NCBI GenBank assembly: GCA_977862235.1
Contig: OZ374561.1
Location: 434,001 to 498,000, forward strand
From: Dudresnaya verticillata
Lineage: Eukaryota
DNA: 64,000 nucleotides
Direction of reading: 5' to 3'
Shown: one piece after another, positions 1 through 64,000 of the stretch
Numbering within the stretch: the first letter of the stretch is position 1
Layout: every line of letters begins with the position of its first letter
Notes under the pieces: generated by a model
Told to the model about the DNA's origin: nothing
Seen by the model: the letters and a program-made list of their open reading frames with translations, nothing else
The model's database searches: none
Translations under genes and position numbers: made by a program

Positions 1-603
1 TCGCGTTTGGAGCAAAGGGGAGAATCTCTGCATTCCATTCCTGGCCTGCGTAACTAACCATGAGTTGTCAGCGGCGCGGTGCGGTGCTGGCACGCAGTCA
101 GACCCAATTAGCCCCTAGGGGTTTGCTCCTTTTTCCTTTCTTCCTTCAACTTCGCGTCGCTTGCTTCGCCACACTCATCTTTTTTGTGACTAAGATGTGC
201 TAGTCAACGGGTTGAAACGAGACCGTGGGCGCTCATGTTTTGACGGAGGATCCCAAAACTACTGGGCACAACCAAGTTTTCGTAGCCCGACGGCAGTGGG
301 CAAGAGAAAAGTACGAAATGTCATCTATGATGGCCGGGGCGTTTTGCAACGCGGGACATGCCAGCCCATATCCTGAACCTATTTGAGCACCCAGCGTAGG
401 GCGACTCAACTGAACCACATGGCATCGCCATCCAAAGCTCTCAACGCCATCATCGAACGCAGGCACTAGAGCACCAATTCCGCTTCGACACCGTGAATTG
501 AGCACTGACTACCGAGGATACCAGTACCGAGAAGGAATCGGTTTCTATCCATGGGCCCGGTGCTATTGAGCAGGGATCTGCTGCAGATGCATCCAACCCG
601 TAA

Positions 604-974
604 GGGTCATCCGCTTCGTCTCCTAAGAAACCGAAGAAGCCGTACTTTCGTGTCAAGGCATATTATCCAGTGGCGATTTGGTCTTTGGGTAAGCTTCTTG
701 TTTATGTCTTGTGCTTCTGAACTCACAATGTTCATGGCCGTGGTAACTTGCTTTTCATGCGCCATCTTTGTCCGTTTCTAAACTCGCAACTCTGTCAGAC
801 ACGGATGATGACATTTGTGCTATCTGCTGTAACAATATCATGGGCACCAGCATCAACTGCGAGTCCGGCAATGGCAACTGGAGCAGTGAGAAGGAATGTA
901 CCGTTTCCTGGGGCTGCTGCAATCATATCTTCCACAAGCATTGCATTTCGATCGTTGGGCAGGCGGTTTTATGA
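604..974 (+). pseudogene. RBX1/ROC1-like RING-H2 gene, apparently disrupted; GT-AG intron at 689..798
   Basis: Exon 1 reads KKPYFRVKAYYPVAIWSL (cf. RBX1 KKRFEVKKWNAVALWAW). Splicing GTAAG(689)..CAG(798) joins in frame to [21 protein letters not shown]...[18 protein letters not shown]. There is an in-frame TAA at 601-603 with no ATG between it and the exon. An apparent frameshift near 948 puts DRW in another frame, and the final CPxC/CPLD is missing. Confidence 0.65.
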
Positions 975-1483
975 TGGTTCCTTTGTCATTCAGTTACCGG
1001 ACTCCTGCTGACACGCCGTTCTTCGATCATTTTTTGTGAAGGCGCTAGCTTCATACACATAGCACCTGTTCACTGGACAACGGTCAGTGGAACTTGTTGC
1101 AGTGCGGCACCTACCCCTCTACCAGACAACTGAAGTAGCTGGATCTTTCTTCCATGATTGCGCCGCATTATGTTCTTGGGTAACGTACCGAGTTCAGCAT
1201 TGCTGGGAATGACATGAGTGACTGGCTTGTGTTCATGGCCCCAACGATTTCTCTGCAGGAGCTCTGCCCATGGCAGAAATGATTCGTTTTGTTTGATGAT
1301 CGCCAATAATGTAGAAGCGCTGCATGGAGGTGCAATTGTAATGTTTATGTTGAGACTACGGAGTCCTTTCCTCGTAGTATCATCTCGATAATGAAAAGTA
1401 AAGCAGGATGGTACCACAAAGACGTGGAACCATGGATTCTTGTATTCAGCTGCATGACCCCTATCCGTGAAATGAGAACCCAG

Positions 1484-3958
1484 CTATGAATTGTTCGCCA
1501 CGGATGACTGTCGCATGTAGAATTCAGCGACCTGTTCTGAAGAGGTCGCTTCGTCTGGCTTTTTGTCCTCCCGAACGCGCAAAAACCGAGGAAAACGAAG
1601 AGCAATCCCTTTCTCTGGATCGACGTGGCCTATCGCCGCTGTGTGCTGAGGAGATATGGACAGATCAGCACAAAGAACTTCCCAAACCTGGACAGGTTCA
1701 AACCACACGTCCGGTTCCAATGTCTTAAGGGCAGGTGTCCTGTAGTATGCTTTTGCTGTAGTGCTTTTGTTTTCTGCGTCAGGGTCATTGAAGAACTTCG
1801 CGAACTTGTCAAGGTCCTCGTCCGAAAAACCAGTTCCAATCTTGCATATCGATTGGTACTCCTCATTTTCTGGATCATAGCAAGCAAGCAGAAAGGCTCC
1901 GTACGTTCCTGTCCGTCTGCCGCGACCCAAATATCCTCCAATTGGTACAAGATCTAATGAGTCACCACATCCATCCAAATAGTCCTTCTTCACCTTCAAC
2001 CAATTCTGACTGCGGTTTGCCGGCTCATATGTTGCGTTGTGTCCTTCAAGGGCCTTGACCATCAGACCTTCACAACCTGCCTTGATGCTAGTGTTCAGTA
2101 GCTCCATAATCTCTTCAGGGTCCCTCGAATCCTGACCCCTTGCAAACATGAATTGGCCCTCTTGTTCCTCGAATCCTGTGAGAAGCTGCTTTCTTCTGTC
2201 CTTCAGTGACTTGTCAATGAGGCTGTTGCCATCAAAGAACAAGAGATCAAACGCAAAAATGCATACCTTAACAGAGACAGAGTCTGCTTGAACATCCTTC
2301 CTCTTCCTTCCCTGCAGTTCCTGAAAGGGAAGTATTTTCTTCTTTTCTGTGTCGTAAGCCACTGTTTCCGCATCAATTATGAAAGATGCATTTTTGAACT
2401 CCTTGTTCAGGGCAAAAGGAATATTCGCGACGAGATCGGGGTACTTCGGTGTTAAGTTCTCCGCGTTTCGGCTATAGATTTTCATCGAGCCATCTTCGAG
2501 GCGATGAACTTGGGCCCTCTCTCCGTCGTATTTGTACTCACAAGTGAACGTTGTCTCTGCAAAACGCTCTAGAACCTCTGAAATTGCTTTCGTTGGTTTG
2601 GCGAGCATGGGTGATACGGGAATACCAGGTATCAATTTGCAAGCTTCTTGCAACTTTTCATCAAGAACTTGGAACTCGAGAAGTTTAGGCACAATGACAT
2701 CCCAAACAGGGAGCTGACTGTATACTCCCGAGAGGATATTCGTTGCGTCCTTGATAGCTTCTTCAACTTGTTCCTCTCTCTTTGAAAGCTTCGATTTCTT
2801 CTTCCCTTCTGGAGTCAGAAGCAAGAACGAGTCCTTGCCAAGACGCTCCAGCGTCATCGCGGCAGCGAGAGCGGCAATGACTGTTTTGTCCGCCAAGTGA
2901 ATGCGTAGCTTTCCCAAGAGTGCACGAGCTATGTATTTAGCTTCAGTCCTTGACGCTGCCACCAGCATCTTGACTATTTTTGCTCGCTTAACTTCCTGTG
3001 TGCTTCTTCCGGAAATAGCCGCGATTGCTTTGAATTCCTGAAACACCCTTCTGACGGTTAACGGTGGGGGTGGGAACATCGTTTTCTGACTTGTTCGGGC
3101 TGCAGAAGCCACATCGCCGAGGTCTCCAATCTCCTTGCACATTGCCTTCAGTGCAGAGACAGTTCGCCCTGAAACCTGCGACACAGCTTTGATTAAAATG
3201 CTCTCTCCAATACCAAGCTCAACTCCCTCATGCGCCGGCGCGAGCTTGTTAACACAAAGATAAATCGAAGGTACAAGATCGTCAGGGGTAGATAAGATAA
3301 TATTGCGGAACATGTCAGTCAGAATGGCCTGAATCTCGAGTCGTCCGGTTATTTCTTCAACCTTGCTGAAAGCATCTGCCAGAAACTTGTAAGGGACAGG
3401 CTTCCCGTCTTTCCAAGTGCGAGACGCGGAAAGGCGCAAAAGATTGGCTTTTGCTTCTTTCGTCGCAGGTTTTGCTCGTGGATTCTTCTCCACTTCTTCC
3501 TCGACCTCGTGGAGTTCGTCATCCTCCTCGTCCGCATCGTCATCACTCCCGTCCTCAACGTCAATGCTATCATCCTTGTCCTCCGAGTTTCGAGTCAGGT
3601 CCTCAACCTCTTCCTTCTCTGGAATAGACTCAACATCTTCTTCATCTTCGAGAATGATCTTCTTGGTTGTTTTTTTCTTCTGGGTACCCGCGTTCGCCAA
3701 ATCCGTCTTCACAGTCGTTGGTGTGGTTTCGGTTTCCTCGTCAATCTTCGAGCGCTTGAACGGGGATTCAGAGGTGGCTTTCGTGGGTGAGGGCTTACTG
3801 CTGTCTGACGCCTTCAAAGGGACAGATGGCGATCGCGGCCTCTTCTTGGTCGACTGGGGAGATGTCTTCTTCCCTGAAGCGCTGCTTCCCTGTCCTTTTT
3901 TCTTGCTCTTTGCGCCCACCGGGCCGAAGAACGACGTTATCGTCCCCTGCTTTCCCAT
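1484..3958 (-). CDS. LIG1: ATP-dependent DNA ligase I (ATG at 3958; the frame stays open upstream, so an N-terminal extension is possible)
   Basis: Adenylation motif EYKYDGERAQ, EGLMVK, WLKVKKDY, ALRFPRFLRVREDK; N-terminal PIP box QGTITSFF; acidic/basic disordered N-terminus. Confidence 0.97.
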   Translation of the reverse strand: MGKQGTITSFFGPVGAKSKKKGQGSSASGKKTSPQSTKKRPRSPSVPLKASDSSKPSPTKATSESPFKRSKIDEETETTPTTVKTDLANAGTQKKKTTKKIILEDEEDVESIPEKEEVEDLTRNSEDKDDSIDVEDGSDDDADEEDDELHEVEEEVEKNPRAKPATKEAKANLLRLSASRTWKDGKPVPYKFLADAFSKVEEITGRLEIQAILTDMFRNIILSTPDDLVPSIYLCVNKLAPAHEGVELGIGESILIKAVSQVSGRTVSALKAMCKEIGDLGDVASAARTSQKTMFPPPPLTVRRVFQEFKAIAAISGRSTQEVKRAKIVKMLVAASRTEAKYIARALLGKLRIHLADKTVIAALAAAMTLERLGKDSFLLLTPEGKKKSKLSKREEQVEEAIKDATNILSGVYSQLPVWDVIVPKLLEFQVLDEKLQEACKLIPGIPVSPMLAKPTKAISEVLERFAETTFTCEYKYDGERAQVHRLEDGSMKIYSRNAENLTPKYPDLVANIPFALNKEFKNASFIIDAETVAYDTEKKKILPFQELQGRKRKDVQADSVSVKVCIFAFDLLFFDGNSLIDKSLKDRRKQLLTGFEEQEGQFMFARGQDSRDPEEIMELLNTSIKAGCEGLMVKALEGHNATYEPANRSQNWLKVKKDYLDGCGDSLDLVPIGGYLGRGRRTGTYGAFLLACYDPENEEYQSICKIGTGFSDEDLDKFAKFFNDPDAENKSTTAKAYYRTPALKTLEPDVWFEPVQVWEVLCADLSISPQHTAAIGHVDPEKGIALRFPRFLRVREDKKPDEATSSEQVAEFYMRQSSVANNS

Positions 3959-4225
3959 GCTGGGATCCTGCGAGCGTGAACTCGCACGAGGTAACGCAGA
4001 GCGGGCGCCTCGGGTCTCTATTCCAAACTCAGAGTGGTGAGACCACCGTATGCTGGCTAAGCTCGTGCTGGGTCCCCACAACCTCGTCGCAGTTGCAGTA
4101 CAAGTACTAGCCCAATGCCACAATCTTCCTGCCTGTAGCCGCAACTCCACACCTGCAAGCTCAGGATCCGGAGTAGGAGCTGCCGTGCGAAGCGGCTTGA
4201 AATTAACTGAAATTCAATACTGAGG

Positions 4226-4330
4226 TTTCGCGCGAAATCAGCATAACAGTCTGGCTCTAGAGTACCACGCATTTACGCGGGAATACTTGCCTTCCCCCGC
4301 TTCCCGGCGAATGCTTCCCATTTTTGGCGC
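4226..4330. promoter_or_regulatory. Cluster of E2F-type sites upstream of LIG1
   Basis: Perfect palindrome TTTCGCGCGAAA at 4226-4237, ATTCCCGC on the minus strand at 4277-4284, TTTGGCGC at 4323-4330; all fit the WTTSSCGC consensus. Confidence 0.65.
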
Positions 4331-4452
4331 GGCCCTGATCACGTGGTCCTTGTGTGCTGTTTACTGGGCAGCAACCGGCCTTCAACGTCTGCAAAGCCAT
4401 CCGGTCCCCGCTGTCACCACATCTGCTTCGCCTCCGGAGGGCTCGGCATTCG

Positions 4453-5187
4453 TCACCGCGCCACCGCAGGGTGATGCTCGTTCACCAATTCGCCGACCTT
4501 GCGACCCTCAAGGAAATCCGAGATAGATTCAAGCACTAAAGGACGGTATAGAAGCAGGTTGTGCGTAGAGGGCACTTCCAACCGATAATGCCTTCTTCGA
4601 AGCCTCGTCTCCTCAACGCCTACAACCCCGTCCGAGTCACCATCGATTAGCGGGTTGGCCTTCCCATACGCACCGGTTACAACCAACACCTCAACTTCAC
4701 TTGGTATCACACCAATGTTCTCGTCAAACCACCTTGCGTCATTCATCATCAACTCCTTCCCGCAATTCTCCCCAAGGATGCTGCGCGCAGTGCTATGAAC
4801 TGCCGTCTTGAACATTTCAGGGCCAGTGATATTCTCCCTTCGAAACGCGCGAGCGAAAGATGCCCCGCGAAGTGGTGGTCCGATGAGCACGCATCTTGTG
4901 CTGACCGCCGTGTCACCTAGAATCTCACGCAGTCCCTGCGAGAACGCTTTGTGTACAACCAGCCCACCAAACGAATGAGTCACGAAGTGCACTACTTGCG
5001 GCTTCCGTTCCAACCGCGACCCGACGCTGTCAACCAACATCTGCGCATGCCCTGACAACGTGTCCCCCCGAGAGCGGTATGCGAAATTTAGCACATCGTA
5101 CCTCCGCACGAGCGATGCTGCAATGGGGAGCAACTGGGCGCGAACTCCCATGAACCCGTGCGCCAGCACCACTAGCTCCGTGCCCAT
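4453..5187 (-). CDS. Alpha/beta-fold hydrolase (lipase/esterase-like)
   Basis: VVLAHGF oxyanion motif, nucleophile elbow VTHSFGG, DSDGVV (Asp) and STHNLL (His). First ATG is at 5187; the ORF track start at 5193 is GTG. Confidence 0.85.
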   Translation of the reverse strand: MGTELVVLAHGFMGVRAQLLPIAASLVRRYDVLNFAYRSRGDTLSGHAQMLVDSVGSRLERKPQVVHFVTHSFGGLVVHKAFSQGLREILGDTAVSTRCVLIGPPLRGASFARAFRRENITGPEMFKTAVHSTARSILGENCGKELMMNDARWFDENIGVIPSEVEVLVVTGAYGKANPLIDGDSDGVVGVEETRLRRRHYRLEVPSTHNLLLYRPLVLESISDFLEGRKVGELVNEHHPAVAR

Positions 5188-5294
5188 CCCCACAGTCGCG
5201 GAAGATCAGAGCAAGCTCGCAATGGCCAGCGTGAGAGCGCATCCCCACAGCCGCGGAAGAGGAGAGCAAGCTCGCAGTGGGCAACGTGAGAGCG
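5185..5294. repeat. Two imperfect tandem copies of a 55-bp unit that overlap the hydrolase start codon
   Basis: catccccacagtcgcggaagatcagagcaagctcgcaatggccagcgtgagagcg (5185-5239) and a variant copy (5240-5294). Confidence 0.85.
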
Positions 5295-5511
5295 CGTCGT
5301 GTAGGTTGCGAGGCAGAGTGTGAGATAGCTCATTTTCCCCTTTTCCGCCATATCTATAATTTCAACATTCAGAAACACCTCTGAAGCCTGCCTTTCTTCT
5401 CAACCAGTTGAAACGCTGAGCTGCGGGGCAACGCCTGTACCATACACTCTCCACAGCATGGTATAAACGCTCTTTGTATCGGGGGTGCTCAACGCCAATT
5501 GCTATGATGAA

Positions 5512-5696
5512 AAGACGGCATCTACCCCAACCGACGGCATCTACCCCAACCGACGGCATCTACCCTAACCGACGGCATCTACCCCAACCGACGGCATCTA
5601 CCTCTCCAACATCAACCGACGGCATCTACCTCTCCAACATCAACCGACGGCATCTACCTCTCCAACATCAACCGACAGCATCTACCTCTCCAACAT
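5512..5696. repeat. Compound minisatellite: about 4 x 19 bp followed by about 4 x 28 bp
   Basis: Units ccgacggcatctaccccaa and ccgacggcatctacctctccaacatcaa share the core ccgacggcatctacc. Confidence 0.92.
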
Positions 5697-5748
5697 GACA
5701 AGAGAAAACTTAAAGCAATCTAGGAGGGTCCTTGCGTGACTGCACTCG

Positions 5749-6522
5749 TTAGAGAGCATCCAAGGCAGCATCGGGCCCATTCCCACCGAGGCAGAAAGCA
5801 ATGACCAGATCAGAAGTGTGGCGCTCGCAGTTGATATCACCGTAGAAAGAGATCATTCCGTTTCCGACTTTCCTCATGGCGATGCAGACGTGCGACTGTT
5901 CGCTATACCCCTCAGGCTCGTCCGCAGTTGGTGGTCCCAAGAAAGGCCTCTGCTGTCCAAGAAGGATCATAGGAAGTGATTGGTGCCGAGACTCTCTCGT
6001 AACTCCAAAGCAACGGTCAGCAGCTGGAACGTCAAGATAACAAACGGCTTCAGCAGAAAACGAGCGTGCAGAGGCAGGTGTTTCTCCGGAAACAATGCGA
6101 GCAAGGGGAAACTGGAAATCAACCTCAGCGGCAGAAGATGGTCGAGCTGACCATGTAGTGCGATACTGGCTCCCATCTGTCCACGGGACGTCGAATAGAG
6201 CCTGGAGTACGCGAAGTAAGCGATGTCCCTGTGTCGTAGGGAAGGCGACGCGGCCCCCGCGGTCTACAACGAATCGTTTCAAAGCAGTTCCAAACTGAAG
6301 CCTAAAGGTCGTAAACCGGCTACTCAAATCGCAGATGATGACTGCTTGGTGATGTCCAGAGTCAAGCTCCTGCAGAATCTCCCTCTTGTTTCTTCCATTT
6401 TCATAATCTACAACGTGAAGAATCGTTTGTCCAGCAAGCAGCAGATCATTTTCCAAAAGTCTAGTGGCATGGTGGCTACCTTCTCTTTGGAAGCCCCCGA
6501 CGAATAAAATTGATCGACCCAT
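5749..6522 (-). CDS. Uncharacterised protein, possibly class I glutamine amidotransferase-like fold
   Basis: Intact 257-aa ATG ORF with globular composition. Motifs LKRFVVDRGGRVAF, LFDVPW...YRT and GNGMISFYGDINCE recall a hypothetical family I associate with fungi (from memory, not verified). Confidence 0.65.
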   Translation of the reverse strand: MGRSILFVGGFQREGSHHATRLLENDLLLAGQTILHVVDYENGRNKREILQELDSGHHQAVIICDLSSRFTTFRLQFGTALKRFVVDRGGRVAFPTTQGHRLLRVLQALFDVPWTDGSQYRTTWSARPSSAAEVDFQFPLARIVSGETPASARSFSAEAVCYLDVPAADRCFGVTRESRHQSLPMILLGQQRPFLGPPTADEPEGYSEQSHVCIAMRKVGNGMISFYGDINCERHTSDLVIAFCLGGNGPDAALDAL

Positions 6523-7294
6523 TCCTCCAAGATATTTGACTTCGTCGCGAACTGCATGCCCTCAGATGCTACACCGGTGGGCGTCTTCTTCACGCAGTAA
6601 TGAGCGTGCCTTCCCATTAGGCGGTATCCTATGAACCCCGTGTTGCGTGAGTGTTGGTGTTCATCGCTGTGCGGGCAACAGGGGCAGACTGTTGCCCCTG
6701 TAGGATACCCTCAGTGTGCCAAAAAGGTTTCAAATTTACTGAGCCAAAGTTCAGGCCACCCACGCAGCATTGCGCACTCCACCCCCTCCGTGGAGAATCG
6801 AGTGATGTTAGCCCTATGCAAGTGTGCTCTGCATGGCCACGCAAACGAGTTGTGAGAGGCACTCTTGAAATTCCTGCGTGTTGGAGCAGAGTGCTGTACC
6901 TCTCTGTCTCAATCCCCTAGGGTATTGCGGTATGTATTTCCTTCCATGTCTGTCAACATGTCTACTGCGTTGCTTTCTGAGCTGCGTATCGCCCTGAATC
7001 ACAAGCGTCCAGCGATAGGTTTTTGGGGACTACTCGTCTACAACGAACAAGACTGCGACGCTACAGCATTTGAGCCGAAAGATACAATGGTTAGATCCAT
7101 CGTAGAGCATCTACTGGTATCCTGGAATCGCTTCTCGAAGCTCACTTATAGCAAACTGTCGAAGAAAGACGTGAACATTCCAGCGGATTTCCGCCTCTTC
7201 AGTAAAGCCCTGCTCCGCGCTCATAGCCCCGAAACTAGGTCCAAGACGCAGTACCACTTCGTTAGAAAGTGCCGACAATGCACTCTTTCGGTAT

Positions 7295-8875
7295 TTATTG
7301 CTCGTTAGTAATATAAGACTTAGTTGAACCTACTTTCGATCGCGCGGACCCAAAACTTCCATCTGACACAACCCTGAATGCAAAACCCCCACGAGAACTC
7401 TTGAGTTCAACCTTTTTGCACCATTCACCGCCAAGATCAGTTATTGCGTTGAGTTGCTTCTCCAAGTCATTCCGAGGCCATTTCTTCGGGTGAACCTTTT
7501 CGACCTTGACCAGTAACTGAGACCAACCCATGGCCGACCTCCGCTCACTTCGCAGCAGTGCGCAAATCGTATCCATAGTGCATGGCAGCTTCGAGAGCAA
7601 ACTTCTATTCGTGGTCTTTTCAACCTCAGCCGTTGCATCATGTGCCTCTTTAGCTTTGGCTCGCTCCCTAACTTTCTGGAGAAGATCAGAAGGAACACAA
7701 TCATCATCGTCTGAAGTAGGCTGTGCTTCAAGCCCAGAGCGGGTAGACTCCTCACCCTGCACCGCAGGAAGCTTCTGCACAGTGTCCTTCGCCCCCTGTG
7801 CAGTCTTCTCGACATTGCTTCGGACTCCAATGTCCTTGTCAGGTAGCTCTTCTGGGAGCAGTGGCGGAGCCGGAAGCTCTTCAACGTCCTTTTCAAGATC
7901 AAACCCGGGGTGCCACATGTCGGAATCATGACGATTAATCCCCGAGCGCTTGAGGAACCGCGCATGATGTTCACGGATATCTTCAAGCAACCGGGTATGA
8001 AGCAGAGATCGTCGCAGTCGAGCACCATTCTTGTTGTCCACCACCACTTTCTTCGGATCGACATTGTCAAGGCGGATGATGAGACCGTCCGAAGGACGCT
8101 TTTGGTTTGCGCTGGTCTTCAAACCTGGCAGGACGGCAACAGCTTCGGGAATGACATGGGCGAGCTGAGACAGTATTTTGATCGTGAAGTCTCGCCTGGT
8201 GCTTCTCCGAACGATATCGCGAACAGCCGCAACTGTCGGCAGCGTCCTCCTCGTTTTCAGCAAGGACACAGCCTGCTCCAAGGCAATGAGGACATCCAAC
8301 AGCATTACGTGAGAGTTTGGCAACATGCTTCTACTGTACATTATCGCTTCACCCCCCGACACCGCAAGGGAGCCATGCGAGCGGACACCTGGTGCATCAG
8401 CAGCCGCGCCGTACACACACTTTGCATATGTGCTTCGCAAGTCCGTCTGCACTTTTTCCTTCTTCTTCACAGCAGCCTTCGCGGTCGTCTTCGGGGGCAG
8501 TCTGCCATCTGAATCGCCTTGCTGCGGTCGACGAGTGTCCATGTGCGGCGCCTGGAAAACAAACGAAGGGGTTTCCTTGTTGCGCTGGCGACGGGCCTCA
8601 CGATCCTGCCTGACAATTTCGGAGAGCCGCCATTTGCGTTTCTGCGAGTGCACGGCTTCGGTAACGGTCTTGGGCGCTGGCTGGGCAGCTGGAATTTCCA
8701 TGCCGCCCGCGCCCGTGGCGAAGACAGGCTTCTGCTTCTTAAGCACCGGGGGCACTCCCTCCCGAAAGGTCCTCGGTTTCTTCACGCGGTCACCGAACAT
8801 GGCCGAGATCTGCTGCTGCGTTCCGCCATGCGAGGTCGGGGGAGTAGAACGCTTCCTTTTGCCGTTCGGTGGCAT
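7295..8875 (-). CDS. CDT1: DNA replication licensing factor Cdt1
   Basis: N-terminal PIP-like QQQISAMF; geminin-binding-type segments STRRDFTIKILSQLAHVIPEAV and RRSLLHTRLL..HHARFL..WHPGFDLE; VPSDLLQKVRER; C-terminal winged-helix-like region. First ATG at 8875. Confidence 0.85.
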   Translation of the reverse strand: MPPNGKRKRSTPPTSHGGTQQQISAMFGDRVKKPRTFREGVPPVLKKQKPVFATGAGGMEIPAAQPAPKTVTEAVHSQKRKWRLSEIVRQDREARRQRNKETPSFVFQAPHMDTRRPQQGDSDGRLPPKTTAKAAVKKKEKVQTDLRSTYAKCVYGAAADAPGVRSHGSLAVSGGEAIMYSRSMLPNSHVMLLDVLIALEQAVSLLKTRRTLPTVAAVRDIVRRSTRRDFTIKILSQLAHVIPEAVAVLPGLKTSANQKRPSDGLIIRLDNVDPKKVVVDNKNGARLRRSLLHTRLLEDIREHHARFLKRSGINRHDSDMWHPGFDLEKDVEELPAPPLLPEELPDKDIGVRSNVEKTAQGAKDTVQKLPAVQGEESTRSGLEAQPTSDDDDCVPSDLLQKVRERAKAKEAHDATAEVEKTTNRSLLSKLPCTMDTICALLRSERRSAMGWSQLLVKVEKVHPKKWPRNDLEKQLNAITDLGGEWCKKVELKSSRGGFAFRVVSDGSFGSARSKVGSTKSYITNEQ

Positions 8876-9161
8876 GATGCGCGATGGAGCTCGTGCAAGA
8901 TTTGCGACGAGCCTCAGCACTTACGCGACGCAGATGGTAGCAATGTCTGCTTGGGAGTTGCAAGGGAGCAGAAGCAGGGGATTGAGGATGCAGAAAGGGA
9001 GGGTGAGAAATGAAGGTTACGGGTGCAGGTAAGGGTGAAGGCGTGGGTGAAGGCGAGGGTGAAGGCGGGGGTGATGAGGGAAGAGTACGACGGGCTGATG
9101 AAGTGCTCCTGCTGCCCTCGCCGGGCCCTTGAGTATTACTCGTACTACTACTACCTTCGCA

Positions 9162-9203
9162 TTTCGCGCCAAGCAGCGTTCAACGTTCGGCTTTCCCGCC
9201 AAA
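9162..9203. promoter_or_regulatory. Two bidirectional E2F sites upstream of CDT1, in the CDT1/STT3 divergent intergenic region
   Basis: TTTCGCGCCAA at 9162-9172 and TTTCCCGCCAAA at 9192-9203. Confidence 0.7.
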
Positions 9204-9681
9204 TGATTTTCTGTCACCAGCCAATAACCAGGAGCCAAAGTTGCGAGAACATGCAGTAATGCTTACAGCGACCGTCTGCCAAGTCATTGCCCGATGTCCT
9301 CGATCGCATCTGTCTTACAGTACATAAAATACGAAAGAGAAAATTACAGAAGATCACCGGGACCAGACCCTTCGGGCACACTACTGGACCGCTTGAAATG
9401 AATGATTCCGATTCTCAACTTTCCCTTCGCAAAGGCTGCACTGTTGTGGGGGCGGCAACAGTCAACTTGGCGGCGCTGGATCCCTCTGGCTCTGCTCATT
9501 GACCTCTCCGCCGTGCTACCTGCTAATGCATCACGTCTCCGCCGCCTGCAGTGGAGCGCAATTTCCTTAACCAGAATTGCTAGCGGAACTGCAGAGGCGC
9601 CCTCGTGACGAGGCTTCGGTGCAAGTCGGCAAGGGGACGGATTGACGCCGGCGAACAACATAAGAGCACAAAGGTAGTGCC

Positions 9682-12024
9682 ATGGGGACCGAAGTCAAAC
9701 AAGACCCGTCGGCGGATCAAATCCGACAATCAGGAAAAAATGAAACCTTTCAACTAACAAGCGCTCCGCAGCGAGAGCTCTTGCTGCGCACCATAACGCT
9801 ATCCCTCATTTGCTTGGTGTCATTTTCGATTCGCCTTTTCTCCGTCCTGCGGTATGAAAGCATCATTCACGAGTTTGATCCATGGTTCAACTTTAGGAGC
9901 ACACGAGTGCTGGTTGAAGAAGGTTCGTACAAGTTTTGGAACTGGTTCGATTCTCGCTCATGGTACCCTCTTGGAAGAATCGTTGGAGGCACCGTGTACC
10001 CCGGTATTATGTATACCGCCGCCACCATGTATAACATCCTGCACTTTCTCGGTCTCAAAGTCAACATTCGCGATGTTTGTGTTCTTACTGCGCCGATCTT
10101 CTCTGCGTTCACAGCCCTGTCAGCGTTCGCGCTGACTCAGGAAGCCGCCGACACTGCCGCTGGAATCGTTGCTGCCGCAATCATCTCCATTGTCCCTGGT
10201 TACATTTCCAGATCTGTTGCAGGTTCTTACGATAATGAGGGCGTCGCCATCACTGCAATGATATTTTGCTTCTTCCTGTGGACAAAGTCGGTGAACACAG
10301 GATCTCTATTCTGGTCCGGCCTGGCAACACTCTCGTACCTGTACATGGTTGCGTGCTGGGGTGGGTATATTTTCCTCATCAACCTCATCCCGGTATACGT
10401 TTTGGTCATGCTTTTCAGTGGTCGCTATTCACAGCGCCTTTACGTTGCTTATAACACGTTCTACGTGTTGGGATCACTGCTTTCTATGCAGATCCGCTTT
10501 GTAGGCTTCAACGCTGTGCAGACAACCGAGCATCTTGGGGCATTTGGCACCTTCGGATTGCTGAATTTGTACTGCGTAGCTACCTGGGTACGTGGCTTTA
10601 CTGGACGCAGGGTCTTCAACGCGTTTGTCCGCTGGTTAGTAGCTTTGGCGCTATCTATCTTTGGAGTGATTGTCTTGTTAGCGTTTGTGGTTGGCCGAGG
10701 CGGTGGTCTGACCGGAAGAATCCGAACCCTACTGGACCCAACGTATGCTTCCAACCACATTCCAATCATTGCATCTGTTTCAGAGCATCAACCAACAGCA
10801 TGGGGATCGTACTTCTTCGACCTTCACATCACAGTGTATCTTATGCCGATTGGGCTCTATTTTTGTTTCAAGAAGATCACAGATGCGAACATGTTTCTGA
10901 TAACCTATGGAGCGTTTGCTGTGTACTTCTCTGGCGTCATGGTGCGAATCATGCTCGTTCTCGCCCCAGCTGCGTCCATGCTTAGCGCAATCGGAATATC
11001 TGAAACAATGAAGTTTTGCATGCGCTCGCTTCAAGCGGATGATGATGATGACTTCATGGACTCTCCCTCACCATCAGCACCAGGCCCGTCGCAGCCACGC
11101 GTACCTCCGACACAAGGGGGCACCGAAGTTAAGGTTGGAACTCAAAAGGGGAAGAGGACGAAAGTGAGATCGAGGGCAGGAAAAGGGAAGGCTCAGCCTC
11201 AGCCAACTGCAGTGGTTGACAAAGAAGTCCAACCAGGGCCTGAGGTCAAGAAGATTCCTCATGAAGCAAGAGTGATCGCAAAACCAGTTGCATTCTTCAT
11301 GGTTCTTGGGGCATGCTTTCTGCTGTTCCAATACGTTCGGCATGCAATTTGGGCTACTTCTGAAGCATATAGTAGCCCTTCGATTGTGCTCAGCGCGAGG
11401 GGCCGCAGTGGCGAGCGAGTATTCTTTGATGACTACCGGGAAGGTTACTACTGGCTTCGTCAAAACACTCCGGATGATGCGAAGATCATGTCATGGTGGG
11501 ATTATGGATATCAGATCTCAGGGATGGGAAATCGGACTGTTATTGTGGACAACAACACGTGGAACAACTCGCATATTGCAACGGTGGGGAAGGCCATGAA
11601 CTCACCTGAGCATGTCTCCTACAAGATTGCGAGAAAACTTGACGTGGACTACGTCCTCATCGTATTCGGTGGTGTAATTGGCTACAGTAGCGATGACATC
11701 AACAAGTTTCTATGGATGGTTCGCATTTCGCATTCCGTTGATGAGACTGTGCAAGAGAAGGACTATCTAAGTGATTACGGCGGCTATACGGTTGATGAAA
11801 ATGCGGGACGTGCGCTGAAGAACTCGTTGATGTACAAGCTAAGTTACTACCGCTTCGGAGAGGGCGACTCTTCAGGACAGGGAGGATATGACCGCGTGCG
11901 ACAAACGATGGTTCCAAATCCAGCATCCATAAAGTTGAAATACTTCGAAGAGGCCTTCACGAGTGAGAACTGGATAATCCGAATCTACAGGGTTAAGAAG
12001 CCCAATGCAAGGGGATGGGCTTAA
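9682..12024 (+). CDS. STT3: Oligosaccharyltransferase catalytic subunit STT3
   Basis: IIHEFDPWFN, AGSYDNE, SVSEHQP, WWDYG, DNNTWNN, DINKFLWM motifs; multiple TM helices; no introns. Confidence 0.98.
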   Translation: MGTEVKQDPSADQIRQSGKNETFQLTSAPQRELLLRTITLSLICLVSFSIRLFSVLRYESIIHEFDPWFNFRSTRVLVEEGSYKFWNWFDSRSWYPLGRIVGGTVYPGIMYTAATMYNILHFLGLKVNIRDVCVLTAPIFSAFTALSAFALTQEAADTAAGIVAAAIISIVPGYISRSVAGSYDNEGVAITAMIFCFFLWTKSVNTGSLFWSGLATLSYLYMVACWGGYIFLINLIPVYVLVMLFSGRYSQRLYVAYNTFYVLGSLLSMQIRFVGFNAVQTTEHLGAFGTFGLLNLYCVATWVRGFTGRRVFNAFVRWLVALALSIFGVIVLLAFVVGRGGGLTGRIRTLLDPTYASNHIPIIASVSEHQPTAWGSYFFDLHITVYLMPIGLYFCFKKITDANMFLITYGAFAVYFSGVMVRIMLVLAPAASMLSAIGISETMKFCMRSLQADDDDDFMDSPSPSAPGPSQPRVPPTQGGTEVKVGTQKGKRTKVRSRAGKGKAQPQPTAVVDKEVQPGPEVKKIPHEARVIAKPVAFFMVLGACFLLFQYVRHAIWATSEAYSSPSIVLSARGRSGERVFFDDYREGYYWLRQNTPDDAKIMSWWDYGYQISGMGNRTVIVDNNTWNNSHIATVGKAMNSPEHVSYKIARKLDVDYVLIVFGGVIGYSSDDINKFLWMVRISHSVDETVQEKDYLSDYGGYTVDENAGRALKNSLMYKLSYYRFGEGDSSGQGGYDRVRQTMVPNPASIKLKYFEEAFTSENWIIRIYRVKKPNARGWA

Positions 12025-12258
12025 AATGAGTACGACAGTACGCAACTGGCGAGCGCTAGTGAGTCTTGCGATTAGCTAGCTAGCAAGGGTTTGTAAAATA
12101 GTCTTGACGCTATTTTCTTCAAAGTATATATGTATACTAGAGCCATCACTCCAAGCAGCGCCCTTATCATGGGAACATTGCAAAGCGCTTTAACATGGAG
12201 ATACTCTACAACAGAATCTATGTTCCAAAAGTATTACGTGAGCGAACAGGAGACCTCC

Positions 12259-13116
12259 CTAACGACGCAAGAATTTCTTCAAGGAAGGAAGGCGCTTACC
12301 GCGCATAGAGAAACTCATTCTACGACCAAGACTAGGGCGCGGGCTGCCAGAAACGCCAGGCTTCTCATTGTTAGACTTGTTAGGATCCGGATTGGAGGGG
12401 TCGGGAGTTAGGTTGAGCACAGTCGGCAGCTTCCGTTCAATTGCTTCGACAGATGGCAGCTCGGTAAGCTGGGCCCTTGTTTTGTTCTCCCCGGCTCGGA
12501 CACGCGCAGAAGGTACACCCGGGGGCGGGGTAGGTTTGTCATTCGTCGAATTCTCAACTGGGGGAATTCTCGGGTCTGCTAATGGAGCCACGCGCGGGCT
12601 CTGTGGAGCAGAAGCAGATGTTCCCAGTTCTGACTCGATATCAGACAGCAGGGATTTCGAAGAAGACGACGGGGTGATTCTAATCCTCAAGTTCTTTGCT
12701 GAATGCGAGCGAGAAACACGACGAGAGTTTGGGAGCCTGGCACGCTCCGACAGATTGCTCTGCTGACGGTCTGCGGAGAGACGGGTGCGCATTTCAGGTG
12801 ACGCAACCTTGTCTGGCAAGGATGGGACTGGCAGCGGGGGCTGGGCTAGACTTGGCGGAAGAGAGTCGTGCATGGAGGCAGTGGAAGGGCGACGACGCGG
12901 GGACATGGCCGGGGCCGCGCCCACGCCGGCCGGCGAGCGGCGGCGGCGAGCCTCATCAGACCACAGCTGAAGCTGACGGGCGTGGTGCTTCGCACGGTCC
13001 GACTCCGAGATGGGACGCTTCGACAGGTCGTCGAGATCCGAGTCAATGTCCGAGTCTGAACAATCGAACGACACCGGCGTGGATGCCTCTGTGAAGTAGT
13101 GGAGCCTTTCGGACAT
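12259..13116 (-). CDS. Ser/Pro/Arg-rich, probably disordered hypothetical protein (285 aa)
   Basis: Long ATG ORF convergent with STT3, low-complexity composition, basic C-terminus. No recognisable domain. Confidence 0.6.
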   Translation of the reverse strand: MSERLHYFTEASTPVSFDCSDSDIDSDLDDLSKRPISESDRAKHHARQLQLWSDEARRRRSPAGVGAAPAMSPRRRPSTASMHDSLPPSLAQPPLPVPSLPDKVASPEMRTRLSADRQQSNLSERARLPNSRRVSRSHSAKNLRIRITPSSSSKSLLSDIESELGTSASAPQSPRVAPLADPRIPPVENSTNDKPTPPPGVPSARVRAGENKTRAQLTELPSVEAIERKLPTVLNLTPDPSNPDPNKSNNEKPGVSGSPRPSLGRRMSFSMRGKRLPSLKKFLRR

Positions 13117-13306
13117 CGTTGCGCGGGTATCAGATAGGACGGCGGCCGTTGTTGTTTGAGGTGCGAGGTGCAGGGTGTCGGTGGTGGGGGCGCGGCGCCT
13201 GTAGGGCGCTTATGAGCGGTTCGCGCTCGAGTCGCGGTCGGTGCGGAAGTCGCTCGAAGGGTCCCGAAGTGCCACGAGTCGCGCGACGCGGCTGCAGCGG
13301 TAAGCA

Positions 13307-13307
<1 letters not shown>

Positions 13308-13340
<33 letters not shown>
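13308..13340. repeat. Poly-G tract (33 nt) followed by (GGC)n and further G-runs
   Basis: Directly visible homopolymer. Confidence 0.95.
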
Positions 13341-13341
<1 letters not shown>

Positions 13342-16300
13342 GCAGGGCGGCGGCGGCGGCGGCGGCGGATGGCGGGGCGGGGGGGTCGGCAGGGGGACGG
13401 ACGAGGGTGCACGAGGCGGGGGTGGGCGCAGGCTACGGACGCAGTTTTAAAGCGCTATGGGCGGGTGCTGAAGGGGCGGCTTGGGCGAAAACAAACGTGG
13501 CACTGCAGGCGGCGCCCCATCGAGGGATTGGAAAAAACGGCGATTCGGGGCGCAGCGGGGCGGCCCAGATCATAGTGGGCAGCTCGAAAAATCACGCGTC
13601 GACCTTCAGGTCCGCCATTCTGCCAACCGAGACGGCCCGGAACGCGCAGCGTGGCGCCCCGGCTTTAACCTGCGCTCGCTGAGTCGCGCCCTTCCGAGTC
13701 GCGCGCACTGGAAGACAAAAGACGCACGCATTTGTGCATTTGTGGTCCTCGTCGGCCATTCTCGCGCTCCGGGCGACTTTGGACGGGTCGACACGCGCGC
13801 TGTCTACTGACTGAGAGACCCACATGTGTCTGTGCCGCGCTTTGGGGAGGCGTCAGGCGACGTCATGTTTGCATTGCGTAATATATGCGGCCAAGTTGCA
13901 TTGGGCGTGGTTGGCGCGCTTTCTAGTGCAATGGGCAGCGGTGGGCGTTCGGGTATCTCTGTTGAACCAGTTTCGGGCAGACCGCACTGTCGGACGCTGC
14001 AGCTCACGGGCCGCCACAACGTGAGAGTGTTTATGGGAGACTTGCAATGCGTGCAGGGAGTGCTGCAGCCTGCCTGCTGCTGCACCCGCACTTCGTGCCC
14101 AGGCCTGGCAACCTGACCGGTGCGCTACTGTACTCTTGCTATGTAAAACCCGTAAAATCTGTAGAACGCAAGAAGCCCTGGCCTTCCGGTGAGAGTCGCG
14201 AAGTCGTGAAGCCGAGCCGTGCGGCACATTCTAGCCCACGCTGACGATATCGAGAGGTGCTGCGACTTTGATTCTGAGTTTTGGTCAGAGACGCGCAACA
14301 TAATCGTATTATACCGCAGCATGTAGGGAGAGACGCGGTGGACCCCCAGCCGGGATTGCTCCGTGCAGAGGGCTCTGCCCCGTTAGGACCATACCCATGC
14401 ACTGCGTAAGCTCGCTATGCACAGGTCAGGGCAACGTCACTTGGCTTCGCGACCAAATGGGAGAGATGTCTCCCGGTAGGATACATGCACAGTTCTAGCT
14501 AGACAATTCTGACTTGGCAGCCCCAACGGGGATTGGAGAACAGTGGACTGGTCATCGCACTCATGCTTTACCGTGCAGACTTGGCTCTCAGGTTGCCCTC
14601 TTTCGTTTCCCCCGGCTTGTGCAAAGTACTTCTGCCGTCGGTTCCGCCGCCCTACTGTACCAGCCCCCCACTCTATACGTAAATTACCCAACAGGCATGG
14701 ATGCAACGGGTCCGGAACCGGAACCGGAACAGAACGGAACCAGAGCGGAACCGCCTTGCAACTCCACAGGTGGAGCGTCTTCAGCCTGGAGTCCTGTAGG
14801 GAGTGGTTGCAATAGACCACGTGTGGAGGCGCCTAGTCTGCAAGCAGAAGCAACCATAGGCTTGAAGCAAGCAAGTGCAAGAAGCTGCTTCAAACAGAGG
14901 GCGAGCGAGAGAGGAGAGGCTACTGATTGCGAAAATACCCCCTTGACGGCAAATTCAGCAATGCAGCTCGGTCTGCGCGGCCAGCAGAGGAGCGCTGCGC
15001 TGCGAGAAGGGGAGAAGGCGTTGGCACTGCCAACTTGGCACGCCGAGCGCGCGGCCAAGCGTGGCCCGATAGGGTCCGGCAGCTCGCGCTGCGCGTGTGA
15101 GCGTAAGAAGATGAGGCGGGCAGACTGGTCCTTGCGCGGACATGAGCGGAAAGTCTCACGACATCAGTGGCTTGCTCGGCGGAGACACACACACACAGAT
15201 ACACACACACTGCGTGTGCTTCGTGCTGCGTCGCTCAGCCGGTTCGCTCGCATCGACAGCGACGGATCGAGACCATGACGACCGTCGCCGGCCTTTAACG
15301 ATACGCAAGTTTGTGCAACACAACCCGTTCGTACACCGGTCTTGCGTTAGCGTACTGGCTATTGTTGCTCGCGCTCTACGCGCGCATGCTCCGCTTTCTG
15401 CAAACGGCTGGCGCTGCTGCTTCGCTTAGCCGTAGCCATCTCGGCGAGCGCTGTCGAGCAGGGAGCAGGCGCGGCGTCTCTCCGGGTCCTGCGGCTTGCT
15501 GTGTTGCTTCCTGCGCAGCAGGAAGCGTCCAAGCCTGTCGGGCAGCACAACGCTGTTACAAACGCGGCCCTATCACGACCGTCAGGCGCAGGAGTTCGAG
15601 CTCGATGCAGGCCGCTGCCAAGCCGCGAGCACCACCAAGTCGGACTGCACAGCATAGCTGAACGTCAGGCGAAGCAGGCGAACGTTGCCATTGGACTGAC
15701 TGACTCGCATTACACTCGGACGAGCTACTGTGGAGAGATTCGGTAACCTTTCGGACCCGATCAGGACCTCCAGGGGTGCGCTTGGGTCGCAAAACAGCCT
15801 ATCGCTGCGGGGCAAATCACGGAGATGTGTAGGACAGATGTGTCAAGTGCGAGTATTTCGCGCGCAAACCGTTGGCGGGCGGCTCCACACACAACGCACA
15901 ACTTAATCCAAACGCTATTTTGATGCGATCTCCCACGTCGGCAGCCGCTCACACGTACTATGTGGAACAGAAGCGGCTATGACTGGATGAGATCATTGAG
16001 AGTGAGAGTAACAGGCGACGTTCCGCCCGCGAGCTCTGCCTTGCACAAGCGCGACTGCAGCAGCGGCATAATGATCGTCATCATCAACGTCAGCGGGGCA
16101 GGAGTCTCCTACTGTCAGCGCTGTTCGGTTATTGCTCCCGTGCTCGAGATTGTCCTGCGTGTGGTTGTGAGCGTGAGCGTTCGACACCCACAGTCGCATG
16201 AGCACGATCGCATGAGCACGATCAGACTTGGCTCCCGGAGTCATGGCGTGAAGAGGACCAACAGAACGCTTATTAAATATCGCGGGACGTCTGCGCCGCT

Positions 16301-17916
16301 TCCTTGCGAGTCCGTTGCGATACTACAAGTAGGTTACGATTACTTCAGAGTAAGCTCTTGACTTGCAGTGCTGTTTTTGCTCTTAATTGCCAGTTGAAAT
16401 TTTCAAAGAGTGTGGTCCACTGCGTCAGGCTGTCATCTCAATGCGCATCTCTTTCAACTCCCCACCTTTTTCGCGTGACTCTCGTACCCTTTACTAGTCA
16501 AATCTGAACAGTATCTGAACAGTATCGAAGGTAAACAATTGCTTGTAAAGCCTCCAGCAGCTGACGATAGTACCTCTGGGCGCGTCACCTTCGATGAAGT
16601 GCGTTTCGCTACACAATTTACCATGATTCTATTTTCTGTCCCTCGAAGGTCGCTTATCCCCTTTTACAGCCTCCATCATGGATACAAGTAGAAGAACACC
16701 CGCTACCCACGTTTCGCGAGCCATCCTGAGTCCTGCGCTTTATATACCTGGATACATATTTATAGCAGGTGAGAATGCGCTTCCGTCCCACAACAGTGCT
16801 GTTGTCCATCTGCATTTTTTTGTTGTTCTGTGGACACAAAGCACTAGCGCCAACTCGTGCGATAGGTTGCATGATAGTGATGTTCTCCTTTTTCATTTGT
16901 TGGTTAGGTCGGTGCTCTGCACAGCGATACGGTAGCAAACCGGAGCTATTCTCTAAGTGCTATTTTTGCTGCGATGCTGGGCGCAACACCTATTTTCGTT
17001 CCGAGCATCTCCAGCTTCTTACATTTTACAACCAAGAGCTCGATAAGAAATGCAGAAAAAAGAAGCCCACGCAAAGGGACCGATGCCTGATGAACGTTAT
17101 GCGTTGAAGGTACAGTCCAATGCAGATTTGGAAGTTCCTTCCAGGAATCCAGCTATGTTGGTTCGAACTCCAAGATCTCAAGTAATAGGGAATATTGAAC
17201 ATGAACTTAATTTTCTTCTTTCATTACACAAAAACCGCCCGAAAGGAATGCTAATGTGAAAGAGCATTAGAGGAATCGCACTGCATTGAAAAATCGTAAA
17301 GCCCTGCTTTAGCGTTACTCAGCCTTATGAATTCTGTGCCTAGAGTAGTTGTCCATTTCTAAACTTTGGGAAGGAACACGGTGTGCAGCACGTAGTCCTG
17401 CCCTCCAGCGACGTTGAACCCTCGGTCCCACCTCCACACGTTGCGCCGAAAAGTATAACACAATATGTAGTCTCCAGGATATTCAAACTCGGCAGCTACA
17501 GTCAGCAGGGAGCCTTGCGCAGCGCGGTGGTGACCCATTTCGATAGGGAACCGGGGAGAGAGAGAGAGAAAGAGAGATAAGCTTGCGGAGAGCGAATATC
17601 GAACCATCTGCCCCTGTGGAGGCGCGATTTTTGCAGAAGCCGAGCTGCTGCGTCGGCACCAGGCCCAGAGCATCTCATGCAGTCCCCTTAGACCACATGT
17701 TCCATTCCGAAGGGATACAGTACAGTACACCAAATTTGACTGTTAGCCGATGTTAGCATTGCAGATTAGCTACCTTGTCGTAAAAACGCATTCATTGAAA
17801 CGTTTAAAGATGTTGCTTCGGTATGGTACGTACAGGTACCTTCCAACGTCTGACCGTGACTGCACATGACCGTAGTTCTAATCTATCCGCTAGTACTCCC
17901 GGCCCCATTGTGCACC

Positions 17917-19437
17917 CTATCGAATAGGTTGCGGGTTCATAAAGAAGTTCTTTGGATCATAGCGTTTCTTCAGTCTTTGCAACCGCTTGAGGGACCTACC
18001 CCAGTATGCCTTGGCATATTTCTTCTTGAGCTCAAGCTCCGGATAGTTGACATACACACCCATCGTAAACTTCTTAAAATGACCTCGCATCCACTTGTAA
18101 GCAAAGTCCTTGTCCTTTTGGCTACCGCCACCGACGATGTAATGGGTTATCACATTCGCAGCTCGGAACGCGAATGCGTTCTTTCGTTTCTTGTCAACTG
18201 CGTTATTGAACAAATTCATCTCACATACTACCCAAGGCACACTGGCAGCGCTTCCAGGTTTCTGGCAAAAGTTGACATACTTTTGCCAGAAAGACTTGGA
18301 CGGCTTCTTGTTCATCCTAAGGAACGTGGATTGATAAATGCGATCATTCGCAGACCCATAGTCTTTGCCTCGCCAATTTAGCATGGCCGAGAAAAGGTTC
18401 GGAGCACGGAAGTTTCCCCAGCCTCCTTCGGGTCCGAAGAATGCGTGCACGGCTAAGGCATTCCCTGTGAAGGACGTATGCTTGGTGACACGACCTGGTG
18501 TTCTAAAGAATGGCGCTTGATTCAGACGATTCAAGCATTCTTGTACATTCTTCACTTCATAACAGGCTCCATAGCCAGCCACACCGCGCTCTGTATTCTC
18601 CAAGCGAATCTCAATCCTGAACCAGACATTACCTCCAAACTCGCCGAAGTTTTGCCACTTCTCAATCAATTCCCCTCCCCTCTCCTTCGGCCACAAGAAA
18701 CGGAAGACCACGGAGCGATCAAACGGGCCAGAAGCTGCAGTCCTCCACCTGAATGCAGTGACAATACCAAATTGTCCTCCTCCGCCACCACACATTCCCC
18801 AGAACAATGGCGCACGACTAGATGATGACACGACAAGAATCTTGCCGAAGCGATCAACCAGACGTAAAGACAGCATAGAGTCACATGCCAGTCCAAGACG
18901 CCCCTCGTACGGGCCGTGTCCGCCTCCCAAAACGTACCCGGCAAAACCAACATTGGGGCATACCCCAGCTGCCATCCACCGGCCGGACTTGTGGAGGTTC
19001 CACAAGACCTCGCCCATAACAGCTCCTGGCTCTATGAGAGCAACGCCACCAGGCTGCATGGAGACCTTGCGCATTTTTGCAAGATCTATGAGCAGACCTT
19101 TGCACTGATTGTGTCCAATGAGTGAGTGGCCGCCGGAACGTGCGCAGACTCGAATAGAGACAGACTGAGCGCACTTGACGAGGCGGGAGACCTGGAATTC
19201 GTTCAGAGCTTCGGCGATTGCTACAGGCACGGCGAAGTTATTGACAAAGGAGTTAGTCTTGAGGCGGTCGTAGTTTTGGTTTCCCGACGAGTAGACAGGG
19301 ATTCCGCCTCCGACACATTTCCGGAGGTCTTGGATGCGGTCTGCCGAACATCGGGAGCATAGCACGAGGAGAAGCAGAAAACTAGCACAGCGAAAGGAAG
19401 AGGCGCTCCTCGTCCGGGCAACGCGAGGGGTTGGCAT
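17917..19437 (-). CDS. Secreted FAD-linked oxidase of the berberine-bridge-enzyme-like (carbohydrate oxidase) family
   Basis: Signal peptide FLLLLVLCSRCSA; ARSGGHS (His-FAD); AGVCPNVG (Cys-FAD); GGGHG; LFWGMCGGGGGQFGIVT; C-terminal YVNY...YWG...LKKRYDPKNFF. First ATG at 19437. Confidence 0.93.
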   Translation of the reverse strand: MPTPRVARTRSASSFRCASFLLLLVLCSRCSADRIQDLRKCVGGGIPVYSSGNQNYDRLKTNSFVNNFAVPVAIAEALNEFQVSRLVKCAQSVSIRVCARSGGHSLIGHNQCKGLLIDLAKMRKVSMQPGGVALIEPGAVMGEVLWNLHKSGRWMAAGVCPNVGFAGYVLGGGHGPYEGRLGLACDSMLSLRLVDRFGKILVVSSSSRAPLFWGMCGGGGGQFGIVTAFRWRTAASGPFDRSVVFRFLWPKERGGELIEKWQNFGEFGGNVWFRIEIRLENTERGVAGYGACYEVKNVQECLNRLNQAPFFRTPGRVTKHTSFTGNALAVHAFFGPEGGWGNFRAPNLFSAMLNWRGKDYGSANDRIYQSTFLRMNKKPSKSFWQKYVNFCQKPGSAASVPWVVCEMNLFNNAVDKKRKNAFAFRAANVITHYIVGGGSQKDKDFAYKWMRGHFKKFTMGVYVNYPELELKKKYAKAYWGRSLKRLQRLKKRYDPKNFFMNPQPIR

Positions 19438-21780
19438 GGTGGCTGGCTGCAGCTGTGTTCGACCTATGCAGGCGGGTGCTTCCGCGCTTCCTCCCAGTAG
19501 AGACACGGATTTTCCGCGTTAAATGGGACCGACCGCTTCCCATTTCAAAGCTGGAGCACGACGCGGCAGATTTGCTGTTACCAGCGATGGGCTTCGCCCT
19601 TGTAAGGCTTCTGAATCAGAACTGCTGAGCTCATTGTTGTCACTCAGGACCACGTCATGCAGGCACACTCTCAAGCGCCTGTATGACGTCGCGCGGAGAA
19701 CGGCTTGCAGCCATCTGTGGGTGTTGAACAGGTGTGGCAGTGGTGAACAAGTGGACTCTTTTGGCGTGGGTTTCTTTCTTGGGAAAGCCCTTGGTTTTTG
19801 TATCAAAAATGCTCATATCAACGTATCAGTGTGTGCAACGAAGTTCTGAAAATGGTAGCTCATTGGACGTTATTGCGAGGACGAATGGAACACAAGGGGG
19901 CGCCAAGCTTCAAGATGCTGACGCCGCGCTCACTTGCTGCCCCACAGCGTTCGCGCACGTGGCGAGCCATCATCATGGCGATCATGTTCACGCAGTGGTG
20001 AGCGCTTGCTCTTTCTCGCCTTTCTGAGAGAGTCAAGCTGAACGCCAGTAATGAAGGTTGTTGTCCTCGAGGAACTGGAGCAGTGTGAGACAGGCGCCAC
20101 CGCTACTCGCTTCAATTCACAAGCCGCGCCAAAACTCGACCCGCTGCCGGGAAGCTCTGCATGTGTCGCTCTTGAGAGGGTACTCCCGCGCCTTCATGCC
20201 TTCGTTCCCTTCGTCGCTCACACTAATACTTGACTAATGCTAGGCAAGCGGGGCTTTTGCTTCAAGTCAGCTTTATTGGCAGATTATGCTCAGCGCACCG
20301 TGCTCAATGCCATTTAATATGGCGCATCTGTTTCATCTCGAGATTAGAGTTTGACCAAATCCTACATTCCTGTACGGAAGCAAAACTCGCGGGACGGGAT
20401 ACCGTCCACCATCCACAGTCTAACAAGCTCTCACGTGAGAAATGCTTGCGTCTTATCCAGCGACTGCAACAAGATGCAGATACACTTTGCAACGAAATAC
20501 TGCACCAGACTTGTTCAGGACTATGGACACGGCCAAAACTAAACCCAGCGGGATCAGGTGCTCTACTTTTTCCTGGAATCCCAAGGAACGCAAACGTTCA
20601 TAGCTGGCCCTGTCAATCGCGATATTGGCGATGTCAGGCAGGCTGCAGTCTGAGCCAAGAAAGCATTGTCCATAGTTCCTGAGGCCGGATGCATGAAGCA
20701 TTGTACAATCTTGTCAGCACGCTAGTTCTAACCCACTTGTAGGGATCCGTTATAGCGTCAAGACTTGTTTCACATTTGTGATTGCATGATAATTGAGGGC
20801 GAGGCACTGTGAAGTCACAGCAGTATTGTGAACAAGCTTGTGACTGGGCTCGACCTTGGATCGCTGTCTTCCTTTGTGCCGTTATCCAGTAGCAATGCAA
20901 TCGTCAATGCAAGACGCGCAGATGCTAGTGCCACTGCCACAAGCTTCTGCTGTCACAAGCTACAGGTGCCAGTGATGTGTGCCAGCCAGCTTCGTGCAGA
21001 AAAAGAAAGTGGTGCTGCTGGCAGTATTGCCCGTCGCACCACCACTCTTTCTTTTTTTTTCTTTTTTATCTGCGTGGGGTAGAGCAGAAGCACGCCACGT
21101 TTCTCAACGAGGAGGCTCTAGTTACGGGGCTCATGCTATGACAGTGGGACCCTTGTCCTGTGGTTCAACTTCAATCACGACGTGTAGTTGTGGTCCACCG
21201 ATCCATAGCATTCTTCATCATCCAGGTGGCGAAGGGCGGGAGGATGCTGTGTCTTTGTGAGCAACGTTCCGTTCTGTTCCTGCGTTGGGTGGATGCAATG
21301 TGTCCAGCACGCAGAGGGATGCTAAAAACGGCATATACCAGAAAGGAGGTCATTTCCGGCCATGAGCGACCTGCGAGGACCTCGCCCACCAGGCCTGCTC
21401 CTAATGAACCCCTGTTCGGCTCGATAGATGGTGCCAATATTTATCGTCTCGTGACATAGCGCCCTGACGAATATAGACACGATAGCGCAGGCCTGAAGCG
21501 CTTCGATCGCTGTTTCGAGTCGCAGAATATTGTAGGAATACACGCGCACAAAAAGTCTTGCCGCTTAACCTCTGATACAATACTTCTGGAAGAGAACAAC
21601 GGGCACCGTGAGCTTGACAGCTGTGAGGCAAGTTAAACCGAACTCTTGGCAATCGTTTCAACAGGCCTTCGCATCATTCCGCTCTCAGATATCTGCAGCA
21701 ATATTGCGCATCGCAAGGGCTGCCTTCCCAGTCCTCTCCATGGATTTTATGCCATAACCGCTGGGCACATGCACCTAACC

Positions 21781-24550
21781 TCACGTGTTCGGCTTGTCAT
21801 TAAGGCCATGGACCTTTCTCTCGTGTCGGACTGCATCGAACTTCTGAGAATATGACTTCTTGCATATTCTACAAGTGAATCTCGTTTGCTGATGCACTGT
21901 CTGTTCATGCCGTGTCAGAGACGATTTTCGCCCGAACCTTATTCTGCATTTCTTGCATTCCCATGGCCGGGAGTCTTCCTCATGGGTTACTCGGATGTGC
22001 AGCTCCAACTGGCTTTGTTCTGCAAAACTCTTGCCGCACGTCTCACAGCAGAACGCCCTTGATTCATGGATTCTGAACTTGTGCCGCCGCAGGTCTGCCT
22101 TCAAACCAAACTTTGTCCCACATAGATCGCATTCGAATTGTTTCAGCCGGTTGTGCACTGTCTGCACATGCCGCAACTTGTTGCTTCTCTTCGCAAAGCT
22201 AATTCCGCATATCTCGCAGCATACCCCATTTCCAGCCGACACGTCACTTCCATTGGTTACAATGCCCTCGCTGGTGTTTCGGGACCCCTCTCGTGGTGAT
22301 GCGTCTCGGCGGTCTGCAACTTTGGCCCTTGTGCGACTGGAAGCGTTAGAGTTACTTTTCGGTTCCTGCTTCGGAACGGCAGCTCCATCGTTGGCGCTCG
22401 GCATGGCAGCCGCATTCGCATCAAACGAACCCTGAAACGCGTTATCCTGCGCAAGGAGCTTTAGAAATGTTACTGGGGGCCCTGGAATCATCAAATTCCG
22501 AGGTGATGGCGATTTCTGCATCCCAGATATCAATGCCAGTGGGGAGGGGCTTCTGGCTGCCCCTAAAGCCCGACTCAAGGCAGACAAGGGCCTCTCAGGC
22601 AGCGTTGGTGCGTGCCAAGGAGGAAGCTGTACACCTCTATGCTGATCTTCAAAAGAAGATGGCCAAGATGGATCGAGTCCCAGCCCAAACGTGTCTCCTT
22701 TTTGAATGCCATCAGTTCTTTGTCGCTTCCATGGAGGCTCCTCTGGAAGAATTGTGGGCGCAGGAAGCGGTGAAGGCAGAGCAGTAACCCCACCAAGCCT
22801 ACCGCTGTCTGGGCTCAGACTCCCGAAACGCACGGTACTCAACAAATTGGCCATCCCACCTTTCTCGTCTTCCCTTAGTAGACCGATAGCCGCACCAGGT
22901 CCCATGCTTGGGACCGGTTCTTCGAGTACTCTCTGTCCGCCAAGGTTCTTGGCGTTTGACGGCTCTATGATGGGCTCAATGAACGCACTCATTTCAGCCA
23001 TCGGGGTTCCAATCGGTTGTTCACACCCTGAATTGAGGATCAAGGCAAGAGAAGGGTCTTGCACCTTCTCCGCCGAGCAGTCGCAATCCGTCCCGGCCTT
23101 TTCAGGGCCACAAAGGGAACTTTGAGCCGGAGTCTCTCGAGAGGAAGAATCGGGAGCAGACTTCGTACTCAGCAATGACCCTGCACTTGCGTTTAGCACC
23201 GCTTGATCAGCTTTGGCTTCTTCCACCTTCGGACCTGCAGTCTTGCAGGCAAGTGACGGTTTTAGCTGTGGGTAACAAACAGGTGTTCCCTTATTGCAGC
23301 CGGGAGCATTCGGACTTTGAACGACTCCCTCGCTGTTCAGTTTTCGGGGCTGGACCCACGTGGCGGCGCGCGGAATCGCGGGTGTTAGTACGGGAGAAGG
23401 CGTGAAGCTCAACGGTGACTGCCCAATATCGGGACCAAATGGGAGCGTGCTATCCTCATGCTTTTGCACCGCGGAGGTCGGGGCAACGTTCGAGTCCACG
23501 GCAATAGCTCTCCGTACGCTCTGGTCCGCGCGAGGGAGTCGGGTAAGCAGGCTGGTAAGCTGCTGCTGAATTCGGTAGGCGATTGCATCCTGATTTGCGC
23601 ATGTGGAGATGTACGCCTGTCGGACAGTAATCCGTGGAGAGCTACGTGCCATGTTGCTGCTGTACACTACTGTGAGCAATCCCCTCTTCTCTCCGTGGCA
23701 TAGCATTCGCAGGCGATGTTCCCAAGGCATTTTCACACGTGATGCGCTCAGTCCGCATGGGCCCTTGAAAGCTTCTTTTGCTGCCAAGGCGGCAGGGGTG
23801 CCGCGCGGCACCCCAAGCGTATTGGGACATGTGCAGATTTCCTTGGAGCAGCCAGCACATCTGGCACGGTCGTGAACAAGCAGCACAAGCTCTGGGCGCT
23901 GCGGAGGGATGTCTGGTCGGGGGACAGGGGGGAAGAAGAGAACTTCTGAGATGCGAACCTTGCGCGCTTCGGGGGTCAATGGGACCCTGCTGAGCACAAT
24001 GATGACACTGTTGTCTGTGAACCAACAGTACTCGACGGTTTCCATTGCATCGGTGACTGTAAGGTCGCACGCAAACTTGCGGCTGCGGACGGTTTCCCAA
24101 CCCTTCTTTCCTGCTCGCGCAGCTAAGGCAGCATACGGATGTCGCTCTGTACGCATGCTGCCCCATATCTACTCATGGTGTACACACGGTGAGGAAGGCA
24201 AAGCACAATGGTCAGGAAACGGTTGCCTAGGAGAGCCGCAACTGAATGACTAGACGAGGAGCACGCGCATAACATACATGGCCGAGGGCAAAGCCTGCTT
24301 GATTATGTTCCAGAAAAAGGAGGTCATCGGATGCAGGGAACGAAACTTCGGGGACGTTTTCCGGAAGGACCTCTGGCGGGGACGCCGAAGTGACACAAAC
24401 CTGAACAGCAAACTCCTTTCGAACGACCTGATAGTCGGACGGGGCGTCACGCGGGAGCAGCCAGGAAGCGACGACGGGGTTGAGCATGTAGCGCTTGTAC
24501 ATGTCGCGCAAACGCGCGAAGGCGGCGGGGTCTGCTTCGTGCGGCGGCAT
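21781..24550 (-). CDS. C2H2 zinc-finger transcription factor with 5 C-terminal fingers; two exons, intron 24169..24277
   Basis: Five CxxC-x12-HxxxxH fingers. Exon 1 (24550-24278, MPPHEADP...GFALGH) splices through GTATGT...CTGAC...TAG in frame to IWGSMRTERHP. An extra CxxCxxxxCxC motif lies in the N-terminal domain. Confidence 0.88.
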
Positions 24551-27196
24551 TGGAGCACGGACGGATCTGACGTTCGACGGGCATAGGGCGCGGGCAGTGC
24601 GGAAGAGGCAGTGCGCTGCCAGTGCTTGACGATATAACTCGATAATACGCCAGTGCCGTTGTCGCGAACCCGGCGACGACGGTATGAACGAGGCAGGCCG
24701 GCGGCGCTGGCGAGGTAGTTGGGGAGCGGCGTTGGCGGGGGGTTGGGGAGGTGCGGCGGGTGCGGCGGGTGCAACGGTTGCGGCGGATTGCCCGACCGCG
24801 GCGTGGTGGCGTGCGCGCGTGTATGTGCGTGCGACAGATGCGGCGAATGCTCTAGGAACAGGAAGGCGGTGCCGCGCTCGCTCGTGCTCGGGCGAGGTGT
24901 AGCGACAGCAAGCAAGCGGGGCCGGCGCTGTTGTAGCGGGACAAGCGGGAGATGTGGCGCGATAAGGGCGGGCCGCGGTCGGGGCACACGCGATCTGAGC
25001 GCGCTCGGCGAGCGGTCCGGAGCCGTGTGGCGCGCGCGGCGCAGACGGTGGCGGGGCTGGCGCACGGGACGCGCACGGGCCGAAGTGGGGTGCTGGCGGG
25101 CCTGTGCGCGGGTAGGCGGCGCGCGGGTGTGGCACGCGCGGCGTGCGCAGAATGGTGATTAAAATATGGAGGAAAAGGTTTGACGTGCGTGCTGGCGCCG
25201 CTGCGCGTCGTGCAACGCACTTGCTGCGGATCAAAGAGCGGCGCGCGTCGGCTCGTGCCGCGCGCAGTCCTCATTGGCCCCGCCGTCCGCGGGCATCTGC
25301 CGCAGTCGCGTCTGTGGAAGCGCTGGAAGACCGGCCAATCACACCCGCAATCCTGGCACGGCGTGTCCCGCCCCGCAGAAACCTGGACATCTCCTTTTCG
25401 CTCCTGCTTTCTCAATCACTCCCGAAAAACTAGCCTTCCCGTCACACTTCCAAGCGCTTCAAGGGTGCAGCCTACCCCGACAGACAATCGAACGGTCCAA
25501 TTGCCGCTCCCGTCTTTACAAGCACAACAGAACCCAACACATGTAAACCAAACACAATGGAGGCTATCAGCGTGGGAGCACCCGTGTCGCATCTCGACCG
25601 TTCGCACAAGTTGTGCGGCACAACACACGTCCGCTTCATTTTGCACTGTATCCAGCTTCAAGAGCTGTGTCTATCTTTTCCTCATATTCACCGTCTTCTT
25701 TACAACTTGTAAACAATAACTATCCTAGTGCAATTAGCACAACTCTTCCAACCCACCGTTTACACCAATCACCATACCTGAAATGGCATTTTCCCGCGTC
25801 TGCAAGCAGATCACCGCTGCCGGCTCGCGCATCACGTGGCTTCGTTGGGAATATCACTACGTTTTGAAGCCTCCGCCAATGTCCATTATCTTCTCTCGAT
25901 GTTTCGAAATGCGCCAGTGCTGCGCAAGGTCTCTTCACAGCCAAACATGCACCACAGCCGCCCACCCACTGATACCAAAGAAGCGCTCTTTACTGCCAAT
26001 AAAACACGGAGCGAAGCAGTCACGCACAGGAACAGTGCTCTTTCACCATTGCCCGCCACAGCTGTTCGGTTACGAGAAAAAGAATTGCTTCAGATTTAAC
26101 ACGACGGGCGGACATTAGAACAGCCACATAGGAGCGATAATACCCATATTATTGAGCATCTCCCGCCCTGAGTTACACTCTTGTCAGCCCGCGTTGGCAC
26201 GCTCTACGCGTGTACCGGCTTTTGTGGCTGGACCTGCTTCCCGCCCCCTCATCTAACCTTGTGATGTCGATGTTCATGTCTTTCGCAGAAGCCTCAGGGA
26301 TGCAATGCCTACGCACAGATGTAGATGAGTTCAACCATGATCCTCGTATTTTCTCGTCTATTTCTGTCTCATCTCAAATCAACAAGCTCACGTCGTTTAC
26401 GGCTAGGTTTGTCAAGTGTTGGCAAGCTTTATTTCAACCAGCCTGTCGTTAGAAGTCAAGTTTGTTCAGCCTGTTGGACCTTTCATGCCGCTCGCGATCG
26501 CGCAGTGACTCTTCCTCTTCCGTTGCACACTCCTTCAAGGCGTGTCAAAAGGACGGCGGAAGTGTTCGGACTGTGTACCGGGCCGTATTATCGGTCCCAT
26601 ATTATTGATCAGCCGACGTGCTCACTCTCTGGATTGACCAATCAACTAGGCACACGTTTCATGCTTTCACTGTTGGACGACTCTTATTGGTAGCTGGCCT
26701 GTTTGCTTTTCCCGTCTGCGTTTCGCAATGAAGGCACCGGGCCACGACGGGCCACGTATTCCCCGCAGCAGAAAAAATCCATTTCACGATCCACAAAAAA
26801 GGACCTCTGTGCGGCGTGTTCGTCGAAAGAACACATACACACCTTTCACTGGACTCTGTACTCCAGAGCCCACAGCCGTGTTAGCAATCCTGAGTGCTGA
26901 GTTCGATCCCAAACAACAAAGTGCCGCTCATGCTCTGGTTTTCTCTGGCCTCATAATCGCGACGTCCGCAGCTAGTGCGAAAACGAATTTTCTCCTAAGC
27001 CATGATAACCCGCACAGCAACAACATCGGGTGCGGAACGGTGTGATGCACGATTCACACAAACAGACCCCATAAGACTCTCGAAGAGGCAGATGGAGTAG
27101 GGAGCTGCTACTATCGTCTTCTTTGCACACGGATGTACAACGAACAGTTCAGTTTCAGAAATGACTGGAATCTCTTCTTCTTCATGTTCATTTTCA

Positions 27197-28693
27197 CTAC
27201 CAGTCTTTCTCATACTCGTCCATGCCCTCGTAGCCACTCCTCTTCCGCAACACAGCGGCAGAGACATCATCTCCCATTTTTGGGTCCTCTGTATCCCACT
27301 TCTCTCCTGAGCCAGTTAAACCCTCTTGAATTGCTCTAATTCGCTTTCTTCGTCGCCGTTTCACGAAGGCATATGCCACAAATTCTCCGCATATTCCAAT
27401 CACCAGAAATACCATTGCAGTCACAACAAAAGCAATACCAGCCTTCCCCACATTTCCCTGTGTCCGACATTCAGCAGCCCACAACTCAGCAGCCGAAGTC
27501 TCGGCCAAGGTCCCATTCGTTGCGCTGGTAATGCGCATGACGACTCTCCGTACCCGTTTGTTTGCTATGTTGATCAGTTCCATACCCTTGATAGCAAGTG
27601 GAATGACAGTCAGAACGTCGCTAAAGAGCACATAAAACAGCATTGGCACCGTCGAGACTTGCGTCAGCAGCGCTAGGGGGACCAGATTGAAACCTAGAGG
27701 AAGAACTAATATGGCAATTCCAGACACAGTCATTGCGTCCTCCGCCTGCTGTACAAATAAGTTAAGCCCGTCAAGAGCGTCTGCAACAGCCAAGTTGTCT
27801 TCTGCATAGATCTGAATGACGTGAGATGGAACCGCGATGCCTCTCCAACTCTCGATGGATGTTGTCGTGCTCTGTACCAACTTTCTCTCTTCACCAACAT
27901 CCGGACCATCTGGGCGCTTCTCCAGAGTCATCCGCACCGGTGAGACCAATTTGCCATTATCTCCGACTCCAATATACTCTGAGATGTACTGTCTCGTGAA
28001 CGGCCCGGCGAATGCTTCTTTCGCGGGGTTCGTTATAGACAAGAGCATGTACCACTCGCCTCTAATACGCATGAAGAACGACGGGTGTAACGTACACGTT
28101 TGCGTGAGCCTGCTGAACTGCGCGTTATACACTATATCTGGGTTGCTCCAATTGCCAACTATGAAATCCGCTAAAGGCTTGACTTGAGCATTCAGGGTAT
28201 CGCCACGGCGTTGCAGTGCTTCGAAGACCTCATCTTCGGTGAGAAGAGGCTGTTCAGTTTTTACAGTGCGCGTCCCATGCAAGTCGGTAATACATCCGAG
28301 GTCCGGCTGAGTCCAATTCCTCACGAAGAAAAATGTGAGGATGGAGTTGGTCCACCCCTTGAGGTCAAAGTTGCAAGGCTGAAGAGGGTCATCAACGTCG
28401 AATGATTTGTGCTTTTCCAGCATTTTCAAAATGGCACCTTCGACATGCTCGACGAAACCCAAGATGAGCTTCGTCGTAGATGTTACACCTTGAGAGTTAT
28501 TCACGAAGGTAGACATAGGATGGTCGGAAGACCAGGAGAATATTCGGTTTTCTGCCCAGTCGGGAACCTTGGTGATCACTTTCTGTTGTCCCTGGGCCCC
28601 CGGGACAAAAAGAAACAGTGTGCACAGGACGAAAAGCTTCCTGCGCCTTATCCCGGAAGGAAATTGCATCTGCGGAGGAGGCCTTGTTCCCAT
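27197..28693 (-). CDS. Membrane protein of unknown function (signal peptide, ectodomain of about 290 aa, about 3 TM helices)
   Basis: 498-aa ORF; signal LFVLCTLFLFVPGAQG; hydrophobic segments GIAILVLPLGFNLVPLALL, MLFYVLFSDVLTVIPLAI and AGIAFVVTAMVFLVIGICGEFVAYAFV followed by KRRRRK. Confidence 0.8.
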   Translation of the reverse strand: MGTRPPPQMQFPSGIRRRKLFVLCTLFLFVPGAQGQQKVITKVPDWAENRIFSWSSDHPMSTFVNNSQGVTSTTKLILGFVEHVEGAILKMLEKHKSFDVDDPLQPCNFDLKGWTNSILTFFFVRNWTQPDLGCITDLHGTRTVKTEQPLLTEDEVFEALQRRGDTLNAQVKPLADFIVGNWSNPDIVYNAQFSRLTQTCTLHPSFFMRIRGEWYMLLSITNPAKEAFAGPFTRQYISEYIGVGDNGKLVSPVRMTLEKRPDGPDVGEERKLVQSTTTSIESWRGIAVPSHVIQIYAEDNLAVADALDGLNLFVQQAEDAMTVSGIAILVLPLGFNLVPLALLTQVSTVPMLFYVLFSDVLTVIPLAIKGMELINIANKRVRRVVMRITSATNGTLAETSAAELWAAECRTQGNVGKAGIAFVVTAMVFLVIGICGEFVAYAFVKRRRRKRIRAIQEGLTGSGEKWDTEDPKMGDDVSAAVLRKRSGYEGMDEYEKDW

Positions 28694-31600
28694 AGAAGGC
28701 TAAAGCTGGCAATGCATAAAGAAGAGGATGTACCTTGCTCTGCTCAGGTCCGTGGTCCACAACCGCGCAGTGCTCATGAAAAGCCGGACTTGTCGCTGGC
28801 TGTGCTTGATGGGGAGGCCTCGGACTCGAGTGGCAAAGGGCGAGTACGGAGGAGTATGGCAGTACTTTGAGATTAAGAATGATTGCAACGATTGGAATTG
28901 GCACACCGGAAGGGGAAATCAGTCGCTACTAACAACAGCTACACCTTTGGTTTTTACTGTGCCGTGGAAGTACACGCAATAGTTCTCATGCGTTTACAAG
29001 GCACCTACATTATGATAGACTCTTGGCCATTTCAGTAGGCTTTTGAGTGAGGACTGGTTCCACAGGAGGATCGCGTGTGCACAACACGCACGAAGTTTCC
29101 AAAAAAAAACATGCCCAGTGATGCCCTTGGTGGACCGCCCTCAGAGGGCTGAGGGCGTAATATCCTGCTTGGCATGCAAAGGTTGAGGCAGCCATGTACC
29201 GTCCAGTTCAGGTTCGCGTATGCATGATAGGCAAGATGTAAACCTTGTTAGCATACGGGTTTGCCTTACCCTGTTTGCCCTGCGTCCATAACTGCGCTCT
29301 AAGCGGTCGCGAAAGTTCCCACTAATGTTCCGGCAGCTATCCACCACTCCTGTGCGTCACGAACTGCCGCTATACTGTAGTACTGAGACAAGTACATGCA
29401 GTTGAATCATGCCATCATTATTTGCAATGGGCATTGGAAGCAGACTGGTTATGGCGTGGCGACAGGCAGGCTACACTGTAGCAGAGCACTGTATTCACTG
29501 ACTTCCAACAAATCTGCGTTTGCCGAAGCCCATCTCTGTTCATTTCCCACGGTTCCTAACATTGCTGGAACATAAACACCTCACCAGCTTCAACAATATG
29601 TCATGTTGTGGCCAAGCAGCTCGAAGAGAGTGGAACGAAAAGGTTATGTTAGTAGTTCCTTTCACTGCCTGCAATGGATAACATTGTATTTGGTTGTCAT
29701 AGCAGAGCTCGCTGTGCCAACGCACGAAAAGTTCTAGCTGACAAGCTTCGAATTCAAATTCAATGATTATTCTGGTCTTCAAGTGACTCACATCCACGCA
29801 TCCGGGCATCCGTTCTCTCCTGCAAGGATACAGTATATTGCTGACGTACAAAAAGCAGAAATTGCATGCAGACATTGTCGTTGACCACTTCCGGTCTTAT
29901 ATTTTTGTTAAACTTCAGAAGGTCTGCGTGCGCATCGGAAAAAAGTCCAGAACAATGTGGTCTTGAGCTACTGCGTGGGAAATTGGGTCGGTGGAAAGCG
30001 GCTTGAGTGCCACGGAAACCAAGTTTACAGATGCCTTCAATCGAGTTTGACATTGGCTTGGTGAGAGAAAGGTAGTTCGCCCGCGGTTCGGTGGTGGGCG
30101 TTGGTACAGAAGAGCAGGATTAACAGGATTAAATGGTCATGAGTTAGGTAAAGTAGTCTGAGCAGATGTCTTGGAGGAAAAGGGGGAAGGTTTCATACAG
30201 CCAGCCAATCAGCGAACATCTGACGTGAAGGATTGTGTGTCCATCCCAACTGGAAGGGCACTGTCAACTTGCACTACGTGGACTGTAACTCACACGCGAC
30301 GTATTCCCCGCTACCAGCTTAGCAGAGCGTGCTCTTGCTATCAATGGGTGGATTAGGAGACATGAACAACATCACCTGGTCATCCGTTTCAGATTGGTCC
30401 TCTGAAGAGTTCATCTTGATTTCTGGTTCGAGATGAGGAGGCTTTTATACGCCTGTGTGAAGTTCACACTGCCCTATTTTCTTTTAAAGTGGTGCCAGTC
30501 AAACCCTATCTAACGTCTTCGAAACACACTGTATTGACAATATCTGAATAATATTGAGCAGAAGATCTAGAAGCTGTCGATGTTTGTTCAAGAGGGTCTA
30601 TTACCACCATATGCTGTGTTCATAGCGAAAACAATGAGATGATGCGTGTTTTGGAAGTGTACCGTTGTTAGTTCGGTTCGTACTGTGCCTCTAAGGCAGT
30701 AAGGCCAGTTTGCGTACCCAACCTTGAATAAAAAACCCTTAATCGTACTGGTGCTTGGACGTTGTGAGAACCAGTAGTAGGGTTCTTCCCGGCATATTTG
30801 ATAATATGAATTCTTGGCGACACATGCAACAGTTAGAAGACATCGTGAACTGCCGGTTCCCAGCAAATGGTGGGAGCTCAGACTTCAAGGGCCGAATTCT
30901 ATACGTTGTAGTGGTAAGATTACGGTGTGAGAAAGATCTCCTCGTCGCAAGGAATAGAACTGCATACAAAAGAAACATGTCATATCATTGCTGTTAGGGA
31001 GCTAACAAAATCGTTGGAACACTCTCTTCTTGTACATGCATTGGGAATCACAGTGGAAGTTGCCTTCTCATCCTTTTTTGTTTCTTTCACTATTTAATGT
31101 TATCGTGGATGTATTCAGGATAGGGGGCAGCAATGCTTAACCCCCAGGAATCTATTTCTTGAAGCCCGAGTATAGTCTACAGATATCAGAATCGCATTTT
31201 TGTGAGGAAAAGCTTACAATAGTATGTATCCTCTCCTTTATTGGTCGCTATACCGCACATATCCTAGGCACCAACTGTAACCCTCACTACGAAAAATCTA
31301 TTCTCATTGCGCACTTTGTGGCTATCCTCCTTCGTTTTCAAGCTTTGGCAATTAAGCGGCACCGCATTCACACCTGCATAAACCCCCTATCCCCGGGAGC
31401 CTAGTAGAGCCCCTTCTTACTTCCTGAATAAAGTTCCCACTTCTCTCTCGCAAGTACAGCCAGCAAGAATTTCTTATAAAATCTTGCTTGCTGCAGTTAT
31501 GAGCAGAACTATAATGCACTGCTGGTAGAAATCCAATGGCAGCAGCCGCTCTGGCCTGTCCATCACTGAAGGATGGCTCTGTAGCATAAAGTGGAATGAA

Positions 31601-32880
31601 TTTACGCTTTGCTTTGCCGCTACATATTGTTAACATGTTTAAAGATGGTAATAAATACGTGTTTAATGTATCCCATTTTCATCAGAGGCTTCAGCGTCCA
31701 TATGTCCTCATTTCTTTTGTGCCTTCATTATCTAGGAATGCAATTTGGAGCCCAGCAAGAATAGCTTCAAGCGTTACATTACTTTACATTACTCCAACAG
31801 CTGCACTAATACTTTTGGGAAGGCATCTCTTACTCACATGATGCTGAAATAATCCAGGGATACAGTCATGTTTGACGTGCCCACCTCAAAAAAAAGAATA
31901 TGCTACGAGTTATGTACGAGTCCACTCCGATGTCTTTATGAAATCTCAAACGAGGTAACTACGAAAGCATGATAGGTATAGTTCTTCTAGCTCTGTTTTC
32001 TGTTTTTATTTGACAATCTGACGTTGTTGTTGCTGAGATTGCAATTTTCTTTATGGAGACCGTCTATTATAAGCTCAACTAATTCTAGTGCAGTGTGCAG
32101 TATTGATATAGTTTCTTAAAAAAGAAATCCAGATAAGGGTAATGTTAGAATATTGGTATGGGGGGGGGGGGAGCTCTACAGTTCTGAGCAACTTTAACAC
32201 AACGTAACTATCCTAGAGTAGCTCCCTGCAGCTCAATGAGATCGAGCAGTAGGTATTATTACGGGTTTCACCAGCAAAAATCCGTTGGATTTCCTCCATT
32301 TTCTATTTTAGAAGCTAGAAAAGAGGTTACTGATCGCTTGGAAACAGTTAAAGCTAGAAGGCCGAATTACAAAGCACAGGTATTGTTCATCATTCCTGCA
32401 CCTGAACAATCTACATATCCTCTGAGACTGGCTTCATAGAACTGTAATTTGAACATCTCAGCAGAAGTCCTGTACCTGATTGCTCAGAGGGCACTAAAAC
32501 CCTCTTGATATTGTAATGTAATGCGGTTGTAAAAGGTTTAAGAGATGCAATAGAAGAAGGAAGAAAAAGTCGCAGCCTCTGCGATCAAAACGAGCGCGTT
32601 CCACTGTACTCAAGAAAATGGTCTGGCCACAAAAACGAGGGCATATAAGCTCTACACTTCGAATTTTCCGAATAATTCCCACAGGGTTTTTTCTATTGGT
32701 GCGATTTCGTAGGATTGGGGTTCCGGATAGATTTGACTATTTTTGCAGCAGGCGTCGAGATGCGTGGAAGAGGATGTCGCAGCCTCCGCCAACAGTCCCA
32801 GTGCTGTCTTGCCGCGTCAGCTTGAGACAGGCGCCCTTTGAATGCTACGGAAGACCAGTGCTGTAGCGGGAGTATAGGCA

Positions 32881-34812
32881 ATGACAACTCCATCTGCGCC
32901 GAATGATGACCGGAACCAAGATTTGTACCTGATCCTGAACGTTTCAAGGGACGCAACGTCTGACGATTTGAAGAAGTCTTTCAGAAAGCTATCCCAAAGG
33001 TACCATCCAGATAAGCATCAAGATGAAGATGCGAAGGCCACTGCTACGGATCAGTTCACGCGTGTGAAGGAAGCGTATGAGATCTTGTCTGATGACAAGC
33101 TGAGAAGGCTGTACAATGAGTTTGGGCTCGATGCCGCTAGAGCTGCTGCGACACAAGATATGGAGATGGTTCCATACTCTGATTTGGCAGAGCGATTCCG
33201 AAACGATGCAAACGCTGGCAATGGTAACTCCATGAACACGCCTCGAGATGCGTACTTCACCGTCGTCAACGCCGTTGAACCCAGACTGGATGCAACTGGC
33301 CTAGTTGTGGCGTTGCTGGATGGAGAATCGATTTCCAGTGGAGGAGGGGCCGTTTTTTCCCGAGTTGGCATGTCTACCATGGCTACAGCATACGTGTCGC
33401 AGAACAATACGGTTGGTGTGCGATATGCAATGAAAGCAGAAAGCTCACGTTTCTCTAGACGTCGAAGGGGAGGTATAGGCGAGCTTGCAATCTCTTTTCG
33501 ACGCCAGATTGATATGTATATGCATGCTGAGGCGACAGCGTATGTGCCTCTGGACGAAGGACGCTCGGTAAACTACGGGTTCAAAGCATTTCGTTCGTTA
33601 TCTCCAGACATGAATGCGTCCTTTGAGGCGACGTATGATCCAGAACGAGGGGACTTGACTACAGCGCTGACGAGCGCCCGGTCTTTTGATGAGCGATGCA
33701 ACGCCAGCACGTCATGGGCATTTGGGGCGTCGCCTGGGTACTCATTTTCATGGAGACGGAATGGTTTTGATGAGTACATCGCGGAGAACAAATCAACCAT
33801 GTCCAAAGAGGCCGACGACTTTGGGGCAGAGGAAGAAAGTGATGCAGAGCAGAAGGAGGTCACCAGGTTTGACTGGCTCTTGGAACGGATACAGAACTTA
33901 ATTGAGCCGATGGGCTGGCGATGGACTGCGCGATTGAATGTTATGGACGCCTCTTTAGGCTTTGTGATCAGGCGGCCTATTGGACGAAATGCTCCTTTGT
34001 TCGAGAAGTGCGAACCAACAGGGCCGGGAGGCCCAAGCGTCAAGGTTCGCGGGCAGGTTGGGGCGATGGGATGGGAAGTAGAGGTCGGGGGCGTGGAGAA
34101 GTACGTGCTGTCTGATACTGCTTGGGGCATTTCTGTTGCCTTCGGAACAGTTGGTGTCGTGTGGAGATTCAAGGTAACTCGTTCGGGGCATCGATTTACC
34201 CTACCGGTTGTTCTAATGTCGCCAACCGGCGATGCTAAGGTTGCGACAGCAGCTGCTCTGTCTACTTCTCTGGTGGTGTCGGCTATTCAGTTGTTCCTTG
34301 TGGAGCCATGGCGCATGCGCAAGGAGTCGGAAGAAAGAGCTGAAGCCAAAGTGCGGCGTGCTGATGTTCTGGCACACGGGAAGCAGGAAGCTGAGGCTGC
34401 GGTAGCTTTAATGCGAAACGCTATTGAACGAAGCAGACAGCGAGAAGAAGAAGTAGAGATCGATGGGGTCAAGGGTTGCGGACTGCTTATTGAGCGCGCT
34501 GTCTATGGTGTAACAGTGGCTGTGAAGGCAATGAAATACACAGACAGCCTAGAAGGAAGGGAAACAGAACTTGAGACTGCAGATGTGTCAAACGGGATGC
34601 AGATGTTGGTTGAAGGCAGTTCGGTTCAGATTGTTTCTGGTACCAAATCCACACTAGTGGGGTTCTGGGATCCCAGTGCGTATGGAGACAAAGAGGACAT
34701 GGTGGTGCGGATCTGGTATAGGTTTAAGGGAGAGCTACACGAGTGCATTATCCGCGATCACGAACCCATTGAGCTACCGCTCTCTTCTCATCGGGTCGAT
34801 ACGTGGACATGA
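32881..34812 (+). CDS. DNAJC11: DnaJ co-chaperone, DNAJC11-like
   Basis: N-terminal J domain with YHPDKH; central beta-rich region; C-terminal KSTLVGFWDP...VRIWYRFKGELHECIIRDHEPIELP typical of the DNAJC11 C-terminal (DUF3395-type) domain. Confidence 0.88.
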   Translation: MTTPSAPNDDRNQDLYLILNVSRDATSDDLKKSFRKLSQRYHPDKHQDEDAKATATDQFTRVKEAYEILSDDKLRRLYNEFGLDAARAAATQDMEMVPYSDLAERFRNDANAGNGNSMNTPRDAYFTVVNAVEPRLDATGLVVALLDGESISSGGGAVFSRVGMSTMATAYVSQNNTVGVRYAMKAESSRFSRRRRGGIGELAISFRRQIDMYMHAEATAYVPLDEGRSVNYGFKAFRSLSPDMNASFEATYDPERGDLTTALTSARSFDERCNASTSWAFGASPGYSFSWRRNGFDEYIAENKSTMSKEADDFGAEEESDAEQKEVTRFDWLLERIQNLIEPMGWRWTARLNVMDASLGFVIRRPIGRNAPLFEKCEPTGPGGPSVKVRGQVGAMGWEVEVGGVEKYVLSDTAWGISVAFGTVGVVWRFKVTRSGHRFTLPVVLMSPTGDAKVATAAALSTSLVVSAIQLFLVEPWRMRKESEERAEAKVRRADVLAHGKQEAEAAVALMRNAIERSRQREEEVEIDGVKGCGLLIERAVYGVTVAVKAMKYTDSLEGRETELETADVSNGMQMLVEGSSVQIVSGTKSTLVGFWDPSAYGDKEDMVVRIWYRFKGELHECIIRDHEPIELPLSSHRVDTWT

Positions 34813-35627
34813 TATGGGATGCCTGGGTCTGTCAGGATGTTTTTGGATTTATAATAAAGGTCAGATGTGTGCTGCGGCTGTACACTAGTACCTGCATTTC
34901 AACAGCGACAATTGCCAACAAATTGGCGTAGCAGCTCTGGTGAATGATTTCTCCGAAGGATGTCGCAAGAGAGCGGGTGCTCAAAAGGTGCGATAGAATA
35001 CCAGCAGAGTATCACTCCACACGCGTCTTGACGAAGACGTCAGAAGGCCAGCTTGGCAACGAAATCACGTGGTAGACAAGACGCGATGAAGCCCACAAAG
35101 GCTTTCGTGAACACCTGCTTGTTGGCTTGGGCCAAACCTCATTGCTCACGAGGAGCCGAGCTCCGTATACTTCCGCCCATCATTCCCATGTGGAGGAACA
35201 CCTTTCCGCATTCGACAAAATCATCCCGGCGGCCAGCACACACGCTGAAGTCCCTCCTGGAGAACTGCTCCTGGAGGGTGGCTGTTGGGTTGCAAATTAA
35301 AATCAGATTCTAGAGCAATTTATTTCGAAAGGGAAAGCGGGAATCGCTCAACTGGAGCCCGCCATCATCATCGCGCCCAACCTGCAACTGGCCGCAGTCG
35401 TTCACCCCAGTCCCTGCTTGTGCGAAATCGAAAGCCGTTCCAAAGTACTGTGGCGAAGGAGTGCACTACACGTACGTGTGACGTTAACACCGGAAAGGTT
35501 CCTTGCGTCTTGCAGGAATTCTCGCAAGCCCCACGAGGGAGCCGTGTGCCGCAAGTGCGCCGGGCGGTACTCTTGTCGTTATCGGAAAGAAGGGTCAGCG
35601 TTGTCGTCAGCCCGGCCCTCATGAACA

Positions 35628-38600
35628 ATGGCTTCGCAAGAGCAAGTAGCGGTATTGAATCGCCACCCGCACCGGTTGCCACTTGGGGTTGACCATATTG
35701 AAGCGCTGTACAATCTGGCCAAGACTCTCAGAAATGCGCTCGGCGAAGATAAGGCGGCAGCAACTCCCGTGTACAGTGCCATTCTGCGCCTTCTCAAAGC
35801 GCACATTTCACCAGTCCAGGGTGCATCTGTGACGTTTGCTCAAGTACATGCTGTTAAGCTGCAGGTCTTGGCGGAGAAGCTACTTGCGGAGGGAAAGGAT
35901 TTTCCACCGGAGCTCATGACGGCTATCAGGCAGGGTCTTGTTGCTGGTTTCGACCGCACTACTGGTTTGAAGATTTCTACCCAGCAACGGAATGCGCAAC
36001 TTGTTGCCCAGCAGATGAGGGAGCGAGAAGAAATTCTGCGGGAGAAGGCTAACTTACAGGATTTGCAGGCTGATTTCCGCAAAGCTAGAACAGGCATGGT
36101 GACAAGGGAGGACAAACAGCAAACGCCGGAACAAGACTACACCATCCCGTGGAACGAGCGAACATTACCGGTGCGGCCTGATAGTTTTGGACGTGGCCGT
36201 TTCGCTCTTCTGGATGGGGATCTCTTGATGAGTGAAAGGAATAATTCTCTTAAGCGTCGAACAGAGGCTGTGGTCGAAGAAGTTGGGAAGTCACTGAGAG
36301 AACACGAAAGCGGTAAAAGCCCTCTCCACCCTCGCACTGCGGCTCTGTTAGAGTCAAGAGCCAGGCACAGTCGTCTTCTGGCGCTACAGCGCAACATGCA
36401 ATTGACTATCTGGAATGAGCATCGGCTTGCGGAGAGAGAGGGGAAGAGAGGGTCCAAGGGCAGAGTGCGAAGCCTGAAACAGCTACAGCGAGAGTTTGAA
36501 AAAGTTGAGAGAAGTCGCGTGCGGCAGCTCGAGCTCGAGGAAAAAGATGCACGTCGTAAACGGCAAGCATGGATGAATGCAATGATAGATCACTTGAACA
36601 AGTTTCGTGGCTATCACCGAGATGTTGTCCGGAGAGGCGTGAAAGCAGTCACAAAGGCTGTGTTGAAGTATCACGAAGAAGTCGCCCGAAACGCCAGCAG
36701 AGCAGAACGTGAGGCGGAGAAGGCACGTATCCAAAAGCTGAAGGATGACGACGAAGAGGGTTATTTGGAGCTTGTTCGTAAGACGAAGAACACTAGGCTG
36801 TTAGAACTTTTGGACCAAACGGACAAATACCTGAGGGAGCTTGGGGCTGTTGTGAAGGAAGAGCGAGTGAAGAGCGGCGTTGTAGAATACGAAAACAATG
36901 CAAGTGACAAACCGGGGACAAGACAGGACTACTATGAGATTGCACATGCGATTAAGGAAGAAGTGTCCTCTCAATCGAGTCTACTTGTAGGCGGCACTTT
37001 GAAGGAATACCAGCTACATGGTATCCAATGGATGTTGAGCTTGTACAACAACCGTTTGAACGGCATTCTTGCAGATGAGATGGGATTGGGCAAGACTATT
37101 CAGACTTTAGGTTTAATTGCGCATCTCATGGAGCGGAAAGACAATCCGGGACCGTATCTGATTATTGTTCCGCTTTCGACGATAAGCAACTGGGAACTAG
37201 AGTTTGCCAGATGGGCTCCGGCTATTCGCGTTGTCGTTTTCAAAGGGGATGCTAAAGCGCGAAAGCGCCTTTACGAAGATGTGATTGAGAAAAAGAGCTT
37301 CAACGTGTGCTTGGTAACGTATGAATATGTTGTGCGGGGCAAAACATTTTTGAAACGTTTGGAATGGCAGCATCTCATCATTGACGAGGGACACAGGATC
37401 AAAAACCATGAGAGTAGGCTCAGCGCCGTTCTTCACGATCATTACAGGAGTCGGAATCGCCTGCTTTTGACCGGGACTCCTTTGCAAAATTCTCTGACCG
37501 AGCTCTGGGCACTGCTTAACTTCTTGCTTCCCAATGTCTTCAAGAGTGCTGAATCATTTGAGAGCTGGTTTGCAGCTCCCTTTGCGCAAATGGGGGTCGG
37601 AAACATATCTGCCTCTGAACAACAAGCTCAGCTCACGGAGGAAGAAAGTCTGTTAATCATCCGCCGTTTGCATCAGGTCCTAAGACCGTTTCTGCTCAGA
37701 AGAATGAAATCGGATGTTCTAAGGATGGGAGAGCAGCTCCCTGATAAGCAGGAACATGTCGTTCTATGCGAAATGTCGGCATGGCAACGCTTCATGTACC
37801 TTAAGATTGTGAAAGCTGATCGACTTCTCTTTACGGATCGGCATGGGAGGCAGCGCTACGATAAGCTTTCGAATCCTGCTGTTCAGCTGCGAAAATGCGT
37901 GAACCACCCATACCTGTTCTTCCCGGATCACGCAAGCAGGATTGTGGACACTCCAGAACTGTGGCGAGCTTCTGGCAAGTTCGATATGCTGGATTCAATT
38001 GTAACAAAGCTGCTTCGAACGGGGCATCGATTGCTTATATTTAATCAGATGACCAAGGTCGTGGATCTGCAAGAAAGGCTCCTAAGATACAGGAATATTT
38101 CCTTTTATCGTCTGGATGGAAGCACAAGCACAGATGACAGGAAGAAGATGGTGAATGACTTTAACAATGCAGACTCAGATGTGCATGTGTTCCTTCTGAC
38201 GACCCGTGCTGGTGGCCTTGGTGTAAACCTGCAGACTGCCGACACGGTAATCATTTTCGACAGCGATTGGAACCCTTCTATGGACCAACAAGCCCAGGAC
38301 CGGGCTCATCGGATCGGACAGAGGCGGGAGGTTCTTGTATTGCGTATGATTACTGCAAAGTCAATTGAGGAAGATGTTATGGAGCGTGCATCCTTCAAAA
38401 GGGGACTGGAAAAGAAAATTATCAAAGCAGGAATGTTTGACGAACAAAGCAAAGATTCAGAAAGGCAGGCAATGCTTCGTGAGCTTCTTCGCGTTGAAGG
38501 GCCGGTAAGCGATGACGAACAGGAGGATGGCTTGCCTACTGAAGAGGAAATAAATCGAATTCTGGCCAGAAGCGAAGAAGAGTTTGGGACCTTCATGGAA

Positions 38601-40229
38601 ATAGACGAGGAGAGAAAGTTTGAGATTTCCCCCCGCCAGAGGCTCATGTTGGATAATGAAATACCAGAATGGGCCACAAAAGTACCAAAAGCTCTATTGC
38701 AGAAGTCAAAGTTATCTGGTGCTGGCAACTGGAACAACTTCGAGACCACATTCGACCTTTCGACATTGAACGAGCCCAAAAAGAGGCGTGCAGCTACGAC
38801 AAATGTGAGTTATGGACTGGATCAGCTTAGCGAGCGACAGTATATTAAGTTAATGGAACGTTCTGAAGCTGGGGAGGAAGTATCTCTGGCAGATGCAATG
38901 AAAGCTGTGTCTAGAAGGAAAAGGAGGAGGAAGGAGCGCGCAGTTAGCGTGTCAAGAGATGATGACGGTGATACTGAGCGAGAGAAGCGCCGCGATTCCC
39001 GGGATGGCAAGCTAACAGATGGAGAGCAAAACAGTGTTCGGGATATTGTAAGGGGCTCTCCGGAGCGCAATCAGATGGTTGCTTCAAAGACTCTTAACGC
39101 TGACTTGAAGAGCATTGACGATGATATGACCGAGGGTGGAAACGGAACTGGCGGCGAGCAGAGCTTTGCGCCATCCGGGACGGAAGATATGGTACTAGAC
39201 GATGACGACGATGACGATGAAGCTGGAGGTGGCGAGGATAATGGGCTTGATGAGCTTGGCGATAGTCGTCAAGAGGCGGGAGCTGAGCTAGAATGCCCAA
39301 CGTCTCGATCTGAGGAGGGAGGGAGTGACAGCTCCGATGAAGATGAGGTTGAGAGGCCGGAGCAGGCTGCGGTGCGACAGGGCAAAACACCATCGAAGAA
39401 GTGGACACAGTCCGCAAGGCAAAAGCCGCCGTCGGAAGAGCGGCGTCGACGTGCAGGGAGAGAAGCGGAAGGAAGGCGTGCCAAGAGGAAGAATGGGAAA
39501 GCGGGCGAGAGGCATGCAGTGCCCTCGAGAAGTGAGTCTAGTGGTGAGAGCCGACGGGGAATGTCGGCACGCAAGTTCCCACAACGCAGCAGTTCAGTAA
39601 ATAGGGAGGATGACGATATCTCAACTGAATCTGAACAAAAGAAGGTGATTGCCGGTGGTCGAATTCCTCGACGGGCTGCGCCTAGAATTACGTCGTCACA
39701 GGGCAATGAGAAGGAAACGAGCAAGCCGCGGGTTTCTCAAGTTTCTGAACGTTGGGATACTGGAGAAATTGACGAAGGGATGGAGATGGACGAGGCGGAG
39801 GACGGGGAGATCCGGGAAGATGGGGAGGTTTTCAATGTAGAGGTGGCTCCGAAGCGAAGTCGGGTAGCGCCAATCAACAGATTTCGCTCTGTGCAAGCAT
39901 CAGGGCCTGGGGTGAGCAGTGCGCGACCTCCGAGAAGTGAGAGTGTGGATCGTAGAATTGTTCAGCATGGCGAGAAAGAAAGGATTGTGCCAGCGATCGC
40001 AAGGTCTCGATATCCGGTGAGTTGGCTGACTGGGGGATACGGACAGGGAAGAGGAAGGGCGAACAACGCACGGGCGGGGCGACGAGAGCCGGGACGGCCG
40101 TTCGGCAGGGTTGCAATGGCTCAAATGGGAAGAGCTGACGCAACGTTCGGGATGAGCAATACGGTGTCGGAGGTTGGCGAGGATGAGGCGGATACGGAGG
40201 AAGAAGGGGAAATCGTGGAGGATCAGTAG
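35628..40229 (+). CDS. SWI2/SNF2 (BRM/Snf2 subfamily) chromatin-remodelling ATPase
   Basis: QLQ-like FAQVHAVKLQV; HSA helix; GILADEMGLGKT; DEGH; TGTPLQN; TRAGGLGVNLQTAD; QAQDRAHRIGQ; SnAC-like EEINRILARSEEE; acidic disordered tail. Confidence 0.96.
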   Translation: MASQEQVAVLNRHPHRLPLGVDHIEALYNLAKTLRNALGEDKAAATPVYSAILRLLKAHISPVQGASVTFAQVHAVKLQVLAEKLLAEGKDFPPELMTAIRQGLVAGFDRTTGLKISTQQRNAQLVAQQMREREEILREKANLQDLQADFRKARTGMVTREDKQQTPEQDYTIPWNERTLPVRPDSFGRGRFALLDGDLLMSERNNSLKRRTEAVVEEVGKSLREHESGKSPLHPRTAALLESRARHSRLLALQRNMQLTIWNEHRLAEREGKRGSKGRVRSLKQLQREFEKVERSRVRQLELEEKDARRKRQAWMNAMIDHLNKFRGYHRDVVRRGVKAVTKAVLKYHEEVARNASRAEREAEKARIQKLKDDDEEGYLELVRKTKNTRLLELLDQTDKYLRELGAVVKEERVKSGVVEYENNASDKPGTRQDYYEIAHAIKEEVSSQSSLLVGGTLKEYQLHGIQWMLSLYNNRLNGILADEMGLGKTIQTLGLIAHLMERKDNPGPYLIIVPLSTISNWELEFARWAPAIRVVVFKGDAKARKRLYEDVIEKKSFNVCLVTYEYVVRGKTFLKRLEWQHLIIDEGHRIKNHESRLSAVLHDHYRSRNRLLLTGTPLQNSLTELWALLNFLLPNVFKSAESFESWFAAPFAQMGVGNISASEQQAQLTEEESLLIIRRLHQVLRPFLLRRMKSDVLRMGEQLPDKQEHVVLCEMSAWQRFMYLKIVKADRLLFTDRHGRQRYDKLSNPAVQLRKCVNHPYLFFPDHASRIVDTPELWRASGKFDMLDSIVTKLLRTGHRLLIFNQMTKVVDLQERLLRYRNISFYRLDGSTSTDDRKKMVNDFNNADSDVHVFLLTTRAGGLGVNLQTADTVIIFDSDWNPSMDQQAQDRAHRIGQRREVLVLRMITAKSIEEDVMERASFKRGLEKKIIKAGMFDEQSKDSERQAMLRELLRVEGPVSDDEQEDGLPTEEEINRILARSEEEFGTFMEIDEERKFEISPRQRLMLDNEIPEWATKVPKALLQKSKLSGAGNWNNFETTFDLSTLNEPKKRRAATTNVSYGLDQLSERQYIKLMERSEAGEEVSLADAMKAVSRRKRRRKERAVSVSRDDDGDTEREKRRDSRDGKLTDGEQNSVRDIVRGSPERNQMVASKTLNADLKSIDDDMTEGGNGTGGEQSFAPSGTEDMVLDDDDDDDEAGGGEDNGLDELGDSRQEAGAELECPTSRSEEGGSDSSDEDEVERPEQAAVRQGKTPSKKWTQSARQKPPSEERRRRAGREAEGRRAKRKNGKAGERHAVPSRSESSGESRRGMSARKFPQRSSSVNREDDDISTESEQKKVIAGGRIPRRAAPRITSSQGNEKETSKPRVSQVSERWDTGEIDEGMEMDEAEDGEIREDGEVFNVEVAPKRSRVAPINRFRSVQASGPGVSSARPPRSESVDRRIVQHGEKERIVPAIARSRYPVSWLTGGYGQGRGRANNARAGRREPGRPFGRVAMAQMGRADATFGMSNTVSEVGEDEADTEEEGEIVEDQ

Positions 40230-41323
40230 AGAGAGAGGGAGGGAGAGATGTTTCGGGTGTTCTCGTGGGATTGGTTGAAGACGTGGACCGTGCGCAAAGA
40301 AATGGCCGAACTTGAGCGCAGTTGTGTCACTTGCACCTGCAATGGGAACTGTCGGGGCTGGAAAGTTTGGACAGATGTAAAGAGCCTGGATGATAGTCAA
40401 CAATGCATTTGCATGGCGATGGGGCAGCACTACGGTGTGGTCGCGGTAAGCGCGCGGCTCTGTGACCGGTGCGGCAATGTTTTACGAGCCTTCTCATTGT
40501 TTGTCGTTGATTACATGAGGACGAAGGTTACAAAGGCAGACCATTTCGTTGACATGCGTGGCACGCAGTGCGTGGCCGCGAACAGTGACGGTTTTTGTCT
40601 TGCAAACAGAAGTCTTGAGTCTGGCGCCGGTACAGTACTTGTACTGTACTCCCGGCGCCTGCCGCGGCCGCAGTATCTACTGTACTGTACTGTACTGTAC
40701 AAACGGAAGAGGTTTTTTTTCGGATACCTTCGGAGGTTACCTTGTGTAGCCTCACTCAGGGTAGATCTCGGGAGAGGAATGCGCAATGTTCGGAATGCGA
40801 GTGTGACAGCGAGAGAGAGAAGCGCACAGCTTCCGAAAGCGCAAGGCGACGTCGACGTGGCGCCCGCACCTTGCTGGCAACACGAGAACCATTGGTGCTA
40901 CGCGCAGATGCGACAGGCTGCACATATGCCGCAGTGGCGGCGTCTCAAATGTCTCAAATTGCGACTTCCTCAATGCACCAATGCTCCTCCGCTCGCGCGG
41001 CTTTTACAACAAGGAAGGCACAAGGAAGCTATCTCTATGGACAGTTGTCATAAACAGTATATTATCTCTGAAGTATTCAACTTGCGCCTATTTCCCTTCC
41101 AAATAGAAATAGGACATGAGATCGCCTCCGAGCATGCGTGAGGCCTGCGATACACAACCCTTTAAAACGCTATCCCCCTTACAAGCCACAAGCTTGCCCG
41201 CTTGTCGACGTCCCTGCCCTGCTTGCGCATACACGCTCTCTCTCTCTTCCTTCTAAACATAAAAGCGCAGCTGACCATTTCGAACCTCCCCCCGCCGAAT
41301 GGCCCCACCGCCGGTAAGCAAAC

Positions 41324-42892
41324 ATGCCGGGCCTATGTTCATTCCTCGTCCTGGCCCTGTTGCAGTCCGTCTCGAATGCCTCCCTGACGTACGTGCTCCG
41401 TCAGATGCCGCACGCGCTCCGTCAGATGCCGTACGCCCCAGCCGTGCACATGCCGAACAAGACCGGCGGTACGTTAGACCAATGCCGCGAGCAGGACCAC
41501 TGCTCGGCTCGTCACAAGTGCCTCGACATCTCGACCTTCCCCAACCCGCCGCTCTGCACGGGTAGCGCCGCGTGCCGCTGCCTGCCCCCGCTTCTCACAA
41601 GGTGCGCCACCTCGGCTTCGTGCCCCCCCGGCGAGGTTTGCGCGCGCTGGTTCCGGGAGAACCAGTATGCCTATTGCTTCTCCGCGGCCTTTGAGGAGCA
41701 GTCCCTCAACTTCAACGAGGTCCCCGACGGCGCACCTGTCCCCAAGCCGACACCACCTGTTCAGGGCCTGACCTTTGATATCTGCCAGTCCCAGTCTCAG
41801 TGTCGCGGAGCCCGCACCTGCTCTTCCGACATCGGTATGCCCTGCGCTGATGAAGACGGCTGCCTTTGTTTACCACCTACTTTTCGCTTGTGCACCTCAA
41901 GCGCACCCGGCCAATGCCCGAATGGTGAGGTGTGCGCCACCTACCAGTTGAGCATACCTCCCATAACCGCTTGCTTCTCTAAAAGTGCCGTGGACAGTAC
42001 TCCGCAGTTCATTCTTTCCAAACTACGCCCGGCGCAGCCTCCTCTCCCTATGGATGCAGGGTACACCCTCGACTCCTGCAACGTCCAAACACAATGTCGT
42101 CTCGGGCGGACATGCACTCTAATCCCTGTGCAGGAGCGCAATCCGTGTGCAGACCTCATCATTGCAGTATGCAAATGCTATCCGAATACGGTCACTCCAT
42201 GCTCGAATGACAGTGACTGTACGAGGTATGAAGCATGCCGGACGGAGGCCACTAGCAAGAAGAAGATATGCATGTCTATCCGGGCATTGCGTAACCAGCC
42301 CAGCCTGGCGGCCGGCGGGGAAACTAATGCTTCCAGTACGGCGCCAAGTCCGACAAACGACATTCCAGCGCCAAGTCCGACAAACGACATTCCAGCGCCA
42401 AGTCGGGAACCAAAGGCCAGCGGACCACATAACAGCCCTGGACCGTCACCAGGAGCAGAGTCCCCTTCGGCATCGATAGTACCAACCCAGACCATTACCC
42501 CGGGGGATCAATCGCCCGGAGCGGTTCAAGTGGGTGCGACGCCTACGCCGACGACAGCAGTATGCATCGACGCACGCGCACTGGGCCATTTGAAGCCCGC
42601 CGAGAAGGTCTTCGACCGCGATATGCCCGCAAAAGTTCTTTGCGACGCTTCTGGAAGCTGCGCGACGCCAGGGCATATGGTACTGTTCCGCGGAGAGGCG
42701 ATGATGATGAAGCGGTTCTGTGCAAAAATAGGGTGCGTGGAACGCGTCTTACGGGTGAACAGCCCCCGATATCGTAGAAAGCTCACGGTGGCATCAAAGA
42801 CGGGTGGGCTAGTGTACACGTCGTTCGCGGCACGTTACGAAAGCAAGGCGGAGGAAGCAGCGTTGCAAATAGCGATTCGAGCCGGATTCTAG
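41324..42892 (+). CDS. Secreted Cys-rich protein: 3 x 10-Cys repeats, S/T/P linker, 109-aa conserved C-terminal domain (gene A)
   Basis: Signal peptide MPGLCSFLVLALLQSVSNA; repeats begin GGTLDQC, GLTFDIC and GYTLDSC; C-terminal domain at 42563..42892. Confidence 0.9.
   Translation: MPGLCSFLVLALLQSVSNASLTYVLRQMPHALRQMPYAPAVHMPNKTGGTLDQCREQDHCSARHKCLDISTFPNPPLCTGSAACRCLPPLLTRCATSASCPPGEVCARWFRENQYAYCFSAAFEEQSLNFNEVPDGAPVPKPTPPVQGLTFDICQSQSQCRGARTCSSDIGMPCADEDGCLCLPPTFRLCTSSAPGQCPNGEVCATYQLSIPPITACFSKSAVDSTPQFILSKLRPAQPPLPMDAGYTLDSCNVQTQCRLGRTCTLIPVQERNPCADLIIAVCKCYPNTVTPCSNDSDCTRYEACRTEATSKKKICMSIRALRNQPSLAAGGETNASSTAPSPTNDIPAPSPTNDIPAPSREPKASGPHNSPGPSPGAESPSASIVPTQTITPGDQSPGAVQVGATPTPTTAVCIDARALGHLKPAEKVFDRDMPAKVLCDASGSCATPGHMVLFRGEAMMMKRFCAKIGCVERVLRVNSPRYRRKLTVASKTGGLVYTSFAARYESKAEEAALQIAIRAGF
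42341..42404 (+). repeat. In-frame 27-bp tandem repeat (APSPTNDIP x2 plus a partial copy) in the linker of gene A
   Basis: gcgccaagtccgacaaacgacattcca repeated exactly. Confidence 0.9.
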
Positions 42893-44174
42893 ATTGGGAT
42901 GCGGGTGCGCAAATGGGGTCGGGTGAACATAGTTTGGAAGATCATGGCCTTTCTTCCCTGCCGGAACTTGTATTGGGCTTGAGAGGGTGCTCTTCGTAAC
43001 AGAAACATGTCAACTCCGTAAGCGGTAGATGAGTTTCGTAGGCGTAGGTGGTACGTTAGTATCGTGGACTGGAACGTTGTTGCGAAAAGAGCGAGTGTCA
43101 AATCTAAGGCTCGTCAAGCTTTGCAGCGTTGCCAAGTTGAGGGGCAGATAAGCCATGCTGAAAAGCACACGGGAGCAGGTCCATCCTCTGTAGCGCAGGG
43201 CCGGAGGGTAGCATTGGTGTGAAACGTGCTGCGTCCTGAGAAGATAGACAAAACTAAAAAAAGTTTGACATGAGCTCGAGATAAAAAAAAGGAAGGCATG
43301 CAGACTGTTGGGCCTTTCGAGATACCGCTTACCGCTGATGCAATGAGTATTGTTGTCGCACTGTGGGGCAAGGCGAAACCCGATATCGCACTACGCACTA
43401 CGGGGCAGTGGTGATCAGCACGGAACGCAAACTGTACGAGCACTACAGTATGCAAGATTTGTTCTGTCTCGAGCTACTGTAGCCAGGACCGATCGGTCAA
43501 GTTAAATGCGGACGTTCTCCCGGCTGGCATCTATTTTTCGCCCGTGCGACAAGCCAGTTATAGCCCCGCCCTTCGAACGCTCCTTCTCTAACGCTTGACA
43601 CTTGATTGACGATGCATGCAACTCAGAACAAGGGGCGATGAAATTCCAGGATCGCATTACCCTGCCGCCGACTGCACAGCAATCTGGAACCTGGGTCGGA
43701 CACCGGGGCCTGCTGACTACAGTAGGCCTGTTCCCACAGGGAGAAATGGCTCTGTCCAACAACCCGAGAGCGGCTGAAAGATGTCCCCGCCGCTCTAAGT
43801 CCTCCCGTTCGACGTGCCTTTCCCAGTTTCATCTGCTATGCCCAGCTTTCGATGAGCTTGTTGGTTGCATACGTATGAGCTTCTGAAGCGTTGTTGACTC
43901 CCATGCGAAGACATACACACACCTCCGGTTCAGGCTTCTACAAACACCGCCTGTCGGAGACGGGTGGGCGCGGTTTCTTGCTGCTGCGCACGCATTGCGC
44001 ATGCCTTGGCAAGCCTGTTCCGCCATCTTGATCACGATACTGCTCGGTGCCTTCAACAGTCGGCAATAACAGTACGTATGGTACTGTAGCCGGCGCGGAT
44101 CTTCCTGTGCCGATTCTTGTCAAAACCTCGTTTCGCTCCCATCACCCGCACCCGAAGAAGATACCACTCTCGTG

Positions 44175-46019
44175 ATGAACTGGATACACCTGCACCTCCT
44201 CGCGCTGTTACTCGCTCTTCCACCGCTCCCAAGCACGGCGTGCCGTGTTTCCGCGCCCTTCACCGCGCACACCCTCGTCTCGCTAACCCCAACCGCCCCA
44301 CAGGTCGACTTCCTCCATCGCTTGCTCACCCCAATATGCGAGCTCCTCCTACTCTCGCCGGACCAGCTCCGTCCGTCCGCCCCCGCCATGCTCATTCTCA
44401 CTCCGCCCCAATTCGCCGCCCTATCCTCCGCCGCGCGCGACTCCTCCACCCGGCACCTTGTCCCGCCGTACCGCGTGCTCTCCTCGGACATGGAGCAGAT
44501 GCTGCGCAGGATGCCGTCACAGAGTGATGAAATGCCGGCTTCGAGTCCGTACCAAGCCCGTGCCGTGGACGACGCTTTCTACAAGCGCTACCACTCGCTA
44601 CCGGCCCTGCGTGCCAAGTGGGCCTCCCTGGCGACCCGGTACGCGCATGTGACCGTGGAGTCGATAGGCAAGTCGGTGGAGGGACGCGAAATCACTCTCA
44701 TTCGCGTCGGTCGCACTCCCGGTAGCAACCCCCAGCGGGTCGTGCTCAACAGTATGCAGCACGCGCGGGAATGGATCTCGGTACACGCGGTGACGTATGT
44801 GGCAGAGGCGCTTGCGGAGTTGGCGGAGGGGACGTCCGAGGATGGTGGGTTGCTTGAAAACGTTGAGTTTTTGATTGTGCCACTGATGAACCCTGATGGG
44901 TATGTGTATACGAACACCACCTTCCGCTTCGCGAGGAAGAATCGACGCCCCACGGGTTGCACGTTCCCAGATGGAGATGGAGTGGATCTCAACCGTAATT
45001 GGAGTACGGATTACGGTGGCACCGGGTCGACTTCTAGCGACGGATGCAGTAATGTGTATATCGGTGCGGGGGCGTTCTCGGAGCCTGAGACTGCAGCGGT
45101 AAGGGATCTGATACTCTCCACGGATGGTATTAAGGTCCACTTGGATATCCATTCGTACGGGCAACTTGTGCTTCCTGCATGGGGCTTCACCACCAGCGAC
45201 CCGCCGCGAGAAGCAGAAAGTACGAAGATTGGCAAGATTCTTGCGACGGCGCTTAGGGAGGAGTACGATAAGTTGTACCGTTTTTCGAAGGCGGGAGAGT
45301 TGATATACCTTGCATCTGGAACTATGACAGACTGGGTAACTAGCCAAGGGGTTCTAAGCTACACGTTTGAACTGCGACCTAGTCTTTTTGGCGCGGCATC
45401 TTCGGGGTTCGTTTTGGAGGAGGAGGAGATTCTACCCACTTCCCGGGAAACTTTTGCAGCGGCTCAAGTGTTGCTTCGATATGCCAATAATGCTCGTTCC
45501 GTGGAATCCAGTACTTCGCCAGCCGTTAGCAACAAACCACCACCAGGGGGTGCTCAGGGTAGTAGCAGTCCTCCTCCCACAGCACCCCAACGCAGCGCAA
45601 CACCCACACCGTCGCAAACCAGCGACGTTGCAGGGCCTTTGCCGGAGACGGGTCAGGGCAGTGCGACGCCCACGCCGACAACGGCAGTATGCATCGACGC
45701 ACGCGCACTGGGCCATTTGAAGCCCGCCGAGAAGGTCTTCGACCGCGATATGCCCGCAAAAGTGCTTTGCGACGCTCTTGGAAGCTGCGCGACGCCCGGG
45801 CACATGGTACTGTTCCGCGGAGAGGCGATGATGATGAAGCGGTTCTGTGCAAAAATAGGGTGCGTGGAACGCGTCTTACGGGTGAACAGCCCCCGATATC
45901 GTAGAAAGCTCACGGTGGCATCAAAGACGGGCGGGCTAGTGTACACGTCGTTCGCGGCACGTTACGAAAGCAAGGCGGAGGAAGCAGCGTTGCGATTAGC
46001 GATTCGAGCCGGGTTCTAG
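44175..46019 (+). CDS. Secreted M14 zinc carboxypeptidase fused to the 109-aa C-terminal domain (gene B)
   Basis: Signal peptide and propeptide; QHAREW (His/Glu zinc ligands), RKNR, DLNRNW, DIHSY, FELRP; S/T/P linker; C-terminal domain at 45690..46019. Confidence 0.93.
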   Translation: MNWIHLHLLALLLALPPLPSTACRVSAPFTAHTLVSLTPTAPQVDFLHRLLTPICELLLLSPDQLRPSAPAMLILTPPQFAALSSAARDSSTRHLVPPYRVLSSDMEQMLRRMPSQSDEMPASSPYQARAVDDAFYKRYHSLPALRAKWASLATRYAHVTVESIGKSVEGREITLIRVGRTPGSNPQRVVLNSMQHAREWISVHAVTYVAEALAELAEGTSEDGGLLENVEFLIVPLMNPDGYVYTNTTFRFARKNRRPTGCTFPDGDGVDLNRNWSTDYGGTGSTSSDGCSNVYIGAGAFSEPETAAVRDLILSTDGIKVHLDIHSYGQLVLPAWGFTTSDPPREAESTKIGKILATALREEYDKLYRFSKAGELIYLASGTMTDWVTSQGVLSYTFELRPSLFGAASSGFVLEEEEILPTSRETFAAAQVLLRYANNARSVESSTSPAVSNKPPPGGAQGSSSPPPTAPQRSATPTPSQTSDVAGPLPETGQGSATPTPTTAVCIDARALGHLKPAEKVFDRDMPAKVLCDALGSCATPGHMVLFRGEAMMMKRFCAKIGCVERVLRVNSPRYRRKLTVASKTGGLVYTSFAARYESKAEEAALRLAIRAGF

Positions 46020-47480
46020 ATATACCTGATGGTTACACTGTGAGTAGAGAATGACAGCAGCTAGCGGAAAGACAGGCTCACGCTGTCGCGATGAATGTGT
46101 TGCTGTGAAGAGCTTGGGCAGAAGGTATTGGTGAAGGGAGTGAGGAAATGAGACATCGCCACTCGACATCGCGTGGCCGCGAATGCTACAGTGCATTCTG
46201 CTGTGTACGCGCCAAGTTGCTTGGGGCCCGGCCATACCTTCGCAGTGCGTCACCGGTATGCGTGCGAGCTAGTCGGTGATTGTGGCGTATTCGCCAGCTG
46301 CCGAGAGGTGCGTGGGAAATTTAATGCCGCGCTACGCCCAAATTGAAACGCAAAATCACTTCACGCTTTCGATTCAACATGTGCAGTTCGCTCGAGAAGT
46401 ACAGATCGCTTTTTCACTGCTCTCCATACGATCACGTTGTAGTCAAGTTGCGAACGAGAGGACGTTGCTGCGCCTCGCTAGTAGCAGCGGCGCCGCTGGC
46501 GTTTCTGCAAGGAGCAATGGCAGTTGCAGCATGCACTATGTCGCTTCTGTTGAGATGGCATCATTTCAGTTCATTGAGAACTTCTCTTGACCCGGGACAA
46601 GCAATATTGCGATGGTACGCGCATCACGCTGTTGTGAGACAAGTGCTTGGAGAATTACTGCAAATGGCTACCCGAGCGTTGTCGACATTCACACATCATC
46701 GGCGAGGACGGGATATCGCTCAAATAGATGGCCCTGTCTGAACACGGGCAAACGTGATGCCCCTTTCTTCCGAGCCAAGAACCCCTTTGTTTCAATCTGG
46801 TCCCGCTGTAGGTAAAGGGCCTGTCTGTGGGTTGCTGATGTTAGCATGACAGGCGTTCTTTCGAGACCGAGCGGTTAACTCCCAGCGGTGCACCAACCAA
46901 CTCTGCAACCCGTATTAGGTGGCAAGGGCCTCCGTTTGCCCAACTTGCTAAAGAGTAGAGAGCGACGATCCCGAAACCGCAGTGTCTCTTTTCGAGATGA
47001 TGTGTATTACTCTTGCTGCAGCAAGCGAAAGCTCCCACGGTGTGCTACCGTTGTCACCATAAAGGCATGGCGGTGCACATACGGTACTTGGACTTGGATT
47101 GTGCTCCTGCTGCAACCCGCACTGTGGGGCACAGCCACTTATCTTCTCCGGGCAGTCCGACTGTCTTACCCACATCGTTCTTTTGAAGGGGGACGGGATT
47201 CAGGCTGTAATGGCTGGCCCGTGTGATGGAAGATTTTTTTGGCGAGGATGGGTGGCTGCTCTCCCTAACAGGGCAACACCGTACCAATGCAGTATGCGCT
47301 GGAGAAAAGCCCCATCCAACCGCCACCTCGAATTCTCCCCACCAGCAGTGCTGCCTTGTTGCACAAATCCCAAACCGATCAAACTCCGCGCGCCGCAAGG
47401 CGGTGTTGGTGTTGTCAACAACCGTCTCGACCTCCCTCCGCTCCGCGCCAACCCACACCGATGGCGTCGCAAACCCAGCC

Positions 47481-49067
47481 ATGAACCAGCTACACCTGCT
47501 CCTCCTCGCGCTGTTGCTCGCTCTTCCACCGCTCCCAAGCACGGCGTGCCGTGTTTCCGCGCCCTTCACCGCGCACACCCTCGTCTCGCTAACCCCAACC
47601 GCCCCACAGGTCGACTTTCTCCATCGCTTGCTCACCCCAATATGCGAGCTCCTCCTACTCTCGCCGGACCAGCTCCGTCCGTCCGCCCCCGCCATGCTCA
47701 TTCTCACTCCGCCCCAATTCGCCGCCCTATCCTCCGCCGCGCGCGACTCCTCCACCCGGCACCTTGTCCCGCCGTACCGCGTGCTCTCCTCGGACATGGA
47801 GCAGATGCTGCGCAGGATGCCGTCACAGAGTGATGAAATGCCGGCTTCGAGTCCGTACCAAGCCCGTGCCGTGGACGACGCTTTCTACAAGCGCTACCAC
47901 TCGCTACCGGCCCTGCGTGCCAAGTGGGCCTCCCTGGCGACCCGGTACGCGCATGTGACCGTGGAGTCGATAGGCAAGTCGGTGGAGGGACGCGAAATCA
48001 CTCTCATTCGCGTCGGTCGCACTCCCGGTAGCAACCCCCAGCGGGTCGTGCTCAACGGTATGCAGCACGCGCGGGAATGGATCTCGGTACACGCGGTGAC
48101 GTATGTGGCAGAGGCGCTTGCGGAGTTGGCGGAGGGGACGTCCGAGGATGGTGGGTTGCTTGAAAACGTTGAGTTTTTGATTGTGCCACTGATGAACCCT
48201 GATGGGTATGTGTATACGAACACCACCTTCCGCTTCGCGAGGAAGAACCGACGCCCCTCGGGTTGCAGGCTCCCAGGTAGAGACGGGGTGGACCTCAACC
48301 GTAATTGGAGTACGGATTACGGTGGCACCGGGTCGACCTCCCGCTACGAATGCAGTGATGTGTATATCGGTGCGGGGGCGTTCTCGGAGCCTGAGACTGC
48401 AGCGGTAAGGGATCTGATACTCTCCACGGATGGTATTAAGGCGCACGTGGATATCCATTCGTACGGGCAACTTGTGCTTCCTGCATGGGGCTACACCACC
48501 AGCGACCCGCCGCGGGAGGGCGAAAGCACGAAGATAGGTTTCGTGCTCGAGAGGGTCCTTACCGAGGTGCACAACAAGCGGTACAACTTTGGCAAACCCG
48601 GTGATCTGTTGTACCCTGCCTCTGGCACGATGACAGACTGGGTGACGAGCCAAGGGATTCTAAGCTATACATTTGAGCTCCGACCATCGCTTGTAGAGTC
48701 AGCGTCTGCTTTGGACAGCTTCGTTTTGGAAGAGCAGGAGATTCTACCCACTTCCAAGGAAACCTTCGCGGCTGTTCGTGTTTTGCTCCGATTTGCCAGC
48801 AACCCTGACTCTGTGGAGAGCGTGTCTCCTCTCCCACCCCCTGTCGCTGGTAGTGCGGGTAATGGCGTGGATGTTGGTGTGATAGTTGGCATCGCTGTCG
48901 GGGCATTCGCTGCGTTGATGGCGGCTATTGGGGTCGTTGCATTATGTTTCTGCAGTGTATGTTATTCAACAACGAAAGTCAAGCCGGTCAGTGAAGACGC
49001 TGACGCAGAAAATTATCCTACGGAGATCGCTGTACAGAGAAACCCGTATTCATTGAAGGATCCATAG
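47481..49067 (+). CDS. M14 zinc carboxypeptidase with a C-terminal transmembrane anchor (gene C)
   Basis: Same catalytic motifs as gene B; start at 47481 by alignment with B; TM helix VGVIVGIAVGAFAALMAAIGVVALCFC and a short cytosolic tail containing NPY. Confidence 0.93.
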   Translation: MNQLHLLLLALLLALPPLPSTACRVSAPFTAHTLVSLTPTAPQVDFLHRLLTPICELLLLSPDQLRPSAPAMLILTPPQFAALSSAARDSSTRHLVPPYRVLSSDMEQMLRRMPSQSDEMPASSPYQARAVDDAFYKRYHSLPALRAKWASLATRYAHVTVESIGKSVEGREITLIRVGRTPGSNPQRVVLNGMQHAREWISVHAVTYVAEALAELAEGTSEDGGLLENVEFLIVPLMNPDGYVYTNTTFRFARKNRRPSGCRLPGRDGVDLNRNWSTDYGGTGSTSRYECSDVYIGAGAFSEPETAAVRDLILSTDGIKAHVDIHSYGQLVLPAWGYTTSDPPREGESTKIGFVLERVLTEVHNKRYNFGKPGDLLYPASGTMTDWVTSQGILSYTFELRPSLVESASALDSFVLEEQEILPTSKETFAAVRVLLRFASNPDSVESVSPLPPPVAGSAGNGVDVGVIVGIAVGAFAALMAAIGVVALCFCSVCYSTTKVKPVSEDADAENYPTEIAVQRNPYSLKDP

Positions 49068-50155
49068 ACATAACTCAAGGAAGGTTGTCGAAGCATCGTG
49101 GAAGACTCTTAACAGGTATTGGGAGCATGGCATCATTGAAAGGACTCGTATCGTCCTGACGTCACGACCACCATGAATGGCCAACCTCAAGCAGTGCCAA
49201 GCGGGATGACTAGGTAAGCCTCGTAGAGCAAACACCAGCGAAAGATCATATTTATTCAGGATTGCGTGCGGCCGCACGAGTCAGAGCTATGTAAATCTAT
49301 GACACATGATTTATATTGTTTTGATGGATTATGTTATGAAGTTTTAGCAAGTAGCTCTTCCAACGTACTTCGGCGGGTGAAAAGTTCCTTCCAGATTCTA
49401 GAAGAGCTCAAGCTCAGATACTGTTGAAGAATGAAAAGGAGCAAATGCTGACAAATGCTATCGTCTTCGAGTTTGATTTTGGTATTATCAGTTGGCTGCT
49501 GAGTGCTGCCAGGTTACGAGTTGTTCATAGCGTTCCTACAATGCACAGATGTGGTACAGAGGGATTTTTCAAAGAAGTTGAGAGAGTCTGAACTACAGAC
49601 TTTCTAGTCCTGCAAAAACGTCGCGCTCGCTTTGTTCCCAGGACCCAATGGCTTCTTGTGCCTGGTCAAATCCCATACGTGTAGCGGTGATTGAGTCCAG
49701 CGTTAAACGAAAATCACTTTTCTTTCGGGAAATCGCGTGATTGCTATCATACTCTGTCTGGAAGGGCGTCCGATGCTGGCACAAACGTTCCTGGTTTAGC
49801 TGTTGCCGTCGGAAGCTGTGCCGATGGTGTTCGGGGGCGTTCAGGATATGACGGCTTGAGCTGTTCTGGCTGTTCTGGACCATATCGCATACTGTAGCTG
49901 CCACTTTGTTGAAGACGCACCTTGGTGAGTCCTGGCATGGTGGGCGTGAGGTTCGCGGTTTGCTGCGTGGTAGCCTTCACGAAGCTGTGCGGTAGAGCAG
50001 GGTGCCCCAAAGGTGTCAATCGCGAGGCAAGAAAGTTCTGGGAGTGCAAATGCGCGAAAACTACCAAAAAATCAAGAAAAATCGAGGAAATCCCAGAATC
50101 CCTGAGGGGCTTCTTTATAAACCACGGGGATTCGGGAACTCCCATCCAATCGGAG

Positions 50156-50229
50156 GCCTCCATAGCTCAGTTGGTTAGAGCATGGTGCTAATAACGCCAG
50201 GGTCGCAGGTTCGAGCCCTGCTGGGGGTA
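50156..50229 (+). tRNA. tRNA-Ile (anticodon AAT)
   Basis: Acceptor stem GCCTCCA/TGGGGGT; D arm TAGCTCAGTTGGTTAGAGC; anticodon arm TGGTG-CTAATAA-CGCCA; T arm GCAGG-TTCGAGC-CCTGC; TATAAA about 35-40 bp upstream; oligo-T terminator near 50250. Confidence 0.95.
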
Positions 50230-51292
50230 TTCCACGTCGGAAGTTTACCTTTTTTTCTCCTTCATGGCTTCAATCGATCAAAATCTCTTTTGAAAACAGT
50301 GCACTGCAGAGGAATGTTCGTTTCACTGCTGTTCTTGGCGGTTGTTTTGCCTTTCGGCGGCAGAAAGTTATCTTCTATTGCTGGTGAATCATGCTAGCCA
50401 TTGCACCTTGCTGTGGTGGTGCCCACGCTAAGGAGGAATGATACCGCACTCTCATCTGCTCAACTTCATCATGGTGCATCATGCAAGAAGCATCACGCGC
50501 AAATTTCGGCTGAAGCCATGTTGACTCACACAGCTGCAATAGAGCAATGCAAAACGCCCTTTCATAATAGCAAAAAAAGAAAAAAGAAACGCAAAGACTG
50601 AGAAGCAGAAGCAAGTCAAACATATTCCGTGGGAATCGATAATCTCCACCAGGACGCGATGCTGTGTCTAATTTGTCTCAGGTAGCAACATAAGCCTTTT
50701 CCTTTTATGCATTCTTTCTTCCGTGACTCTATCGCTTTGATTTTGGAGTTCTTCTCGAATCTGTTGCACAAAATATTGAGCGGAATAGCACTCCCAGACC
50801 CTGCCCCGCGGCATGTAGTTTACAGGCAGACAGCATGGCGGTGGCCATGTTGTGGGCCCATTCCTTTCCTTTATGCTAATTACGTGGCTGGATGTACTCT
50901 GACAAGAAAAAGGACAGCTCTTGAACTACTTGTTATCCCGGTTTCTGCTCTCACGTCCACGACAATCACCAATCATTGATGCCTAGCCACTTGCTTTCGA
51001 ACTACACAGTCAGCTATCAGTTTCCGTGTTTACGGGGCACAGCATCGTTCTACGCAAAAAGATTACTCTCCCTAGACGCAGACGATTTTGCAAACCGGTT
51101 CGTGTTCTCCACGACATAGCTCGGTATCCACATCTTACCATATATAAACACTAGGGGTGCGCGACGATTTCCAGAACGTGATAGCTCAACAGGAACCCCA
51201 CTTTCTACCCGTCGTTCCAAAAACAAATCGCCTACTTTGTCTACAACTCTCCCCCAACGAACCCTTTCCCCCTTACCCACCCGTGTATCGGT

Positions 51293-54200
51293 ATGCCGTG
51301 CACACGGCTGCGCAGCATACTAGCTGTGCCTCTGCTGCTACGTGTTTTTTGTGCAGCACACGCAGAGCCAAGCTTTCTAACCTTCCCACCTCTCAACGCC
51401 AATGTGGATGGTTTTGCACTCCCCTTTTTGAATCATGAAGCAATTCCCGCCGCTTCTGGTCTTACTCTGGCACCATGTACTGAATTATCAGGATGTGCTG
51501 CAGAAAGACAATGTCTTATGAACACTGCCAAGGGCCCTGTTCCTTGCGTGGATGGAGAAGGATTTTGCTCATGCCGCCCTACAGCACTTCAGAAATGTAC
51601 AGACACCAAGGAGTGTGACTTGGGGGACCAGTGTGTATCTGTCGGTACGACAGCAATCTGTGTCTCTGCAATTGTCGCAGCGTACAACCAGAACTTGAAG
51701 TCTGTTGGAACAGACGTAGAATTCAAGTTCGGAGGGCTCACTTTTGATCCCTGTTCCTCCTCAGATACATGCGATGCTGGACGTCAGTGTACTCTTCTTT
51801 CTACTGACAACACAAAAGAAGCATGTACTGAAGGTCAGAAGTGCTACTGCTTTCCCGATGAGATCAATGATTGTTTGAAAACTTCGCAATGTGAGCTGGG
51901 TGAAGTTTGTGCAGTCATGAAAGATGTGCCAACCCCTTTTTGCGTGTCGAAGGTTGCGGAAATACATGTTCTCACCGTCAGCGAGATGAAGGCCATATCT
52001 GGGCAAGGTGATAGTGCGCCTGAAGCTTCACCAGAGAGCTTGGTTCCGCCTCGGAAACTGCGAGGGGTTACCCTAGATTCTTGCTTTACGGACCCCCATT
52101 GCTTGGGCGGTCGATCATGCAAATACAAGGAGACCCCATGCGCAGGAAGAAAGGGTTGCTACTGTGAACCAGAAAGCTTTAAACCTTGTGAGTCAAGCTT
52201 TGATTGTGAGACCCGTGAACTCTGTACTACCTACACCAAAGACCCAGAGTCCAATCCATTTTGTGCTTCTGCGGTAGTCATTGGGTTTAGTACGGATTTC
52301 AAGGAGGTCAAAACAGGTTCTGGAAGACCAGACTCTAGTTCTTCAACCGGGTTGACATCATACCCTTGCTCAGATGACTCTATTTGCAAGTCGGGTAGGA
52401 AGTGTCGCATTAACTCTGCTCAAGGGTTTGTCGATTGCGCAGGTAACACTGGATGTATGTGCTTACCCAATATTCCCACGGCTTGTTCGAGCACGAATGA
52501 TTGCCTTGATGGAGAAGTTTGCTCTGTAGTTCTTGACAAGGGGCAAACACACCGTGTTTGTGTTTCTGCGGATGTCGAAGCCTCGTCTCCAGAGGTTGTT
52601 GAAGTTTCCAGGGATCCAAAGCATTTTCCAAAGGTCCCAGAAGAGGATGGCCAAAAGGGCTCTGAGCCAGGTGGTGTGACCTTTGATCCATGCAAGGACT
52701 CGGACGACTGTATCGCCCCTCGAAAATGTGAATCCTCTTCCTCACTCGGATCTTGCAATGGCCAGGATGGTTGCTACTGCGTCCCCCCAGAACCCAAGCT
52801 TTGCAATGGCATGAATGAATGTTCTGTGCGAGAAGTGTGTGGAAAGCGACAAAATGAGACCACATATGCTTGCGTGTCTCCTTATTTTGCCACTGGGGCA
52901 AACTTCGAGCTAATCAAGACTGGTACACCTCAGGAGAAAAGCAAAGCTGCTGGCCTGACATTCTTCCTTTGCAGCAGCGACTCAGACTGCAAGGGAGCCC
53001 GCCAATGCAAGTCGCTTTCTGCTGAGGCGCAGCCTACTGATTGCAAGGATGGGGATGTATGTTACTGCCTGCCCACCGGGACAGCCCCGTCTTGTAAGAC
53101 ACATTCTGACTGCGATCAAGGAGCGGTCTGCACAGAATTGGTGAGGGAAGAAGGGGCTCCACCGTTTTTACCAAATGAAACGTGTATTGCTTCTGATGCT
53201 GTGGCGGGGATAAGATTCTTTAAGATACTAGATGACGATTCAGGCAAGCCAGGCGCGGAACAAGAACCTGACGATGACAACAGCCCCGTACTCGACGGCG
53301 TGACATTCGACCCGTGTAAGAAATCGAAGGAATGTGCTGGTGTCCGTACATGTTTGACTGCAGCTTCCAAGGCCCCTTGTACGGGGAATAAGACTTGCAT
53401 ATGTTATCCGCCGAAGCCCAAGACATGTGCATACAGCACGGACTGCGAACCGAGAGAGACATGCGCATTACTGAAGGGTGAGACAGACTACTCATGCATC
53501 TCAACAATCTATGCCACGTCGAACCCCACAGTTACACTTGTTGCCAGTGACAAACCAAGGACGAATACGAGTACGTCAGTTGGCTTGACTATGTATCCCT
53601 GCAAGACTAACGATACTTGCATTGGTGGGCGTACCTGCCAATCGATATCTGATAACGGAACAACGGCATCATGCACAAAGGCAGTGGGCTGTTACTGTCT
53701 CCCACAAACGAAGCCCCCGCCTTGCAAGGAGCACTCAGATTGCGTGAAAGGAGAAGTCTGCTCTTCTCCTACAGCGAAGGGTGTCGTGCTTGGAGATTTG
53801 CCGGAACAAGTTTGCGTAGCTGCAGATGTGGAGGCGGCAAATCCTTTCTTGACTGCAATCCCGAAGAAAGAAGTCCCTGTAGCACCAGACAGCACATCCA
53901 GTGGCGTCACTCTTGACCAATGTGGGAAGAACGAAGACTGTGCAGCAACTAGAACTTGTGTGGTTGGTCTTCAGAGTCAACTGCCCTGCAATGGCAAAGA
54001 GAATTGTCTCTGTTGGCCAAGCCAGCTCCGGTCATGTGTGTCGCACACACAATGCCAACCACAGGAAGTGTGTGCTACCGGCATAAGCGCGGGAAAGCAG
54101 TACTGCGTATCTGTTGTTGTTGAAGGCTTTTCTACAGATATTCAGAAGATTACGACCGGACCTCCAAAGGTTCAGCATAGTGAATCCCTTGGTTTAACAG

Positions 54201-55027
54201 GGTGGCCATGTTCAGGGAACGAGAATGTCTGCAAGGGTGAGCGCCTATGTGTCGGTGAAGATGGCGATAAGCTAGTCGCATGTGCCAATAGGGATTCTTG
54301 TTATTGCTATCCCAAAGAGAATTCTACATGTTCAAAAGATGTGGAGTGTCAGAACGGCGAGGTTTGTGCAAAGGTGGTGGCCGAAGATAGGCCTTCAGCC
54401 ATTCCAGACCAGTTGTGCATTGCAACTGATGTCGAAGCTTCTCTGGAATTCATCCAAGGAGTATCAGCAGGGAACAAAGCAGTGGTTAATGCTACGGTCA
54501 CTCCGACGCCATCAGTATGCCAAGTACCAACTCCAACATCATCCAGGTCGCCAAAAGTTTCAGAACTGACAGAGCCTACAGCGTCACACGTTCCTGAGAC
54601 GTCCCCGGAAAGCTCACTGGAACCGACCGAGTCACCATCCCCGACTGTCTCACCGACTCCATCTAGACCAGCTTCCAGCGGTACCACGGACGGAGTCTGT
54701 ATTGACGCTAGGGCGCTTGAGCACATTCCCAGAGATGAGCTGGTTTTTGAGAAGCATTCGATGGCTGAGGTGCTTTGCGATATCAACAACAGCTGCGCAA
54801 CTCCTGGTCATATTGTCACGTTCAAGAATAAGCCAATGATGATGAAGTCGTACTGCGCATTGGCTTCTTGTGAGAAGAAAGAGATGCTTGTGAACAGTCC
54901 AAAGTTCAAGGTTCAGCTTCGGGTTAACTCGAACACTGAGGGGTTGAAATACACTGCATTTGCAGCACGTTATGAGACGATTGCAGAAGAAGCTGTGATG
55001 AGAGCTGCTGTTCACGTGGGATTGTAG
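51293..55027 (+). CDS. Large secreted Cys-rich protein: 10 x 10-Cys repeats, S/T/P linker, 109-aa C-terminal domain (gene D)
   Basis: 1244-aa ORF with signal peptide; ten repeats starting G[LV]TxxxC; C-terminal domain at 54698..55027. Confidence 0.92.
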   Translation: MPCTRLRSILAVPLLLRVFCAAHAEPSFLTFPPLNANVDGFALPFLNHEAIPAASGLTLAPCTELSGCAAERQCLMNTAKGPVPCVDGEGFCSCRPTALQKCTDTKECDLGDQCVSVGTTAICVSAIVAAYNQNLKSVGTDVEFKFGGLTFDPCSSSDTCDAGRQCTLLSTDNTKEACTEGQKCYCFPDEINDCLKTSQCELGEVCAVMKDVPTPFCVSKVAEIHVLTVSEMKAISGQGDSAPEASPESLVPPRKLRGVTLDSCFTDPHCLGGRSCKYKETPCAGRKGCYCEPESFKPCESSFDCETRELCTTYTKDPESNPFCASAVVIGFSTDFKEVKTGSGRPDSSSSTGLTSYPCSDDSICKSGRKCRINSAQGFVDCAGNTGCMCLPNIPTACSSTNDCLDGEVCSVVLDKGQTHRVCVSADVEASSPEVVEVSRDPKHFPKVPEEDGQKGSEPGGVTFDPCKDSDDCIAPRKCESSSSLGSCNGQDGCYCVPPEPKLCNGMNECSVREVCGKRQNETTYACVSPYFATGANFELIKTGTPQEKSKAAGLTFFLCSSDSDCKGARQCKSLSAEAQPTDCKDGDVCYCLPTGTAPSCKTHSDCDQGAVCTELVREEGAPPFLPNETCIASDAVAGIRFFKILDDDSGKPGAEQEPDDDNSPVLDGVTFDPCKKSKECAGVRTCLTAASKAPCTGNKTCICYPPKPKTCAYSTDCEPRETCALLKGETDYSCISTIYATSNPTVTLVASDKPRTNTSTSVGLTMYPCKTNDTCIGGRTCQSISDNGTTASCTKAVGCYCLPQTKPPPCKEHSDCVKGEVCSSPTAKGVVLGDLPEQVCVAADVEAANPFLTAIPKKEVPVAPDSTSSGVTLDQCGKNEDCAATRTCVVGLQSQLPCNGKENCLCWPSQLRSCVSHTQCQPQEVCATGISAGKQYCVSVVVEGFSTDIQKITTGPPKVQHSESLGLTGWPCSGNENVCKGERLCVGEDGDKLVACANRDSCYCYPKENSTCSKDVECQNGEVCAKVVAEDRPSAIPDQLCIATDVEASLEFIQGVSAGNKAVVNATVTPTPSVCQVPTPTSSRSPKVSELTEPTASHVPETSPESSLEPTESPSPTVSPTPSRPASSGTTDGVCIDARALEHIPRDELVFEKHSMAEVLCDINNSCATPGHIVTFKNKPMMMKSYCALASCEKKEMLVNSPKFKVQLRVNSNTEGLKYTAFAARYETIAEEAVMRAAVHVGL

Positions 55028-55649
55028 TCTTATGGGCATTTATGTTTTGAAACGGTAATACAAGTAAAATGTCTTTCACATAGAGTTCCCAGGTTAACTC
55101 TTGCCTTCAGCTATGCATTGAAGCACGGGCTATTGATGAAGATTGCTCCATGTGCTTATGGGGCTGACAAGGCAACTGGACCTTGTAGAAATGTCACTGA
55201 AGAAATAGAATCTTGGCAGTTTTGATCGAGAGGCAACAGTGCGAAGTCTTAACACAGAAGCACTGCACAGTTGCGGAGTAGGGAAAATGTTTCTTCTGCG
55301 ACGAACACAAATATTCCGAATCTGAGACAAAAGCGGCTGTCCGGAACATCTCAGGACCAGGTTGGCAGCAGAGCGGAGGAAGTTGTAAACAACGGGCCAT
55401 GAGACTTCCCATTTGTGATTCTGTCTCGAGTCCAGTAGCAAAATCAAAACACCATCGTCGTCAAGCTTTGCCTGAGACAACCAGTGGTTGGGAGCTCCTA
55501 CGGAAGAGGGAAGTAACCGGCGCCAGTGTTCATGTTGACCCTTGCTGCAAAGAGCACGGCCTTTGCCCTCTCACAAGGAACTGAAAGTTTGTTTCAACAT
55601 ACAATATGCATGTACGCTGATAGGGTTCGATAAAAAAAACTACCCGACA

Positions 55650-56903
55650 CTATAGTCCTGCCCGTACAGCCGTGACTAAAACGCGCTCTTCCAACTTGGT
55701 CTCGAAACGGGCAGCAAAGGCAGTAAACACCAGTCCTTCTGTCCGCGTGCTTACACGCATTTTCCTTTGATAACTAGGGCTATTCACAAACATCACTCTA
55801 CGCCGACAGCTCGCAAAACTGCAGTAGCTTCGCATCATCATCGCAGAGCCGTTGTAAATAACCACATGACCAGGCGTGGCACAGCTCCCAGATACATCAC
55901 AGAGCACCTGCGCACTTGGGTGCCGTTCAAACACCAATCGTTCCCTCGGGAGATGCCTGAGAAGCTCCACGTCCACGCAAACACCGCCAGCCGTGTTCGC
56001 GTTCACGCCCTGGGTGGGCATAGTCTCGGGTTGGTTCACGGACGGCGTCGAGCTAGGAGAAGCGCTAGGTTGGACGGATGCAGCGGCGGACCCCGAGTCG
56101 CCCGGCCGTTGTGTGTCGTGGTCACCCGGAGTGAAACTTGGTGGGAGTTGCGTCGGGGCATCGGAAGTGGCGGGCGGAATTTTTGATGGGGAGGCCGGGG
56201 TGCCCGCCAAGCCTGGAGACGGAGTTGAGAATGACATAGAGGGGATGGACTGTGGCGGGCCCGGTTCGGTAGGTGGGTCGCCGGGCGGGATAACAAGCGG
56301 AGCGTACAGCGCTGCAGTTGTGGATACACATGTCGGGTCGGGTAGACCTGGTACTGAGGAGCAGGTTTCACCAGAAGGGCATGCAGTGGTCGCACTGCAG
56401 GGCGGTGGGGAGGAAAGAAGGCAGACGCAAGGCGGTGATGCGCAGGCAGTCAGTGGTGGGGAGGGTGGATAGGCGGTGCAGAGATGAGTAGAGGGGCAGG
56501 GGGAAGTGGACGAGCATGTGTCGAGGGATAGTGGTGGAGTGTTAGGAGCGGGCGGTGGCGGGGGTGGCGAGAGCGGGGTGTAGGTTGGGCGGTAGTACGC
56601 GGCGAGGGTGGATATGCACAGCGGGGGCGGGAAGATGGGTGTTTGGAAGCAGTGTGTCCCGGCCGGGCAGGTCGTGGTGGCATCGCACGGTTCCGGGATT
56701 GGGTTGAAGCAGAAGCAGGCGGGCGGGATGCATGGGCGTATGGTGGAGTTAGTGAGCAAGGAGACGCAGGTGAGAGGAGGGGTACAGTTGGAATTCGACG
56801 AGCAGGGAGACAGCGGCAGGCCTGGCGGGGGTGCTTGGGCGAGGGCGGGGAGAAGGAAGAGGAGAACGAAGAGGAGAAGGAAGGCGAGGACTTGAGGCGG
56901 CAT
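55650..56903 (-). CDS. Secreted Pro/Cys-rich protein: 2 x 10-Cys repeats, linker, 109-aa C-terminal domain (gene E)
   Basis: Signal MPPQVLAFLLLFVLLFLLPALA; repeats GLPLSPC and PLSLDTC; C-terminal domain at 55650..55979. Confidence 0.9.
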   Translation of the reverse strand: MPPQVLAFLLLFVLLFLLPALAQAPPPGLPLSPCSSNSNCTPPLTCVSLLTNSTIRPCIPPACFCFNPIPEPCDATTTCPAGTHCFQTPIFPPPLCISTLAAYYRPTYTPLSPPPPPPAPNTPPLSLDTCSSTSPCPSTHLCTAYPPSPPLTACASPPCVCLLSSPPPCSATTACPSGETCSSVPGLPDPTCVSTTAALYAPLVIPPGDPPTEPGPPQSIPSMSFSTPSPGLAGTPASPSKIPPATSDAPTQLPPSFTPGDHDTQRPGDSGSAAASVQPSASPSSTPSVNQPETMPTQGVNANTAGGVCVDVELLRHLPRERLVFERHPSAQVLCDVSGSCATPGHVVIYNGSAMMMRSYCSFASCRRRVMFVNSPSYQRKMRVSTRTEGLVFTAFAARFETKLEERVLVTAVRAGL

Positions 56904-59428
56904 CGTGTGGGCACTGGTGCGGAGTGCGCGCCACAGCGGGCGGCACGAGGTCCAACGGAAGGTTATATGTCAAAGAGGTGCGGGCGGGAATGTCGCAAAT
57001 CGCGCTTGTTTCACTTCGTGAGGTGAAGCGGAAGCGTGAATGCACGGGCGCTGGCTGGTGCTTTGCGCTTGGACTGTGAAGGCGCTTGGCACGAAACGAA
57101 ACGGATCCGGGAAGGGCCGCATGACGGAGCATCAAAGCGGAAGGATCCTCCTGCATACAGTACAGTTGATGTTACTCGTGCAACGACCCAATAATCCGCA
57201 ACTCACAATCAGGTGGAACGGCAGATATGTTCTCGGCCTTCAGCCGTGACCGCTATAGTTGCGGTTGTCGTGCCCAGGCGAATATTCCAAAAACAGGTCC
57301 GCACACTGAGTTGTCTACTGCAGCTAGACTGTCGATGCCGGCACTCGAGAATCCAGAACCAGTCTCGGTCACGCCTGTTACCCTCTTTTTGCACAGCACG
57401 TTTTTTAATTGGTTTAAACCTACCGAAATGGCTTCTTAGTAACGCATCACCAAGGAATGGTTCTGAAAAGGCTGCTTCTTCTTTCTTCATTGGTTGAATT
57501 ATTAATGCTTCATAACTACTACGCTGTTCCATTGGTTGCAGACAAGTGAGGTACCCAGCTCTCTAACTGTAGCTAACAGAAACGTTACAGTCATGACCTG
57601 CACGTGCCGGTGTAATCTCCAAGAACTGGTAGACATCGACACTTATTATTCGATACACAGGTATTTCAAGCACGAGTTTCAGCCAACTCGAACCACTTTC
57701 AAGTTGAAACTCTTATCTTATCCACTGCGCTGATAAACTGCCTCTCATGGCTGCTTGGACTATGCAGTAAGAACTATTGAGAGTGCTGCTTGCAACAAAG
57801 TTTGCACAAGGTCATGGACAAGGAGAAAGGAACCCGGCCATCAATATTGTGTGTATCCCGCACCCTGCCATTTGAAACCGAGTGTGGGAGCGTCAGGCAG
57901 TCTCACAGAGCAGTGGAGACTACTTTGACAAAGCATGAGCACCTTGCACCAAGTTGTAAGCGCAACCAACTGCGCAGAGTCACAACCCCCCAGAAATGCG
58001 TTTCGCGCCATGCCACTCAACTGTCGAAACAGTTGCTCTTCGCCAGTTCAATAAATTTTCAGCCGTCTTTGTTGGTGGCACGAATAGACGTGAGTTGAAA
58101 TACAATTTTCTGGGACCGTCGTCCATTTTATTGTGATGGCACATATGTAGTAGTTGCTCGCCCAGCTGCCAAGCGGATATGCAACCACCTTTCTACACCG
58201 CTAGTCTAAATCACAAGATTCCGTAAACTGGTTTCAGAAATGGAGATGCGCACCACTATTTATTTGCAAACTCGTAAAACGCAAAGTGGCATAATTGTGA
58301 GCACAGGTAATGTCATCTCGACAACATAATATTAATCTGGCAGAATTCCCACAAGCCTGTAGCCATAGATAAATAGAATGGAAGATTCTAAAACACAAGG
58401 TACAGATCCTTGGCGACCGTTAACATTTCAATCATGCTCCGATCGGATAAATTGCCCTCGGAAAGCCGAACTTCTTTTTCGCTGGCTTCTGTTGTACTGT
58501 ATGTTCTCAGGCCTCGTAAGGTTAAGCGCGAAAAAAAACGAGGAAACAATGCAATACCCAAAGACTGTGCGAGCTCTAGGATGCCCTAGAGATGCATGGC
58601 TTTGAGCTGAAAAGAGGTGAATCTAATGTCGAAGACGATTGTATGCGAATATAAATTATGCGACGTGAGCTGCGTGGTTGAGGCAACTGCCCCAAGGGGT
58701 AGCAACAGATGACACAGCAGGAAGGACGGACCACTTTCCGTCTGTTGCTGTTGCCGTTCGGGAGCCCTTTCTCTCAACTCATTGGACGATGCTTTTCAAC
58801 TTGTAGAAGGTGTCAAGCCCAACAAAGCACGCATTGAAAGCAGGAAGAAGACTACGCAAGGAAAAGAGGTGGTTACGATACGTGTTGCGGGGCTCGCGGC
58901 ACCCTACAATGTTCCAGTCTGACTGAGGAACACGTATTGTTGCACTGTACTTGTGATGTTGTACTTTTTCCAGCTTTAACGAGCTCTCGTACTCAGAACT
59001 TTCGTTACTTCACACATCCAGAACAGATATACTGGCGAATCGGCCAATCACCGTTCTGGATGCTCAATGTGTTGACACTGAGATCAATCATCTGTCGCGC
59101 ATCGCTGGTGCTATCCGGTGGTGCATTGAAATCATATTGACCCACGTTGAGCCTGCGGAACGCACGTTCGTGAAACGCAGATCCCTGGAAAGTCGGCGAG
59201 GTGGCCATTTTGGAGGCATAGATACCCTGCACATAGTAGACACGAAGGTGTCAGTGGCACCTCGTTAACATCTCATGAAGTTCCCCATCTTCTCCTGGAG
59301 CGACTCAACTTCGCTTGCAGGTCTTCAGACCATCTGCTTTTCACTACACAGCCGCGATTGAAGCCCACTTGGAATACTTCAACACCACAGAGTCCCCGCT
59401 AGTGCCTTGTCTCAAGTCTGCCAACGCC

Positions 59429-60865
59429 ATGAAGGTCAAACTAATCCAGCCTGGCCTTCTACTCAGTCTTTCTTTCCTCCTTTTTTCTGCACAGTTCGCA
59501 TCCGCGTTTCCAGCTGTGATCAGGGATACTTTCCGATTTCCACTTCCATCTACACTAAACCGTGAAGTACACCTCGCCACTGCGATCCGTTCGTTGCAGA
59601 ATCGCCATGCGAACGCACAAAATACCCATGTTTCTGTTCGACAAGGCGCGGATCTGGACTCTTCAGCCAACCAGCCAGTCAAGAGTGTAACACTTGATTT
59701 CTGCCAGCAGGACTCGGATTGTGTTGACCCTCTAACCTGCCAGTCCATCGCACCGGATTCTGAGGACATAAGTACCCGTGTACCGTGCATAGACGACTCC
59801 ATTGAGTGTTTCTGCTTCCCTGCGAAAGTTGTTACCTGCACTGCTTCTGATGACTGCCCTGAGCGCGAACTATGCGCGAGTCTTGGGAACCTGGACCCGT
59901 TCTGCATGTCCATCGTCATTCAAGGCTACCAACGAGACCAATTCAAGCATATCGACCCTCCACGTCCAGATACCAGCACTTCACATGGAACAAACCTTTA
60001 TCCTTGTGATTCGAACAAGGACTGCCTCGGAACTCGCGAGTGCATATTCTTACTCGGTCCTTTGAACGCTGAGTTGAAATGTCGGGTCCCAAAGAAGCAG
60101 CCTTGTTTTTGCGCACCAACTGAAAACTCAAAATGCACGAAACATGAACAATGCGACGCAGGCGAGATTTGTGGAAAGAATAGCAAGAACAACAAGAATT
60201 GTATTTCTGCCGACACTGTCGCAACCATTTCAGATCTCAGCCCTGTGGACGGGAGGAAGACAAAGCCGCCGCCTTCTAAAAAGCCTGCATCTTCTCCGAA
60301 GCCAACCATTTCTGCAGCCTTCACACCATCTCCATCTCCATCCAAACAGCCTCCTCGAACCCCCCCAAGTTCATCTCCAAAGGCTTCGCAGAGTACTGAC
60401 GCTGAAACCCCAGAGTCTACTCCTGCCCCATCTGCATCGTCTAGACCAGCACTAGCCTCTCAACCCCCATCGACGTTGGGTCCTTCACCCACTCCAGTTG
60501 TTCTAGAGACGCCAGAGGAGGTCCAAGAATCAGTATGTGTCGATGCTACGGCACTACAACATTTGAGCCCTGAGCAGCTCGTTTTCGAAAAGCATGCATA
60601 TGCTCGGGTGCTTTGTGATACTAATATGAGCTGTGCAACTAAAGGTCACATGGTTGTCTTCAAGGGGTCATCTATGATGATGAAAACCTACTGTCAGGTT
60701 GCAGGTTGTGAGGAGATGGCAATGCACGTGAACAGTCCAAAACGTGCAAGGGGATTGCGAATATCTTCAAAGACTAAAGGGCTTGAATATACGGCCTTTG
60801 CCGCAAGGCATGAGACAAGAGCTGAAGAAACATTTTTACGAACGGCAATTAGAGCAGGGTTCTAG
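59429..60865 (+). CDS. Secreted Cys-rich protein: 2 x 10-Cys repeats, linker, 109-aa C-terminal domain (gene F)
   Basis: ATG at 59429 gives signal MKVKLIQPGLLLSLSFLLFSAQFASA; repeats SVTLDFC and GTNLYPC; C-terminal domain at 60536..60865. Confidence 0.9.
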   Translation: MKVKLIQPGLLLSLSFLLFSAQFASAFPAVIRDTFRFPLPSTLNREVHLATAIRSLQNRHANAQNTHVSVRQGADLDSSANQPVKSVTLDFCQQDSDCVDPLTCQSIAPDSEDISTRVPCIDDSIECFCFPAKVVTCTASDDCPERELCASLGNLDPFCMSIVIQGYQRDQFKHIDPPRPDTSTSHGTNLYPCDSNKDCLGTRECIFLLGPLNAELKCRVPKKQPCFCAPTENSKCTKHEQCDAGEICGKNSKNNKNCISADTVATISDLSPVDGRKTKPPPSKKPASSPKPTISAAFTPSPSPSKQPPRTPPSSSPKASQSTDAETPESTPAPSASSRPALASQPPSTLGPSPTPVVLETPEEVQESVCVDATALQHLSPEQLVFEKHAYARVLCDTNMSCATKGHMVVFKGSSMMMKTYCQVAGCEEMAMHVNSPKRARGLRISSKTKGLEYTAFAARHETRAEETFLRTAIRAGF

Positions 60866-62788
60866 AGCTAAGGCTATATCTGGTGGTTTCTATGTGGCAC
60901 CTTCATCCTGAACAAACCTATGCACAGCATCCCTTGAACCAAGATATTGTGCAGCACACGCAATTTGTGCTGCGATATTCCTGTTGTGGGACACTGGTCA
61001 ACAAGTGTTCCTAGAGAAATATTGACCGTAGCAGATAAAGAACGCAAGCAATTTCCGTGAACGAGAGATAGGAGTCTCATCAGATGTTCAGGGAATGGGG
61101 TCTGGAGAAAATCGGAAACGAGGGGCCAATATTCCTTAAAGCTTCCGAACAGTTTTGATCTCTACGGTCCGTAAGCTACGGGTAGTTTTTTAAAACTCCA
61201 TTGTCCTATGTTATGGTCAAGCCAAGAGCTTGGAGAGCTTTCGACTGCGCCACCTTGTTAACGAGAGACTTCAAAGTACTCTAAGATCTCCTACGCGTTG
61301 CGTCGGTTGAGACCTATCGATGTTCCTCCATACTGTAGGAGCACAATTTTTTTGGCAAGAGCGTCGGGCTAGTGCATGTGAGCTGTTACCAGAGTATTGC
61401 GCCTCAAGCACCGTATCATAACGGTAGACCAGAAAATAAATGGCTTTGCAGTATTGAACTCTGTGCTTGCGGTATTCAGGCTTGAATGAATTCCTTGTTG
61501 CCCCTGCAAATAGAACTGTGCCCTTCTTACAGTGGCCCAGTGATGACAGTAAGAAGGGCATAGTTTTATCTGACATCAGATGCCTCTTTTGAGACTCTTT
61601 AGTGATTAGACGCATATGCACGAAATCGTCTGGGGCCGGACTGTTCTTTCAACATGGTCCAAGGTGTGATGCGCTCAAAGAATCGCTGTATCTGGGTTGC
61701 AGTATTCGCAGGTGTGTTTGCCTTGCAAAGAGGGTAGAGACTATGGGTGTTGGTCACACGCGATGCTTTGGGCATCACCTCTGCTACGAAAGAGTATAGT
61801 TTACTGCAGCATTGACAGCGTTCTGAAGCATAGCCAAAACCGAAACGACGTGGTTGCGGATGGTATCTCTGATTTAGCGTATCAGACAGGCTCGGAAGTG
61901 CAGGAACAGAAGAACCAAAACGTTCTTGGACGAGGACCTAGCACCGGAGATTGGGAGATTGTCCAAGAGAGTCTAGTAGCAGCCAGCCCGTGCTCGCATT
62001 CGAGCTGCATGCTGCACTATTGGCGCGCTGCATGCTGCACTAGTAGCGCACTTCCCCTCTACCAGCAGTGAACAGAAGCGCAATTGTTTGGTTACACACT
62101 GCATGACCATTTCGCTGCAGTTCGAAACATGATGGAAGCGAGGTCAAACGAGTTAGAACAGTCCTGGAACTAGCCAGCTAGATTCGGGACGTGTTCTAGA
62201 TTCCAGACTTGTTCTCATACTAGTAACCTGGTGGCACTCGCTCTCCTACGTAGTCGTTGACGCAACGGGAGCTCTCGAGAACGGTACTACATGCGATACT
62301 CCTGATGCAATAATCTCTCGGTAAAATCTGAACACATGGCCAGCAGACGTGATGAAAACCAATTGATGTCCTTTCTTTTTGGAGACGAGGTCCTTATCCG
62401 AGGAACATCCTTGGCAGCCGAACCCAAGTACGGAGATGTATTTCCTATGAACGGAGTGGATGCCGTCTAGTTCCCAACCCATCCTTGCAAGTGTTCAAAA
62501 CCTTGCAATTGTGCCTCTCAGGCCCCGTATCTTACGTCTGTAATGTCGAGCTCAGCCTGCAGCCATATTGTCGAATTGATGACATTAGTCTTGCCAACCT
62601 CACTCCGAGGACGACCTGGCCCTTTTGAAACCCTCTTGAGGAGTACAATGATATGCTTGCACCATGTTTCTGCTTCACAGTGCCCGTGCGAGTTGTTTAC
62701 AAAATGGCAGTCCACTTGCACTCCGTTGACTACGCTTGCATCACAATGCCAACATACAGAATATTTAACCTAAAAACCCTAAAGCACC

Positions 62789-64000
62789 TCATCCAAAGAG
62801 CTTCTGGATAGCGCTGAGAATATTGAGCTTCTCCAGATCGCCAAAGAATAGCACTCCTGAAAACGCAAGAAACAGTAGCAACGCCGTGCGGTTGATGGCG
62901 TCCTGTACGCGTGTGGAGACTGGCGCACCTCTGAGTGCTTCGATAATTAGGAAAGTCATCTGGCCCCCATCCAAAGCGGGCAAAGGAAGGGAATTGATCA
63001 ACGCCAGGTTGATGCTAATGACGGCACAAAAGGTTAGCAAAGCAGCGGTATCATTTCTCGCGAGATCGGCACCCATGGAGACAACACCAATCGGGCCGGA
63101 CAAGTTCTGGGATGACCGACTGAAGTTTGAGACAATTGACGTAAGCCCTTTCCACGTTTGCTGGCCTAGCCTCGAGAACTCCTTGTTCGCCGTCTTGACC
63201 GCCTTGAGCATTGTTGGTGGGCGTACTCGTGTCACTGTTGCATTCGGCACCAACTGCACGCCCATGGCGGAGTTTCCATCCGGCGTGCAGCACTTGGGCC
63301 GCACGCGCAGGTCAAAGTCTTTCTCGCCTCGTTGCAAGCGGAAAGACATGGGGCGGCCACGCGACGTGCGGATCTTCTCCGCAACAACGCTGGCGTTGTC
63401 CAAGGACTCCAGCACGGGCTCGCCATCAACCGCAAGGATCACGTCTCCCGGGACAATCCCCGCTTCAGCTGCGGCTCCCTGCGAATCCACGACGTTCGCG
63501 ATTGACACACCCGGTGAGAAGGCATACGTCGGAAGGCCTAGCGACGACACTGATATGAAAATGCATGCCCAGGCCAGCGCCAAGTTCGCAATCACGCCTG
63601 CGGAGATCACAATAGCACGGTCCAGCAGCGGTCGGTTCTGCAGCAGGTTCGGGTCCGGATCCGGGACCGGGTCCTCCTCTGGGTCTTCAGGCGTCGACAT
63701 ATGGTCTGGGAAAGCGACGTAACCGCCCAGCGGGAGTAGACGAAGCGTGAACTCCGTCTCAGAGTCTGGAGGGGTATAGTTGAGCAGCGGCGGTCCAAAG
63801 CCGATGGAGAAGTTCTTCACACGGATTCCTTGGAGACGAGCGGCGAGGAAGTGTCCAGATTCATGCACAAAGATTATGAAGCCTAGCAGGAAGACGCCAG
63901 CCCCGGTGCTGGCTAGCGTCGAAAGCGAGGAGAGCAGCGTGGCCGTTGGTGTCAGCCGTGTCGGAGCCGGGGGCGGTGGTGAGTCGGCGCATGGCGGCGG
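62789..64000 (-). CDS. RseP/M50 intramembrane zinc metalloprotease with PDZ domain, probably plastid-targeted; 5' end lies beyond the window
   Basis: HESGH zinc motif after a TM helix; FSIGFGP; RLLPLGGYV; ISAGVIAN; PDZ (AGIVPGDVILAVDG); LSGPIG; NSLPLPALDGG. The frame is open up to 64000. Confidence 0.93.
   Translation of the reverse strand, partial: PPPCADSPPPPAPTRLTPTATLLSSLSTLASTGAGVFLLGFIIFVHESGHFLAARLQGIRVKNFSIGFGPPLLNYTPPDSETEFTLRLLPLGGYVAFPDHMSTPEDPEEDPVPDPDPNLLQNRPLLDRAIVISAGVIANLALAWACIFISVSSLGLPTYAFSPGVSIANVVDSQGAAAEAGIVPGDVILAVDGEPVLESLDNASVVAEKIRTSRGRPMSFRLQRGEKDFDLRVRPKCCTPDGNSAMGVQLVPNATVTRVRPPTMLKAVKTANKEFSRLGQQTWKGLTSIVSNFSRSSQNLSGPIGVVSMGADLARNDTAALLTFCAVISINLALINSLPLPALDGGQMTFLIIEALRGAPVSTRVQDAINRTALLLFLAFSGVLFFGDLEKLNILSAIQKLFG

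What the first reader, a model, noticed from the sequence alone, without database searches (positions are those of the whole stretch)
41324..60865. Candidate new system: a portable 109-aa C-terminal domain resembling a miniaturised Hint/Hedgehog autoprocessing module on five secreted proteins
Seen: five genes end in a domain of exactly 330 nt including the stop, with no indels (42563-42892, 45690-46019, 54698-55027, 55650-55979 on the minus strand, 60536-60865). Consensus: V|C[IV]DxxxLxHxxxxxxVFxxxxxAxVLCDxxxSCAT[PK]GHxVx[FY]xxxxMMMxx[FY]CxxxxCxxxxxxVNSPxxxxxxx[VI]xxxTxGLx[YF]TxFAARxExxxEExxxxxA[IV]xxG[FL]*. In every case the first Cys directly follows a Ser/Thr/Pro-rich linker, and the N-terminal passenger has a signal peptide. 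Established: Hint/Hog domains sit C-terminally on secreted proteins, start with a nucleophilic Cys, carry a block-B TxxH motif, and Hog domains end in a helical sterol-recognition region. Inference: the first Cys, ATPGH, VF[DE][RK] (cf. hedgehog FLDRD), VNSP...YTSFAA (cf. hedgehog YAP.T...ASCYA) and the terminal amphipathic helix occur in the Hog order but in a much shorter domain. This suggests self-cleavage at V|C and possibly attachment of the passenger to a lipid, sterol or wall polymer. The resemblance was judged by eye.
Basis: partly seen in the sequence, partly recalled or inferred. Interest (0 to 1): 0.9.

Follow-up and report, generated by a model that had tools for sequence, protein, structure and literature searches.

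The report
Miniature Hedgehog-like self-cleaving tail in seaweeds
Many likely secreted red-seaweed proteins end in the same 109-residue module, which is predicted to fold like a shrunken version of the self-cutting part of the Hedgehog protein and likely cuts itself off and passes its cargo to a still unknown cell-surface molecule; no such activity has been tested.

The parts
41324..42892 (+). Gene 1 (522 aa): hydrophobic N-terminus, 10-Cys repeats (two matched by pattern, a third visible), S/T/P linker, mini-Hint tail
42563..42892 (+). Mini-Hint domain copy 1 (109 aa + TAG)
42516..42894 (+). Cassette (end of linker + domain) 95% identical to 45642-46021; the identity ends 2 nt after the stop
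44175..46019 (+). Gene 2 (614 aa): hydrophobic N-terminus, M14 zinc carboxypeptidase, S/T/P linker, mini-Hint tail; likely a recent chimera
44616..45458 (+). Peptidase_M14 domain (PF00246, E 3e-67), with HxxE, NR, H and E motifs present
45690..46019 (+). Mini-Hint domain copy 2 (97% nt identity to copy 1; 5 synonymous and 4 non-synonymous differences)
47481..49067 (+). M14 paralogue of gene 2 (92% nt identity over 1.3 kb) that ends in a hydrophobic, likely transmembrane, helix and a short tail instead of the domain
48882..48938 (+). Likely transmembrane helix of the paralogue (19-residue KD mean 2.55)
51293..55027 (+). Gene 3 (1244 aa): hydrophobic N-terminus, ten 10-Cys repeats (51458-54424), S/T/P linker, mini-Hint tail
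54698..55027 (+). Mini-Hint domain copy 3, the folded copy: C1 at 54698, T35 at 54800, H38 at 54809; core 1-89, helix 95-106
55650..56903 (-). Gene 4 (417 aa): hydrophobic N-terminus, Pro-rich 10-Cys repeat(s), S/T/P linker, mini-Hint tail
55650..55979 (-). Mini-Hint domain copy 4
59429..60865 (+). Gene 5 (478 aa from the second Met): hydrophobic N-terminus, two 10-Cys repeats, S/T/P linker, mini-Hint tail
60536..60865 (+). Mini-Hint domain copy 5

Best explanation
The domain is a portable C-terminal tag of a florideophyte red-algal protein family; it is predicted to be a reduced Hint (Hedgehog/intein) fold that likely cuts itself off at [V/I]|Cys1 and likely transfers the secreted passenger to a cell-surface or wall acceptor. 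Shown: the family, its strictly C-terminal position, the conservation of C1/T35/H38, recent shuffling onto a peptidase, and the exchange with a membrane helix in a paralogue. Predicted: the Hint fold (residues 1-89), with 1 on Hint C1 and 87 on the intein terminal Asn/Hedgehog C400. Inferred: in the secretory pathway C27-C33 and C53-C58 form disulfides and leave C1 free. T35 and H38 drive the N-to-S acyl shift, giving a passenger-thioester. The conserved extension after the core (A89-A90-R91 ... E97-E98 ... G108) sits where Hog domains carry their adduct-recognition region and would present a hydroxyl or amine acceptor. The Hedgehog D303/C400 relay is not used. My odds: Hint-derived 0.9, self-cleavage 0.65, transfer to an acceptor 0.45, cholesterol by the Hedgehog route about 0.1.
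Against: No sequence-level link to Hint: no Hint family among the 25 Pfam families shown (of 82) for 140 members at E<=10, none for the 4 domain copies or 65 long homologues, no Hint chain in PDB sequence searches, and hhalign against 13 bacterial Hints gave probability 0.7%. Z stays under 8, the range the tool warns may be a common arrangement. Position 87 is A157/S18/T14/V12/G4/P1 of 206, and C143A abolishes Hedgehog autoprocessing and DTT cleavage (PMC12054796 passages). Residue -1 is Val 102, Ile 36, Thr 10 and Gly only 11 of 201; a cited paper's title says beta-branched residues there attenuate PRP8 intein splicing (reference list of PMC4031507). One Chondrus member has Asp for H38 (P0036). 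The conservation counts come from the best-scoring 201 proteins, so they are biased upward; most of the 586 representatives were not seen.
Confidence: 0.45

Rival explanations
1. Self-cleavage with plain hydrolysis: the tail holds or sorts the precursor (wall or membrane), and a slow or triggered N-S shift releases the passenger with a free C-terminus.
For: C1 and TxxH are kept while both Hedgehog transfer residues are missing. Hedgehog D303A still cleaves with DTT but cannot complete cholesteroylation (PMC9163320). Val/Ile at -1 could make cleavage slow. B-type BILs cleave without ligating.
Against: It does not explain the near-invariant E97 (206/206), E98 (204), R91 (187) and G108 (201) after the core, at the adduct-recognition position. 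The paralogue swap points to anchoring rather than release, though the swap can be read either way.
Confidence: 0.2
2. A catalytically dead, Hint-derived binding or sorting module: it tethers intact passengers to sulfated galactans, to a receptor, or through an intermolecular disulfide made by its odd Cys.
For: The domain is basic (mean net +4.3; 5.4 K/R in residues 68-91; pI 7.8-9.9), and a basic Chondrus cuticle protein binds carrageenan. C400 and D303 equivalents are missing and the -1 residue is unfavourable. It replaces a membrane helix in a paralogue.
Against: The domain starts exactly at an invariant Cys, and T35 and H38 are among the 13 most conserved columns. A pure binding module need not be single-copy and strictly terminal (201/201 and 197/201).
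Confidence: 0.25
3. The Hint resemblance is a model artefact or convergence; the domain is an unrelated disulfide-rich module.
Confidence: 0.08

Closest known systems
Hedgehog C-terminal autoprocessing (Hog = Hint + SRR) domain, PF01079, PDB 1at0/6tyy
   Same: C-terminal on secreted precursors; begins with Cys; TxxH; predicted fold aligns over 86-87 residues from C258 to 402/403; conserved extension after the core
   Different: Core about 89 versus 145 residues; four extra conserved Cys; no Cys at C400; no D303 found; -1 is Val/Ile rather than Gly; tail about 20 residues with one helix instead of a helix-loop-helix SRR with HWY; no Pfam match
Canonical non-Hh Hog proteins of red algae (Burglin 2008, PMC2362128; Cyanidiales Kelch-Hog, PMC9812998, PMC13353863; Hint expansion in Bostrychia, bioRxiv 2025.02.11.637652)
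   Same: Same phylum, signal peptide + Cys-rich or other passenger + T/P-rich linker + Hint; motif-J Cys replaced; function unknown; the likely ancestor (inference)
   Different: Those were found by BLAST or domain annotation as hedgehog-like, and Burglin reports motifs J and K in the untruncated ones. This family is missed by Pfam, and its named records carry no Hint label. I could not compare the sequences directly.
Inteins and bacterial intein-like (BIL) domains (gp41-1 6riz, RecA 2imz, DnaE 4kl5, BIL 2lwy/6tmm)
   Same: Predicted fold; Z tied within 1 of Hedgehog; residue 87 on the terminal residue
   Different: No His-Asn or +1 nucleophile (T86, A87, F88), so no splicing; not an insertion in a host protein; 36 or more residues shorter than the shortest intact chains listed (125-127); the shortest eukaryotic intein in PMC5784728 is 123 aa
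Vint domain (PDB 8r2c)
   Different: Vint follows VWA-Vwaint and is thought to be intracellular (PMC2362128); no VWA here

Membership tests
Hint superfamily | Hint beta fold with both termini in register | tested here: met
Hint superfamily | N-terminal nucleophile Cys/Ser at position 1 | tested here: met
   C1 in 206/206; aligned range starts at 1 on C258 and intein residue 1
Hint superfamily | Block B TxxH | tested here: met
   T35 206/206, H38 205/206. The register on block B is inferred from strand order and a non-significant hhalign.
Hint superfamily | C1, Thr and His within H-bonding distance; C1 thiol free | not testable with these tools
   Model coordinates are not returned; the odd Cys count (5 in 191/201) is indirect
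Hint superfamily | Detectable sequence similarity to Hint profiles | tested here: not met
   No Pfam Hint-type hit shown, no PDB sequence hit, hhalign probability 0.7%
Hint superfamily | Autocatalytic N-S acyl shift and cleavage | not testable with these tools
   Needs biochemistry
Hog (Hedgehog-type) | C-terminal position on a secreted precursor | tested here: met
   Terminal in 197/201; hydrophobic N-terminus in 119/201 (many look N-terminally partial) and 5/5 in the window
Hog (Hedgehog-type) | C400/C143 (SCYA) Cys | tested here: not met
   Position 87 is Cys in 0 of 206; register from range ends. Canonical red-algal Hogs also lack it.
Hog (Hedgehog-type) | General base D303/D46 | tested here: inconclusive
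Hog (Hedgehog-type) | SRR/ARR with motifs K and L (helix-loop-helix, HWY) | tested here: not met
   Only about 20 residues follow the core, with one helix at 95-106; no conserved H-W-Y among the conserved columns; SRR description from PMC9163320
Hog (Hedgehog-type) | Sterol transfer | not testable with these tools
   Needs biochemistry
Intein / A-type BIL | C-terminal His-Asn and +1 nucleophile | tested here: not met
   Positions 86-88 are T189, A157 and F167 of 206
Vint | VWA-Vwaint-Hint architecture, not secreted | tested here: not met
   No VWA among the Pfam families shown for 140 + 65 proteins; hydrophobic N-termini

The most novel reading that the evidence does not exclude
A fourth eukaryotic Hint type and the smallest Hint core so far (about 89 residues, disulfide-braced): a red-seaweed self-ligating tag that covalently fixes dozens of secreted Cys-rich proteins and enzymes to the sulfated-galactan wall, the cuticle or a membrane lipid by a chemistry that needs neither of Hedgehog's D303/C400 residues, in place of a membrane anchor.
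Probability: 0.4. Interest if true: 0.9.

Novelty: new variant of a known kind. Interest (0 to 1): 0.74.

Why it matters
It would add an unrecognised family to the Hint superfamily, about a third smaller than intact Hint domains of known structure and invisible to Pfam. It would give a testable function to hundreds of 'hypothetical' red-algal proteins. It bears on two open questions: what non-animal Hog-type domains attach their passengers to, and how proteins are fixed into the highly insoluble red-algal wall and cuticle. A 12-kDa thioester-forming tag that works in an oxidising compartment and accepts Val/Ile at -1 could also be a useful protein-ligation tool.

Tried and rejected
Sequence routes to Hint all failed: Pfam, PDB HMM and hhalign against 13 bacterial Hint domains from 401 sampled genomes (2 of 15 loci left out, one without a clear Hint start and one a large intein). 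A degenerate DNA pattern meant to fetch Hedgehog-type Hints gave no viral hit and 4 unrelated bacterial loci, so no Hog profile could be built and canonical red-algal Hogs were not compared. ESM Atlas gave only sub-0.8 hits, and its own model of P0056 is poor (pLDDT 0.36). Foldseek on viral models had no E<=0.001, with some intein/Hint-labelled rows among weak hits. No relative was found in viral contigs or prokaryote genomes; one was found on a 1.6-kb metagenome contig. These pattern scans reach close relatives only. A single-sequence search with gene 1's passenger found nothing. A repeat profile found 11 proteins: 5 end in the domain, 6 end without it, and none carries a precomputed Pfam Hint label. 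The 10-Cys repeat model (pLDDT 85) gave only weak Dickkopf/colipase/knottin rows (E>=0.3); its wide VIA search did not run. Covariation gave a few plausible pairs (6-85, 22-64, 14-71) but nothing on the invariant residues. No RNA holder was listed, and no whole genome is held. A tree of 26 domains (5 window, 19 named, 2 nearest unnamed) separates Gracilariales from the rest but does not resolve the window copies. Complex prediction was not used: no binding claim is made. Rejected: the FLDRD match; splicing; a VWD relation (score 0.79, chance level).

Full report
Observation. The five segments are exactly as described: 330 nt, TAG stop, 109 ungapped columns, 40 of them invariant. A six-frame scan finds no sixth copy. 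Each follows Val at the end of a 43-60% S/T/P linker, and each ORF starts with a hydrophobic stretch (a proxy, not SignalP). Copies 1 and 2 are 97% identical in DNA. All other pairs are near saturation at silent sites (pS 0.79-0.92) with pN 0.28-0.35, so the protein is under constraint. The window is an intron-poor eukaryote (SNF2, DnaJ-like, STT3-like and ligase-like long ORFs; the labels other than SNF2, M14 and M50 are recalled by eye). Its homologues point to a florideophyte red alga.

Family. A profile of the five copies found 166 proteins among 7,990 candidates and 586, 527 and 341 representatives at E<=1e-3, 1e-10 and 1e-30 among 1.84 billion: a sharply bounded family. I saw 201 of these proteins. 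Of the 120 listed, 18 carry a name: Chondrus 5, Gracilaria domingensis 4, Gracilariopsis 3, Agarophyton 2, and 4 from one transcriptome of which one was confirmed as Eucheuma. One more Chondrus record came from 20 further look-ups. None is labelled Hint. The range beyond Gigartinales and Gracilariales is not established. The domain is single-copy in 201 of 201 and terminal in 197 of 201; it is 109 aa in 135; the 30 residues before it are on average 79% S/T/P/G/D/E/N/Q/A. 151 of 201 carry a 70-aa, 10-Cys repeat, 2 of 140 carry Spondin_N, and several have only His/Asp-rich or low-complexity passengers. Of 11 proteins found with the repeat profile, 6 lack the domain, so repeat and tail are separable.

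Portability shown in the window. Gene 2 is 92% identical over 1.3 kb to the neighbouring M14 carboxypeptidase gene at 47481-49067, and 95% identical over its last 381 nt to gene 1. The paralogue ends in a hydrophobic 19-residue helix and a short tail. No M14 fusion showed among the homologues scanned. The simplest reading, an inference, is that gene 1's tail recently replaced a membrane anchor.

Catalytic anatomy. In 206 sequences, C1, D28, C33, T35, M49, C53, C58, V65, N66 and E97 are invariant; C27 and H38 are in 205 and E98 in 204. Hedgehog needs C258, T326 and H329, and D303A keeps DTT cleavage but not cholesteroylation (PMC9163320, section 8 and passages). Here C1 and TxxH are kept. hhalign against 13 bacterial Hints is not significant (0.7%), but its best local match sets T35-H38 on block B. 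The domain has 5 Cys in 191 of 201. C27 and C33 flank a D-x-N-G-S turn and C53 and C58 bound a loop that tolerates insertions, so I infer two disulfides and a free C1; this was not observed. Against Hedgehog chemistry: position 87 is never Cys (A157, S18, T14, V12, G4, P1), while C143A blocks Hedgehog processing and DTT cleavage (PMC12054796, abstract and passages). Canonical red-algal Hogs also lack this Cys (PMC2362128 passages), and B-type BILs cleave N-terminally without the C-terminal motif (PMC7765530 passage). Residue -1 is Val, Ile or Thr in 148 of 201, which a cited title links to weaker splicing in one intein. The tail is one amphipathic helix (95-106; mean hydrophobic moment 0.46) with conserved R91, E97, E98 and G108, much shorter than an SRR. 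The domain is basic (net +4.3). All these counts come from the best-scoring members and overstate conservation.

Mechanism. The most likely reading is a secreted precursor, an N-to-S shift at [V/I]|C1 and capture of the thioester by a surface acceptor presented by the C-terminal extension (0.45). Rivals are cleavage with plain hydrolysis (0.2), an inactive Hint-derived binding or sorting module (0.25) and a false fold match (0.08). Cholesterol is plentiful on the Chondrus surface, but with neither D303 nor C400 evident I put Hedgehog-type cholesteroylation near 0.1.

What is known. Red-algal Hog proteins are described (PMC2362128: passages and section 16; PMC9812998, PMC13353863, PMC11827588 and bioRxiv 2025.02.11.637652: passages), found there by BLAST or domain annotation, with function unknown. 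Ten full-text searches showed no paper describing a short, Pfam-invisible Hint-like tail. The library lacks most subscription papers. The Chondrus cuticle proteomics preprint (parts 1-3 of 6 read, whole text searched) has no 'Hint', 'intein' or 'hedgehog', and reports unidentified low-mass bands. The cut-off domain would be about 12 kDa, which is only a lead; the preprint's supplements were not seen. PMC5784728, PMC7664689, PMC8229266 and PMC4031507 were seen as passages only. Earlier scan notes had nothing by sequence or by specific words; four notes concern canonical Hogs.

Verdict. The feature is real. It works, most likely, like a Hog autoprocessing tail, but it is not a member of Hog, intein, BIL or Vint. 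It is a new, reduced variant of the Hint superfamily, so far known only from florideophyte red algae. The fold is predicted and the activity untested. Interest 0.74.

Noticed in passing
window 51458-54424 and genes 1, 4, 5: An unnamed 70-80 aa repeat with 10 invariant Cys, in 151 of 201 homologues and up to 10 copies per protein. The model has pLDDT 85; only weak Dickkopf/colipase/knottin (fold) and scytovirin (E 0.91) resemblances.
   Followed up: partly
window 44175-45486 vs 47481-48798: The two M14 carboxypeptidase genes are 99-100% identical over about 600 nt, falling to about 75% near the 3' end of the peptidase domain; this suggests recent duplication or gene conversion.
   Followed up: partly
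P0036 (Chondrus): A natural member with Asp in place of H38 and Pro in place of R91, while close Chondrus paralogues (P0024, P0066) keep H38; a possible inactive control.
   Followed up: no
P0090, P0098, P0180, P0184: Family members whose passengers are short His/Asp-rich low-complexity peptides after a hydrophobic N-terminus; possibly metal- or mineral-binding.
   Followed up: no
window 17917-19437 (+): A 506-aa ORF with a hydrophobic N-terminus that looks by eye like a secreted FAD-linked (berberine-bridge-type) oxidase; label recalled, not scanned.
   Followed up: no
window 62789-63868 (-): M50 peptidase with PDZ domain (RseP-like), E 2e-52; the ORF probably extends upstream.
   Followed up: no
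L006/L020 (G024:C1:1523934-1524584): A bacterial 909-aa ORF with at least two tandem Hint domains separated by a few residues, plus the end of another upstream.
   Followed up: no
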